Under the pieces are notes generated by a model. The model saw only the letters and a list, made by a program, of their open reading frames with translations, ran no database searches and was not told where the DNA came from. From a virus (lineage: Duplodnaviria; Caudoviricetes): a stretch of DNA of 52,255 bases. The stretch covers positions 1-52,255 of the IMG/VR virus record IMGVR_UViG_3300025099_000030; one strand, 5' to 3'. A program made the position numbers and the translations under genes. Position 1 is the stretch's first letter; each line of letters opens with the position of its first letter. Of the stretch, positions 1-52,255 are shown one piece after another.

Positions 1-1
1 C

Positions 2-100
2 TCTGAAAAACGTAAGGCTGTGGCTGAAAAGAAACGTGTAGGTATGGGTAAACGTACATCGCAGATAAGAAGAAAGAAAACAAAACGTAAAAAGAAATAA
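2..100 (+). CDS. 3' end of small, highly basic hypothetical protein (truncated by window edge)
   Basis: Manual translation SEKRKAVAEKKRVGMGKRTSQIRRKKTKRKKK*; stop 2 nt before next ATG. Confidence 0.7.
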   Translation, partial: SEKRKAVAEKKRVGMGKRTSQIRRKKTKRKKK

Positions 101-102
101 TC

Positions 103-237
103 ATGGGTAAAAAAGGAACAACAGTAATGCCGGGTGTTTATAAAATGCTTAAAGGCAGAACTGAATCATCGAAACTATTGGGTCTAAAGAAAAAGTCTCC
201 AGCTAAAAGAATGAGCTATGGCTCAAATAAATATTAA
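103..237 (+). CDS. 44-aa basic hypothetical protein (not in ORF track)
   Basis: MGKKGTTVMPGVYKMLKGRTESSKLLGLKKKSPAKRMSYGSNKY*; fills the gap exactly and shares MPGV and KRM with the next ORF. Confidence 0.7.
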   Translation: MGKKGTTVMPGVYKMLKGRTESSKLLGLKKKSPAKRMSYGSNKY

Positions 238-240
238 GCT

Positions 241-528
241 ATGCCAGGTGTAGGAAGAAATAGCTATAAGGCAGCAATGCAAAAAGCTAAAGAATTAGGG
301 GCTAAAAAAGCAGCCGCCACTAAAAGAATGACTGGTGGTGGATATGGAATTACTAGATTAAACAGCGATAGGCCCTCAGACTCTATGCCTTCACAAGCGC
401 TGAATAGATTTAATTATGGTTTTCCTAGAATGAGTAGAAATTTTATGGAAGCAATAGAACAAGACCCAGACGCTAATGCTAGTATTAAAAAAGCAGTGGC
501 AAAGGAAAGAGCAAAGCTAGATGAATAG
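241..528 (+). CDS. small basic hypothetical protein, possible capsid-internal protein
   Basis: Tightly packed ORF with four copies of a xx-hydrophobic-x-R-hydrophobic-like motif. Confidence 0.75.
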   Translation: MPGVGRNSYKAAMQKAKELGAKKAAATKRMTGGGYGITRLNSDRPSDSMPSQALNRFNYGFPRMSRNFMEAIEQDPDANASIKKAVAKERAKLDE

Positions 529-547
529 TATACTGCTTTAAAAAAAA

Positions 548-733
548 ATGAAACAGTTGCTTGCTACCTTATTGTTAATTTTAAGCTACTCCTGCGGTTC
601 TATAAAAGGCCAGGCGTATATAGATATTAACGAAAACGTTGATTACGAAAGAAACGAAGATCTTAGATATAGAACACGTTTTAAGGTAGGCTATAAAATA
701 TACTTAGGAGATAAACACGCAATTAAAAAATAA
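548..733 (+). CDS. putative small lipoprotein
   Basis: MKQ + hydrophobic stretch + SYS-C lipobox-like site; TAATG coupling to next gene. Confidence 0.55.
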   Translation: MKQLLATLLLILSYSCGSIKGQAYIDINENVDYERNEDLRYRTRFKVGYKIYLGDKHAIKK

Positions 734-1053
734 TGACTTATACTTGGAATAACAAAACAGTAGACACGTATCCTACACTGGGTAGTAATGCAGACGTTAT
801 ATTTAACGTGCATTGGAAACTTACAGGAACAGATGACAGCGACAATACTGGCAGCGTTTATGGAACGCAATCACTAGAGACTTCTGACCTTTCAGACTTT
901 ACCTCCTTTGCAGATATTACAGAGGAGCAGGTTAATGGCTGGGTAGAAGCAGCAATAGGGGAAGAAGAAGTAGCCGGGCTAAAGGCTAATATAGATTCTC
1001 AAATTGAAGAAAAAATAAATCCCAAAGTAGTTACAAAGACTATTGGAGAATAA
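733..1053 (+). CDS. hypothetical phage protein, type often found near tail-fibre genes
   Basis: Acidic 106-aa ORF (MTYTW...VIFNVHWKLTG...ITEEQVNGWV); family recalled from marine phages, not verified. Confidence 0.65.
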   Translation: MTYTWNNKTVDTYPTLGSNADVIFNVHWKLTGTDDSDNTGSVYGTQSLETSDLSDFTSFADITEEQVNGWVEAAIGEEEVAGLKANIDSQIEEKINPKVVTKTIGE

Positions 1054-1082
1054 ATAATTATTAACATTTAAATAAAAACAAA

Positions 1083-1316
1083 ATGGCAAAAAAAGAAAAG
1101 ACAGCTATTACAATTGATGACAAAGAGTATTTCTACGAAGATTTATCAAAAGAACAGCAAATAATTGTTAATCACATTTCAGACTTGCAGCGCAAGATTA
1201 GTTCAAGTGAGTTTAACTTACAGCAGTTAAGCTTTGGTAAAGATGCTTTTGTTGACGCTTTAAAAAAAGCGCTAGAAGAAGAGCAAAATAAAGAAGAAGA
1301 AGAAGCACACAATTAA
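1083..1316 (+). CDS. hypothetical coiled-coil protein
   Basis: ITIDDKEY N-terminus followed by heptad-like helix; A-rich start context. Confidence 0.7.
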   Translation: MAKKEKTAITIDDKEYFYEDLSKEQQIIVNHISDLQRKISSSEFNLQQLSFGKDAFVDALKKALEEEQNKEEEEAHN

Positions 1317-1327
1317 AAAATAATATT

Positions 1328-1414
1328 ATGTCAGAAGAAAAAAAAGAAGTAGCAAAAAAAGAAAAAGTACAAAAGCCTAAGCCGGCACCAAAACCTTATG
1401 TAGACATAAGATAA
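1328..1414 (+). CDS. 28-aa K/E/P-rich peptide (not in ORF track)
   Basis: MSEEKKEVAKKEKVQKPKPAPKPYVDIR*; TAATG overlap with next start. Confidence 0.55.
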   Translation: MSEEKKEVAKKEKVQKPKPAPKPYVDIR

Positions 1415-1653
1415 TGCCACAAAAATTATCTCCTGCGGCCCGCAAAAGAAAAGCGGCTCGTGACCTTGCATATGCTAAAACTCCCCGGCGTCGAGCGATG
1501 AAGGCGGAGAATCAAAGAAAAAGACGCAGTGCACTCAAAAGGGGATTGAACATACAAGGTAAAGACTATGACCACAATAAAAAGAAGTTTGTACCAGTTA
1601 AAACAAACAGAGGAGGTTATGGTAAAGGTACTAAAAAATACAATACAAAATGA
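1414..1653 (+). CDS. basic hypothetical protein with degenerate HNH-like motif
   Basis: K/R-rich; GKDYDH...KTNRG resembles minimal HNH-like phage proteins. Confidence 0.65.
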   Translation: MPQKLSPAARKRKAARDLAYAKTPRRRAMKAENQRKRRSALKRGLNIQGKDYDHNKKKFVPVKTNRGGYGKGTKKYNTK

Positions 1654-2027
1654 GCACAACACCTATTACAACTAGAGTCAAAGCTAGTTCTAAATCTAGC
1701 TCTTGCACTTGTGGGTGCGGTGAATGTGGCCCGCTTACAAGAAGAAAGTCAAACGCACCTTCAAGAAAAAAATCTAAGGGTTACTATGCTAAAGTAAAAA
1801 AGGGCAGAGGGTCTGGTTCTAAAGCAGGAGGCGGGATGACCGCAAAAGGAGTAGCTAAATACAGAAAAGATAATCCAGGGTCAAAGCTTAAAACAGCTGT
1901 GACAACTTCACCCTCAAAACTAAAAAGAGGAAGTAAAGCCTGGAAGCGTAGAAAATCATTTTGTGCCAGATCGAGAAGCTGGAAGTCAGAGCGTGGTAAA
2001 GCAGCACGCCGTAAATGGAACTGCTAA
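1650..2027 (+). CDS. very basic hypothetical protein (DUF6321-like)
   Basis: GGMTAKGVAKYRKDNPGSKLK...RRKSFCARS...ARRKWNC; N-terminal CTCGCGEC cluster; ATGA overlap. Confidence 0.7.
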   Translation: MSTTPITTRVKASSKSSSCTCGCGECGPLTRRKSNAPSRKKSKGYYAKVKKGRGSGSKAGGGMTAKGVAKYRKDNPGSKLKTAVTTSPSKLKRGSKAWKRRKSFCARSRSWKSERGKAARRKWNC

Positions 2028-2056
2028 TATAACTTATATCAATCAAATTAAATTAA

Positions 2057-3655
2057 ATGGCAATACAATTCGGATCGCCTAAAGTAGTTAAAGAGCTTAG
2101 CTTCAGTACAGATGCTAAGCAAAAACTAATAGACGGCATTAATAAACTAGCAAAAGCAGTGGGTAGTACACTCGGCGCATCAGGAAGAACAGTAGTTCTT
2201 GAAGATGACTTTGGCAACCCACACGTCACTAAAGACGGGGTTACTGTAGCAAACTACATTAATTTAGAAGACTCAGTAGAAAACCTAGGTGTTACTATGC
2301 TTAAGCAAGCTTCTCGCCAAACTGCGTCTAAAGCAGGTGATGGCACAACAACCTCAACAGTATTAGCGCAAGCTATAATTCACAACTACTTTAATCAAAA
2401 GGGAGAAGAATATTCTTTTAGAGATATTAAAAATGGTATTTCAGCTTTTGCAAAGCATACTATAAAAGAATTAGAAAAAAGAAGTGTTCCCGTTGATGAT
2501 AAAAGATTAAACCAAGTTTCTAGAATATCAGCCAATAATGACACTGAGCTTGGTGACTTTATAGCGGAAGCATTTAAATCCGCGGGAGATAACGGAGTAG
2601 TTACAATGGAAACATCTCCTAGCAACGAAACGTACATAGATGTAGTAGATGGAACACATATTAATGCTACATCAAAAAGTATACACTTCTATACTAATAG
2701 AGAAAAAGAAGTAAGTGAACTGGATAAACCATTAGTATTCTTATGTGCATCCGAGGTAAACAATATTAGAAGAATACAAACAATACTTGAGCATGCGATC
2801 AAGTCCAACAGGTCGTTATTGCTTATTGCCCCTTGCGAACAGCAGGTAGTGTCAGCTTTAGCAATGAATCACGTAAAGGGCAATATTAAGTGTAATATCA
2901 TAGATCCTCCGTCGTTTGGGCTGAAGCGTAAGGACATACTAGATGATATTGCCCTTCTAACGGGTGCAACTGTTATTGATGAGAACTTAGGTGACTCACT
3001 GGATAACATCACCCCAGAAGTGTTAGGACAGGCCGATAAGGCTATCATAGATAATGACGGTACTACTCTTGCTATAAAAGAAGTATCACAAGAAGTTACA
3101 GAACGCGTAGATTATTTAAAAGCGCAGTTAGATGAAGAAGAGCACCATGTAATGCGCCCTCATATTGAAAACAGATTGGCAATATTGTCAGGCGGAGTTT
3201 CTATAGTATATGTAGGCGGCGATACAGATGTTGAAGTTTCAGAAAAGAAAGATAGAGTTGACGATGCTATACACGCCGTTAGAGCCGCAAAGAAGGAAGG
3301 CATACTTCCAGGTGGGGGTTCAGCACTAGTGCATACGGCAAACTCTGACTGGCAAATGAAACTTAACCCCGGTGAGCTTAAAGGTGTAAGTATATTGAAA
3401 CAATCTTTATACGCACCTTTTTTACTTATACTTAGTAATGCAGGACTAGATTCTACAAAGTATACTGAGCTAGGCAAATGGGGAAGTGGGGTAGACGTTA
3501 TAGATGGCAAAATCAAAGACATGCGCAAAGCAGGTATTATTGATCCTCTTCTTGTAACCAAGTCGGCACTTCAAAATGCTATATCTGTAGCTACTACTAT
3601 TCTTTCAACTGATTGTGTAATTTCAAATGTAAGAGAAGGTGAAAGCAATAGGTAG
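2057..3655 (+). CDS. groEL: chaperonin GroEL (phage-encoded)
   Basis: VTKDGVTVA, AGDGTTT ATP-binding loop, KKDRVDDA, EGILPGGG, GIIDP motifs; 532 aa; no GGM tail. Confidence 0.97.
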   Translation: MAIQFGSPKVVKELSFSTDAKQKLIDGINKLAKAVGSTLGASGRTVVLEDDFGNPHVTKDGVTVANYINLEDSVENLGVTMLKQASRQTASKAGDGTTTSTVLAQAIIHNYFNQKGEEYSFRDIKNGISAFAKHTIKELEKRSVPVDDKRLNQVSRISANNDTELGDFIAEAFKSAGDNGVVTMETSPSNETYIDVVDGTHINATSKSIHFYTNREKEVSELDKPLVFLCASEVNNIRRIQTILEHAIKSNRSLLLIAPCEQQVVSALAMNHVKGNIKCNIIDPPSFGLKRKDILDDIALLTGATVIDENLGDSLDNITPEVLGQADKAIIDNDGTTLAIKEVSQEVTERVDYLKAQLDEEEHHVMRPHIENRLAILSGGVSIVYVGGDTDVEVSEKKDRVDDAIHAVRAAKKEGILPGGGSALVHTANSDWQMKLNPGELKGVSILKQSLYAPFLLILSNAGLDSTKYTELGKWGSGVDVIDGKIKDMRKAGIIDPLLVTKSALQNAISVATTILSTDCVISNVREGESNR

Positions 3656-3899
3656 ATACATTATTATCTCTGAGATAAAAGAAGATATAAAGAAAACAGA
3701 CGGTGGGCTGCTACTTGCAGAAAACCACCGCGAAGATATAAGATACCGTACTGCAGATGTTATTTCTGTAGGAACAACGGTAGAGGGTGTAAATATAGAT
3801 GACAAAATATATTATGACAGGCATGCTGGACATAATATAGAAATTGGTAAAGATATTTATAAAGTTATACAAGAGCAAGATGTTATAATAGTATTGTAA
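3639..3899 (+). CDS. groES: co-chaperonin GroES
   Basis: GTG start; KKTDGGLLL mobile loop, VISVG, IQEQDV; directly after groEL. Confidence 0.9.
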   Translation: MKAIGRYIIISEIKEDIKKTDGGLLLAENHREDIRYRTADVISVGTTVEGVNIDDKIYYDRHAGHNIEIGKDIYKVIQEQDVIIVL

Positions 3900-4345
3900 T
3901 GGACAGAAGCGATTTTTTAGAGCGAGGCGAACTAAAAGTTGACTTTCTTAAATATTACAGGCTTGTGTCTCGCTGGGCTTGTAAAGAAAACAATATATCA
4001 ATATCAGATTTAGAATTGTTATTTTATTTAGATCCTATTAAATACTTTACTATAAAAGACTTTCAAAATGGCACAATGTATTATCATTGGGACAGGCAAC
4101 GTTTTTACAGGTTGCAAAGAGAAGATTGGATTGAAAAGATACATAAAGGTAATGGTCGCTTGGGTGATCATAATAAGTACAAGGTGTCTTTTAAAGGCAA
4201 GAGACTTATTAATAGAATTTACAAAATATTAATAAGTGAAGAAGATATGCCTTTATCCGCCAAACGAGGGTTTGGAAAGCGTGAGAGTTATGTAGATAAA
4301 GTATATGCAAACGCAATAGATAAATTTAACAAAGATAAATTATAA
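3899..4345 (+). CDS. hypothetical protein, possible winged-helix DNA-binding protein
   Basis: ISISDLELLFYL...RLQREDWIEK...YKVSFKGKRLI resembles MarR-like wHTH layout. Confidence 0.5.
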   Translation: MDRSDFLERGELKVDFLKYYRLVSRWACKENNISISDLELLFYLDPIKYFTIKDFQNGTMYYHWDRQRFYRLQREDWIEKIHKGNGRLGDHNKYKVSFKGKRLINRIYKILISEEDMPLSAKRGFGKRESYVDKVYANAIDKFNKDKL

Positions 4346-7300
4346 ATGGCTAGAATATCCCAGTACGATCAGGACGGCACTTTAAACAAGCTAGACAAGG
4401 TACTCGGCACTGACAGTACTACTGGTGCTACTAAAAATTACAGTATTGAGTCTATGATAGGCCTTGTCAACAGCGATGATCTCGTTGATGTTTTTGACGG
4501 GGTATCTTATGCTTTTAAAGATTATGCGGCCGGATCAACAACACCAAAAGGTATTATAAACCTTAATGCGGGAGCTGCTTCTAATGCTGCTTTTAGTGCT
4601 ATCAATCAAATATATATATCTGTATTAGACAAGCAAGGTAACTCTATAGCAAATTATTTAGACGACACTCTAAATGGTCAAATTAGAATAGTACAAAAAT
4701 CTAATATTGATGTATACGGTGTTTTTGAAGTTACCGCTATTACTAACCATGATAGCGCAGCTTATAAAAAGTTAACTGTTACACCGAAAATCAATAATGG
4801 TAATATAACAGTAAATGGAGAATATTTTATTTCAAACTTTTCTGCTGTATTTGATCAAGACTTTTCTGATGATTCTGTAACAGAATTTGGTGATGTAACA
4901 AACGCAGGGTCTGGACAGATTATAACCAGTGCTGAAAGAACTAGTTTAAATAACTTTACAGCTAATGGGCTTTTGCACGCAGACGTTGTAAATACCGTAA
5001 CTTCTACCGCTACAAATGTACCATTGTCGGCTGCCCAAGGAAAAGTATTAAAAGATTTAATTGATACTATAAATGCGCTTTTAACAAGTGACAATACAGA
5101 TTTAGACTCACTTCAAGAGGTTGTAGATTTTATAGAAGCAAATAAAAGTACTTTAGATAGTTTAAGCATAAGCAACATCGCCGGCCTCCAAGCAGCTTTA
5201 GACGCTAAACAAGCTACAGAAACAGGTAAAGGATTATCAGCTAATGATTTTACTGCAGCTTTACTTACTAAATTAAACGGAATAGCCGCGCAAGCGGAAG
5301 TTAATGTAAACGCTAACTGGAATGAAACAAATTCTAATAGTGATGCATTTATTCAAAATAAGCCAACTGACTTAACAACTTTATCAGCGCATGGCGTAAC
5401 CGAGCTTTCAGATATAACATCCGCTGGATCAGGTAGTATTATATCTTCAGCAGAAAGAACAAAATTAACTGGTATAGAAACCTCTGCAGACGTAACAGAC
5501 ACTACAAACGTTACAGCCGCAGGCGCTCTAATGGATTCAGAAGTGACTAACTTGTCACAGGTAAAGGCGTTTGATACTACTGATTATGCTACAGCCGCGC
5601 AAGGAGCTAAAGCCGATAGCGCACAACAACCCCCTTCTGAGGGTGCTTTTGTGGACGGCGATAAAACAAAACTAGACAATACAATTAGCAGCACAGGCTC
5701 CGGCGTAGCTAACAAAATAGTTATTTGGTCAGGAGCAAGTACATTAACCCAAGATACTAACCTACATTGGGACACTTCTAACGACAGGCTAGGAATAGGG
5801 ACTACTAGCCCTTCACATATACTTACTTTGGAGAGTGCAAGTAGCCCCGCTTTAAAAATAAAAGACACTACACAGGGAACTACTTTATTGGCATTTAGCC
5901 AAGATGCTAACTCGCATATAGGTACTTTTAGTAACCATCCGTTGGTTTTTGACACTAATAGTGCTGAACGAATGCGCATAAACTCCTCAGGCGACGTAGG
6001 GATAGGTACTGATAGCCCACAAGCTAAGTTGGATGTAGTTGTTAGCGATGTAAGTGTGAGTCCTAATGGAAATAGTTCAGCTGTGTTTAGGAGAAATGGT
6101 GATAATTATATATCATTATTAAGCAGCACAGCGGGAGAAGGCGGAGTATTGTTTGGAAATTCAGGTGATGCTGCTGACGGTTGGTTAGCATATAAAAATG
6201 GTTCAGGTAATCAATATATAACAATAGGGACTGCTAACTCCGAAAAAATGCGCATAGACTCCGCAGGTAAAGTTGGGATTGGTCACTCAGTATTATATCA
6301 CAAATTTAGTGTAAATGGTAATATTGATATTAGAGGTGGAAATGGCAGTTTTTTAACATTTAATAATGGCGACGCTAAAATTATTGCAAACAATAACGGC
6401 GCTGGTAGAGATTTATCATTTGAAACCTACAATGGCTCATCTTCCGCAGAAAGAATGCGTATAACCGCTGGTGGCGAGGTAGGAATAGGCACTACTAGCC
6501 CAGATGCTAAATTAGACATTCAAGGCGATGGTGCAGATTTTTTCTTACAATCAGCCGACTTTAAAATAGCTAGAATACAGCCAAGAGGTACTGGGGCAAA
6601 TTTAGATAAAGGATTGTTTTCTTTATTTGATGGTTCAGCAGAAAACGTTAGAATTGACACTGAAGGAAATTCTTGGTTAAACGGGGGTAATGTGGGCATA
6701 GGACATACAAGTCCCACCGCTCCCCTTGATGTCCGCAGGTCAGACGCTAGTGGTAGAGTAGCTGAATTTCACAATAATGTTGGCTATGGTATTAATATTG
6801 ATGTGGAGAGTGACGGGGGTGTTAACACTATTGGCACAGCAACTAACCAAGCGTTAGCCTTTGTAACAAATGGGGGCTCAAATGAAAGAATGCGCATTGA
6901 TGTAGCAGGCAACGTAGGCATTGGGACTTCTAGTCCTACTTCTGTTGGGGGTGGAGCAAAATTAACTGTTTTGCAAGGCGCAGATGGAAATATTGTGTTT
7001 GCAAGAGGAGGCTCTACAAGGCAAGTTCAATTAGGAACAACTTCTACTACTGGGTATATAAATGCAGATAACGCTTCTGGTGGATTAACATTTAATGTAA
7101 ATACCACCGAAAGAATGAGGTTAAATACCTCAGGTAATTTAGGCATAGGGACTAGTAGTCCCTCCGAAAAATTAACTGTATCTGGAAATGGAAACTTTAC
7201 TGGAAAACTTGCGGTTGGCTCTACAGCATCTCACTCCACATATGAATTTTACAACCAGGATAGAGCTTATTTCAATGGTGCGGTAATTGTTGATGATACT

Positions 7301-9943
7301 TTTACACAAACTGGTGGTGGCGCTTCTACTTTTTCAGGAAATATATCTGTATCAGGTACTTCGTTTCTTGACGGCCTTGTAACAATAGATCATAATCTAA
7401 ATATACAAGCCAGTGGAGTGCTTAAAATGAGTGGCACTGAAGTTATATCAGCAGCAAGACATATTAGCGCAACAACAGGAAGTTTTTCAGGTAATATTAG
7501 TACATCGGGTGTTGTTCTCTTTAATGACAATCAAGGTATTAATTTTGGCAATAGCAATGCAAAAATTTACGGTTCAAGTGCTGATGGTATAAAGTTTAAT
7601 GGTAGCGGGTCTGAAAAGATGCGTTTAACTCAAGCGGGCAATTTAGGAATAGGGACTACGAGTCCTACGAGTAAACTTAGTATAGAAGGTAATATAACAT
7701 CCTCGGGCCATAGGTCAATAAAACATAGTGATGTTGCTCAGGACATAGTGGTTAAAGTCGTAACTAAAACTGTAGCTCATCCAGAATATGGAAATGGGAG
7801 CTCTTCAGGCTATACTATAGATGCGATTGAGGGGGCATATTTAGAATTTACACCTGGTAATACATATAAGTTTGATCAATCAGATAGTTCTAATGCTAAT
7901 CATCCTCTTAGATTTTATGAAGATGCTGCTAAAACAACAGCCTATACAACAGGCGTAACTACAAGTGGTACTCCTGGAAGCTCAGGTGCATATACACAAA
8001 TTATACCTACAACCTCCACACCCCCTGTATTGTTTTATCAGTGCAGTGCTCACGCACTTATGGGCAGCTATGTTAAATTTGGTACAGGTACTGTTGGTGA
8101 TACATATTCTATAGATGTTACACAAGACGGTAATAATGTAGATTTAAAATTAGATGCCGCAAGTGGTGCAGACTCTACTGTACAGCTTACAGCAGGCTCT
8201 AATATAACACTTACGAGAAACGATGCGCAACAAGTTACTATTGCAGCTTCTGGGGGCGGTGTAACAATACAAGAAGAAGGTAGTTCGCTTTCTACAGCGG
8301 CTACAACTCTAAACTTTACGGGGAGTGCTGTTACAGCTTCTGGGAATGGTGCTGTTAAAACTATTAATGTAACAGGTAGTGGTAGTAGCGGGAGTACTGT
8401 TACTATAGAAAAAAATGTATATACGGGAGATGGTTCAGATCTTACATTTGATACAACAACAGCCATTGTTAATGAAAACAACGTACAGGTATATATCGAC
8501 GGTGTTTACCAATCTAAAGATACCTACACAACCAGCGGCAGCACTGTAACCTTTGGGTCAGGTAATGCTCCTGCAAACGGAACATCTGTAGAGCTGATAC
8601 ACATGGTTTCTGTAGATGCAGTAATTGCAAGAGATAGTTTTACTGGCAACGGCTCGACTACAGCATATGTGCTTTCTAAAGGTATTTCAAACGAAAACGC
8701 TACGCAAGTATATTTAGATGGTGTTTACCAAAGTAAAAATAACTATTCAACTTCTGGCAGTACATTAACGTTCTCCACCGCACCACCGAACGGTACTGCT
8801 ATAGAGGTTGTTCATATAAAAGCAAGTGTAGATTCAAGTACGCAGTGGCAATCTTCTATTAAAACAGCAGATTTTACTGCTTCAGCCGGGGAAGGATATT
8901 TTGTTAACACAACGTCAGGAGGAGTTACTGTAACTTTGCCTTCTAGCCCAGCACTAGGAGATACAGTTACAATTTCAGATTACGGTGGTAGCTCAGCAAC
9001 TAATAATATAGTGTTTACTTCTTCTAATAATATACAAGGAGCGTCGGCTAATAAAATATTAAATAAAAATAATAGTTCAGTAGAGCTTGTTTATTCTGAT
9101 TCAACAAAAGGGTGGGTTACTGCTTCAGACTCAAATGATGCGCTGTCCGCTATTCCTTTAACAGTTCACTATTTAGTTGTAGCAGGTGGAGGCGGAACTT
9201 CAACCGATAGTCCAGGTGGTGGCGGGGCCGGGGGTCTTAGGACGTCATGGGCAGGAGGATCGGGCGGTGGCGGTGCTTCCGAATCTCCCTTGTCTTTATC
9301 AGTTGCTACAAATTATTCAGTAGCTGTAGGAGGCGGTGGTGGTGCGGCAGCAAATGGAACAAATTCTACTTTTTCTACAATTACTTCTATAGGTGGTGGA
9401 AAAGGTGGTGGTGCAACAGCTGGAAGTTATCCGGGATCTGTAGGAGGTTCTGGAGGTGGTGGAGCTGGGGGCTCTTATGGTGCCGCTGGAGGAGCTGGAA
9501 CAGCTAACCAAGGATTTGCAGGAGGTACATCAGGAGCTGCTGGTTCTGGTGCAACCTATCCCGGTGGTGGTGGTGGTGGTGCTAGTGCTGTTGGTGCTAG
9601 TGCGTCCAATGGAGGGCCCGGTGGTAATGGTGGGGCAGGAAAATCTGTTTCTATAACAGGAAGTGCAGTAACATATGCTGGTGGTGGTGGTGGAACATCT
9701 GCATCAGTTCAAGGTTCAGGTGGCGCTGGCGGTGGTGGAGCTGGTGGGTCTGGGGCTAATAATGGTACCAATAATACTGGTGGTGGAGGTGGTGGTACTT
9801 CCGCATCAGGTGGTAGCGGGGTAGTAATACTTAGATATCCAAATGCCTTTACAATAAGTGGTTTGTCAGGAACAACAACTACGTCTGGAACTGATAAAAT
9901 AACAACATTTACAACCGGTTCAGGAAATATACAATTTAACTAA
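4346..9943 (+). CDS. long modular tail fibre / receptor-binding protein
   Basis: 1865 aa; repeated ERMRI-x3-GNVGIGTxSP shaft units, cupredoxin-like domain, two VYxDGVYQ repeats, Gly-rich C-terminal domain. Confidence 0.88.
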   Translation: MARISQYDQDGTLNKLDKVLGTDSTTGATKNYSIESMIGLVNSDDLVDVFDGVSYAFKDYAAGSTTPKGIINLNAGAASNAAFSAINQIYISVLDKQGNSIANYLDDTLNGQIRIVQKSNIDVYGVFEVTAITNHDSAAYKKLTVTPKINNGNITVNGEYFISNFSAVFDQDFSDDSVTEFGDVTNAGSGQIITSAERTSLNNFTANGLLHADVVNTVTSTATNVPLSAAQGKVLKDLIDTINALLTSDNTDLDSLQEVVDFIEANKSTLDSLSISNIAGLQAALDAKQATETGKGLSANDFTAALLTKLNGIAAQAEVNVNANWNETNSNSDAFIQNKPTDLTTLSAHGVTELSDITSAGSGSIISSAERTKLTGIETSADVTDTTNVTAAGALMDSEVTNLSQVKAFDTTDYATAAQGAKADSAQQPPSEGAFVDGDKTKLDNTISSTGSGVANKIVIWSGASTLTQDTNLHWDTSNDRLGIGTTSPSHILTLESASSPALKIKDTTQGTTLLAFSQDANSHIGTFSNHPLVFDTNSAERMRINSSGDVGIGTDSPQAKLDVVVSDVSVSPNGNSSAVFRRNGDNYISLLSSTAGEGGVLFGNSGDAADGWLAYKNGSGNQYITIGTANSEKMRIDSAGKVGIGHSVLYHKFSVNGNIDIRGGNGSFLTFNNGDAKIIANNNGAGRDLSFETYNGSSSAERMRITAGGEVGIGTTSPDAKLDIQGDGADFFLQSADFKIARIQPRGTGANLDKGLFSLFDGSAENVRIDTEGNSWLNGGNVGIGHTSPTAPLDVRRSDASGRVAEFHNNVGYGINIDVESDGGVNTIGTATNQALAFVTNGGSNERMRIDVAGNVGIGTSSPTSVGGGAKLTVLQGADGNIVFARGGSTRQVQLGTTSTTGYINADNASGGLTFNVNTTERMRLNTSGNLGIGTSSPSEKLTVSGNGNFTGKLAVGSTASHSTYEFYNQDRAYFNGAVIVDDTFTQTGGGASTFSGNISVSGTSFLDGLVTIDHNLNIQASGVLKMSGTEVISAARHISATTGSFSGNISTSGVVLFNDNQGINFGNSNAKIYGSSADGIKFNGSGSEKMRLTQAGNLGIGTTSPTSKLSIEGNITSSGHRSIKHSDVAQDIVVKVVTKTVAHPEYGNGSSSGYTIDAIEGAYLEFTPGNTYKFDQSDSSNANHPLRFYEDAAKTTAYTTGVTTSGTPGSSGAYTQIIPTTSTPPVLFYQCSAHALMGSYVKFGTGTVGDTYSIDVTQDGNNVDLKLDAASGADSTVQLTAGSNITLTRNDAQQVTIAASGGGVTIQEEGSSLSTAATTLNFTGSAVTASGNGAVKTINVTGSGSSGSTVTIEKNVYTGDGSDLTFDTTTAIVNENNVQVYIDGVYQSKDTYTTSGSTVTFGSGNAPANGTSVELIHMVSVDAVIARDSFTGNGSTTAYVLSKGISNENATQVYLDGVYQSKNNYSTSGSTLTFSTAPPNGTAIEVVHIKASVDSSTQWQSSIKTADFTASAGEGYFVNTTSGGVTVTLPSSPALGDTVTISDYGGSSATNNIVFTSSNNIQGASANKILNKNNSSVELVYSDSTKGWVTASDSNDALSAIPLTVHYLVVAGGGGTSTDSPGGGGAGGLRTSWAGGSGGGGASESPLSLSVATNYSVAVGGGGGAAANGTNSTFSTITSIGGGKGGGATAGSYPGSVGGSGGGGAGGSYGAAGGAGTANQGFAGGTSGAAGSGATYPGGGGGGASAVGASASNGGPGGNGGAGKSVSITGSAVTYAGGGGGTSASVQGSGGAGGGGAGGSGANNGTNNTGGGGGGTSASGGSGVVILRYPNAFTISGLSGTTTTSGTDKITTFTTGSGNIQFN
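5760..7690 (+). repeat. about 8 degenerate E(R/K)MRI-x3-G(N/D)VGIGTxSP tail-fibre repeats
   Basis: Visible in translation and partly in DNA (gaaagaatgcg...ggcat(a/t)gggact); boundaries approximate. Confidence 0.8.
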
Positions 9944-9946
9944 AAT

Positions 9947-10318
9947 ATGGCACATTACGCTTTTTTAAATATGCAAAACGTTGTTACCGAAGTAATAACA
10001 GGTAAAGATGAAACAGAAGGCCCCACAAATTGGGAAATACATTATGGTAATCTACGTGAACAAATTTGTAAAAGAACATCTTATAATACAAGTGCGGGAG
10101 AGCATAGACGGGGTGGTATACCATTTAGAAAAAACTATGCGGGCATCGGTTATACTTATGATGTTGCAAAAGATGCTTTTATACCTCCCCAGCCTTTTGC
10201 TAGTTGGACATTAAATAAAGATAAGTGTATATGGGATGCCCCAGTGGAGTATCCATCAGATAGCAAACTATATAAATGGAATGAAGACACCATATCTTGG
10301 GACGAAATAACAAAATAA
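9947..10318 (+). CDS. conserved hypothetical partner of Gly-rich fibre domain
   Basis: MAHYA...RTSYNT...FRKNYAGIGYTYD...DAFIPPQPFASWTL pattern, recalled as following Gly-rich domains in aquatic phages. Confidence 0.75.
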   Translation: MAHYAFLNMQNVVTEVITGKDETEGPTNWEIHYGNLREQICKRTSYNTSAGEHRRGGIPFRKNYAGIGYTYDVAKDAFIPPQPFASWTLNKDKCIWDAPVEYPSDSKLYKWNEDTISWDEITK

Positions 10319-10331
10319 AATATCATAAAAA

Positions 10332-10712
10332 ATGGCTCTAACAAAAGTAACACATGCTGTATTAGAGAACAGATACACAGCAAAAGCAACGAGCACCGCA
10401 ACCGGTAGCCAGAATTTGGATGCATCAACAGCAACAACTTTTATGCTCACAGGCAACGTTGCAACTGCAACGCTTACTATTCAAAATATGAAATTGGGTC
10501 AAGTAATTGATATTGTTCTTTCTGGCACCTTAAGTAGTGCGGTAATTACTCTTGCTACTAATTTTTCAAGTGCTACAATTAGTAAAGTAGGGAGTACATC
10601 ATTAGACCAATCCGCAACAAATTTCATTCAAGTGGTTTGTGTTGATGATACTGATAATGCAGCAATATTACTATATTCAATTAACACGTACGCGACAGAT
10701 ACAACTCCTTAA
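10332..10712 (+). CDS. putative small tail-fibre-associated structural protein
   Basis: MALTKV N-terminus, Thr/Ala-rich beta composition, context. Confidence 0.6.
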   Translation: MALTKVTHAVLENRYTAKATSTATGSQNLDASTATTFMLTGNVATATLTIQNMKLGQVIDIVLSGTLSSAVITLATNFSSATISKVGSTSLDQSATNFIQVVCVDDTDNAAILLYSINTYATDTTP

Positions 10713-10714
10713 TT

Positions 10715-11200
10715 ATGAAAGCAAGAGAACACAACGGAAATATTACAACCTACAATAGCTTACCCGAAACTTGGAATGGCTCAGATGGTCACATAATGAA
10801 TTTTAGAAATGCATCAACGGAGGTTGTTGAGGCGGAGGGTTTTTTTGATGTTCAAAATCCCGATGGTTATGATGGCAGGATTCACGATTTAACTGACTTA
10901 ACTTTTGATTCTGAAGATAATGTTTTTGTTTACTCCAAGGAGGATAAAACTTGGTCTGAAACTTTAGCGGAATTAAAAGCGAGTAAAATTACATCTTTGA
11001 AATCAATATACAATTCAGAACTTTCAAAAACTGATTGGATCATTGTAAGGGATTCAGAACTTGGCAACACAACCGAACAATCTGTAAAGGATTCAAGGGC
11101 GGCATTAAGAACTGAATGTGCAACTAAAGAAGCTGAAATAAATGCCCTAACCTCAAAAGCAAACGTAATTACTTACCAACTACCTAATTTAAATGTATGA
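10715..11200 (+). CDS. putative tail fibre assembly chaperone
   Basis: C-terminal LSKTDWIIVR...RAALR motif typical of tail assembly chaperones. Confidence 0.6.
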   Translation: MKAREHNGNITTYNSLPETWNGSDGHIMNFRNASTEVVEAEGFFDVQNPDGYDGRIHDLTDLTFDSEDNVFVYSKEDKTWSETLAELKASKITSLKSIYNSELSKTDWIIVRDSELGNTTEQSVKDSRAALRTECATKEAEINALTSKANVITYQLPNLNV

Positions 11201-12240
11201 GTTTAGGCAGAAGATTAATTTCAACAGGAGCACCTGAAGTATCGCTTTTTAAAACTATACTATACGCAGGGGATAATAGCACATCAAATGTTCAAACAGG
11301 GGTAGGATTTCAACCTGATTTAGTGTGGGTTAAACAAAGAACTGATGGTTCTGACCACGTTTTGTTTGATGTTGTTAGAGGCGCAGGTGCAGGTAAGAGT
11401 TTAAGTGCAAATGCTACATATTCCGAAGGCCTATATGATGCAGGATATGGTTTTGTAAAATCTTTTGATGCAAATGGATTTACAGTATCAGCAGGAACTT
11501 CAAGTCCTAATTCTGCAGCGTACACAAACAAATCAGGTGATAATTATGTGGCTTGGAATTTTAAGGCAGGTGGTTCTGTTTCAGCAGGAAACAATACAGT
11601 TGGCGATATAACAAGTACAGTTAGTGCCAACCAAGATGGTGGTTTTTCAATAGTACGTTACACTGGGACATCAGGTTATACAGACACAGTAGGACACGGT
11701 CTTTTATCACCACCTGAAATTATTATACAAAAAAACATTAATCAACCCGGAGGTGCGGTAGGTTGGTATGTACATACAAATTTGATTGATGGAAGTAATG
11801 ATTATTTAGTTTTAAATTCAACTGCGGCAAAAGGTGACAATTCACATAATTTTGCATTTAACTCCACAACTTTTACAGATTGGGGTTGGTCCGGTTACGA
11901 TATGATAAACTACTGTTTCCATTCTGTGAGTGGAGTGAGTAAGATGGGCAAATATACCGGGGCAACATCGGGAGTGACTGAAAATGTAGGTTTTGCGCCA
12001 TCTATGGTAATGATAAAAAACGCTACGCAAAGTGACTATTGGGGAATATTTGATAATAAAAGACCGAGCGGAACAGGTAACAGGAGTTATTTGTATCCAA
12101 ATTCAGCCGATGATGAAGATGTTTATAGTGGGAGTTTGTCTGGGGTAACTTTAACCACAACAGGATTTGCCATAAACAATACAAATAGTCATATGGTTAA
12201 TCAAAATGGAGAAACCTATTTATATATGGCATTTAAATAA
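11197..12240 (+). CDS. putative tail tip / lectin-like structural protein
   Basis: Internal repeats GVGFQPDLVWVK / GHGLLSPPEIIIQK / VGFAPSMVMIK; YVAWNFKAG; ends YLYMAF. Confidence 0.7.
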   Translation: MSLGRRLISTGAPEVSLFKTILYAGDNSTSNVQTGVGFQPDLVWVKQRTDGSDHVLFDVVRGAGAGKSLSANATYSEGLYDAGYGFVKSFDANGFTVSAGTSSPNSAAYTNKSGDNYVAWNFKAGGSVSAGNNTVGDITSTVSANQDGGFSIVRYTGTSGYTDTVGHGLLSPPEIIIQKNINQPGGAVGWYVHTNLIDGSNDYLVLNSTAAKGDNSHNFAFNSTTFTDWGWSGYDMINYCFHSVSGVSKMGKYTGATSGVTENVGFAPSMVMIKNATQSDYWGIFDNKRPSGTGNRSYLYPNSADDEDVYSGSLSGVTLTTTGFAINNTNSHMVNQNGETYLYMAFK

Positions 12241-12248
12241 AATTAAAT

Positions 12249-12662
12249 ATGGCTAAAAAACGTTTTAAAGATACCGGCGTTGGGAAATTCTTATTAGAAA
12301 AAATTCCTAACGTCGTTGGCGCGATTGCGGGTGATACACCAGTTGGTTCAGTAATACAAGCTATTATTGGAGGATCTGATATGTCAGAGGCCGATAAAAA
12401 AATTGCACTTAAAAAATTAGATATTGAAAGAGCAGAAATAGACGGCACGACTAAGCGCTGGGTTGCAGATGCAACTTCGGGTTCTTGGCTTGCTGCTAAT
12501 GTTCGGCCTTTAACTTTAGTATTTCTTACCGTCAGCTATGTAGCTGGATGGTATATGGGGTATCCACTAGATTCAATTACAGGGTTACTTACTATTGTTA
12601 TTGGCGGTTATTTCGGCTCGCGAGGTGTAGAAAAAGTATTTGGGAACAGTAAACACAAATAA
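12249..12662 (+). CDS. putative holin (3TM/GTA-holin-like)
   Basis: RWVAD...SWLAANVRPL + hydrophobic helices + GGYFGSRGVEK; upstream of endolysin. Confidence 0.7.
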   Translation: MAKKRFKDTGVGKFLLEKIPNVVGAIAGDTPVGSVIQAIIGGSDMSEADKKIALKKLDIERAEIDGTTKRWVADATSGSWLAANVRPLTLVFLTVSYVAGWYMGYPLDSITGLLTIVIGGYFGSRGVEKVFGNSKHK

Positions 12663-12820
12663 TGAATGATTTAAAGATTTACGGCATAAACGTCGGAGCG
12701 GTAGCCTTTTCGGCTATACCAAACATTAACCCCACTTTGCAGACCATAGTATTGGTTATGACAATAATATACACTGGGATGAATATTTATATAAAATTAA
12801 AAGATAGAAATAAAAAATGA
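12662..12820 (+). CDS. 52-aa membrane protein, second holin/antiholin candidate (not in ORF track)
   Basis: MNDLKIYGINVGAVAFSAIPNINPTLQTIVLVMTIIYTGMNIYIKLKDRNKK*; overlaps both neighbours (TAATG, ATGA). Confidence 0.7.
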   Translation: MNDLKIYGINVGAVAFSAIPNINPTLQTIVLVMTIIYTGMNIYIKLKDRNKK

Positions 12821-13161
12821 AATACTTTGAAGAATCTGAATTTAACGGTTTTGAAATGATGGATGAAAAGCTTCTTTCAATGTTAGATAATTTAAGAGAA
12901 GCATACGGCTACCCAATTAAATTGACATCAACTTATAGAAGTCCTGACCACCCTATAGAAGCCAAGAAATCTAAACCAGGCGAGCATGCTTATGGTGCGG
13001 CTGTTGATATTGCGTGTGTGGGTGGCGAAGCAACTTTTAAATTAGTTAAAGCTGCCATTGAAGTAGGATTCACTCGTATAGGTATTTCAAGAAAAAGTAA
13101 TTTTGTACACGTGGGTATCGGCTATCCAGACGCGCCCGATACAACTATATGGACATACTAA
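12817..13161 (+). CDS. endolysin, peptidase M15A family
   Basis: LTSTYRSPDH, GEHAYGAAVDI (H-x6-D), FVHV zinc ligands. Confidence 0.88.
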   Translation: MKYFEESEFNGFEMMDEKLLSMLDNLREAYGYPIKLTSTYRSPDHPIEAKKSKPGEHAYGAAVDIACVGGEATFKLVKAAIEVGFTRIGISRKSNFVHVGIGYPDAPDTTIWTY

Positions 13162-13171
13162 AATAAATTAA

Positions 13172-13390
13172 ATGAAATTAATTAGAAAAATAAGCGTAGG
13201 CCAAGATTATAAAAACGAAGCTATGCATTACTCGGTAGGCCAAGAGGTTTACGGTGGGCACACGATATGTGATATTATTGAAGAAGAAGGTTCTTATCAA
13301 ATATATATTGAAAAGAAAGGATCGCAGTTGCCGTGGAAACATTTTAATAAGAATATGGCTGTGTCTATAGAATACAATTTAGATTATTAA
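13172..13390 (+). CDS. conserved hypothetical phage protein
   Basis: Clean ORF abutting next gene; LIRKISVG...AMHYSVGQ. Confidence 0.75.
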   Translation: MKLIRKISVGQDYKNEAMHYSVGQEVYGGHTICDIIEEEGSYQIYIEKKGSQLPWKHFNKNMAVSIEYNLDY

Positions 13391-13978
13391 ATGAAGTCAT
13401 TATACAATTATATTATATCAACAAATGACAGATACAATAATAAAACATCTGTCGGTGGTAAAGAGCTTATATTAAATACTGAAATAACAGAAAGAGATTA
13501 CCAGTTTGTAAATCGAATTGGTATAGTAATAAGCACACCTATAAATATTAAAACCCCCATAAAGAAAGGTGATCAAGTTATAATACATCACAATGTATTT
13601 AGAAGATGGTACGATGTTAAAGGCAATGAAAGAAACTCAGGCAGTTACATAGATGAAGATAGATACTCAGTATCACCTGATCAGCTATTCGCATATAACC
13701 AAAATGGCAAATGGCATTGTTTAAATATGTATTGTTTTGTAGAACCTTTAGAAAACGAAAACATATGGAGCACCGAGAGCGAACAAAAACTTTTAGGAGT
13801 GCTTACATATACTAACGACTATTTAAGCTCGTTAGGATTGTCCTGTGGGGATATTGTGGGCTTTACGCCAGAATCTGAGTATGAATTTAACATAGATGAT
13901 AAAAAATTATATAGAATTTTATCAACGGAAATAACTATCAACTATGGACATAAAAAAGAAACGCAAACTTATTCTTGA
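13391..13978 (+). CDS. tandem GroES-like co-chaperonin domain protein
   Basis: Two GroES-like units: GIVISTP...IKKGDQVIIHH and GVLTY...LSCGDIVGF...EFNIDDKKLYRI. Confidence 0.6.
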   Translation: MKSLYNYIISTNDRYNNKTSVGGKELILNTEITERDYQFVNRIGIVISTPINIKTPIKKGDQVIIHHNVFRRWYDVKGNERNSGSYIDEDRYSVSPDQLFAYNQNGKWHCLNMYCFVEPLENENIWSTESEQKLLGVLTYTNDYLSSLGLSCGDIVGFTPESEYEFNIDDKKLYRILSTEITINYGHKKETQTYS

Positions 13979-14204
13979 TGCTGCTGAAAATTCAATTGAT
14001 GAATTAATAAAAGTGATGAATAAGAGAATGGATCCAGACGAGCTAGATCCTGAAAAAGTAAAAATATCAGCCTCAGCTTACAGGCTTGCAATGGAAGATG
14101 CTATTGCCCTTTTACAAAGAGTAGAAGAAATAAATGAAATGATGAACGAATCACCTAAGACTGCTAAAGATAGTTTTTATGGTGTAGAAAATAGAGTTAA
14201 GTAA
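13944..14204 (+). CDS. putative terminase small subunit
   Basis: Small helical protein translationally coupled (TAATG) to TerL. Confidence 0.5.
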   Translation: MDIKKKRKLILDAAENSIDELIKVMNKRMDPDELDPEKVKISASAYRLAMEDAIALLQRVEEINEMMNESPKTAKDSFYGVENRVK

Positions 14205-16441
14205 TGTATAAACAAAATCTATATGCTATACACTCTGCACATTTATCTACTAAAAATGTAAAAAGAAACAATAAGCTAAAAAATTACAAGTACGGTTATA
14301 ATGACGATCTTGACTGCGTAGTGATAAGCAAAGATGGAACTATAGGTGAAATTTTTGAAGTACAAGGATTGCGTATTGCACTTCCTGCAATACCAAAAGA
14401 GGTATATTCAAATAGCGAAAAACCTGAAGATCAAGTTTTTAAGCAAACCTTAAAACCTGCTACGCTATCAAAAATTAAATCAATACATGATTTTCAATTA
14501 TATCCAGATGACATTAAAGAAAAGTATTACGAATATATTAATTCAGAGTTTGATTATCGCAGTGATGGTTACTGGTTTATGTGCAACGGCACAACAACCT
14601 ATATTACAGGAGCGCACTATATGTACCTCAACTGGACAAAAATTGATGTTGGTGCACCAGAGTTCAGACAATCAAACAAAATATTCTTTTATTTTTGGGA
14701 AGCTTGCAAAGCGGATTACAGATGTTATGGAATGTGCTACCTCAAAAATAGACGGAGTGGATTCTCCTTTATGGCAAGCGCAGAAACAGTTAATCAAGCT
14801 ACAATATCAAAAGATGCAAGATTTGGGGTATTATCAAAAAGCGGAGGTGACGCAAAAAAAATGTTTACCGACAAGATTGTACCTATATCGATCAACTACC
14901 CATTCTTCTTTAAACCAATACAAGATGGTATGGAAAGACCTAAAACAGAACTTTCCTATAAAATACCGTCTAAAAGGCTTACAAGAAATTCACTCAAAGC
15001 AACCGATCAAAACGAAGTACAGGTTGGGGAAGGATTGGACACTACAATTGACTGGAAAAACACGGGAGACAACTCATATGACGGTGAAAAACTAAAACTA
15101 TTAGTTCACGATGAATCCGGTAAATGGGAAAAACCTGATAATATATTAAACAACTGGCGTGTTACTAAAACCTGTTTAAGGCTAGGCGCTAAAGTTGTTG
15201 GCAAATGCATGATGGGGTCTACATCAAACGCTCTAGATAAAGGTGGTAATAACTTTAAAAAATTATACAATGATTCAAAAGTTGAAAACCGAAATCGCAA
15301 TGGGCAGACTGCTAGTGGACTATACTCTTTGTTCATACCTATGGAGTGGAACTATGAAGGATTCATCAACAAATATGGATTTCCTGTATTCGATCATCCA
15401 GAAAAACCGATCGAAGGAATTGATGGGGAGCTTATCAGACATGGAGTCATCGATCATTGGGAGAATGAAGCAGATGGACTCAAAGGGAATAATGATGCTT
15501 TAAATGAATTTTATAGGCAATTTCCAAGAAGTGAAAAGCACGCGTTTAGAGATGAAATAGAAAAGTCTTTATTCAATCTAAATAAAATATACGAACAAAT
15601 AGATTTCAACGAAGAAATGACAATGAAGGGTTATGTAACCCGCGGTTCATTTAGCTGGAAAAATGGTGTTAAAGATTCTACAGTAGAATTTTACCCAAAC
15701 AAAACAGGTAGATTTAAATTATCCTGGATTCCGCCTGTTGAAATGCAAAACAATATAATAGTAAAAAACGGTATTAAATACCCAGGCAATAAAGATTTAG
15801 GTGCTTTTGGTTGTGATAGCTATGATATTAGCGGAACTACTGATGGTAGCGGGTCTAATGGTGCTCTTCATGGGCTTACTACATTTAGTATGCTTTCAGA
15901 TGTACCGTCTAGCCAATTCTTTTTAGAATATGTTGCTAGGCCACAAACAGCTGAAATATTTTTTGAAGATGTACTTATGGCAATGATATTTTACGGTATG
16001 CCTATACTTGCTGAAAATAACAAACCTAGATTATTATATCATATTAAAAGAAGGGGCTATAGAGGTTTTTCTATGAATAGACCAGATAGATCCCGCAGAA
16101 AACTATCTATAACAGAAAAAGAATTAGGTGGTATACCTAATACTTCAGAAGATATAAGACAAGCTCATGCAGCCGCAATCGAAAGCTATATTGAAACCCA
16201 TGTTGGGTTAGCGGAAAATGGCGATTATGGCAAAATGTACTTTCAAAGAACATTAGAAGACTGGGCTAAATTTGATATTAATAAAAGAACAAAGTTTGAT
16301 GCATCTATAAGTTCAGGCCTTGCTATAATGGCATGCCAAAGACACTTGTATGCATCTAAAACAACTAGAGAAGTTAAGAAAATAGACTTTGGGTTTTCAA
16401 AATATAATAACCAAGGTTCAAAAAGTCAAATAATACAATAA
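14204..16441 (+). CDS. terL: terminase large subunit
   Basis: Walker A-like KNRRSGFS, Walker B LLVHDE, motif III GST, nuclease GCDSYD and C-terminal FDA. Confidence 0.92.
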   Translation: MYKQNLYAIHSAHLSTKNVKRNNKLKNYKYGYNDDLDCVVISKDGTIGEIFEVQGLRIALPAIPKEVYSNSEKPEDQVFKQTLKPATLSKIKSIHDFQLYPDDIKEKYYEYINSEFDYRSDGYWFMCNGTTTYITGAHYMYLNWTKIDVGAPEFRQSNKIFFYFWEACKADYRCYGMCYLKNRRSGFSFMASAETVNQATISKDARFGVLSKSGGDAKKMFTDKIVPISINYPFFFKPIQDGMERPKTELSYKIPSKRLTRNSLKATDQNEVQVGEGLDTTIDWKNTGDNSYDGEKLKLLVHDESGKWEKPDNILNNWRVTKTCLRLGAKVVGKCMMGSTSNALDKGGNNFKKLYNDSKVENRNRNGQTASGLYSLFIPMEWNYEGFINKYGFPVFDHPEKPIEGIDGELIRHGVIDHWENEADGLKGNNDALNEFYRQFPRSEKHAFRDEIEKSLFNLNKIYEQIDFNEEMTMKGYVTRGSFSWKNGVKDSTVEFYPNKTGRFKLSWIPPVEMQNNIIVKNGIKYPGNKDLGAFGCDSYDISGTTDGSGSNGALHGLTTFSMLSDVPSSQFFLEYVARPQTAEIFFEDVLMAMIFYGMPILAENNKPRLLYHIKRRGYRGFSMNRPDRSRRKLSITEKELGGIPNTSEDIRQAHAAAIESYIETHVGLAENGDYGKMYFQRTLEDWAKFDINKRTKFDASISSGLAIMACQRHLYASKTTREVKKIDFGFSKYNNQGSKSQIIQ

Positions 16442-16444
16442 AAA

Positions 16445-18805
16445 ATGGCAGAAGCTACAGGACAAGTTACCCAATTTCCCAGCCAATCGGTTGACGATGC
16501 TACTAAAGCTAGCAAAGACTACGGAATGGAAGTGGCGCGTGGTATACAAAACGAATGGTTTAGAAAATCATCTGGCACAGGAAGATTCGTACAAAATCAA
16601 CGAGACTTTCATAAACTAAGATTATATGCTAGAGGTGAGCAATCTGTTCAGAAATATAAAGATGAATTTTCTGTAAATGGAGATTTATCTTATCTTAATC
16701 TTGACTGGAAACCAGTACCAATTATACCTAAGTTTGTAGATATAGTTGTTAACGGTATGCAAGATAGATTGTTTACAGTTAAAGCTTTTGCACAAGACCC
16801 TACATCTGTTAAGGAAAGAACTAATTTTGTAGAAATGATGCTTGAGGATATGAATACTCAAGAGTTAATTACACAAATAGATGAAACTTTAGGTGTTGAT
16901 GTAAGAAATGTAAAGCAAGAAGACTTACCGTCTAATAAAGAGGAGTTAGAGCTTCACATGCAAATAGGTTATAAACAATCTATTGAATTAGCCCACGAGC
17001 AAGCTATTGACAATACTTTTAAACGGAATGCCTATCACGAAATAAAAAAGAGGTGTGATTACGATCAAACTGTTTTAGGCATTGCAGCTGCCAAGCATAC
17101 ATTTAATAATACAGACGGTATAAAATTAGAATATGTTGACCCATCAAATTTAATATATTCATACACCGAAGATCCTAATTTTGATGATGTATATTATTTT
17201 GGCGAAGTTAAACAAATTAAATCTAATGAGCTTAAAAAACAATTTCCAGAATTAACAGATGAAGAGTTTGAAGACATTATAAAAAAATCGTCTAATTATA
17301 ATAATTATGACTATGTAGATAATGATTCAAATGATGCATTTGATACAAATACATTGACCGTACTATATTTTAATTGGAAAACTTGGGAACAAAGTGTATA
17401 CAAAATAAAAGAAACATCTACTGGGGCTAAAAAAGCTATAAAGAAAGATGATAAGTTTAACCCTCCTAAAGATCAAAGAACTAGATTTGAAAAAGTAGCT
17501 CAGGCTATGGAAACTATATACGAAGGTGTATTAGTATTAGGTTCTAACAAACTTTTAAAGTGGCAAAAAGCTACTAATATGGTTAGGCCCGATTCTAACA
17601 TTAACAAAGTAATGATGAATTATATTGTTAGTGCTCCTAGAATGTACAAGGGTAAAATTGAAAGCTTAGTTAGTAGAATGGTTACTTACGCTGATTTAAT
17701 ACAGCTTACGCACTTAAAGCTACAACAAGTAATACAAAGAATGACACCATCCGGTGTTTATTTAGACGCTGATGGATTAGCTGAAATAGATTTAGGCAAC
17801 GGCACAAATTATAATCCGCAAGAAGCTTTAAATTTATACTTCCAAACAGGATCAGTTATAGGTAGATCTATGACAGTCGATGGTGATATGAATCCTGGCA
17901 AAGTACCAATACAGGAACTACCTGGTGGAGGAGGACAACAAAGCCAAGCATTAATACAAGCATATAATTATTATTTGCAAATGCTTCGTGATGTTACCGG
18001 ATTAAACGAGGCAAGAGATGGATCTGATCCAGACCCATACGCTTTAGTAGGCGTACAAAAATTAGCTGCTGCAAATTCTAATACAGCAACTAGGCATATA
18101 TTACATAGTTCTTTATATATTACAAGCACTTTAGCAGAAGCTATATCTGTAAGAATAAAAGACGTGTTAGCATATCATCCGCAAAGAGACGCGATGATTG
18201 GAGGTATTGGAAGATTTAGCGTAGGTGCTTTAAAAGAAATGGATAATTTACATATGCATGACTTTGGTATTTTCTTAGAGCTAGACCCGGACGAAGACGA
18301 AAAACAACTTGTAGAAAATAACATACAAGTAGCATTGTCAAGAGATCAAATACATCTTGAAGATATAATTGATATAAGACAAATAAAAAATATAAAGCTA
18401 GCTAATCAACTACTAAAATATAGAAGAACTAAAAAAGAAGCTACAGACCAGTTAAAAGCGGAAAGAAATATTGCGGCACAATCGCAAGCTAACGCTAAAG
18501 CTGCTCAAGCCGCTGAAATGGCTAAGGCCCAAGCTGAAAATATGAAAGTTGAAGCTAAAGGCAAACTAGCTCAGTTGCAATCTCAGCTTGACATTCAAAA
18601 ATTAGATTCAGAGGCGCAAACAAAGCGTGAGCTAATGCAATACGAATTTGATTTAAATATGAAGCTTAAAGGAATGGAACTTGATGCAAAAAAACAAATA
18701 GAATTACAAAAGCCAGTATCAAATCCTGAACCTAAAAAAGCTTTTGAGTCTAGTGGCAACGATGTTTTAGGTGGAATAGATCTTAGTAGATTTGAACCTA
18801 AATAA
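16445..18805 (+). CDS. portal protein
   Basis: Follows TerL; PVPIIPKFVDIVVNG, DVTGLNEARDG, long C-terminal coiled-coil barrel as in P22-type podovirus portals. Confidence 0.88.
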   Translation: MAEATGQVTQFPSQSVDDATKASKDYGMEVARGIQNEWFRKSSGTGRFVQNQRDFHKLRLYARGEQSVQKYKDEFSVNGDLSYLNLDWKPVPIIPKFVDIVVNGMQDRLFTVKAFAQDPTSVKERTNFVEMMLEDMNTQELITQIDETLGVDVRNVKQEDLPSNKEELELHMQIGYKQSIELAHEQAIDNTFKRNAYHEIKKRCDYDQTVLGIAAAKHTFNNTDGIKLEYVDPSNLIYSYTEDPNFDDVYYFGEVKQIKSNELKKQFPELTDEEFEDIIKKSSNYNNYDYVDNDSNDAFDTNTLTVLYFNWKTWEQSVYKIKETSTGAKKAIKKDDKFNPPKDQRTRFEKVAQAMETIYEGVLVLGSNKLLKWQKATNMVRPDSNINKVMMNYIVSAPRMYKGKIESLVSRMVTYADLIQLTHLKLQQVIQRMTPSGVYLDADGLAEIDLGNGTNYNPQEALNLYFQTGSVIGRSMTVDGDMNPGKVPIQELPGGGGQQSQALIQAYNYYLQMLRDVTGLNEARDGSDPDPYALVGVQKLAAANSNTATRHILHSSLYITSTLAEAISVRIKDVLAYHPQRDAMIGGIGRFSVGALKEMDNLHMHDFGIFLELDPDEDEKQLVENNIQVALSRDQIHLEDIIDIRQIKNIKLANQLLKYRRTKKEATDQLKAERNIAAQSQANAKAAQAAEMAKAQAENMKVEAKGKLAQLQSQLDIQKLDSEAQTKRELMQYEFDLNMKLKGMELDAKKQIELQKPVSNPEPKKAFESSGNDVLGGIDLSRFEPK

Positions 18806-18836
18806 AAAATTATTAATTATTATATATTATTAAATT

Positions 18837-20063
18837 ATGGCAGAATGGAAAATTAAAGGTGCTGCTGAAGACGTTGAACAAAAGTCAGCACAAGAACAAG
18901 AACAAGCTGTTTTAGATAAAGCAGTTGAAGAAGGTAAGATTGAACCTGAAGCCGCGGGCAAAGAGGTTGATGAAGTACCAAAGATTAACTTAGACGAATT
19001 AAACAAAGAAGAAAATGCCGTTCAAGAGCGAGAAGCAGAGGAGGTTCCTGTGGAAGATGCACCCGGAGATAGCAAAGAAGTGGAGCAAAAAGTACAAGAA
19101 CAAACCGAAGCCAAAGAAACAGAAGAGCAAGACTCGCCGCTCGAGCTCATCAAAGACGAAGAAGAAGCGGTAGAAACCAACCAACCTAAAGTAGACGAAA
19201 GAGCTGCTCAAGTAAACGAACAACCAAAACCTGCAGAACCCGAAGTTGTACTTCCGGAGAATGTAGACAAGCTTGTTAAGTTTATGGAAGAAACGGGTGG
19301 TAGTGTTGAAGACTTTGTTTTATTAAATAGAGATCTATCAAAATATAACGATGGCGATCTATTGCGAGAATATTATAAACAATCTAAACCTTGGGACACA
19401 CAAGAAATTTCTGAATATATGGAAGATAATTTTTCATATAGTGAAGAAGAAGATGAACCAAGAGAAATACGCTCTAAGAAAAGAGCGTTTAAAGAAGAGT
19501 TATTTAATGCTAAAAAGTTTTTGGAAGGAAACAAAGAGAAATATTATGCTGATCTCAAGTTGAAGAAGCAAACAGATATTCCTCAGGAGTACCAAGAAGC
19601 TTTAGAGTATTACAATACATATCAACAGAACACTGAATCAAGCAAACAACTTACTGAAAGTTTTTTACAAAAAACAGATAGTGTGTTTAGTCAAGATTTT
19701 AAAGGGTTTGATTTCCAAGTTGGAAACAATAAATACCGTTATAAAGTCAACAATGTTAATGACACAAAAACACAGCAATCTGATATAAATAATTTTGTAA
19801 AAGAATTTTTAGGTGACGATGGCCAAATTAATGACGCTAAAGGTTACCATAAAGCATTGTTTACTGCAAGAAATGCAGATAAGCTAGCTGAACATTTTTA
19901 TGAGCAAGGCCGTGCCGATGCTCTACGGCAATCCGCTAAGGAGGCTAAAAATATAAATATGGATCCAAGGCAAGAGGGTGTTATTAAAACAGCTTCAGGC
20001 CAAAAGTTTAAGGTTGTTTCTGGTGATTCTAGTTCTAAACTAAGAATGAAACTAAGACAATAA
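18837..20063 (+). CDS. putative capsid scaffolding protein
   Basis: Very acidic, disordered N-terminal half; between portal and major capsid gene. Confidence 0.7.
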   Translation: MAEWKIKGAAEDVEQKSAQEQEQAVLDKAVEEGKIEPEAAGKEVDEVPKINLDELNKEENAVQEREAEEVPVEDAPGDSKEVEQKVQEQTEAKETEEQDSPLELIKDEEEAVETNQPKVDERAAQVNEQPKPAEPEVVLPENVDKLVKFMEETGGSVEDFVLLNRDLSKYNDGDLLREYYKQSKPWDTQEISEYMEDNFSYSEEEDEPREIRSKKRAFKEELFNAKKFLEGNKEKYYADLKLKKQTDIPQEYQEALEYYNTYQQNTESSKQLTESFLQKTDSVFSQDFKGFDFQVGNNKYRYKVNNVNDTKTQQSDINNFVKEFLGDDGQINDAKGYHKALFTARNADKLAEHFYEQGRADALRQSAKEAKNINMDPRQEGVIKTASGQKFKVVSGDSSSKLRMKLRQ

Positions 20064-20080
20064 CTTAAAAATTTATTACA

Positions 20081-21532
20081 ATGGCTATTACAACTGGCAT
20101 TGAACACTTAACCCCCTCGGCAACTAAGGGGTCATTATTTCAAGGTAATTATATTACCGATTTCGATTTTACAAAACAATTTTTACCTGATGTATACGAA
20201 AAAGAAGCTGAGATTTACGGAAATCGCTCTATCTCTTCTTTTCTACGTATGGTATCAGCTGAAATGCCATCCACTTCTGATGAAATCAGATGGGTTGAGC
20301 AAGGAAGACTACACACCCGTTATACCAATGTAGTTATTGGTAGTGCTAGCGGTACTGGTGAGTCTGTATTTACAGTTACTTTCGCTGCTAAGCCTGATGG
20401 TACTGCTTATGCTGCTGGAGATGCTCCTGCTATTAGAGCTGGGCAAACTATTATGGTACAAGGACTAACCGGGGCAGGAGCGGCTACAGGACCTGTTGTA
20501 AAAGGAGTTGTTACCGTTGCTGGAGCTGCTGCTTCTGGCGACACCGGAACTTTTACTGCTGTTGCTTATACAGCTGCTAACTGGACAGGTGTTACTGGAG
20601 CTAGCGGGTATGCTAAAGCAAACGTGCTAGTATATGGATCTGAATTTGCTAAAGGAACCGACGGAATGGTTGGCTCCCTAGATTCTGACTACAGCTCTTA
20701 CACTAACAAGCCTATTATCCTAAAAGATAACTACGCTATCAACGGATCTGACACTGCTCAGATTGGTTGGATTGAAGTTACTTCTGAAAATGGCGCTTCT
20801 GGTTACCTATGGTACCTAAAGTCTGAGCATGAAACCAGACTAAGATTTGAAGATTACCTAGAAATGTCTATGGTAGAAGCAGTTAAGAAAACTGGCTCTG
20901 CTGGTTCAGCTGCTGCTAATTATAGCGGTTCTGAAGGTTTCTTTGCTGCTCTTGAAGCAAGAGGTAATGTATACACAGATCTTTCTACAGATCTAGCATC
21001 TAACATGACCGGCTTTGATAACATTCTTAAGCAACTAGACAAGAATGGAGCTATTGAAGAAAACATGATCTACAGCAACAGAGCTTTATCTCTAGCTATT
21101 GATGATGCGCTAGCCGCTAAAAATTCTTATGGATCAGGTGGTACTTCTTATGGAGTATTTAACAATTCTGAGGATATGGCATTAAATCTAGGATTTTCTG
21201 GATTCAGAAGAGGTTCTTATGACTTCTACAAAACTGACTGGAAATATCTAAATGATTTTGCTACTAGAGGTGGTTTCGGTGATGTTGAAGGAGCTATTAT
21301 TCCTGCAGGTACATCTACTGTATACGACCAAGATTTAGGTAAAAACATCAAGCGACCATTTTTACACGTACGTTATCGTTCTTCTGAAACTGATGACAGA
21401 AAAATGAAAACTTGGATTACTGGATCAGTTGGAGGTGCATATACTTCTAGCTTGGACGAAATGAGAGTTAACTTCTTATCTGAAAGATGTTTAATTACTC
21501 AAGGAGCCAACAACTTCTTCTTATTGAAGTAG
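20081..21532 (+). CDS. major capsid protein
   Basis: Position after portal and scaffold, 483 aa, strongly biased codons (gct/ggt/act), IRWVEQGRLH E-loop-like start, followed by a hairpin. Confidence 0.85.
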   Translation: MAITTGIEHLTPSATKGSLFQGNYITDFDFTKQFLPDVYEKEAEIYGNRSISSFLRMVSAEMPSTSDEIRWVEQGRLHTRYTNVVIGSASGTGESVFTVTFAAKPDGTAYAAGDAPAIRAGQTIMVQGLTGAGAATGPVVKGVVTVAGAAASGDTGTFTAVAYTAANWTGVTGASGYAKANVLVYGSEFAKGTDGMVGSLDSDYSSYTNKPIILKDNYAINGSDTAQIGWIEVTSENGASGYLWYLKSEHETRLRFEDYLEMSMVEAVKKTGSAGSAAANYSGSEGFFAALEARGNVYTDLSTDLASNMTGFDNILKQLDKNGAIEENMIYSNRALSLAIDDALAAKNSYGSGGTSYGVFNNSEDMALNLGFSGFRRGSYDFYKTDWKYLNDFATRGGFGDVEGAIIPAGTSTVYDQDLGKNIKRPFLHVRYRSSETDDRKMKTWITGSVGGAYTSSLDEMRVNFLSERCLITQGANNFFLLK

Positions 21533-21541
21533 TAAATTAAT

Positions 21542-21576
21542 ATAGCGGAGGGTGGTTACGGCCACCCTTTAGCTAT
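21542..21576 (+). terminator. stem-loop after major capsid gene (terminator or mRNA stabiliser)
   Basis: ATAGC-GGAGGGTGGT-TACG-GCCACCCTTT-A-GCTAT; UNCG loop; weak U-tract. Confidence 0.7.
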
Positions 21577-21595
21577 TATCTTATTAAATTATATT

Positions 21596-22321
21596 ATGAA
21601 AAATTGGGAAATTAAAGATAGAACTTATATTCTTAAAAACGGTATGTCACCGTTGACATACAAAATTAAAAGCACGGGCATGCTGTGGTTTGATGAAGCT
21701 AAAGGTATTAATAGAGAAATACGGTATGCAGAAAATCAAAAGTCATTATTTGTTGATGAACAAGATGGTTTTGCCCAACTTAAACATATAGTATTTCAAG
21801 ATGGCGCGATTGTAGTGCCTAAATCACAACCTTTACTACAACAATTATTATCATTATATCATCCAGATAGATTAAACTTATGGGAAGAAATTGACAATGT
21901 AAAAGAAGCTGTTGATGATATAAGTATTATAGAGTTAGAGTTAGAAGCATTAAAATTAGTACAAGAGCTTGATGTTGAGCATCTTGAAGCTATACTTAGA
22001 ACTGAAATTGGTTCTGATGTAACAACAATGTCTTCTAAAGAAATAAAAAGAGACTGTTATTTGTTTGCTAAAAGCGATCCAGAACTATTTATTGAGGTAG
22101 CAAAAGACGAAGATATTAAGCTTCGTAACTTAGCTAATAGATGTGTAGAAGCTGGTATTGTTAAACTAACAGATGATAATACAGTATTCAAATGGAGCAC
22201 AAATGGTAAGAAAATTATGACTGTACCATTTGATGAACATCCATACGCAGCGTTTGCGCGATTCTTAAAAACAGATGAAGGCGTAGACGTTATGAAAGCT
22301 ATTGAAAAGAAACTTTCATAA
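21596..22321 (+). CDS. conserved hypothetical protein after capsid gene
   Basis: Clean 241-aa ORF, context only. Confidence 0.75.
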   Translation: MKNWEIKDRTYILKNGMSPLTYKIKSTGMLWFDEAKGINREIRYAENQKSLFVDEQDGFAQLKHIVFQDGAIVVPKSQPLLQQLLSLYHPDRLNLWEEIDNVKEAVDDISIIELELEALKLVQELDVEHLEAILRTEIGSDVTTMSSKEIKRDCYLFAKSDPELFIEVAKDEDIKLRNLANRCVEAGIVKLTDDNTVFKWSTNGKKIMTVPFDEHPYAAFARFLKTDEGVDVMKAIEKKLS

Positions 22322-22328
22322 AATACCA

Positions 22329-22356
22329 GGTTATAGTTATTCGGTTAACTATAACC
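22329..22356 (+). terminator. perfect 11-bp inverted repeat (hairpin)
   Basis: GGTTATAGTTA-TTCGGT-TAACTATAACC just after stop; no U-tract on +. Confidence 0.55.
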
Positions 22357-22377
22357 ATCTAATAAATAAAAATAATA

Positions 22378-23082
22378 ATGGTAAGCATAGACAACGTTTA
22401 TAAAACAGTATTAAACATACTTAATAAAGAAAATAGAGGTTATATTACGCCAGCTGAAATTAATTCGCTTGCTAACCAGGCTCAAAATGAAATTTTTGAA
22501 GGTTATTTTTCTTTAAGGAACTATGTTGTTTCTAATGACTCAGATTACTCAGATATTAGAAAAAATGTAGAAGAAAAAATAGCTTTGTTTGAAAACGAAG
22601 AAACAATAAGCGCTGGAACATTTTCTAATGCTGCAGGTAATACTACTTCAAGCTACTATGCTTATCCTTCTAACTTTTTCAGGCTAGGTACTGTATCTAC
22701 AAATGCTATACACGCAAGTGAAGTGTCAAGCCAAAAAATATTATATCTAAATAGATCGCCGCTTACTAAACCTACAGTAAATAACCCTGTATACGTTAGA
22801 CATGAGGGTGGTGTAGTTATGTACCCAACGGCTGGAATAACTAGTATAGATATAAATTATATAAGAAAACCTGCTGAAGTAAAATGGGTTGGAGGTACTA
22901 CAGCCGGCCAAGTGGTTGCTAATCTTAGCGCTTCTAATTATCAAAATTTTGAGCTGCACGCATCCGAAGAGCACGAACTAGTAGTTAAAATATTATCTTA
23001 TGCGGGAGTAATTATAAGAGCTGCAGATATAACTCAAGCTGCGGCAGCAAAAGAACAACAAATAATACAATCTGAACGATAA
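22378..23082 (+). CDS. putative tail tubular / ring (adaptor) protein
   Basis: LNKENRGYITPAEINSLANQAQ...YIRKP...HELVVKIL resembles podovirus and crAss-like ring proteins; context. Confidence 0.65.
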   Translation: MVSIDNVYKTVLNILNKENRGYITPAEINSLANQAQNEIFEGYFSLRNYVVSNDSDYSDIRKNVEEKIALFENEETISAGTFSNAAGNTTSSYYAYPSNFFRLGTVSTNAIHASEVSSQKILYLNRSPLTKPTVNNPVYVRHEGGVVMYPTAGITSIDINYIRKPAEVKWVGGTTAGQVVANLSASNYQNFELHASEEHELVVKILSYAGVIIRAADITQAAAAKEQQIIQSER

Positions 23083-24026
23083 TGGCAGAATCAAGAAAAA
23101 TATATACTAGTCAACAATATTACGCAAACTTTGAGGGTGACGCTGGTAATACTCCTGCTAATTTTAAAGGTTTAGGTTATTATAGTAGAACTAGTTTAGA
23201 GGATATTATAAATAATTTTATTGTTGCATATATTGGCGAAGATAAAGCTCTTGCTAAAGTTCCTCGCTATGAAGTAGATTTCTGGGCGCAAAGAGGTATG
23301 CAAGAATTTAGTTATGATATTTTGCATAGTGAAAAAAGTGTAGAAATAGAATTAGGATCAACTTTGCAGTTTCCATTGCCGCAAGATTATGTAAATTATG
23401 TTAAGGTTTCGCAGGTGGGTGAAGATGGTAAAAAAGATATTTTACTACCATCAAGAAAAGTAGATAATCCGCTAGCTCCTTTGCAGGATGGGGACCATGA
23501 TTTTTTATATGACAGTAACGGTGAACTTCAGGTTGCAGCTAAATCAACTGCAATTACTAGATTTCAAGATCCTAATAACCCAGCTAATAGAACAAGGTCT
23601 TTAGAAGATAATTATAACTATGATGATGATGATTTTCCTTATCTTAATAAAAGATACGGAAGTAATCCTGAAGATATGTCAGGAGCTGGTACATTTTTTA
23701 TAGATAACGAGGCGGGTGTAATATTTTTTGATAGTACCTTTAGTGGGAGACCTGACAACCTAATCATTTTAGACTATATTTCTGATGGTATTGCAGATAA
23801 TGGAGACTTATCTAAGGTATATGTTCCAAAGCTTGCTGAGGATGCTTTATATGCTTACATGTTATATAATTTATCAAAGCTAAGACCATCAACAGTACAG
23901 TTAGCACCTTTATATAAAAAAGAAGCTAGCTCTAAAATGAGAAATGCAAAAATAAGACTTTCAAATTATAAGCTAGAAGAAATGGCTCAAGTACTACGAG
24001 GCAAAGCTAAATGGATTAAACATTAA
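23082..24026 (+). CDS. putative tail ring / structural protein
   Basis: LPQDYVNYVK...LDYISDG motif; coupled to previous gene. Confidence 0.6.
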   Translation: MAESRKIYTSQQYYANFEGDAGNTPANFKGLGYYSRTSLEDIINNFIVAYIGEDKALAKVPRYEVDFWAQRGMQEFSYDILHSEKSVEIELGSTLQFPLPQDYVNYVKVSQVGEDGKKDILLPSRKVDNPLAPLQDGDHDFLYDSNGELQVAAKSTAITRFQDPNNPANRTRSLEDNYNYDDDDFPYLNKRYGSNPEDMSGAGTFFIDNEAGVIFFDSTFSGRPDNLIILDYISDGIADNGDLSKVYVPKLAEDALYAYMLYNLSKLRPSTVQLAPLYKKEASSKMRNAKIRLSNYKLEEMAQVLRGKAKWIKH

Positions 24027-24036
24027 ATAAAATTAA

Positions 24037-25776
24037 ATGGCAGAAAGCAAAAGAACGTTTCAGTCCGCTAAAATGGACAGAGACGCAGATGAAAGAATAC
24101 TAAGACCTGGCGAATATAGAGATGCTTTAAATATTAGTGTAGATTTTTCAGAAGACGGCAATGTTGGAGCCATTGAAAATTTGAAGGGTAATGAGCTTAT
24201 AGCTAATCAAAATATATATGGATTATCTTCTACAACTAATCCAAATGCTAAGGTAGTCGGGTCTTATGCCCACCCTGAAGAAAAAAAAATATATTATTTT
24301 GTTACAGGGGATAAAGCTGATGGAATTTTTGAATATGATGTTCAAAATAACTCAGTAAGTACAGTACTAATAGACTCTAGGCAAAATATTAAAGAAGACC
24401 TTTCTTCTTTAACTTTTCAAAAAGCTAATGTTTCGGCTATTGTGAAACAAAATGGAACAATTATTCCTACAGCCTTAATTGGTGAATTAGCTGTTGACAC
24501 AGCTAATTTTACACCAAATACAACGGGCTCCGCAATATCTAGAAAAATTTCTATTAGAGTTAGAGTTCCTAATAATTATGAAAATGCAGGCAGATATGTT
24601 TCAGGTGTAGTTACCGCATCTCAACCAAGTATTACAGTACCTGAAGTTTTTGCTAATGACGCAACTAAAATATCCGAAACTACTGCTCAATTAAATGGGG
24701 GGCTAACAAATAATAGCGTAAATGTTACTGCAATAGGTTTTTACTATGGCTACAATACAGGAGGCACTGCTTTGACTTTATCAGAATTACAAAGTGGCGG
24801 AACAGGCGTTACAAGATTTACTTCTACAGTGTCGCCAGTAAAAAGTGATTTTAATACTACAGCCACTTCTTTAGTTAATAATAAACTAATTAGCTTTGTT
24901 GCTTTTGCTACAAACAGTGTAGGAACAAGCACTAGTGCGATAAAAACTTTTACAACGAAAGTAAGCCCACCTATAAATAGAATAAGCGGCTCAGAGTATG
25001 TTGTTGTGCCTGTTATTGATGATGATAATGCAAATGCAACTATTGACGAAATTAATGATAGAAATGTAGGGTACGGGTCTTATTTTAAAGATTCAGGCTA
25101 TGCGTTTTTAAATATATCAGCGCCTTCATCAGATGGCCTTGAAGCAAATAAAACTGATATTGACGGATTACAAAATGCCGTTGCAGGTCAACCAGTTACT
25201 TCTTCTTTTTCTTCTAGTCCTTCAGGCATACAGTTTAGAGCCGGGACAGGCCCAGGAATTTTGGGAAGAGCTACTATACATTTAGATAATATGGCAGCTA
25301 ATACAACATATGAAATTACTATTCCAAATATTGGTAACATAGCTTCTAAAGTGGTGCGTGTAAATAATGGAAATCCTTCGGGCACATATCATACTTCAAC
25401 ATTAAATTTAAATTTAAGCGGAGTGTTTGTTGCTAAAGCAAGCCTTGGCTCGGCATATAGATATAATGTTTCACCCGCCCCCTCAGCTTCTTATGTGTTA
25501 GGCCCAGTTTCTTCAGGTGAAAAAGCTCAATGCATAATACCTTTAAATAACGTAAACACTACCTTTACAGTAGACGCCGCACAGGCATTTGTTAGCGCTT
25601 TTGACCCTACAAAATTAGCCGTAACAGTTTCTGGAAAAACTGAGGGTGTAGATTATAACTACTACATTGAAAATACATCAATGGCTATATTTGGCAATGT
25701 ACCAGGCATAATATTTGAGGGAACACCTTCTTTACTAGGAACAACCCCAACAGTTAATATAACATATACACCATAA
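24037..25776 (+). CDS. tail nozzle/stabilisation protein, N-terminal fragment plus appended beta-sandwich domains
   Basis: KMDRDADER...GEYRDALNI...GAIENLKGN...YYFVT matches the nozzle N-terminus as I recall it; FN3-like domain at about 24640-24960. Confidence 0.65.
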   Translation: MAESKRTFQSAKMDRDADERILRPGEYRDALNISVDFSEDGNVGAIENLKGNELIANQNIYGLSSTTNPNAKVVGSYAHPEEKKIYYFVTGDKADGIFEYDVQNNSVSTVLIDSRQNIKEDLSSLTFQKANVSAIVKQNGTIIPTALIGELAVDTANFTPNTTGSAISRKISIRVRVPNNYENAGRYVSGVVTASQPSITVPEVFANDATKISETTAQLNGGLTNNSVNVTAIGFYYGYNTGGTALTLSELQSGGTGVTRFTSTVSPVKSDFNTTATSLVNNKLISFVAFATNSVGTSTSAIKTFTTKVSPPINRISGSEYVVVPVIDDDNANATIDEINDRNVGYGSYFKDSGYAFLNISAPSSDGLEANKTDIDGLQNAVAGQPVTSSFSSSPSGIQFRAGTGPGILGRATIHLDNMAANTTYEITIPNIGNIASKVVRVNNGNPSGTYHTSTLNLNLSGVFVAKASLGSAYRYNVSPAPSASYVLGPVSSGEKAQCIIPLNNVNTTFTVDAAQAFVSAFDPTKLAVTVSGKTEGVDYNYYIENTSMAIFGNVPGIIFEGTPSLLGTTPTVNITYTP

Positions 25777-26024
25777 TGGCACAATTTCAAATAGCACCAG
25801 CAACAGAAACATCTGCAACAGTATCATTTACTACAGCCACTGGCATAAGAATAGATTCTATAGACAATAAATATAGTATGAATGTTAACTTTGAAGAAAA
25901 TCAGGTTATACCATCAGGGGAAACTCTTTTTGTAGAAACAGAATTTGCACCAAAAAATTTAGAGGTAATTGATGGTGTTAGGCAAAATGACGGTTATGTT
26001 ACCGTAGAATATACAGAAATATAA
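25776..26024 (+). CDS. small hypothetical beta-rich protein
   Basis: 82-aa ORF coupled (TAATG) between nozzle fragments. Confidence 0.65.
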   Translation: MAQFQIAPATETSATVSFTTATGIRIDSIDNKYSMNVNFEENQVIPSGETLFVETEFAPKNLEVIDGVRQNDGYVTVEYTEI

Positions 26025-26025
26025 T

Positions 26026-29000
26026 ATGGCAAGTAATATATTAAATTTTAGTCCAGATAGACTCATTACTGGGATAAACATAATCGATGGTATGTTATTT
26101 TTTACAGATAACAAAAACGAACCTAAAAAAATAAACATTGAAAAGTTTAAAGGCAATTTAGTAGATCCCCAGTCTGGCGAAATCATAGAGGTATCTCATA
26201 ACAAAACTACCAAAATATATGGCAGAGATTTTAAAGAAAGAGATATTACTGTGTTAAAAGAACATCCGGTGGAAACATTAAGCCCTTTACTAACAGAAAG
26301 TGCTGATTTAGAGCCTAATGAGGTGCCTAGTTATACTACTTATAATCCAGATCCATTGCCAGGCTCAACAGAAGGCGGCGCTTCAAGCGAAATCGTAAAT
26401 TCTGTATTAAGTAGCGGACTAAAAATAACAAATAAAACAGACCCAGCTTCTTCTTCAATTGACAATGTTTTTCTTCGCGCTATGTATTCCGGAACAAATG
26501 ATTTAGTGGACCACGGATTTATTTGGTCACAAGATTATTCAACTGCTGGAGATTTAATTGCAAATGGAACAATAATTTCTTTAGGAGCTAATAAACAAGA
26601 AAGTACTCTTACCGACTACGGAACTTTTTTTAATTCAGAGATTTTAGCAACAGAGCTAAATGCAGCTAAAGAAATTATTTACTTTTTACCATATGGCCAA
26701 CAAAGAGATCTTGATGGCAAAGTATATACTTACGTAGGGCAATCTAATAAAATAGAAGTTCAAGAGTTTAAAATTTTAACAGGTGCTAATGCTATAAATA
26801 CGTCTAAATCAATAACTTCTCTAATAGTAAACGCAAATCAACGGGCAGGGTCGGGTGAATCTATAGGTTTAGATAGATTAGCTGTTGACTTTAATGCGAG
26901 TTATGATGATGATGGAGTTTGGGCTGAAGATGTTGGTTTCTATATAAGCAAAGGGTATGCATTAAGCACTGATACTGTAACATTAGAAGAACTAATAGAT
27001 AGCGCTAATTATGATTCTAAAGTATCTATTGAAAATATTAATTTAGAATTGCCGGCAGACCTTAGAGGTAAATTAGCGCTCAGTTCTAAATATTTTACAG
27101 GAAATGGCGCTTATTCTTTTGAACAAGGTTTAAATTATTTTTATGTTGCTTACATAAAAGCAAGTAATGGCATAACTTATTATTCATCAAACTCATTTTC
27201 AAGTGGCTCAACTTCTCCTAGTTTAACCGAAAATGTAATAACAAAAATCGAAATTACTCCAAGTCAAAATGGAGAAGGGGTAAAACCCCAAGTAAAAAAT
27301 ATAACAGGCGTAAGTATTAACGCCTCTCCGTCTTCTGCAGAAATAAAAGGTGAAATATTATTTCCTTCTATAACAAATGCAAGAACTGGTTTTATAACTG
27401 AGTATGGTTTTTATTTTTCTAAAAAGCTATCAAATTACCAACAATTTATAACTGCTTTTTCTGGCGGTGTTCAAGCGAATGGGTCGCCTGTAGATTCTGG
27501 GTTTCCTGATACTTATAAAGTAGCGGTAGAATCAAATGCTAATGGTGTCTCTAATGTTGATATTAATGATTCTTTGTTCTCATACAATGTAGGCAATAAA
27601 CTAACCTTAGAAGATGGAGAAATTGTATATTTTATGGCATATGCAGTTTCTAGCTTAGGAGCAGAAGGGGTAGCAACAGAAAAAGGCATAACAATTTATC
27701 CAGAGGTTGCTAGGGTAGCAGCGGGAACAGGAGAAGACGGGCTAGAACCCTCTATAAGTATATTAAAGTCTGATTATAGTATAACTAGTTCAGATATACG
27801 GGGGCCAGTAGCTTTTAATATAACATATAGAATAGACTATGTCCCGCCGGGTAGATCAGTGGAAAGCTCAGGCGTTTACTTAGCGATACCTTTAGGAGCA
27901 GGTATAAATGCTGTTACGGCTAAAGAAGGCTTTAAATCACGTAAAGTGATAAAAGAAAATCCATCTATGCACACACAGGCTAAGAATTTTACTTTTACAG
28001 CAACTTCAAGCAGCGTAGACCACGAAAATGTTGGTGACTACAATGCTACAGTAATACCTCCATCTCATAGCACGCTAGATATAGAAGCGTACAAGCAGGC
28101 AGGAGGTAATTATTTATATGGCTATTCTTTATTTGCTTACATGTATTTAGATAATGGAGAAGAACATTTTAGTAATATTGTTTCTGGCCCTAATGCACAT
28201 AAATTTGTTTTTGATAGTTCTAAAATTTCTGGAAATGAGGGGGCTCCTACTATAAATACATATAATAATGATTTGCGAGCTATAGATAAAGCTTCAATAA
28301 GAAATAACACATTTAAGCTTTTAGGTGCAATTGGTAGTGATGGGAAGGTAACTACGCCCCACGCCGCTAATGAAGTTGGATTTTATATAAGTACAGTACA
28401 GCCAAATTTTAGTACTGGATATGGAGGTTTTGTGTCGTTTGAAGAAGCTATGTCTACTTGGGTTGCAGATTCAAATACTGTAAAGCTGCAGTTAACAGGT
28501 TCTGCAATAACGGCTGCAAGAACGCATTCAACCACCGGGGGTACGCTTACCTTTCAAGATTTTGAATTAGTAGTAAATGCTACAAACTTTCCGCGTCTTA
28601 ATACAGATACTGCTCCAACAACATATTATTATAGAGCGTTCTGTACACCATCAACGCAAACTGATACAAGCCTTAATAAAACAAAATTTGGAGGACAATT
28701 TGAAGTTACTACTATACCTGGAAGTCAATCGCAAAATACTAATCCAGTAGTAACAACAGATAGTTACGAAGCTTTGGACGGATTTAGTTTTAGTTTAAGG
28801 GGCACAGCTAAACCAACAGAAAATACTTATACTATAAAAACTAAAAAGTTTTATTATAAAGATTCTAGTCATTTTCCATCAAACCCAACAGCGGCGCAAA
28901 TAATAACCGAGCTTCAAGACCCTACAGGAAGAAACTCAGTTACCGCAACAGGAGATGATTCTTTTTCTGCTAGTGTTAATCTTTCAAATGTAGACTACTA

Positions 29001-29850
29001 TTTTGTAGCTGCGGTTACAACAGAATTAAATGGTACTGAAAGTTCAGAAGTTTTTGCTTCTAGGGGCGTAAAAATACCAAATTCTAATTCCGTTGTTACT
29101 GCCGAGCCTTCTGTATCAATAAGAACTTTAAATATCCTACAGGGCAACCCTCCTACGCTAGGGGCTAAAATTACAGCTGGAGAATCAACAATTTCTAGCA
29201 GAGGATTTTATTGGATTGGCAAGCAAGGAACTAATAGTTTAGCAAAACCTAGCACAGGCGCAGCTCTGAAAGCTGCTGCAACGTCAGTTCCTTCTGGGCA
29301 AGTTGGCGGAACTATTTCTAGTAGTAGTACAAATCAACATTTTTATGAAGCTTTTAGCAATTTTAAATCAGATTACACCTATTACTTTTCAGCTTTTGCA
29401 ATAAATAGCAAAGGGGAAACAATAACACCGCCAAGAACTATCCCAATAATACAGGCTAACAAACCAAAAACGTTAAAGGCTACGCCTACATTCGTATCAT
29501 TTGATAGCAAGGGAACTAGAGGTGCCAGTGGTACAATGCAAACTATATCAGTGCAAACTACACCGGTTGCCAATGCTTGGAGCTGGAAAGTTACAAACTT
29601 CAAAGGAACGTATGAAGCGCCTAATGTGGTTAGAGAAACATCGGGTGGGGTCGATAAACTATTAATAAAAGGTTTTCCATTAAACTCAACAAATAATACA
29701 GAAGCTAAATTAACTATAACTCATAAAGAGGATGCTTCAATAAAAACAGAAATTATAATAAAACAAGACGGTAAATACAATGATAATTTTCACTATACGG
29801 AAGATCCAAATGATTATAGCGATTATCAACCAATAGGATTTTATTACTAA
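26026..29850 (+). CDS. tail nozzle middle fragment plus about 7 FN3-like repeats and C-terminal BACON-like domain
   Basis: LNFS...ITGINIIDGMLFFTDNKNEPKKINI nozzle propeller motif; repeated xGFY...YYxxAxA units; C-terminal LKATPTFVSF...W...LTIT...IIIKQDG. Confidence 0.65.
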   Translation: MASNILNFSPDRLITGINIIDGMLFFTDNKNEPKKINIEKFKGNLVDPQSGEIIEVSHNKTTKIYGRDFKERDITVLKEHPVETLSPLLTESADLEPNEVPSYTTYNPDPLPGSTEGGASSEIVNSVLSSGLKITNKTDPASSSIDNVFLRAMYSGTNDLVDHGFIWSQDYSTAGDLIANGTIISLGANKQESTLTDYGTFFNSEILATELNAAKEIIYFLPYGQQRDLDGKVYTYVGQSNKIEVQEFKILTGANAINTSKSITSLIVNANQRAGSGESIGLDRLAVDFNASYDDDGVWAEDVGFYISKGYALSTDTVTLEELIDSANYDSKVSIENINLELPADLRGKLALSSKYFTGNGAYSFEQGLNYFYVAYIKASNGITYYSSNSFSSGSTSPSLTENVITKIEITPSQNGEGVKPQVKNITGVSINASPSSAEIKGEILFPSITNARTGFITEYGFYFSKKLSNYQQFITAFSGGVQANGSPVDSGFPDTYKVAVESNANGVSNVDINDSLFSYNVGNKLTLEDGEIVYFMAYAVSSLGAEGVATEKGITIYPEVARVAAGTGEDGLEPSISILKSDYSITSSDIRGPVAFNITYRIDYVPPGRSVESSGVYLAIPLGAGINAVTAKEGFKSRKVIKENPSMHTQAKNFTFTATSSSVDHENVGDYNATVIPPSHSTLDIEAYKQAGGNYLYGYSLFAYMYLDNGEEHFSNIVSGPNAHKFVFDSSKISGNEGAPTINTYNNDLRAIDKASIRNNTFKLLGAIGSDGKVTTPHAANEVGFYISTVQPNFSTGYGGFVSFEEAMSTWVADSNTVKLQLTGSAITAARTHSTTGGTLTFQDFELVVNATNFPRLNTDTAPTTYYYRAFCTPSTQTDTSLNKTKFGGQFEVTTIPGSQSQNTNPVVTTDSYEALDGFSFSLRGTAKPTENTYTIKTKKFYYKDSSHFPSNPTAAQIITELQDPTGRNSVTATGDDSFSASVNLSNVDYYFVAAVTTELNGTESSEVFASRGVKIPNSNSVVTAEPSVSIRTLNILQGNPPTLGAKITAGESTISSRGFYWIGKQGTNSLAKPSTGAALKAAATSVPSGQVGGTISSSSTNQHFYEAFSNFKSDYTYYFSAFAINSKGETITPPRTIPIIQANKPKTLKATPTFVSFDSKGTRGASGTMQTISVQTTPVANAWSWKVTNFKGTYEAPNVVRETSGGVDKLLIKGFPLNSTNNTEAKLTITHKEDASIKTEIIIKQDGKYNDNFHYTEDPNDYSDYQPIGFYY

Positions 29851-29868
29851 TTGTTTAAAATATAAATA

Positions 29869-32800
29869 ATGGCAGAAAAAAAATTACCATTTGAAAAAAT
29901 TTTTCCGTATTTAAGTTATAGATGGAGATATGACGATGGCGAGTATTCTCCTTACGCTCCTTTTACCGAAGTTTTGTTTATACCAGAAAATGAAAGTAGC
30001 GATCAAGAAAAATACGAAAATGGTTTTAATGTATTTATGACTAATGATACTGAAAAAATTACAATTAGTCAATTACCAATAGGTGGTCCTGATGTAGTTT
30101 CTGTAGATATTTTATATACAGAATCTATTTCTTCTACAATTTATATTTTAAAAACATTGAACATCCCTTTAGATCAAAGAGGGAAAAACTATCTTAATGA
30201 TATAACAATATCCGAAAGATCAATTGGTACTGCTTTACCTAACTCTCAATTAAATAGGCATTTTGATAGTGTGCCTAGATTCGCTAAAGCACAAGAAAGT
30301 ACATCTAATAGAATAATTTACGGTAATTATGTGTCAAAATATAATCAAGAAGAGCTGGATATAAATGGAATGCAAGGTCCTATACAAATTCAACCTTTTG
30401 TAGAAGTTATACCAGGTAAAACATCGGGTAGATCCGTAAAAACAAATAGAGATTATGGAATAGGCGTAGTTTACATAGACAAATTTGGAAGACAAGGGGG
30501 GCTACTTGTTGATAAAGCTAAACCGGGTGATACTTCGGGTGGTTCATCAATAAAAACAAATTTTACATATAATAACCTTATTTCATTAGGTGCGTGTATA
30601 AAATCTAAACCGCCGTCTTGGGCTAAGTATTACAGGTATTTTGTTAAAGATACTTCTGCTGACTTTCATAATCTTACCGCTTATAATACATATAATGATG
30701 TTTCGTCTGGAGGAGAAACTCCTAATGTTTATTTACAGTTTAAGTCTACAGATAGAAATAAACTAACCGAAGAAACTTTTTTAATACCAAAAAGACATAA
30801 TCATTTAACCGGAGGTAACGTAATTTTTAATGAGTCTTCTAAAATACCTATATTGGCTATTGAAAATGAAGCACCTGATGTTGTTAAAGCGCAGCTAACA
30901 GGAAGAATTACTAGTAATTTTCATAAAATTGATTACCAAAGTGCTAATTTAGTTGTAAGCGAAACAAATAACACGGTTAGCGCTCTTAGCGTTGGCCAAA
31001 CTGTTATTTACATGAAATTTGCTACTAATGAGTATACAAAAACATTTTCAAAAATAGAAGAATATTTCGCGGCAAATAACAATACAACTAAATTTAACGA
31101 AATAGGCACTCCTCCAGCTACTGTAGATTGCACAGCATTTCCTGAAAGAATGGCAATACAATTTAGAAGAGTTGGAACTGCAGGAACTTCTATAGGCGGC
31201 GGTTATAGTAATACTCTATCTACCAAAAAACTTTTAATTGACAGTATACAATTATTAACATCATCTGGAGTAAATAATGTATTAAAAATAACTGTATCAA
31301 ATAGAATAGATGATAATAATGAAATAACTGCAGGAACAGGTGTTGATATAGCCGGAATTGATTTAAACCCTACTGAAACTACTGAAGGTAGTCAAATTTT
31401 AGTTGATGCGGAATCTGCTGTGTTTTTTAGAAGAAGCTTAAGTGACGACGCTTTAGATAAAATTAAAGGTTCGTTTTTTGTAAAAGTACCTAGAGCACCT
31501 ATTACCTTAACTGCTAATAATAGAATTAATACTAGATCATTACCTGTTGGGCAAAGTGAGTTTGATGAAGACGGAAATGTTGAAAGTTTAAGATATATAG
31601 ATTTTGAAACTGAACCAGGTGATGATTCTAATTTAGATCTTTATTGGGAAACATCAAAAACCTTTACAATTAGCGAAGACCACGGAAATGATAATATAAT
31701 ACCTTGGTCAAATTGTATTGCAAGTACAGAGGAAGATTCAAGTGAAATTTATTTAGAGTCTACTAGAATATTAGATAAATTTAATTCAACTCAATTAGTA
31801 AAAAGTATTAGAGTAAATACGCCTGATATAAATTATGCTGAAGAAAAATTAAGCACAGGCTTAATATTTTCAGGTTTGTATAATTCAAGAACAGGTATAA
31901 ATGAATTAAATCAATTTAGTTTAGCTGATGGTATAACAAAAAACTTAGAGCCAAATTATGGTGGTATTCAAAAGCTATTTGCTTTAGATACAAACTTAAT
32001 TGCGCTGGCTGAAGATAAAGTATTCAAAATATTAGCAGACAAAGACGCTTTATTTAATGCTGATGAGGGCGTAAACGTTACAGCCACTAATTTAGTATTA
32101 GGGCAAGCAATGTCTTATCAAGGTGATTATGGTATAAGCACTCATCCAGAGTCGTTTGCATTTTTTAATAACAATGCTTATTTTACAGATGCTAAAAGAG
32201 GCGTGGTATTGCAATTATCACCTGCTAATGGACAAATATTTCCAATTAGCTCAATAGGAATGTCAAACTTTTTTAGGGACAGATTAGGTGCTTTAAACGC
32301 AGGTGCAAAGCTCATAGGGGCTCATAACGGATATAAAAAGCAATATCTAATATCAATACAAGGGTATAATCAAAATGATGCTTCTATTGGCTCTGAAGCA
32401 ATTCCTAATGAAACATCGGAAATAACATTAGCGTATAGTCCAAGAGCTAAAGGCTGGACATCAAGATTTAGTTTTATACCAGAATCTGGTGTAACATTAA
32501 ATAGTAAATTTTATACATTTAAAAGCGGTAAAGTATATTTACATAATTCTAATACAGCTGCTAGAAATAATTTTTATGGCGTACAGTATAACTCTGAGGT
32601 GCAAGTGATATTTAATGATAACCCAACTTTTATTTCAGATTGGCTATCTATTAACTATGAAGGCAGCGAAGGCTGGGAAGCTGTAGAAATAATTGGCGAC
32701 CAAGATTCACAATTTGGAATTACTAATGTAAGAATATTAGATTCTGAAGATTCTGGCTTTTTAGGTTGGTTCTTAAAAGAAGGTAAATATAGAGGCGCTA

Positions 32801-33006
32801 TTGTAGGCACGCAACCTGTATATATAATTAATCCTGGAGGATCGGTTGGGGCAGACGGGCTTTGGCCCCTTATACAAGATGGTTCAAATACACAAGATAT
32901 ATCTGGTACTAAAGGATTTTTCCAAAAAACTAGATTTAGAAACTCTGGCACTACAACAAAAGAATTGTTTGCTGTAAGCTCAGAATATTATATAAGTCAA
33001 ACTTAA
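29869..33006 (+). CDS. tail nozzle/stabilisation protein, C-terminal fragment
   Basis: FEKIFPYLSYRWRYDDGEYS, VPRFAKAQE, NRIIYGNY, GVVYIDKFGR, YGISTHPESFA, GWTSRFSFIPE, KEGKY motifs. Confidence 0.72.
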   Translation: MAEKKLPFEKIFPYLSYRWRYDDGEYSPYAPFTEVLFIPENESSDQEKYENGFNVFMTNDTEKITISQLPIGGPDVVSVDILYTESISSTIYILKTLNIPLDQRGKNYLNDITISERSIGTALPNSQLNRHFDSVPRFAKAQESTSNRIIYGNYVSKYNQEELDINGMQGPIQIQPFVEVIPGKTSGRSVKTNRDYGIGVVYIDKFGRQGGLLVDKAKPGDTSGGSSIKTNFTYNNLISLGACIKSKPPSWAKYYRYFVKDTSADFHNLTAYNTYNDVSSGGETPNVYLQFKSTDRNKLTEETFLIPKRHNHLTGGNVIFNESSKIPILAIENEAPDVVKAQLTGRITSNFHKIDYQSANLVVSETNNTVSALSVGQTVIYMKFATNEYTKTFSKIEEYFAANNNTTKFNEIGTPPATVDCTAFPERMAIQFRRVGTAGTSIGGGYSNTLSTKKLLIDSIQLLTSSGVNNVLKITVSNRIDDNNEITAGTGVDIAGIDLNPTETTEGSQILVDAESAVFFRRSLSDDALDKIKGSFFVKVPRAPITLTANNRINTRSLPVGQSEFDEDGNVESLRYIDFETEPGDDSNLDLYWETSKTFTISEDHGNDNIIPWSNCIASTEEDSSEIYLESTRILDKFNSTQLVKSIRVNTPDINYAEEKLSTGLIFSGLYNSRTGINELNQFSLADGITKNLEPNYGGIQKLFALDTNLIALAEDKVFKILADKDALFNADEGVNVTATNLVLGQAMSYQGDYGISTHPESFAFFNNNAYFTDAKRGVVLQLSPANGQIFPISSIGMSNFFRDRLGALNAGAKLIGAHNGYKKQYLISIQGYNQNDASIGSEAIPNETSEITLAYSPRAKGWTSRFSFIPESGVTLNSKFYTFKSGKVYLHNSNTAARNNFYGVQYNSEVQVIFNDNPTFISDWLSINYEGSEGWEAVEIIGDQDSQFGITNVRILDSEDSGFLGWFLKEGKYRGAIVGTQPVYIINPGGSVGADGLWPLIQDGSNTQDISGTKGFFQKTRFRNSGTTTKELFAVSSEYYISQT

Positions 33007-33022
33007 AATAAATAAATAAAAT

Positions 33023-33691
33023 ATGGCATTACCAATAATGGGTATAATCGGTGGCGCAACACAAATTGCAGGCTCTTTGATTGGCGGCGGGGCCAGGCGT
33101 AGGGAAGCTAGAGCTGCGGCTGCGGAATTTTCCGCTCAAAAACAGGCACTGCAAGACTTTCAATTTACTAATGAATTTGCTGGTTTAGAAAACGTTTTTG
33201 AAGATGCAACCGTTAATCAACAAGCCGCTCAATTTCAGGGACAACAAACTGATGCGGCGTTAGCACAAGCTTTACAAGCCGCTACTGTTTCTGGTGGAGC
33301 TCCAGGCGGAGCGCAGGCTATAGCACAAGCTGCTTTGCAATCTAAAGCTGGCATATCTGCTGATATTGCAAGACAAGAACAAGGTAATCAAGCTAGAAGA
33401 ATGCAACAAGAAGCAAGGCTTCAGCAAATGGAAGCAACAGGTGCTGCAGCATTGCAACAACAACAATATGGCCAACAGCAACAATTGTTAAATTTAGCAT
33501 CTGCTAGAAAAGTTGCTGCTGATCAAGCAAGAGCGGAAGCTACAGCCGGGTTAGTTGGTGGTATCGGTAGTTTAGCTGGTGGTATTGGAACTGCTGCTTT
33601 TGCCCCAGGTAGCTTTACAGACAATTTGACTAAAAACATCGGGGGAGTGCCTGAAACAGGGGCCCAAACAGTAATCAAAATTGTTAAGTGA
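33023..33691 (+). CDS. putative internal virion / ejection protein 1
   Basis: Gly-rich hydrophobic termini and Ala/Gln-rich coiled coil; position after nozzle as in podoviruses. Confidence 0.65.
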   Translation: MALPIMGIIGGATQIAGSLIGGGARRREARAAAAEFSAQKQALQDFQFTNEFAGLENVFEDATVNQQAAQFQGQQTDAALAQALQAATVSGGAPGGAQAIAQAALQSKAGISADIARQEQGNQARRMQQEARLQQMEATGAAALQQQQYGQQQQLLNLASARKVAADQARAEATAGLVGGIGSLAGGIGTAAFAPGSFTDNLTKNIGGVPETGAQTVIKIVK

Positions 33692-35673
33692 TGAGAGACT
33701 TATTAAAATACGGACTGATAGCATCAGCGGGGCAGCCTAGAAGCTTAACAGGTGAAGCTTTAATCGGATTAGGTGCTTTGCTTTCTCAAATGGATTTTAA
33801 GTTAAGCAAAGATGAAGAAAAATCTGATGATATTGAAATAACAGATGAGCCAACTGAAGAGTATTTAAAATATAAAATATTCGGGGATGTTGATCAAAAA
33901 GCTGAGGATAAAAAAGTTCAGAAAAAGTATGATGATGCAATGGCTTTTGATCCTAATTCAGTTCAAGTTGAAGATCCATTTCAATATGATAAAAGCGATT
34001 TTGGCATTATGACACCCCCAGAACAAGTTGTTCAAGATTCAAATAACGATGGAAGCGAAGATACATTTATTAATTTAGAAGAAATTAAGCAGGAGGCACG
34101 CGATAGAGTTATTAAAGATACCACAGGTAGAGGTACATCTTCAATATCAAGCATGGGTTTAAATACAGAAAGCCAAAAATTTGATGAATTTTTACAACGA
34201 CTTGATAGCTCAGATAAAAAAAATTTTGATGCTCAAAGCGTAATGGATATTATCAATCAACAAGCTTTAATTGATAAAACATTTGGTAAAAAAACTAGCA
34301 CTTTTAATAGGCTAAAACCAGAGGTGTTACAAATATTAGACAGTGCAAGATATAAAAACAAAGGTAAAGACGATACACCTTTGCACAGGGTTGCTCATAT
34401 TACTAATTCACCATACCTTAGAACAGACGATGTTGACTACAGGCAAATGCGCCAAGCTACTGCACCTGGTTATACAGGCGAAATAGGTAAAGCTGCTATT
34501 GAAGGTTATAATTTAGTTATTGATAAATATAACTACGATCAAGCTGTTAAAGCAGATTATGAAGAAGAAATAGAAGACCAAATGGGCTCTTTAAATGTAG
34601 AGGCTGACTTTTTAACTGATCAAGCTAGACAAGACTATTTAGAGCTTTCAATGGGCAAAAAGAAAAAATTAAATGAAGCTTTTAATTCTTATGCCAATGG
34701 TGATATAAGTAAATTAGATTACGAAAATGTAAAAGCTAGTTTAGTTTCAGAATTACAATCTGCTGCTGCTACACGTACTAATATAACTAATTCAATAAAA
34801 GATTTTATTGAAAACAAAGGTACCATTGACACAGAAGCATCTGACCCTGAAATGTTAGATTTTCTTATGACTGGTGAAAAAAGTCCGGAAAGAATATCTA
34901 TAAAAAACATTGATGGTGTTGATTACGTTACAGGAACAACAAGAGGTGGTAGAGGTTTTCAAATACCTACATCGAAAATAGCAAATGGAACTGCTGGTTT
35001 TAGAGTTGTTAAAAAAGCTAGCTTAGCGCCTGTAATATCAGGAGCATTGAAAAATATTAATGCTTACACCTCTACTGTAAAAACAGATTTAGGTTTTGGA
35101 GTTTCAACACCTAATCCTGAAAAAGCAAGAAATATTGGTATTGCGAGTATAAGAACTAATTTAGGTTCAAACGAAGCTGATCTAAGATCTATAATGTCTC
35201 AAATATACGGTGTTAATCATACAGCTTATCAAAACTTTTTAGGTAGTGATCCTACCGCTAATAAAAGTGCAATGCTAGATGATGCTGCTGAATATTTATA
35301 TGATACGCAGGTAGCTGAAAAGTATTTTCCTATGACTAAAACTACTAAGTTTACAACAGAAAGAACAGGTAGTACAACGGCTGGGGAAAGAAAAATAGCT
35401 AAGATAAAAGCAGACTTAGATAAGTTACCACCATTATCTAGTACCACTCTTTCTAATTACGCTTCACAGTTAGATAAAAAAATATACGAATTGAAAGAAG
35501 ATCCTAAAACAGGTAGCTTTTATATAAATGATTTTAAAAATAAAAGAAGAATAAACCTACCATCAGACCCAATTGAGGCAAAAACTGAAATAGCAGGCTA
35601 CGCTGGGGTTACAGGCTATCAAAGCGGACGAACGCAAAATGCAGAAAACTTTAGAACTCAATATAAATACTAA
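33688..35673 (+). CDS. putative internal virion / ejection protein 2
   Basis: 661 aa helical with acidic N-terminal third; GTG 33688 or ATG 33691 start; coupled to giant ORF. Confidence 0.6.
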   Translation: MMRDLLKYGLIASAGQPRSLTGEALIGLGALLSQMDFKLSKDEEKSDDIEITDEPTEEYLKYKIFGDVDQKAEDKKVQKKYDDAMAFDPNSVQVEDPFQYDKSDFGIMTPPEQVVQDSNNDGSEDTFINLEEIKQEARDRVIKDTTGRGTSSISSMGLNTESQKFDEFLQRLDSSDKKNFDAQSVMDIINQQALIDKTFGKKTSTFNRLKPEVLQILDSARYKNKGKDDTPLHRVAHITNSPYLRTDDVDYRQMRQATAPGYTGEIGKAAIEGYNLVIDKYNYDQAVKADYEEEIEDQMGSLNVEADFLTDQARQDYLELSMGKKKKLNEAFNSYANGDISKLDYENVKASLVSELQSAAATRTNITNSIKDFIENKGTIDTEASDPEMLDFLMTGEKSPERISIKNIDGVDYVTGTTRGGRGFQIPTSKIANGTAGFRVVKKASLAPVISGALKNINAYTSTVKTDLGFGVSTPNPEKARNIGIASIRTNLGSNEADLRSIMSQIYGVNHTAYQNFLGSDPTANKSAMLDDAAEYLYDTQVAEKYFPMTKTTKFTTERTGSTTAGERKIAKIKADLDKLPPLSSTTLSNYASQLDKKIYELKEDPKTGSFYINDFKNKRRINLPSDPIEAKTEIAGYAGVTGYQSGRTQNAENFRTQYKY

Positions 35674-38600
35674 TGCAACAACTTACAGAAGAACAAAGAC
35701 AAAAACTAGACGGTATTGTTCAGCAAATGATCAATAACAGTGAGTCAGAAGCTAATATACAATTTGTTGTGAATGATTTTAAATCTAAATATACGGGAAA
35801 GACGGATGCCACTGCGGGGGAGACTGCGACTGTAGTGGCAGATCAACCAAGCGAATTGGGTTTGCAGTCGGAAAATGGTTTATCGGAGCAACAAGTAGAG
35901 CCTGAGGTTCCAACGTGGCTTGAAGAAACTTTTGGTCAAGATACTTTTGGTGTAGATTTTGCTAGCGATATGTATCGTGCTGTAAAATCAGGATGGAGAC
36001 AATCAAGTGCTGCTGGTGAAATAGCAGATGTTTTTGCAGGCGATGTTTCAGATGAAAAATTAAATGTATATAGAGATAGTATAAAATATATACAAGATAC
36101 AGCTCAGTCTGAAGAAATGCAGAATTACCAGCGCAACGTTCAAAAATATAAAGATGAAGGTGACGGCGGTTTTTTAGCAGGTTTAAAAGCTTTTGTAAAA
36201 AATCCTTCCATAGGGCCTGAAGTTATGTTATCTTCACTATCTCAAATGGTGGGTACTGCTGCGGAAGGCGGTGCGGTATCAGGATTAGTAGCCGGAGGCG
36301 CTGCCACTGGAGCTGCTGTTGGCGCTCCTACTGGTATAGGCGCTGTAGCGGGTGCTGTAGCTGGTGCTCAAGGTTCCGCTATGATGGCTATGGAATCATT
36401 GAATACTTTTAGCGAACTTCTACAGGAAAAGGTAAAAGACAATAACGGTAACTTTGATAACAATGAAGATCTTCGTAAAGTTTTAAACGATGAAGATCAA
36501 ATGAGTGATTTATACCGCAAAGCTATAGGTAGAGGTGTTGCTATTGGCGCAATAGAAGCTCTTTCTGGGGGTATTGCAGGTAAAGTAGGTGCAGTAGCCG
36601 GAAAAGGATTAGGTAAGCTTAAAAAGGCTGGTAGACTAGCCGGCGCAGTAGGCGTTGAAGCTGTGGGCGGGTCTTTAGGTGAAACAGCGGGTATGTTAGC
36701 GGCAGACCAAGAATTAGCTGGTGAAGAAATATTTTTAGAAGGTATAGCTGGTACAGCAATGGCTCCTGTATCTATTGCAGCTCAAACATTTACTGGTAAT
36801 CCACAATATGTAGTAAACGGTAAAAAAACTAAGCAAAACGAAGGCAAAGCAATTATAAAAGATATGGTTGCTAATTCTACAGATGAAGAATTTGCTGGTA
36901 TGCGCGTTAAAGTTAAAAACGATGACAAGCTAGCAGAAGAAGTTCAGAATCGACGTAGAAAAATAATAACAGAAAACAAAGAGGCTGTAAAGAAAAAAAT
37001 TCAGCCTGAAGTTGATTCTGATTTAAAAGCTAAACTTAAATTAAAGCTTAAAAAATCAAAAGCTCAATTAAAAGAAGTGCGAGAAACCGATGGCGATGCC
37101 GCGGCAGAAGCATTTGAAATTCAAATTGATAAATTAGAAAAACAACTTAAGAAAGTTGATGACTATATAGATTTTCAACTTGATGAGCTTAATGAAGATG
37201 AAATGCTAGATCTTATGAATATGGATGATGATATTTCATTATATCAATCTATATTAAATGATCCTAGCTCTTCTGAAACAGCTAAAGAGGCCGCCAAGCA
37301 ACAGCTTGAGGTTCTTAAGTCAGCGCAGCTTTTAACAGTAGCTAATACAGATTCTGCTGATATGGCTAACCCTGAGGGGCCTCAAAAGAAAAAAAATATT
37401 GATCTTTCTAAAAAAACACAAGAAGCATACGAAAAAAAAGGTAAAAATTCTTGGGGTGAGGTTTCTGAATTACAACAGGGGCTAATTAGGTCAATAGCAA
37501 CTTCATTCTGGTCTAAAATAGCACCAGACAAAAGAGTGGGTACTTATGACGATTTTGTAGCCGCTTTAACAACAGGCAAAGGTGGCTTAAGAGATTTAGT
37601 TAGAACATATGATCCGTCAACAGGTGTACCGCTTGCGGCATACTTAGCCAACAAAAAATCAGGATTACGAGTAAGAGCAAACAGACTTGTAAAAGGACTC
37701 GTCAAACAAGACATCGATAAAGATTTAGATAGTAAAGAGGCGTTGTCTCAATACTCAGAAGGAATTGATATTGATAAAATGGATTTAGGTCCCGAGTTTT
37801 TACACCAAAAATTAGGTTTAGGTAAAGAACTTGGCGATTTAACTAACGATGTAGAAGTTGGTTTACAAAAAACAATAGTAGAATTAGAAAAATTAGGCGA
37901 AGTTACTCAAAAGAAAAGACAAGCTGAAGCTGAAAAAGCTTTTAATTCTATATTTACAAATAAATACGATAAAGCTATTAAAAAGTTTATTGGTAGTAAT
38001 ACTAAAAACAACGATAGCTTTAGCAAATTTATAAATAATAATTTTGAAACATTAAAAACAATTGCTTTAGGCAATATTGATTTTCAAAAAGGTAAGGGTA
38101 TTTCAAAACATTGGAATAAATATCCACCGAGTAAACAAGACTTTTTAGATTATTATGAGGCTAAGAATGAACAAGCGTCAACTAGAAATGATAGAAAAAA
38201 TAAACTTGTAAAAGCAATTGAAGCACAGCTTGCCGCAGATGCTAGAAAATCTTATTTTGAGTCAAGACAAGCGGAACAAGAAGCTTTTAACATTGAACAA
38301 CAAATATCATTTCAACAAGCGCCGCAGGAAGTTAAAAAAATTAGAATATTTGACTTTGATGATACATTAGCTAAAAGTAATTCACAAGTGCTATACACGC
38401 TACCTGATGGGACTACTGGAAAGCTAAACGCAACTGAATATGCTAAAAGAGACCAAGAGCTAAAAGATAAAGGAGCTACGTTTGACTTTTCTGAATTTAG
38501 CAAAGTTATAGACGGTAAGAAGGGGCCTTTGTTTGAAGTAGCGCAAAAAATAAATGCCGCTAGAGGTAATGAAGATTTATTTGTTCTAACAGCTAGACCT

Positions 38601-41600
38601 GCAGATTCAGCTGGTCCAATACAAGAATTTTTAAAATTAGCTGGACTAGATTTTAGGAAAGAAAATATTATTGGTTTAGGTGACGGAACTGCGCAGGCTA
38701 AAGCTGATTGGGTGCAAGGCAAAATAAATGAAGGTTATAACGACTTTTATTTTGCAGACGACGCTATTAAGAATGTAGATGCTGTTAAAAATGCACTCGA
38801 CAATGCTGATGTTAAAGGTAAAGTACAGCAGGCTAAGGCGTATCAAGAGGCTGTTGAAGAGATAACTGCCGGAAGTGTTGAAGTTATGCCTGAAGCGCCA
38901 CAAGGAGACTTAGAAGGTCAATTAGACGACTTTAGAGATTTAGCTGAAACTTTAGGATTAGGAAGATTAGAGAGAACCAGCAATGAAATAAGAAAAAAAG
39001 TGCACGAAGGGTTAATGAATTTAGCCAAACAAGGGCGTTTATCTCTAGAGGCATTAGACTGGTTTAAAATGGGGTCAAGGGGGCGTAAAAAAGTTGATGG
39101 GCAAAGAGTTGATATGCCTGCGGGTGGTGGAATTTATTTTAACCAAACAGATCCTACGTATATAGATTTAAAAAACGCTATAATAGCGTCTAATGCTAAA
39201 CCTAATACTAAAATAAAACCATTAGCTGTTACACCAGAAGCTACTACAAAAGGTACTAAAGCATATACAGAAAATCAAAAAAGACAGGCGCAAAATGATA
39301 AAGCTTTTTCTGAATTTATTGGTTTTATTGACGAAATTATGCAAGAAGACGTACTATTAGCGGCTATTTTAATACATGATGCATCCGCAGCTACTGACGG
39401 CATAATAAAAGTTGTTGCTCCTCTGCGATATACAACTAAAAATTTAGAATTTGGCACTGAGGGGACAAAGTACGGTTCGGATTACAAGAAAAATGCCGTA
39501 AGAAACTGGAGAGATGAGCACACTATGACTGCTAGCACCGTTGCTAATTACATTGGTATTGCGGCTAAAAAGGCAAAAAACGGCGCTCGAAGTATATTGC
39601 CTTTAATTAAAAAACAATATTTTAGAACTTTACTTTCTTTAAAATATGACGAAATAGTTGAAAAAGGGGGATTTGCATCTACCATGCAAAAAACTTTTCG
39701 TTTAATTTATTCTAATACACTTGGTCGCTATTTCAATGATAGTACAAATTCTATAATGGGAGGGATGGATCCCACTAATTTAGTTAACATAGAAACAGGG
39801 CAAACAGTTGCAGAAGAGTTTGGCTTTAAAGAAAGAAGTGGTGTTTTATTAAATTTAGAATTAACAGAACAATTTAAAGATAAAACTCCAGATAAAATAC
39901 AATCTAAAATTGAGCTGCAAGAAGACAGTATACCGGATCCTGAATTATCAGGAAATGAAAGAGTAGAGGCTTTATCTGATTTATTGCAATCTGCTTATGG
40001 TACAAATGTATTTAAAACGAAAGACGAAGCTATTGAATATTTAGTAGGGCTTGGGGTTTCAAAACAAAAAGCAGAAGGGTACACTAATCAGAAAGGATTT
40101 AGACTTCCCGGAGCAATATTCATTAATGAAGAAAAAGCTGGTGTTGACACTGCAATGCATGAGTTTACTCACGAATGGGCGGATTTAGTAAATGACAAAG
40201 ATCCAGATTTATTCAATGCAATATATGATAAGCTAAGGGCTCATCCAAGATTTGAATCTGCTATAAAAAGAATGGCTGACTCAGATATATATTCTCTATA
40301 TGAGGTTGATTCATTCAAATACAAGAATGAAGTAATGGCTCATATATTAGGTGAAGAAGGTAAGTCGCTTTACGAATTATTTGAAGGTGATACTGAGGCA
40401 AAAACATTAATTGATAAATTCTTTGATTATGTTAGAGAAGCTTTAGGGTTTGATCCAACAATTAAAAACTTTGCTGATTTAACTGTGGAAGAAGTTACTA
40501 AGCTGGCTGTAAAGGATATATTAGAAGGTAATCCTGCAGCAAACTTTGACAAATTGCAAAACGTTGCTGAAGGTAAATCTTGGTTTCAAAAATCTGAAGC
40601 TAGTATTAGTAAAAGCGCTAAAGCAAAATCTGATCCTATAGTAAGAGCTTTAAATAAATTAAAGTTATCATATAGAGAAAATAAAAATTTAGCACAAGCT
40701 ATAAATGACGCATATACCGAAGTAGAAGGTATGATGGAGTTCATAGACTTTGTTAGGCTTATATCTAAAAATACTAAAGAAGTTCCTGCTGGTAAATCAA
40801 AAATGTTACTCATAGGAAAAGCTGAACTTATTAAAGCCGATAAGATTGCTCAAGAAAGCGCTAAAAAACAAGCTGAGGACAAAGTAAATGAAGAGCAGGC
40901 TTCTAAGCTGCAGTCTATGTTTAGAAGAATAATTTACCAAGCAAAGGGTGAAGGTGCTAAGGCATCAAGATGGTTTATTCCACCTAATGCTGAAGATTTT
41001 AAAGGTTTGCTATACGCATTCTTACCCAAAGGTCAATTAGGCGTTGATGCACGCAAATGGATGGAAAAGAATTTGCTAAAACCATATTCAAATGGTATTG
41101 CTACTCTTGACACTGAAATACTTCATAAGTCTAAAGCTTGGACTGATATGTCTAAAGGTTTTAACTTTGAAGAAAAAGTTGGTGGTACACCATATACTTT
41201 AGGTGATGCTATTAAAGTTTACAATGCACTTAAAGAAGGTGTTGATCCAGGTATTGCTAAGAAAAAACATTTAGATGCGCTTATACACGCTGTAGAAAGT
41301 AATTCTGAAGTATTAGACTTGGCCAACGAAGTTGCTGAATCATTCCCGATTAAACTTGAATCAGGTTGGCAAACAAGAGCGTTTGCTAAAGAGATTTATG
41401 ATTCTATTAATAATGGTGCACGTAAAAGACATCTTGAAACATTTAGTAATAATGTTGATGCTGTATTTACAGACGCAACACTTGATTTAATTGCAGACCA
41501 ATACGGTGAAAAATATAGACAAGCAATAGTATCTACGCTACGTAGAATGAAAAGCGGTAGAAATAGAGTGTCTACTGATGCTAATGCAAATGTTTATATG

Positions 41601-43148
41601 AACTGGTTAAATAGAGCAGTTGGAACAACAATGTTCTTAAATACTCGTTCTGCTGTATTGCAGTTACTATCTACATTAAACTTTATAGGTAAGCCTGGTA
41701 ATAATATATTCCAAGCTACTGCAGCATTTGCAAATCAAAAGCAATGGAAGGCAGACTATAATAAACTATGGAATAGTGATTATTTAGCTAATAGGCGAGA
41801 TGGCGCCAAGTTCGATGTATTAGCAGATGAAATTGCAGAAGGACCACAAGGATTAAATAAAATACTTAAGTTTGGTTTCTTGCCAACAAGATATGCGGAT
41901 AGCTTTGCTATTGCTCTTGGAGGTGCTGCATACTATAGAAATAGAGTTAACATGCTAATGAAGGAAGGAATGAGTGAGGCCGATGCCGAAGCTCAGGCTA
42001 TGATTGATTGGAGAGCTACTGCTGAAGAATCTCAGCAATCTTCTGATCCATCTAAAATTTCTGAAATACAAGCATCGTCAATTGGTAAAATAATATATGC
42101 TTTTGCTAACACACCGTTTCAGTATGCAAGGATAACAAAAAGAAAGTTACAAGATATTTCGTCTGGTAGATCTGCAGCGGCTGGTACTATGAGAACAGAT
42201 ATGCAATCTATATTGTATTATTCTGTTGGCCAAGCTATAATGTTTAATGCATTGCAAAGCGGCTTAGTAGCTTTACTTAATTCTAATGATGAAGAAGACG
42301 AAGAGTTAAAAGATGAAAAATATGCATTAATGTTAGAGCGTACTTTAACTTCTTTTGCTAAGTCTACAGGTAATCCCGGCGCTGTTGCATCAACTTTATA
42401 TGCAATGATGAAAGAAGGTTATATGCAGCAGACTGGTAAGAAAAGACCCGACGCTAATGCCTTCGCTATAACAGCTACATCTATATCTCCACCTTTGAAT
42501 TCTAAGATTAGAGATTTAGCCGGCGCTTATAGAGCTTTTAATAAAATAGAAGAGGGTGATACATTTACGCCTTCTTTAGATAATGAGGCTTTAACTATGG
42601 CAGGTGAAGTTGCATCATTTGGCGGTGTACCTTTGGATAGAGTAATAAGGAAAGCAAGACATTTAGCAGCAATTAAAAATGAAGAAGCCGAGTTATGGCA
42701 GAAGATTTGGATGCTTGCTGGGTGGAGTAGTTGGGAGCTTGGTGTTAAGGAAAGTAAAGACACTGAGTTTAAAGCTATAGATTTTAAAGATGTAGATTTT
42801 AAAGAAGTAGAGTTTAAAGAGTCTGCATTTAAAAAGTTAGAAGAAGGCATAGCCGGAAGAGCAAACAAAGATGGCACTATAGAGATAGACCCCAACCTAT
42901 CTCCTGTTGAACGTGAAAAAACTATTGCCCACGAAAAACAACACATAAAAGACATGAAAGCTGGTAAGCTAAATTATGACGATAATTATGTATATTGGAA
43001 CAATAGCAAGCACGAGCGTAAAAATGGCAAGATTATTTATAAAGGGAAATCTTATATAGAGGGCCATCCTAGTTTACCTTGGGAAAAGAAGGCATATAAT
43101 GCTGAACCGAGTACCAAAGATATTAAGCGTAAAAAATTATATGCTTAA
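35673..43148 (+). CDS. giant polyvalent internal virion protein (Gly-zipper, sigma-R2-like, HAD, HNH-like, two HExxH domains)
   Basis: 2491 aa; IFDFDDTL/LTAR/FADD HAD motifs; MHEFTHE and AHEKQH zincin motifs; LVRTYDPSTGVPLAAYL. Confidence 0.75.
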   Translation: MQQLTEEQRQKLDGIVQQMINNSESEANIQFVVNDFKSKYTGKTDATAGETATVVADQPSELGLQSENGLSEQQVEPEVPTWLEETFGQDTFGVDFASDMYRAVKSGWRQSSAAGEIADVFAGDVSDEKLNVYRDSIKYIQDTAQSEEMQNYQRNVQKYKDEGDGGFLAGLKAFVKNPSIGPEVMLSSLSQMVGTAAEGGAVSGLVAGGAATGAAVGAPTGIGAVAGAVAGAQGSAMMAMESLNTFSELLQEKVKDNNGNFDNNEDLRKVLNDEDQMSDLYRKAIGRGVAIGAIEALSGGIAGKVGAVAGKGLGKLKKAGRLAGAVGVEAVGGSLGETAGMLAADQELAGEEIFLEGIAGTAMAPVSIAAQTFTGNPQYVVNGKKTKQNEGKAIIKDMVANSTDEEFAGMRVKVKNDDKLAEEVQNRRRKIITENKEAVKKKIQPEVDSDLKAKLKLKLKKSKAQLKEVRETDGDAAAEAFEIQIDKLEKQLKKVDDYIDFQLDELNEDEMLDLMNMDDDISLYQSILNDPSSSETAKEAAKQQLEVLKSAQLLTVANTDSADMANPEGPQKKKNIDLSKKTQEAYEKKGKNSWGEVSELQQGLIRSIATSFWSKIAPDKRVGTYDDFVAALTTGKGGLRDLVRTYDPSTGVPLAAYLANKKSGLRVRANRLVKGLVKQDIDKDLDSKEALSQYSEGIDIDKMDLGPEFLHQKLGLGKELGDLTNDVEVGLQKTIVELEKLGEVTQKKRQAEAEKAFNSIFTNKYDKAIKKFIGSNTKNNDSFSKFINNNFETLKTIALGNIDFQKGKGISKHWNKYPPSKQDFLDYYEAKNEQASTRNDRKNKLVKAIEAQLAADARKSYFESRQAEQEAFNIEQQISFQQAPQEVKKIRIFDFDDTLAKSNSQVLYTLPDGTTGKLNATEYAKRDQELKDKGATFDFSEFSKVIDGKKGPLFEVAQKINAARGNEDLFVLTARPADSAGPIQEFLKLAGLDFRKENIIGLGDGTAQAKADWVQGKINEGYNDFYFADDAIKNVDAVKNALDNADVKGKVQQAKAYQEAVEEITAGSVEVMPEAPQGDLEGQLDDFRDLAETLGLGRLERTSNEIRKKVHEGLMNLAKQGRLSLEALDWFKMGSRGRKKVDGQRVDMPAGGGIYFNQTDPTYIDLKNAIIASNAKPNTKIKPLAVTPEATTKGTKAYTENQKRQAQNDKAFSEFIGFIDEIMQEDVLLAAILIHDASAATDGIIKVVAPLRYTTKNLEFGTEGTKYGSDYKKNAVRNWRDEHTMTASTVANYIGIAAKKAKNGARSILPLIKKQYFRTLLSLKYDEIVEKGGFASTMQKTFRLIYSNTLGRYFNDSTNSIMGGMDPTNLVNIETGQTVAEEFGFKERSGVLLNLELTEQFKDKTPDKIQSKIELQEDSIPDPELSGNERVEALSDLLQSAYGTNVFKTKDEAIEYLVGLGVSKQKAEGYTNQKGFRLPGAIFINEEKAGVDTAMHEFTHEWADLVNDKDPDLFNAIYDKLRAHPRFESAIKRMADSDIYSLYEVDSFKYKNEVMAHILGEEGKSLYELFEGDTEAKTLIDKFFDYVREALGFDPTIKNFADLTVEEVTKLAVKDILEGNPAANFDKLQNVAEGKSWFQKSEASISKSAKAKSDPIVRALNKLKLSYRENKNLAQAINDAYTEVEGMMEFIDFVRLISKNTKEVPAGKSKMLLIGKAELIKADKIAQESAKKQAEDKVNEEQASKLQSMFRRIIYQAKGEGAKASRWFIPPNAEDFKGLLYAFLPKGQLGVDARKWMEKNLLKPYSNGIATLDTEILHKSKAWTDMSKGFNFEEKVGGTPYTLGDAIKVYNALKEGVDPGIAKKKHLDALIHAVESNSEVLDLANEVAESFPIKLESGWQTRAFAKEIYDSINNGARKRHLETFSNNVDAVFTDATLDLIADQYGEKYRQAIVSTLRRMKSGRNRVSTDANANVYMNWLNRAVGTTMFLNTRSAVLQLLSTLNFIGKPGNNIFQATAAFANQKQWKADYNKLWNSDYLANRRDGAKFDVLADEIAEGPQGLNKILKFGFLPTRYADSFAIALGGAAYYRNRVNMLMKEGMSEADAEAQAMIDWRATAEESQQSSDPSKISEIQASSIGKIIYAFANTPFQYARITKRKLQDISSGRSAAAGTMRTDMQSILYYSVGQAIMFNALQSGLVALLNSNDEEDEELKDEKYALMLERTLTSFAKSTGNPGAVASTLYAMMKEGYMQQTGKKRPDANAFAITATSISPPLNSKIRDLAGAYRAFNKIEEGDTFTPSLDNEALTMAGEVASFGGVPLDRVIRKARHLAAIKNEEAELWQKIWMLAGWSSWELGVKESKDTEFKAIDFKDVDFKEVEFKESAFKKLEEGIAGRANKDGTIEIDPNLSPVEREKTIAHEKQHIKDMKAGKLNYDDNYVYWNNSKHERKNGKIIYKGKSYIEGHPSLPWEKKAYNAEPSTKDIKRKKLYA
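42765..42839 (+). repeat. 5 x 15-bp imperfect tandem repeat encoding (E/D/A)FKxx
   Basis: gagtttaaagctata gattttaaagatgta gattttaaagaagta gagtttaaagagtct gcatttaaaaagtta. Confidence 0.85.
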
Positions 43149-43149
43149 A

Positions 43150-43195
43150 TAAAAATAGGGGATGATACCAATTACGGCGTCATCCCCTTTAATTA
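43150..43195. terminator. bidirectional intrinsic terminator between convergent gene blocks
   Basis: GGGGATGATACC-AATTAC-GGCGTCATCCCC (43158-43187) with A-run on the left and TTT on the right. Confidence 0.85.
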
Positions 43196-43196
43196 T

Positions 43197-43385
43197 TTAA
43201 AATATTAAACCAATACCAAAACCAACGATAGGTCCGACAATAGCCCATATTTCTAAGAACCTAATTCTTTCAAGTTCTTTCTGCGTAAACACATTATCTT
43301 GCGTGTCTAAAATTAAATTAGCAGCTTTAGCTTTAGCTTCTAATAATTCTTTTTCTAACTTTTGTACTTTTTGTTTTAAAGTCAT
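43197..43385 (-). CDS. small coiled-coil protein with C-terminal transmembrane helix
   Basis: LKQKVQKLEKELLEA...IWAIVGPIVGFGIGLIF. Confidence 0.65.
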   Translation of the reverse strand: MTLKQKVQKLEKELLEAKAKAANLILDTQDNVFTQKELERIRFLEIWAIVGPIVGFGIGLIF

Positions 43386-43400
43386 AATATATAATTTAAA

Positions 43401-45143
43401 TTATCCATCGCAGCTTAAACAATCAGGATCCATAGCTGCTGCCGCTATATCTCCTCTTAATACAGATTCTGTACGTGTATAATACAAAGTTTTAATACCT
43501 CTTTTCCATGCTTCAATATGCACCTGGTTTAACCACCTAGGCGGTGCTTCTGATGGGAACGCAAGGTTTAAACTTACAGACTGGTCTATATAGTCTTGTC
43601 TTATACCTGCCTGCTTAACTAATTCCAGTTGATTTATTTCTTTAAATGTTTTAAATACATTGATTACTGGCTCTCCCCCTTCTTGGTTAAGTCTTCCTCC
43701 GTGATCGTAATACCATCCGTTAAGTTGTTTAATTCCTTGAACGGATCCACCATCTTCCAAAATTTTATCCCAAGTTTCTTTATTATTGATTCCAACTTTT
43801 CTTAATACTTTTTCTAATTCCTTATTTCTTCTAATAAATGTTCCCTTAGCACTTTGCTCGGTAAACACATTCGCAGCCCAAGGCTCAATGCCTGGTGAAA
43901 CATTGCCTGCAAGTTTTGAATTCGATACAGTTGGTGCAATAGCTCTTAAATGGGTATTACGGAAGCCTGTACCGGCACACCATAGCGGTTCGCCATAAGT
44001 TTCAGCTAATGCTCTTGACGCTCTTTCTGTTTCAATTTTTATTTTTGAAAATATTTCTCTCGTTTTAAATTGAGCTAGTAAGCCTTCAAATGCAATTCCA
44101 TTCTTCTGCAATAAACTATGCCAACCTAAAACCCCTAGGCCCAAGGCTCTGCCCTTTACAGCTGATCTCACAGAATTCTCGAACCCCCTCATGTTCTTCG
44201 CTCTCTGAATGAATTCTTCCAGGACACCGTCCAGGAACCAAGTAGCATCGTACACCAGATTTGTATTTTTCCATTCGTCGTATTTTTCTAAGTTAAGAGA
44301 TGATAAGCAACAAACAAAGCTATGTGATTCATCTGTATGTAATACTATTTCGCTACAGATGTTCGTCATATGTACTTTTAAGCTATTTTTCTTATATGCT
44401 TCTGGATTAGCTTTATTCGTGTTGCCTTTAAAAAGGATATATGGTTCACCAGTTGCTTTACGCTTTTGGAGTAGCTTTGCCCATCTTTGCCGAGCGTCTT
44501 GATCTCCCGCTTCAAGTCTTCGCATAAACTTATCGCCAACGACAGCACACTGGTGTAGGTTAAGAGATTGTCTATTGACGTCTCCTTTAGGTTCCCTAAT
44601 TTCAATCCAATCGAGGAAGTCATCGTGTTCAATATTAATATTAACTGATGCAGCTCCTCTTCTAACGCTACCTTGGTTGGTTGCGAGTATAGTTGAGTCG
44701 TAGATTTTGCAAAAAGGGACAACGCCGTCTGAAGTTCCATTACCTGTTATTTTAGCACCGGCAGGACGAATCATATTAATTCCGATACCAACACCCCCAC
44801 CGTGTTTTGCTAGTAACATCATTTCTAAATTTTTACCACCAATGTCTTGTATGCTGTCAGCAACATCAATGCCAAAACAACTGATAGGTAAACCTCTGTC
44901 TGTACCTGTATTAGACAGCACAGGAGACGCTAAACATAACCAACCCTGCCATATATACTCAAAAAACTTTTCGGCTAGTTCTGGCTTGTATAAACGCTTA
45001 GCTACTGCGTTGCAGACTCTCCAGTAGGCATCTTTGGGGGATTCTCCGTTAACCAAATATCCCCCGGATATAGTCTTTTTGTAAACTTCGGTATCTCCCC
45101 AGGTCGGGTAGTCTTCACCTTTTTTCCATTCATTATTCCACAT
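43401..45143 (-). CDS. nrdA: class I ribonucleotide reductase alpha subunit (short, no ATP cone)
   Basis: PISCF, GGGVG, TNICSEI catalytic loop, AIAPT, KTLYY, C-terminal CLSCDG. Confidence 0.95.
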   Translation of the reverse strand: MWNNEWKKGEDYPTWGDTEVYKKTISGGYLVNGESPKDAYWRVCNAVAKRLYKPELAEKFFEYIWQGWLCLASPVLSNTGTDRGLPISCFGIDVADSIQDIGGKNLEMMLLAKHGGGVGIGINMIRPAGAKITGNGTSDGVVPFCKIYDSTILATNQGSVRRGAASVNINIEHDDFLDWIEIREPKGDVNRQSLNLHQCAVVGDKFMRRLEAGDQDARQRWAKLLQKRKATGEPYILFKGNTNKANPEAYKKNSLKVHMTNICSEIVLHTDESHSFVCCLSSLNLEKYDEWKNTNLVYDATWFLDGVLEEFIQRAKNMRGFENSVRSAVKGRALGLGVLGWHSLLQKNGIAFEGLLAQFKTREIFSKIKIETERASRALAETYGEPLWCAGTGFRNTHLRAIAPTVSNSKLAGNVSPGIEPWAANVFTEQSAKGTFIRRNKELEKVLRKVGINNKETWDKILEDGGSVQGIKQLNGWYYDHGGRLNQEGGEPVINVFKTFKEINQLELVKQAGIRQDYIDQSVSLNLAFPSEAPPRWLNQVHIEAWKRGIKTLYYTRTESVLRGDIAAAAMDPDCLSCDG

Positions 45144-45415
45144 TATAAATTGTATAAATAAATTAAATAACCTAACACTAGGTTTATATTAATAATAACT
45201 AAATTCCATTGTTTAGCAATCCAAACCTGTGGCGTTAATAATAATCCACCAGTTATATACGTAAACGCACCAAGATTGCCATAGCCAAGTAAATAAGGTG
45301 ACAACATTATAAACGCAGACCCCATGTAGCCTAGTCTAGAAGATAATCTTTCAGCGGGAGACAGCTTACGTTCTTTGACCAAAGATTTAAGCCATTGTCT
45401 TTTTACTGAATTCAT
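45143..45415 (-). CDS. small 3-TM membrane protein
   Basis: Three hydrophobic segments with PQVW...KQWNL; start placed at ATGA overlap (45415) rather than 45436. Confidence 0.65.
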   Translation of the reverse strand: MNSVKRQWLKSLVKERKLSPAERLSSRLGYMGSAFIMLSPYLLGYGNLGAFTYITGGLLLTPQVWIAKQWNLVIININLVLGYLIYLYNL

Positions 45416-45732
45416 CTTAGCCTTTGGAATAGCCAAGCTGTAGAAGACCTAGGCTTGCAAACCACCATAGTCTCAAAGCCTAAATAATAACAGAGTTTAT
45501 AATCATCTAAAGTATCATTTCTAATAACTCTTATTTCTTTATTAACTACCTTAATGGTGCCTTTAGCTAAAATTTGTTTTGCTCTATTAGTAAAAATATA
45601 TCGTTCAAAAGAATTATCCTCTTTTATATCAACATATTCATTTGTTCCGCTAACCCATAAACCATGCACAGATGTGTTTTGCGCAAACGTATAGGTACTC
45701 ATCATTAATAATATTCCAAATAAGTATTTCAT
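45412..45732 (-). CDS. secreted small beta protein (lipocalin-like GxW)
   Basis: Signal peptide MKYLFGILLMMSTYTFA-Q; VHGLWVS motif. Confidence 0.65.
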   Translation of the reverse strand: MKYLFGILLMMSTYTFAQNTSVHGLWVSGTNEYVDIKEDNSFERYIFTNRAKQILAKGTIKVVNKEIRVIRNDTLDDYKLCYYLGFETMVVCKPRSSTAWLFQRLR

Positions 45733-45748
45733 TTAATTTTATTTTTAA

Positions 45749-46717
45749 TTACCAAATATCTTCAAAATCTTCTCCTTCGTTTGCTTTAGAATAATCTGTT
45801 GGCCTAACAGCAAAAAAATCAGTATGGGTATGACCGCCAGTAAGATGGTAGAACCAATCGAGATTTGCTGCCCCGTCTTCGTCAAATGCAAAGTATTGCC
45901 CGAGGTCGAAGTAACCAAGTTCTTGCAATTTTTCATTGAGGCGCTTTCTAATGAATTGTTTAAGATCATAGGCTTTAAGGTTTTCAATGTCTCCGAGTTC
46001 AAACATTTTATCAATATACTTTTCTTCTGCTTTAAGCATTGCTTTTGCTGCTGTAATAACATCATCTCTGCATTCTTCTAATAAGTTAGGCATTTCTTCA
46101 CACATATGATTAAACAGCCTACACCCCATTTTACTGTGTAGAGATTCGTCTCTTACAGACCACTTCATCTGTTGCCCAATACCTTTTAATAAATTTCTTA
46201 ATTGAAAAGAATATAATACAGCAAAAGCAGAATATAAACTAACTCCTTCAGCAAAAGCAGAAAAAATAGCCAGCGATTTTCCAATACCAACTGGATCAGA
46301 TCCTTCATAAGCAACGAGGTTTTCAAATCTATCCATTGTTGCTTCATCTTGTAAAAATGCTTCAAAGTTTTCTAATCCTAAAGTTTCATTTAAATAGCTG
46401 TATGCTACAGCGTGTATTGTTTCTTGGCTACCAAACATCATGGCCATTTGCTGTATTTCGTGTTTAGGAAACCAACCAACAACCTTTTGTGTCCAATAAT
46501 CAGATACTGCACATTCTGTTTGTGCGAAACCTAAAAGTATATTACCGACTAAGTTTTTTTCTTCTTTATTTAGTCTCTCATTCCAGTCTTTAACATCACC
46601 AGACATAGGTATTTCAGTATGTAACCAAAAAGCTTGCGCTTGTTTCAACCAACCCTCGGTATAATAATCAGGGTATTCAAAAGGTTTATATGCTATACGC
46701 GGTTCAAATAACCCCAT
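45749..46717 (-). CDS. nrdB: class I ribonucleotide reductase beta subunit
   Basis: FW, QTE68, E99TIH102AVAY106, AEGVSLY, RDESLH, DFF...Y C-terminus. Confidence 0.95.
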   Translation of the reverse strand: MGLFEPRIAYKPFEYPDYYTEGWLKQAQAFWLHTEIPMSGDVKDWNERLNKEEKNLVGNILLGFAQTECAVSDYWTQKVVGWFPKHEIQQMAMMFGSQETIHAVAYSYLNETLGLENFEAFLQDEATMDRFENLVAYEGSDPVGIGKSLAIFSAFAEGVSLYSAFAVLYSFQLRNLLKGIGQQMKWSVRDESLHSKMGCRLFNHMCEEMPNLLEECRDDVITAAKAMLKAEEKYIDKMFELGDIENLKAYDLKQFIRKRLNEKLQELGYFDLGQYFAFDEDGAANLDWFYHLTGGHTHTDFFAVRPTDYSKANEGEDFEDIW

Positions 46718-46927
46718 TTATATTTCTAGTTTTTTATCGTTTTCGTTTTGTTTTGCTTTTTCTTTTAACTGCTCAACTATTTCATCATAATTTGGAAGCT
46801 GCTGTATAAAAGCATATACACCGGATATACGCTCATCAAGCATCCGCATTTCCATAATTATTTGTTCTGATACAGCTTTTAGCTGGCCAACCTTACCGGC
46901 CAACTCAGCTCTTGTTGGTGTGCTCAT
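46718..46927 (-). CDS. hypothetical helical protein
   Basis: Abuts nrdB start. Confidence 0.65.
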   Translation of the reverse strand: MSTPTRAELAGKVGQLKAVSEQIIMEMRMLDERISGVYAFIQQLPNYDEIVEQLKEKAKQNENDKKLEI

Positions 46928-47073
46928 AATGCGTCTTTACTTAATATTAAAGGGCTCTCATCTTTATTAGTTTGTATTTCAAAATGTGTTTCCCTTTCGG
47001 TTATAATAATTTTTTTATTTTTAAATCTTTTAGGATATTTTTTTAATAAGTATTCTTGCCAATTATTCATCAT
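46924..47073 (-). CDS. 49-aa hypothetical protein (not in ORF track)
   Basis: MMNNWQEYLLKKYPKRFKNKKIIITERETHFEIQTNKDESPLILSKDAL*; ATGA overlap. Confidence 0.6.
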   Translation of the reverse strand: MMNNWQEYLLKKYPKRFKNKKIIITERETHFEIQTNKDESPLILSKDAL

Positions 47074-47200
47074 ATACTGTTAAACATAATTCTACAAAAG
47101 GTAAATATATTACATGTTCGTTATACTTGTCATTAATATAACTTCTTACTCCGATAACTACACCGGGATATAATCCTAAACTAAGTTCCCACGGTTTCAT
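47063..47200 (-). CDS. 45-aa hypothetical protein (not in ORF track)
   Basis: MKPWELSLGLYPGVVIGVRSYINDKYNEHVIYLPFVELCLTVYDE*. Confidence 0.65.
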   Translation of the reverse strand: MKPWELSLGLYPGVVIGVRSYINDKYNEHVIYLPFVELCLTVYDE

Positions 47201-47211
47201 TTAAATAATAA

Positions 47212-47481
47212 TTAAGCATTTTCATGTGATGACCTATTCTTTCTAAATAATGATTCTTCAACGTAAAATCCGTGTCGTCTTGCGATTTCGTCAATTGCTC
47301 TTGAGTTAACTCGCTTGCTGTATTTTGCATACTTTTTAATATCTTTTTCTAATTTTCGCCTTTTGTAATGTAATGACGCTAATTTTTTCTGTTTTCTTTT
47401 ATTAACTGAATCGTCCGGTCTACTTCCTTCTGATTTTGCGGTTTGTAAAGTGTCTTTCCAATATTGTTTTTTGTCAGCCAT
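47212..47481 (-). CDS. basic hypothetical protein, start uncertain
   Basis: Fills gap 47212-47378; only ATG lies 103 nt inside the endonuclease gene. Confidence 0.5.
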   Translation of the reverse strand: MADKKQYWKDTLQTAKSEGSRPDDSVNKRKQKKLASLHYKRRKLEKDIKKYAKYSKRVNSRAIDEIARRHGFYVEESLFRKNRSSHENA

Positions 47482-47828
47482 AATTTAAAAAGTTTCCAAC
47501 GTAAAGGGAAAGATTCATTAGCTCTCCCTTTGCATTCTATGATGTAGTCTTTTCCAGTAAAGTCAGGCGTATATTTAATGCCCAATACTTTTTTGCTCCC
47601 TCGGTTAGTGTAATCACCTTTTCCGTTTGCTTGTTTTTCGTAAGATTCATTTGTAAAATTAAAACTTTCGATAAGCTGGAAAACTTCACCTTCATAATAT
47701 TCAAATAGTTTTTCTTTTTTTAAAGCCATATAAGTGTAGCGCTCAAGGCCGGAAGCAAAGTTAATGCCATCATATGTAATTTTCTTTGCTGTTACAGGCC
47801 CACGCTTTTTACTTTTCTTTCGTCTCAT
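47379..47828 (-). CDS. T7 endonuclease I-like PD-(D/E)XK nuclease / Holliday junction resolvase
   Basis: FASGLE, YTPDF, IIECKG motifs. Confidence 0.82.
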   Translation of the reverse strand: MRRKKSKKRGPVTAKKITYDGINFASGLERYTYMALKKEKLFEYYEGEVFQLIESFNFTNESYEKQANGKGDYTNRGSKKVLGIKYTPDFTGKDYIIECKGRANESFPLRWKLFKLWLTKNNIGKTLYKPQNQKEVDRTIQLIKENRKN

Positions 47829-48141
47829 TAGTATGATTAGTTGTCCATGTTTTATTTATATTGTAGCCTAATTGATCGGGTGGCCCAGGATCTGGATAAG
47901 CAGAAACAAGTTCAGCATCTACTTCCCAGTCTTTAATGTAACACTCTTCAATCTCTTCACGTAATGACATACGGGCTTTTTCAATATAGTTTACGGCATC
48001 CATAAGTTCTTCTTGTAAATGGTTGAGCCAAGTATCTAGTGGCTGGTCATCATCAAAAAGAGTAACACCATACTTTTTAAAACCTACGTCAGATCGCTTT
48101 TGAATCTTACTTACTACTTGTTGTATAATTTTATCACGCAT
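47809..48141 (-). CDS. MazG-like all-alpha NTP pyrophosphohydrolase-related protein
   Basis: GFKKYGVTL...WLNHLQEELMDAVNY (EExxD). Confidence 0.55.
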   Translation of the reverse strand: MRDKIIQQVVSKIQKRSDVGFKKYGVTLFDDDQPLDTWLNHLQEELMDAVNYIEKARMSLREEIEECYIKDWEVDAELVSAYPDPGPPDQLGYNINKTWTTNHTNETKEK

Positions 48142-48916
48142 CTTTTACAAATGTTCCGTTAATCATTCTACCAGTTCTATTAGATATTTCATCATAAGCA
48201 GACTTAATGCAAATTTCAATATCGGTACCGACAAGGTGGGCAAGATTAGTAAGAACAACAACGCTATCACCAATAGCATCAATAATATCTGCCTTATCAT
48301 CTTTAAGTATAGCTTGGGATAATTCTCCTGATTCTTCATATAATTTAATTAATTGTGTTTTAGCATCGCCTTTATCATATATTCCGCGCCTATTAGCCCA
48401 GTTCCTTATATCTTCAAATATATTATCAGAAGTTACTGATGATTGTTTTTGGAACTCACCTGCTTCAGCCATGGCTTTATTATAAATATAACAGGTGTTA
48501 GGACCAAATTGACTATTATGTACATTAGATATAACCCAATCAATTTTATCAGTCGAATCAAGTTTAAACGTTCCATATTGCGTTTTAATTTCTAAATCTG
48601 CTAAAAACCTTGCATCTAATTCTTTGGATGATATTTTAAATGTAGTTGTAGTCGGAGATGAGCTGTGTTTATTCATAGTCTTTTTAAATAAATCTTTATA
48701 AGGTTTTCTATCTACTTTATACCCCAAATCTTTTTGTAACTCTTGCTCAACCCTTGAAGCCTCAGCTACGTTGTCAGTCTCAAAAAGTATTTCATACTCG
48801 CCAGGCTTATAACCTTGAGCTTCAATAATACGTCTTTGAATACTTGTAGTACACCCAATTTTAACACCAGGTATGTGGTAAATTTTATATTTACCTTTGC
48901 TTAGTTTTGTATGCAT
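48134..48916 (-). CDS. GIY-YIG-like domain fused to MazG-type NTP pyrophosphohydrolase
   Basis: N-terminal YKIYHIPGVKIGCTTSIQRR...E; C-terminal KLYEESGEL...DAIGD. Confidence 0.72.
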   Translation of the reverse strand: MHTKLSKGKYKIYHIPGVKIGCTTSIQRRIIEAQGYKPGEYEILFETDNVAEASRVEQELQKDLGYKVDRKPYKDLFKKTMNKHSSSPTTTTFKISSKELDARFLADLEIKTQYGTFKLDSTDKIDWVISNVHNSQFGPNTCYIYNKAMAEAGEFQKQSSVTSDNIFEDIRNWANRRGIYDKGDAKTQLIKLYEESGELSQAILKDDKADIIDAIGDSVVVLTNLAHLVGTDIEICIKSAYDEISNRTGRMINGTFVKDA

Positions 48917-49007
48917 CTTGTATTGATTTAATTATATTTAAGCTTTTTTCACTAAGGAACTTGCCCATGTAATTATTTTTTTGAAACCAGTATTTATACT
49001 CCAACAT
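48891..49007 (-). CDS. 38-aa hypothetical peptide (not in ORF track)
   Basis: MLEYKYWFQKNNYMGKFLSEKSLNIIKSIQDAYKTKQR*; bridges thyA-like and MazG genes, overlapping both. Confidence 0.45.
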   Translation of the reverse strand: MLEYKYWFQKNNYMGKFLSEKSLNIIKSIQDAYKTKQR

Positions 49008-49824
49008 TGAGTTTTGCCTTAATTGCTTCATGTGGGTTATAGTTTACTAAATGAATCATTTTATGTGTTGGTATTCTTATAAAGTTTCCCGCCCCTTCTT
49101 CAATAGATAATCCAAAGTCAATTCCCACACGAGGAAGTTTCCTAAAATCACGGGATAATTGCTGCTTAGCTTGTTCGACATGGTTATTATAAAGATGACA
49201 ATCACCGAGTGAAGCAGTAAGGCGCCCAGGTTTATAACCCGCTCCTTTTGCCAACATAGATAATAATAAGCCATACATGGCAAAATCATAAGGCAGACCA
49301 AGAAAGACGTCAGCAGATCGTTGGGTCCAAAGTAAATCAAGTTTTCCATCATTTATATATATTTGAATGCTATAATGACAAGGAGGCAATGCCATATCAT
49401 CCATATCATTGGGATTCCATAAGCTTGCCACGATGCGCCTAGATGTTGGTTCTTGTTTAATTTGCTTGAGAATTTTTTCAAGTTGATCAACACCATTAAA
49501 GTCCCTAAGCTGCTTCCCATAAACAGGGCCAAGCGTACCATCTGTTCTACCTGACCGCTTATAATCAGGATCCCAGTAAGTGACGCCGTAATCGCGCAAG
49601 TAAGCAATGTCAGTGCGTCCTTGTAATATCCATAATAATTCTGTAACTGCATGGTTGAAATATATTTTTTTTGTTGTTAATAGAGGAAACCCTGCTGCCA
49701 TGTCATGTCTAAGCATTCTTCCAAAGACAGATTGCGTCCCAGTGCCTGTTCTATCATCTTTTTGTGCTCCACCGTGGAGTATTCCTGATAATAATCCTCT
49801 ATATTCATCTTGTACGTTTATCAT
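48994..49824 (-). CDS. thyA: thymidylate synthase (ThyA) family enzyme with Asn-to-Asp specificity change, possible dCMP methylase
   Basis: DRTGTGT, FPLLTTKK, ELLW, LGPVYG, SRR, LPPCH, QRSADVFLGLPYD, GDCHLYNNH; likely start MINVQDEY at 49824. Confidence 0.92.
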   Translation of the reverse strand: MINVQDEYRGLLSGILHGGAQKDDRTGTGTQSVFGRMLRHDMAAGFPLLTTKKIYFNHAVTELLWILQGRTDIAYLRDYGVTYWDPDYKRSGRTDGTLGPVYGKQLRDFNGVDQLEKILKQIKQEPTSRRIVASLWNPNDMDDMALPPCHYSIQIYINDGKLDLLWTQRSADVFLGLPYDFAMYGLLLSMLAKGAGYKPGRLTASLGDCHLYNNHVEQAKQQLSRDFRKLPRVGIDFGLSIEEGAGNFIRIPTHKMIHLVNYNPHEAIKAKLNVGV

Positions 49825-50071
49825 AATAATATTTACACATTTCATAATAACTAGGCCATATAGTGTTTTTATCATATATATGAGGCGCTATATTTATTTT
49901 TTCACCTTTTATATATGGTCCAACATTTATACCTATTTTCCATTTTCCAATTTCGCCGTTAATACCTAGCGGTGATATTCTAATATTGTTTCTTATACAA
50001 TAATTAGAAGCTTTAGTCTCTTCGGGCGTTGGGTGATACTTAGGCATCCAATTTTCTTTTTTCTTTGCCAT
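49805..50071 (-). CDS. hypothetical protein
   Basis: Start placed at TAATG overlap with primase-helicase stop (MAKKKENW). Confidence 0.7.
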   Translation of the reverse strand: MAKKKENWMPKYHPTPEETKASNYCIRNNIRISPLGINGEIGKWKIGINVGPYIKGEKINIAPHIYDKNTIWPSYYEMCKYYYDKRTR

Positions 50072-51774
50072 TAGTCCCAAGGCATTGTTTCATTGCTGAA
50101 AGTAGTTAAAGGTATATAATCACCAGAAGCATGATTCCATTTAAAATGTGCCTCCGCTTGATTTTCCCCTAAGTTTTGAAATTTTACTTTAAGTACTTTA
50201 ACTTTCACAGAATTATTAGTATAGTCTCTATGCACTAACAAACCGTGATAAGATGCGTCATACCATTCACCGCCACCTTTAATATTATACATGGTTGGCT
50301 CATCAATAGTACCATCATCTTTTTTGTACATTTTAGTTGGGTGTGCAACAACAACTACTAAGACATCATATTTTTTAGCAAAAGCTTCTATCCTAGCTAA
50401 GTATTCCATTGTTGCGTCTGGTATAGACATATCAGCAGCACCTTTCATTTTAACTTTATTATAGGGATCAATAACTAAACACTTTATACCTTTTCTTTTA
50501 ACAAGCTCTGCTCCCTTTTTCAAAACAGTATCTAAGTCATATCGCTCTGCTTCTATAAAGTAAAAATTATCATTTACAATTTCAAAGCAAGCATTCCACT
50601 TCTCAGTACCTAAATCGGATTCTTTAGGCATCCATCCGCCAATCTTTCTAATTAGCTTATGTGCGTGTAAAAATGTAGGCTTATTTTCTGGTGACGCAAA
50701 TGCTGTTTTCCAACCATATTTTAATTGGTAACCCACAGCCATTCGATCAACAAAATCAGACTTGCCAGAGCTAGGCACTCCTGTAACGGTGATGAATTGC
50801 CCTGTATAAGTACTGAATATGCTATCAAAGTTATCAAGACCGATTTGATACCCAGGTTTAAAACCTTCATAAATAAATTCTTCAAGTTCTTCATTTATAT
50901 CTCCTACTGTTACAACGTTCTCTAAAGGAACGGGTTGTGCATTATGTATAGCATCGCGAAGAGCGTTCCTGCCATTAGCAATAATAAAGTCATTAGCGTC
51001 CTTATACTCTCCGAAACTTGCCAACCAGCATATTTCCGCCCCAAAGCGACGTATAAGCTCTTGTTGTAAGTTTTGACCAGCTTCATCAGAATCTGTAGCG
51101 AGTATGATCTTTGACTTATCATCAAAGTACTCAATGCAGTTGTCAAGATAATCAAGGTTAAGCCTGTTAAGTGTAGCACCGTTTGGTACGGAAACCACGT
51201 TATGTATACCAGCTTCATAAACACTAAGAGCGTCCATTTCACCTTCCACAATAACACACCAGTCATGCCCAACAATATTGTCAAGATTATAGAATACTTT
51301 TTCTGCATCTTTAACAAGTTTAAAATTTTTCCTACCATCTCTATATTTTATATTTATTAATTCGTTATTTATAAAATAATTAAATTGAATAGTATTTTCA
51401 TTCTTACCTGTTTGAGGCATCCATTCACCCCCTTCGGACACTTTTAAGCGATTGAGGGTAGATTGTGATATGTTTCTACCCTCGAACCATTTAATAGCTT
51501 TGTCAGACAACTCAGTAATATTTTTCCTCTCAGGTCTAACATAAACCTTATCGCTTCCACCTTTGCGTTTAAAGGTGTGCAGTTGAAATACTTCATCGCA
51601 ATTCATACAAGTGCCGAGACCACGTTCCCAATCATACATAGCGCATTTAGCTTTACGATTTTCAGGTTTCCTATCATGTGAGCATTTAGGGCATATACCT
51701 TCCTTCTTGCCAACTTCAAGGTCATATTGATTGAACTGGTCAATCGTAAATCCATTGATCTCTGTTGTATTCAT
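50071..51774 (-). CDS. DNA primase-helicase (T7 gp4 / Twinkle-like)
   Basis: CPKC...CMNC zinc finger, TOPRIM IVEGEMD and TDSDEAG, SF4 Walker A GVPSSGKS, LVIDP, VAHP. Confidence 0.95.
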   Translation of the reverse strand: MNTTEINGFTIDQFNQYDLEVGKKEGICPKCSHDRKPENRKAKCAMYDWERGLGTCMNCDEVFQLHTFKRKGGSDKVYVRPERKNITELSDKAIKWFEGRNISQSTLNRLKVSEGGEWMPQTGKNENTIQFNYFINNELINIKYRDGRKNFKLVKDAEKVFYNLDNIVGHDWCVIVEGEMDALSVYEAGIHNVVSVPNGATLNRLNLDYLDNCIEYFDDKSKIILATDSDEAGQNLQQELIRRFGAEICWLASFGEYKDANDFIIANGRNALRDAIHNAQPVPLENVVTVGDINEELEEFIYEGFKPGYQIGLDNFDSIFSTYTGQFITVTGVPSSGKSDFVDRMAVGYQLKYGWKTAFASPENKPTFLHAHKLIRKIGGWMPKESDLGTEKWNACFEIVNDNFYFIEAERYDLDTVLKKGAELVKRKGIKCLVIDPYNKVKMKGAADMSIPDATMEYLARIEAFAKKYDVLVVVVAHPTKMYKKDDGTIDEPTMYNIKGGGEWYDASYHGLLVHRDYTNNSVKVKVLKVKFQNLGENQAEAHFKWNHASGDYIPLTTFSNETMPWD

Positions 51775-51843
51775 TTAATCTTCAATTAAAGTTACTTCGC
51801 CGTCTTCGTCGTATTCGACGTACAAATAATCTTCTTCGTGCAT
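51775..51843 (-). CDS. 22-aa acidic micropeptide (not in ORF track)
   Basis: MHEEDYLYVEYDEDGEVTLIED*; TAATG overlap with SSB stop and stop abutting primase ATG. Confidence 0.55.
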   Translation of the reverse strand: MHEEDYLYVEYDEDGEVTLIED

Positions 51844-52163
51844 TAGAAAGGTAGATCAGGTTCTGCAGCAGCAGGTGCTTGAGCTTGCATAGATGCTTGT
51901 TGAGGTGTACCCTCTCTGGCGGCTGTTGCAACATTTTCACCATTAGTCCAAACTACTTTAACATTACCGAGATATTGCTTTTGCATTTTAGCATCTCTTT
52001 CTTCTTTAGTCTGTTCTGTCATAATATAACCAGAGTCACCATATTGACCAGGCTCATCATTTAAAACAATACTTACAGGATAATACTTACCTTTTTTACC
52101 TTCATAAATTTTTGACTTATCAATTTTAGTTAAGTCAATGTTTGCTGAAATAATACTTGCCAT
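51843..52163 (-). CDS. putative single-stranded DNA-binding protein
   Basis: IDLTKIDK...GKKGKY...QYG...YLGN core, flexible linker, acidic EPDLPF C-terminal tip; next to primase-helicase. Confidence 0.75.
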   Translation of the reverse strand: MASIISANIDLTKIDKSKIYEGKKGKYYPVSIVLNDEPGQYGDSGYIMTEQTKEERDAKMQKQYLGNVKVVWTNGENVATAAREGTPQQASMQAQAPAAAEPDLPF

Positions 52164-52255
52164 TAGTATGTAGCTAATTGATTAAACATTCTTCTAAGCT
52201 GGTCTTTATTAGCGCCAGTAACTCTACGCAGATTGTCTACCGCTTTTACATGGTT
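52163..52255 (-). CDS. 3' end of hypothetical protein (truncated by window edge)
   Basis: NHVKAVDNLRRVTGANKDQLRRMFNQLATY*; TAATG overlap with SSB start. Confidence 0.6.
   Translation of the reverse strand, partial: NHVKAVDNLRRVTGANKDQLRRMFNQLATY

Follow-up and report, generated by a model that had tools for sequence, protein, structure and literature searches.

A predicted dCMP methylase of the ThyA family beside a MazG-type protein in a clade of uncultured marine phages

The window analysed here, which is the whole 52,255-nucleotide stretch of IMG/VR virus record IMGVR_UViG_3300025099_000030, encodes a ThyA homologue in which the residue equivalent to E. coli Asn177 is Asp. We consider it probable, at roughly two chances in three, that with the aid of a MazG-type pyrophosphatase this protein acts as a natural dCMP methylase, which would form 5-methyl-dCMP and lead to phage DNA with cytosine largely or wholly present as 5-methylcytosine (5mC). 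A dCMP methylase is a plausible prediction from the sequences compared below, and the substrate, the product, the specificity of the MazG domain and the modification state of the DNA are likewise predicted from them. The initial annotation overstated the newness of the idea, as a 2021 study (PMC8670742) had already tied ThyA homologues with Asp177 to phage contigs with modified cytosine, and production of 5mdC in E. coli has been described for the Xp12 ThyA homologue and for five of seven metagenomic Asp177 homologues, the other two giving no 5mdC in the experiments described (bioRxiv 10.1101/2024.12.05.627091). No new principle is involved, since the literature already contains the residue rule, the Xp12 enzyme and examples from metagenomes; the newness is that of a known phage strategy in a separate lineage with fewer helper genes.

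Results

The ThyA homologue, the residues which bear on its specificity and the neighbouring genes are listed in Table 1. The minus-strand reading of the ThyA open reading frame contains MALPPCHYSIQIYINDGKLDLLWTQRSADVFLGLPYDFAMYGLL. An upstream ATG at 49875 is an alternative start giving a protein of 293 aa, and the N-terminus of the 276-aa form is supported by database homologues which also start with MINVQ. The protein matched Pfam PF00303 over profile positions 2-265 of 266 (3.1e-88, 295.8 bits, cut-off 24.3) and the NCBIfam equivalog TIGR03284 at 272 bits (cut-off 108), is 42% identical to E. coli ThyA (1e-75) and is named thymidylate synthase by every database.

Table 1. Features of the ThyA homologue and its neighbourhood (positions in the window).
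Feature	Position	Strand	Description
ThyA homologue	48994..49824	(-)	276 aa from MINVQDEY; predicted 5-methyl-dCMP synthase (dCMP methyltransferase)
Asp at the E. coli Asn177 position (pyrimidine-specificity residue)	49285..49287	(-)	codon GAT; from sequence and alignment
Catalytic Cys146 equivalent	49378..49380	(-)	codon TGT; next codon CAT = His147, retained
Leu143 equivalent	49387..49389	(-)	codon TTG; bulky hydrophobic, indicating methyl and not hydroxymethyl by the rule given in PMC13326640
Asp169 equivalent	49309..49311	(-)	codon GAC, retained; Asn here marks 5-hydroxy-dCMP synthases according to PMC13326640
T5orf172 (GIY-YIG-like)/MazG fusion, 260 aa	48134..48916	(-)	N-terminal T5orf172, C-terminal MazG-type NTP pyrophosphohydrolase; candidate dCTPase
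110-aa conserved protein	47809..48141	(-)	no named family; invariant QEELxDA helix (alignment A2); 80/80 loci
DUF1064 protein (PHROG: Holliday junction resolvase-like)	47379..47828	(-)	Pfam PF06356 6.1e-9; PHROG 190; 80/80 loci, conserved gene string
Ribonucleotide reductase small subunit (NrdB-like)	45749..46717	(-)	Pfam PF00268 2.5e-56; shares operon direction
Ribonucleotide reductase large subunit	43401..45143	(-)	Pfam PF02867 7.2e-89; PHROG 84 4.8e-147
Primase-helicase (Toprim + DnaB-like)	50071..51774	(-)	immediately upstream of ThyA; Pfam Toprim_2 2.3e-14

The catalytic Cys and the Asp are exactly 31 residues apart and, because no gap interrupts this stretch in alignments with E. coli ThyA and with thymidylate synthases of solved structure, the Asp was placed in the Asn177 column, as first proposed. 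His147 was retained, both in the sequence and in a column check, again in agreement with the initial annotation, together with Cys146, Gln165, Arg166, Ser167, Asp169, His207, Tyr209, Trp80, Tyr94 and Arg126/127, and the residues at 143, 165 and 169 (Leu, Gln and Asp) are the same as in E. coli. The phosphate-binding Arg21, Arg126, Arg127 and Arg166 were all found by column check, and C146, R126, R127, R166 and D169 were invariant across alignment A1. Leu143 and the full C-terminal tail that is missing from T4 gp42 are also present, on what is otherwise a canonical ThyA scaffold.

Published rules relate these residues to substrate and product. As set out in PMC13326640, N177D brings a preference for dCMP, residue 143 is bulky and hydrophobic where the product is methylated and Asp or Glu where it is hydroxymethylated, and D169N is the mark of 5-hydroxy-dCMP synthases. 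[quoted passage not shown] The window enzyme has Asp instead of the Asn177 that characterizes canonical thymidylate synthase (EC 2.1.1.45) and carries the Leu143, Asp169 and Asp177 combination of a 5mdCMP synthase; with residue 177 pointing to dCMP, residue 143 to a methyl product and residue 169 away from a 5-hydroxy product, it reads as a 5-methyl-dCMP synthase. The rule for residue 143 is not perfectly clean because the verified Xp12 enzyme has Asn three residues before its Cys, beside an insertion.

Asp177 was observed in 120 of 120 close homologues (70-88% identical) among the matches listed, and His147, Asp169 and Asp177 were found together in all 80 related IMG/VR loci, where the Asp codon was GAT in 78 and GAC in 2. 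Contigs of four independent marine runs span the gene, with these codons unchanged among the matches listed (40 of 147) and otherwise ordinary strain differences. Asp177 is thus neither chance nor error, and the concern that it might be a sequencing error or a singleton was not borne out. A clade of the phylogenetic tree whose 27 leaves all have Asp (support 0.996) included members down to 46-55% identity, and clade-specific changes were seen at the conserved positions Phe62Ile, Ile79Tyr, Phe176Tyr and Ser180Met. Although one G-to-A transition is enough to bring back Asn, Asp was fixed in all 200 clade members examined. Asn177 was present in 136 of the best 150 50%-cluster representatives, and an independent sample of viral ThyA loci had it throughout (77 of 77 that could be classified), which shows how firmly dUMP enzymes hold this residue; Asp177 enzymes were placed at about eleven separate points among the Asn enzymes in the tree.

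No cultured close relative was identified by megablast of positions 45000-52255 against 50,697 phage records, and all 4402 tblastn matches of the ThyA homologue in these records were below 60% identity, the best being 47%. The initial IMG/VR scan returned 172 related stretches, near-identical sequence was present in 20 marine runs from 16 studies, and no publication on an Asp177 ThyA in Flavobacteriia-type phages came up in our literature search. Among other Asp-type representatives, P0168 had no close IMG/VR relatives and P0159 and P0127 had IMG/VR matches only at 51% identity or less. Residue 177 in the 157 loci matching the latter two was Asn in 148, Asp in 2, Gly in 1 and unclassifiable in 6, as classed by regular expressions of which some patterns may be chance matches. 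Both Asp loci, L175 and L300, have Leu143, His147 and Asp177 and no MazG-clan neighbour among 10 ORFs scanned. In L300 an HD-domain protein lies upstream.

Two MazG-like proteins had been proposed downstream of the ThyA homologue. This held for the 260-aa fusion, which directly follows the ThyA homologue in all 80 loci and matched Pfam T5orf172 (30.3 bits) and MazG (PF03819, 23.5 bits, cut-off 22), PHROG 1992 (3.6e-33) and PDB entry 1vmg (1.6e-6), while the PRA-PH profile gave 20.0 bits, below its cut-off of 21.3. The MazG-type domain spans about 48140-48439 and contains the acidic metal-binding motif EExxE ... D..D, with E194, E195, E198, D213 and D217 invariant in alignment A3; no pairwise similarity was detected to the PaMx74 hydrolase or to T4 gp56. 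It did not hold for the 110-aa protein, for which no family was found in Pfam (E up to 1), PHROGs or NCBIfam, no credible PDB match was obtained by profile search, and hhalign against the neighbouring MazG family gave a probability of 0.1. The best ESM Atlas score of 0.88 was to unnamed clusters, and an AF2 model, a helical hairpin of low pLDDT (63), returned 0 Foldseek matches. A MazG-like assignment of this protein was unsupported by profile, profile-profile or fold search, the last with a model of pLDDT only 63, so that a remote tie to the MazG clan may still exist.

A MazG-clan neighbour is no distinguishing feature of Asp-type ThyA enzymes: in a control set such genes occurred within 3 kb of an Asn-type ThyA in 3 of 50 viral records and Elemovirus kin have a PRA-PH gene without any ThyA. 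The primase-helicase gave a DnaB_C match of 24.9 bits, below the cut-off of 27, is 41% identical to the primase/helicase of Cellulophaga phage phi10:1 and is the sole replication enzyme of its size in the clade.

Further pathway genes were sought in five records, of which three have a completeness of 95% or more. None of the five encodes a second thymidylate synthase, a dCMP deaminase or DHFR, and neither a polymerase A or B nor a C5-methyltransferase was found in the complete relatives. A search of the window, locus L022 and G003, a complete relative, found no small Walker-A protein that could be a dNMP kinase. The proposed check for an Asp clade co-occurring with MazG genes and a dNMP kinase had a positive outcome for the MazG fusion (80 of 80 loci), and no recognisable kinase was found with it. 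No glycosyl- or other transferase was detected in the ORFs scanned from the window and from its relatives, a set that did not take in several small ORFs and the four giant ones.

Restriction-type palindromes were counted and compared with expectation under a second-order Markov model. GATC (115 observed/130 expected), GGCC (56/66), CCGG (58/69), GCGC (91/99) and AGCT (352/335) were all near expectation in the window, so the earlier uncounted impression that these sites occur readily was correct, and CATG (56/132, 0.42) and CGCG (26/50, 0.52) were depleted. MW202828, which is kin by terminase and has ThyX but no ThyA, contained GATC at 0/193 and CCGG at 0/26, and Flavobacterium phage elemoA_2-5C, which has no thymidylate synthase, contained CATG at 2/146, GGCC at 0/24, CCGG at 0/13 and CGCG at 0/13. 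Across the window and G003, GATC, CCGG, CATG, GGCC and CGCG ranged from 0.42 to 1.08 of expectation. Kin without the module purge some restriction-type palindromes completely whereas the ThyA-Asp177 clade does not, a contrast drawn from few genomes whose hosts are probably different.

Discussion

We propose that the window enzyme would act as a folate-dependent C5-methylase of pyrimidines, with a thymidylate synthase scaffold that is otherwise canonical. The replacement of Asn177 by Asp would make it convert dCMP to 5-methyl-dCMP, and dUMP to dTMP either not at all or far less readily. The most likely role of the MazG-domain protein next to it is hydrolysis of dCTP, which would both provide the methylase with dCMP and reduce the pool of unmodified nucleotide in competition. 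The neighbouring phage ribonucleotide reductase would raise the deoxynucleotide supply. Host CMP/dCMP kinase and NDP kinase would then produce 5-methyl-dCTP for incorporation by the host replicase, with host DHFR recycling the folate and host ThyA supplying dTMP. The expected outcome would be phage DNA whose cytosine is largely or wholly 5mC and which would be generically protected from restriction enzymes. With no dNMP kinase, DHFR or polymerase A/B found in complete relatives, the pathway would depend largely on host enzymes, and a Bacteroidota control genome does encode both ThyA and DHFR. If the enzyme is specific for dCMP, the phage forgoes a dTMP supply of its own, which its kin MW202828 keeps in the form of ThyX. 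The original suggestion of a natural dCMP methylase gains from the residue rule, the Asp fixed in the clade, the Xp12/PaMx74 context and the contrast in restriction sites, and loses in that only one MazG domain could be verified, that MazG-clan genes also lie near some Asn-type ThyA genes and that CATG and CGCG are depleted in the window.

An ordinary thymidylate synthase which tolerates Asp177 and boosts dTMP, beside a MazG protein with a separate role in house-cleaning or the stringent response, is in our estimate unlikely. Such a reading would account for the otherwise canonical catalytic and folate/dUMP-binding residues, including His147 and Gln165, for the identity to E. coli ThyA and for the TIGR03284 score, and the passing of this equivalog cut-off for thymidylate synthase by the clade's enzyme is a counterpoint to our own, as is the fact that the verified Xp12 enzyme has Pro147 and Leu165 where the window enzyme is canonical. 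It would also fit a protein that is the sole thymidylate synthase in the five records, without an accompanying kinase, deaminase or DHFR found, as well as the similar role filled by ThyX in kin and the two of seven Asp177 enzymes which gave no 5mdC in the preprint's account (bioRxiv 10.1101/2024.12.05.627091). What argues against it is the strong retention of Asn177 among the cluster representatives and viral loci, the fixation of Asp in 200 of 200 clade members that are one transition away from Asn, and the experimental standing of the Asn-to-Asp change as a specificity switch, as described in PMC8670742.

We hold it to be similarly improbable that the enzyme methylates both substrates, dUMP to dTMP and dCMP to 5-methyl-dCMP. 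Dual activity would explain the canonical scaffold and the lack of both a second thymidylate synthase and a 5mC-specific deaminase, and it is favoured by the retention of His147 and Gln165, as opposed to Pro147 and Leu165 in Xp12/PaMx74, where a deaminase accompanies the enzyme, and by the finding of neither deaminase nor ThyX in complete relatives. However, the host ThyA can supply dTMP, as the Bacteroidota control genome indicates, and the published Asn-to-Asp mutants are described as switched and not broadened (PMC8670742). Formation of another C5 adduct of dCMP as a handle for hypermodification, either 5-hydroxymethyl as by T4 gp42 or 5-hydroxy as by RB69 gp48, is highly improbable since, although Asp177 is common to both of these and the window enzyme, residue 143 is Leu and not Asp or Glu, residue 169 is Asp and not Asn, the C-terminal tail is present unlike in gp42, identity to gp42 is only 26% over 140 residues and no glycosyl- or other transferase was seen among the ORFs scanned as above.

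Beyond the dCMP methylase itself, we put forward only tentatively the wider proposal that an abundant and uncultured clade of marine Flavobacteriia-type podoviruses replaces C by 5mC through a minimal two-gene module, with an Asp177 switch that arose independently of Xp12, the fusion acting as the dCTPase and the host providing the kinases, DHFR, dTMP and even the DNA polymerase. In this proposal the nuclease-like domain of the fusion may also attack unmodified host DNA, like T4 endonuclease II. If true, a widespread ocean phage group would carry 5mC DNA and a common component of ocean viromes would be fully 5mC, by the leanest pre-replicative base-replacement pathway known and in a polymerase-less phage that runs base replacement through the host replisome. 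It would bear on the arms races between Flavobacteriia and their phages, in both restriction evasion and exposure to methyl-dependent nucleases, and on virome library-preparation bias and methylation calling. With Asp177 at about eleven places in the tree, it would also bear on how easily the thymidylate synthase fold is retuned, and it cautions that automatic annotation labels all such genes as thymidylate synthase.

Comparison with known systems

The nearest parallel is with Xp12 and PaMx74, whose enzymes share Asp177, the retained Asp169 and even the Pro-Tyr-Asp triplet with the window enzyme, and in which a MazG-clan hydrolase (PRA-PH; all-alpha NTP pyrophosphohydrolase) also adjoins the ThyA homologue, there directly upstream. 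The predicted product, 5-methyl-dCMP, is also that of the Xp12 enzyme. However, the window enzyme is only 28% identical to the Xp12 enzyme and falls in a separate clade of the tree, and so, though it may work in a similar way, is not its orthologue. It is canonical at 147 and 165, which are Pro and Leu in the Xp12/PaMx74 enzymes, and lacks the insertion that these carry ahead of the catalytic Cys. The PaMx74 pyrophosphohydrolase shows no pairwise similarity to that of the window, which is fused to T5orf172, and PaMx74 has its own DNA polymerase whereas polymerase A/B was not found in the complete relatives of the window. The Xp12/PaMx74 clusters add a dCMP-family deaminase and DHFR, neither of which was found in these relatives, and the deaminase paired with the ThyA homologue is described as converting 5mdCTP to dTTP (bioRxiv 10.1101/2024.12.05.627091).

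The MetaGPA 'modified' contigs (Yang et al. 2021; mSCD preprint 2024) likewise carry ThyA homologues of uncultured phages flagged by Asp177, for which 5mdCMP is predicted, and shown in 5 cases, and with which PRA-PH is commonly co-located. The mined contigs differ from the window clade in encoding a PF00383 deaminase; as the IMG/VR mining described in the preprint retained only contigs with this gene (bioRxiv 10.1101/2024.12.05.627091), the clade, which has no deaminase, would have been excluded at that step.

With T4 the likeness is in pathway logic, in which a pyrophosphatase removes dCTP and makes dCMP and an Asp177 enzyme of the ThyA fold modifies C5 before replication. The proteins themselves differ, as residue 143 of gp42 is Asp and its C-terminus falls about 30 residues short, the gp56 dCTPase has no similarity to the window MazG protein, and neither a gp1-like dNMP kinase nor a glucosyltransferase was found in the window clade. 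Asn169, the mark of 5-hydroxy-dCMP synthases of the RB69 gp48 kind, contrasts with Asp169 in the window and in all 80 loci.

The closest match in the enzyme itself is with the N177D and N229D mutants of the E. coli and L. casei enzymes, in which a single Asn-to-Asp change was made on a canonical scaffold with His147, Gln165 and Leu143 intact. The window enzyme differs from them in being natural, long fixed and accompanied by further clade-specific changes, and is in effect a natural version of these mutants, which methylate dCMP as described in PMC8670742.

Results

The window, an IMG/VR virus record, is linear (52,255 bases), with an estimated completeness of 81%. Its ThyA ORF, for which an alternative ATG upstream at 49875 would give 293 aa, matched Pfam Thymidylat_synt across the entire profile (3.1e-88) and scored 272 bits against NCBIfam TIGR03284, where the cut-off is 108. 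Direct reading of the sequence placed the catalytic Cys at TGT 49380-49378 (minus strand), followed by His, and the Asp of the motif QRSADVFLGLPYDFAMY at GAT 49287-49285 (minus strand), 31 residues past the Cys. Between these two residues the sequence could be aligned gap-free with E. coli ThyA and with thymidylate synthases of known structure, and the initial annotation, which had placed an Asp in the Asn177 column of a ThyA scaffold at this spacing, was accurate. In E. coli numbering the window enzyme has Leu143, Cys146, His147, Gln165, Arg166, Ser167, Asp169 and Asp177; Trp80, Tyr94, Arg126/127, His207 and Tyr209 are likewise retained and the C-terminal tail is present. Tyr176 is encoded by codon 49288-49290.

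Features of the window
Feature	Coordinates	Strand	Remarks
GroEL-type chaperonin	2057-3655	+	Pfam Cpn60_TCP1, 1.5e-59
Giant ORF, structural module	4346-9943	+	1865 aa
Peptidase M15 (probable endolysin)	12817-13161	+	
Large terminase	14204-16441	+	PHROG 6681, 1.4e-162
Portal protein	16445-18805	+	PHROG 6547, 1.6e-139
Giant ORF, structural module	26026-29850	+	1274 aa
Giant ORF, structural module	29869-33006	+	1045 aa
Giant ORF, structural module	35673-43148	+	2491 aa
Small ORFs, then ribonucleotide reductase small and large subunits			downstream of DUF1064
DUF1064 protein			downstream of ThyA, third in order after 110-aa protein
110-aa protein	47809-48141	-	downstream, after MazG fusion
T5orf172 (GIY-YIG-like) + MazG fusion	48134-48916	-	260 aa; first gene downstream of ThyA
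ThyA homologue	48994-49824	-	276 aa counted from MINVQDEY
Primase-helicase			upstream of ThyA

The Asp is neither a sequencing error nor a singleton, two outcomes that the initial annotation had named as fatal to its proposal. A word-index search listed 120 homologues, 70-88% identical, and all 120 have Asp; an IMG/VR scan found 172 related stretches, and the 80 loci kept for residue counts all have His147, Asp169 and Asp177, the last encoded by GAT in 78 and by GAC in two. Near-identical DNA occurs in 20 runs, marine or from seawater, that belong to 16 studies. Contigs of four of these runs span the ThyA gene, and the 40 listed of 147 rows for these contigs contained no difference at the Cys or Asp codon.

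The window ThyA shares 42% identity with E. coli ThyA (1e-75), 28% with the enzyme of the 5mC phage Xp12 (1e-27) and 26% with T4 gp42 over 140 residues (7e-12). In the 150 top-ranked representatives of clusters formed at 50% identity, position 177 is Asn in 136, Asp in 13 and Ser in one. A FastTree phylogeny (179 sequences, 262 columns) was built from five references, all 150 representatives and 24 of the 120 close homologues (one in five, the remaining 96 being omitted). The window fell within an all-Asp clade of 27 leaves (support 0.996), separate from Xp12 and PaMx74, another known 5mC phage, while the remaining Asp enzymes were dispersed among Asn enzymes, singly or as one small group, giving about 11 Asp placements in all with weak support at several of those nodes. 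Given this scatter, the Asn-to-Asp switch looks recurrent, and the window clade looks like an independent, old instance of it. Four clade-specific substitutions, Phe62Ile, Ile79Tyr, Phe176Tyr and Ser180Met, fall at positions whose conservation among Asn enzymes is 80% or higher. Of the 136 Asn enzymes, 90% have Ser180, versus 4 of the 13 other Asp-type representatives, the position being altered in the other nine; the residue there is Met in the window clade (49276-49278), Gly in the Xp12 enzyme and Trp in T4 gp42, and it may be a second-shell residue co-varying with the Asn177Asp switch.

Residue rules were taken from published sources. According to PMC8670742, residue 177 dictates substrate, Asn-to-Asp turning the canonical enzyme from dUMP to dCMP with 5mdCMP as product, and positions 177 and 147 best discriminate ThyA homologues of cytosine-modified from those of unmodified phage contigs. 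The preprint bioRxiv 10.1101/2024.12.05.627091 describes production of 5mdC in E. coli by the Xp12 homologue and five of seven metagenomic Asp177 homologues, conversion of 5mdCTP to dTTP by an adjacent deaminase, and PRA-PH as one of the five most frequently co-located domains. PMC13326640 associates methyl products with a bulky hydrophobic residue at 143 and hydroxymethyl products with Asp or Glu there, and names Asp169Asn as the mark of flavin-dependent 5-hydroxy-dCMP synthases. Under these rules the combination of Asp177, Leu143 and Asp169 leads us to call the window enzyme a predicted 5-methyl-dCMP synthase. The 143 rule is inexact, since the Xp12 enzyme has Asn three residues before its Cys, next to an insertion.

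The MazG fusion, the 110-aa protein and the DUF1064 protein lie downstream of ThyA in 80 of 80 loci, and the fusion is full length (ORF of 240-266 aa) in 77 of them. Its family profile matched the MazG-type structure 1vmg (1.6e-6) and its acidic MazG motifs are invariant in the clade alignment. Of the two MazG-like proteins initially annotated downstream, this one stands, while for the 110-aa protein family-profile, profile-profile and structure searches gave no link to MazG or any named family. The fusion match covers almost the full length throughout the clade, residues 1-75 corresponding to the T5orf172 domain with conserved Tyr, Arg and Glu positions. T4 endonuclease II is a GIY-YIG enzyme which attacks cytosine-containing host DNA, and by analogy a nuclease role of the putative T5orf172 domain is conceivable. 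In about a quarter of the relatives (~20 of 80 loci) the MazG match begins 300-650 bases past the ThyA end; at one locus, L045, this gap holds an extra 184-aa ORF (10785-11339), possibly a mobile or homing-endonuclease-type insertion.

As controls, a profile-based IMG/VR scan provided 80 ThyA loci, of which 77 were classifiable, all with Asn at 177. When 50 of these 77 records were searched, MazG was present anywhere in nine, PRA-PH in five, and, as calculated from contig ranges, a MazG-clan gene within 3 kb of ThyA in three (records G037, G028 and G012). At two further loci with Leu143/His147/Asp177, L175 and L300, a scan of 10 ORFs revealed no neighbour of the MazG clan. The pairing of pyrophosphohydrolase and ThyA is therefore suggestive, yet neither universal nor exclusive. 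In place of a MazG-clan gene, L300 has an HD-domain phosphohydrolase (1876-2877, Pfam 9.4e-13) about 1 kb upstream of ThyA, which may be an alternative route for dCTP removal.

The records searched for partner genes included G003 (68 kb) and G004 (63 kb), which have terminal repeats and were scored 100% complete. Exactly one PF00303 match per record was found in five records, and one each in three more clade records. None of the five records contained ThyX, a PF00383 deaminase, DHFR, a C5 DNA methyltransferase, or a DNA polymerase of family A or family B. Reading of the whole of G003 revealed no Walker-A protein beyond the structural module except the primase-helicase; upstream of the primase, the early region encodes a ligase, a sigma-like protein, Erf and an exonuclease. 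No family A or B polymerase was detected in G003 or G004, although both encode primase-helicase, ligase, Erf, exonuclease and RNR; their replication is presumably carried out by the host polymerase.

Terminase and primase matches were found only to phages of Flavobacterium, Cellulophaga, Tenacibaculum and Maribacter and to the uncultured podovirus MW202828 (terminase 63% identical), which points to a marine member of Flavobacteriia as the probable host. ThyA is absent in Elemovirus (elemoA_2-5C, MT497070.1), and MW202828 has ThyX in its stead, together with GroEL and GroES. A GroEL-type chaperonin is also encoded by the window, G003 and Elemovirus, the last with an annotated GroES besides. The four giant ORFs probably encode tail or injection proteins subject to diversifying change: of four loci compared, three have counterparts with just 36-53% identity (L037 has 85%), or the counterparts differ in length.

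Restriction sites, observed/expected in whole genomes under a second-order Markov model
Genome	GATC	CCGG	GGCC	CATG	CGCG
MW202828 (ThyX)	0/193	0/26	52/62	226/291	63/64
elemoA_2-5C (no TS)	53/187	0/13	0/24	2/146	0/13
Window	115/130	58/69	56/66	56/132	26/50
G003 (complete relative)	161/149	81/85	59/80	90/163	38/47

GATC, GGCC and CCGG are not avoided in the window, as had been remarked initially. The total purging of some palindromes seen in MW202828.1 and MT497070.1, which are without the ThyA-Asp module, is missing from the ThyA-Asp clade in this comparison of few genomes with probably different hosts; its lack fits a generic form of protection, for example base replacement. A degree of site-specific pressure nevertheless seems to remain: CATG reaches 0.42-0.68 of the expected count in each of five clade members (window, G003, L022, L045 and L037) and CGCG 0.52 in the window, whereas counts of the remaining C-containing 4-bp palindromes in clade members lie near expectation.

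Discussion

Observed here were a fixed residue signature, a conserved module, missing partner genes and a lack of site purging, and the best reading, which we put at a probability of roughly 0.68, is that of a predicted 5-methyl-dCMP synthase on a route to 5mC DNA. The predicted dCMP methylase at the core of the initial annotation remains the best interpretation. MazG would convert dCTP to dCMP, the ThyA-Asp enzyme would methylate dCMP with CH2-THF, and host kinases, DHFR and replicase would carry the route on to 5mC DNA, with dTMP coming from the host; a Bacteroidota control genome has both ThyA and DHFR.

An ordinary dTMP synthase would suit the ThyA scaffold with its retained active site, and is unlikely in view of the published role of residue 177 and the clade-wide Asp. 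To a dual dUMP/dCMP methylase we give equally little weight. A hydroxymethyl or hydroxy product is highly improbable with Leu143 and Asp169 in place.

The preferred reading, 5-methyl-dCMP synthesis, can be compared with known 5mC phages. Xp12 and PaMx74 carry a gene string of PRA-PH hydrolase, ThyA homologue, dCMP-family deaminase and DHFR, and PaMx74 additionally encodes its own polymerase and helicase. The pyrophosphohydrolase-ThyA pairing is common to these phages and the window clade, whereas the remaining cluster members (deaminase, DHFR, polymerase) are missing from the clade. Enzymes of the predicted kind are already on record from Xp12 and MetaGPA; to these the window ThyA-Asp system adds an unusually pared-down member that evolved independently, new as a lineage, not as a principle.
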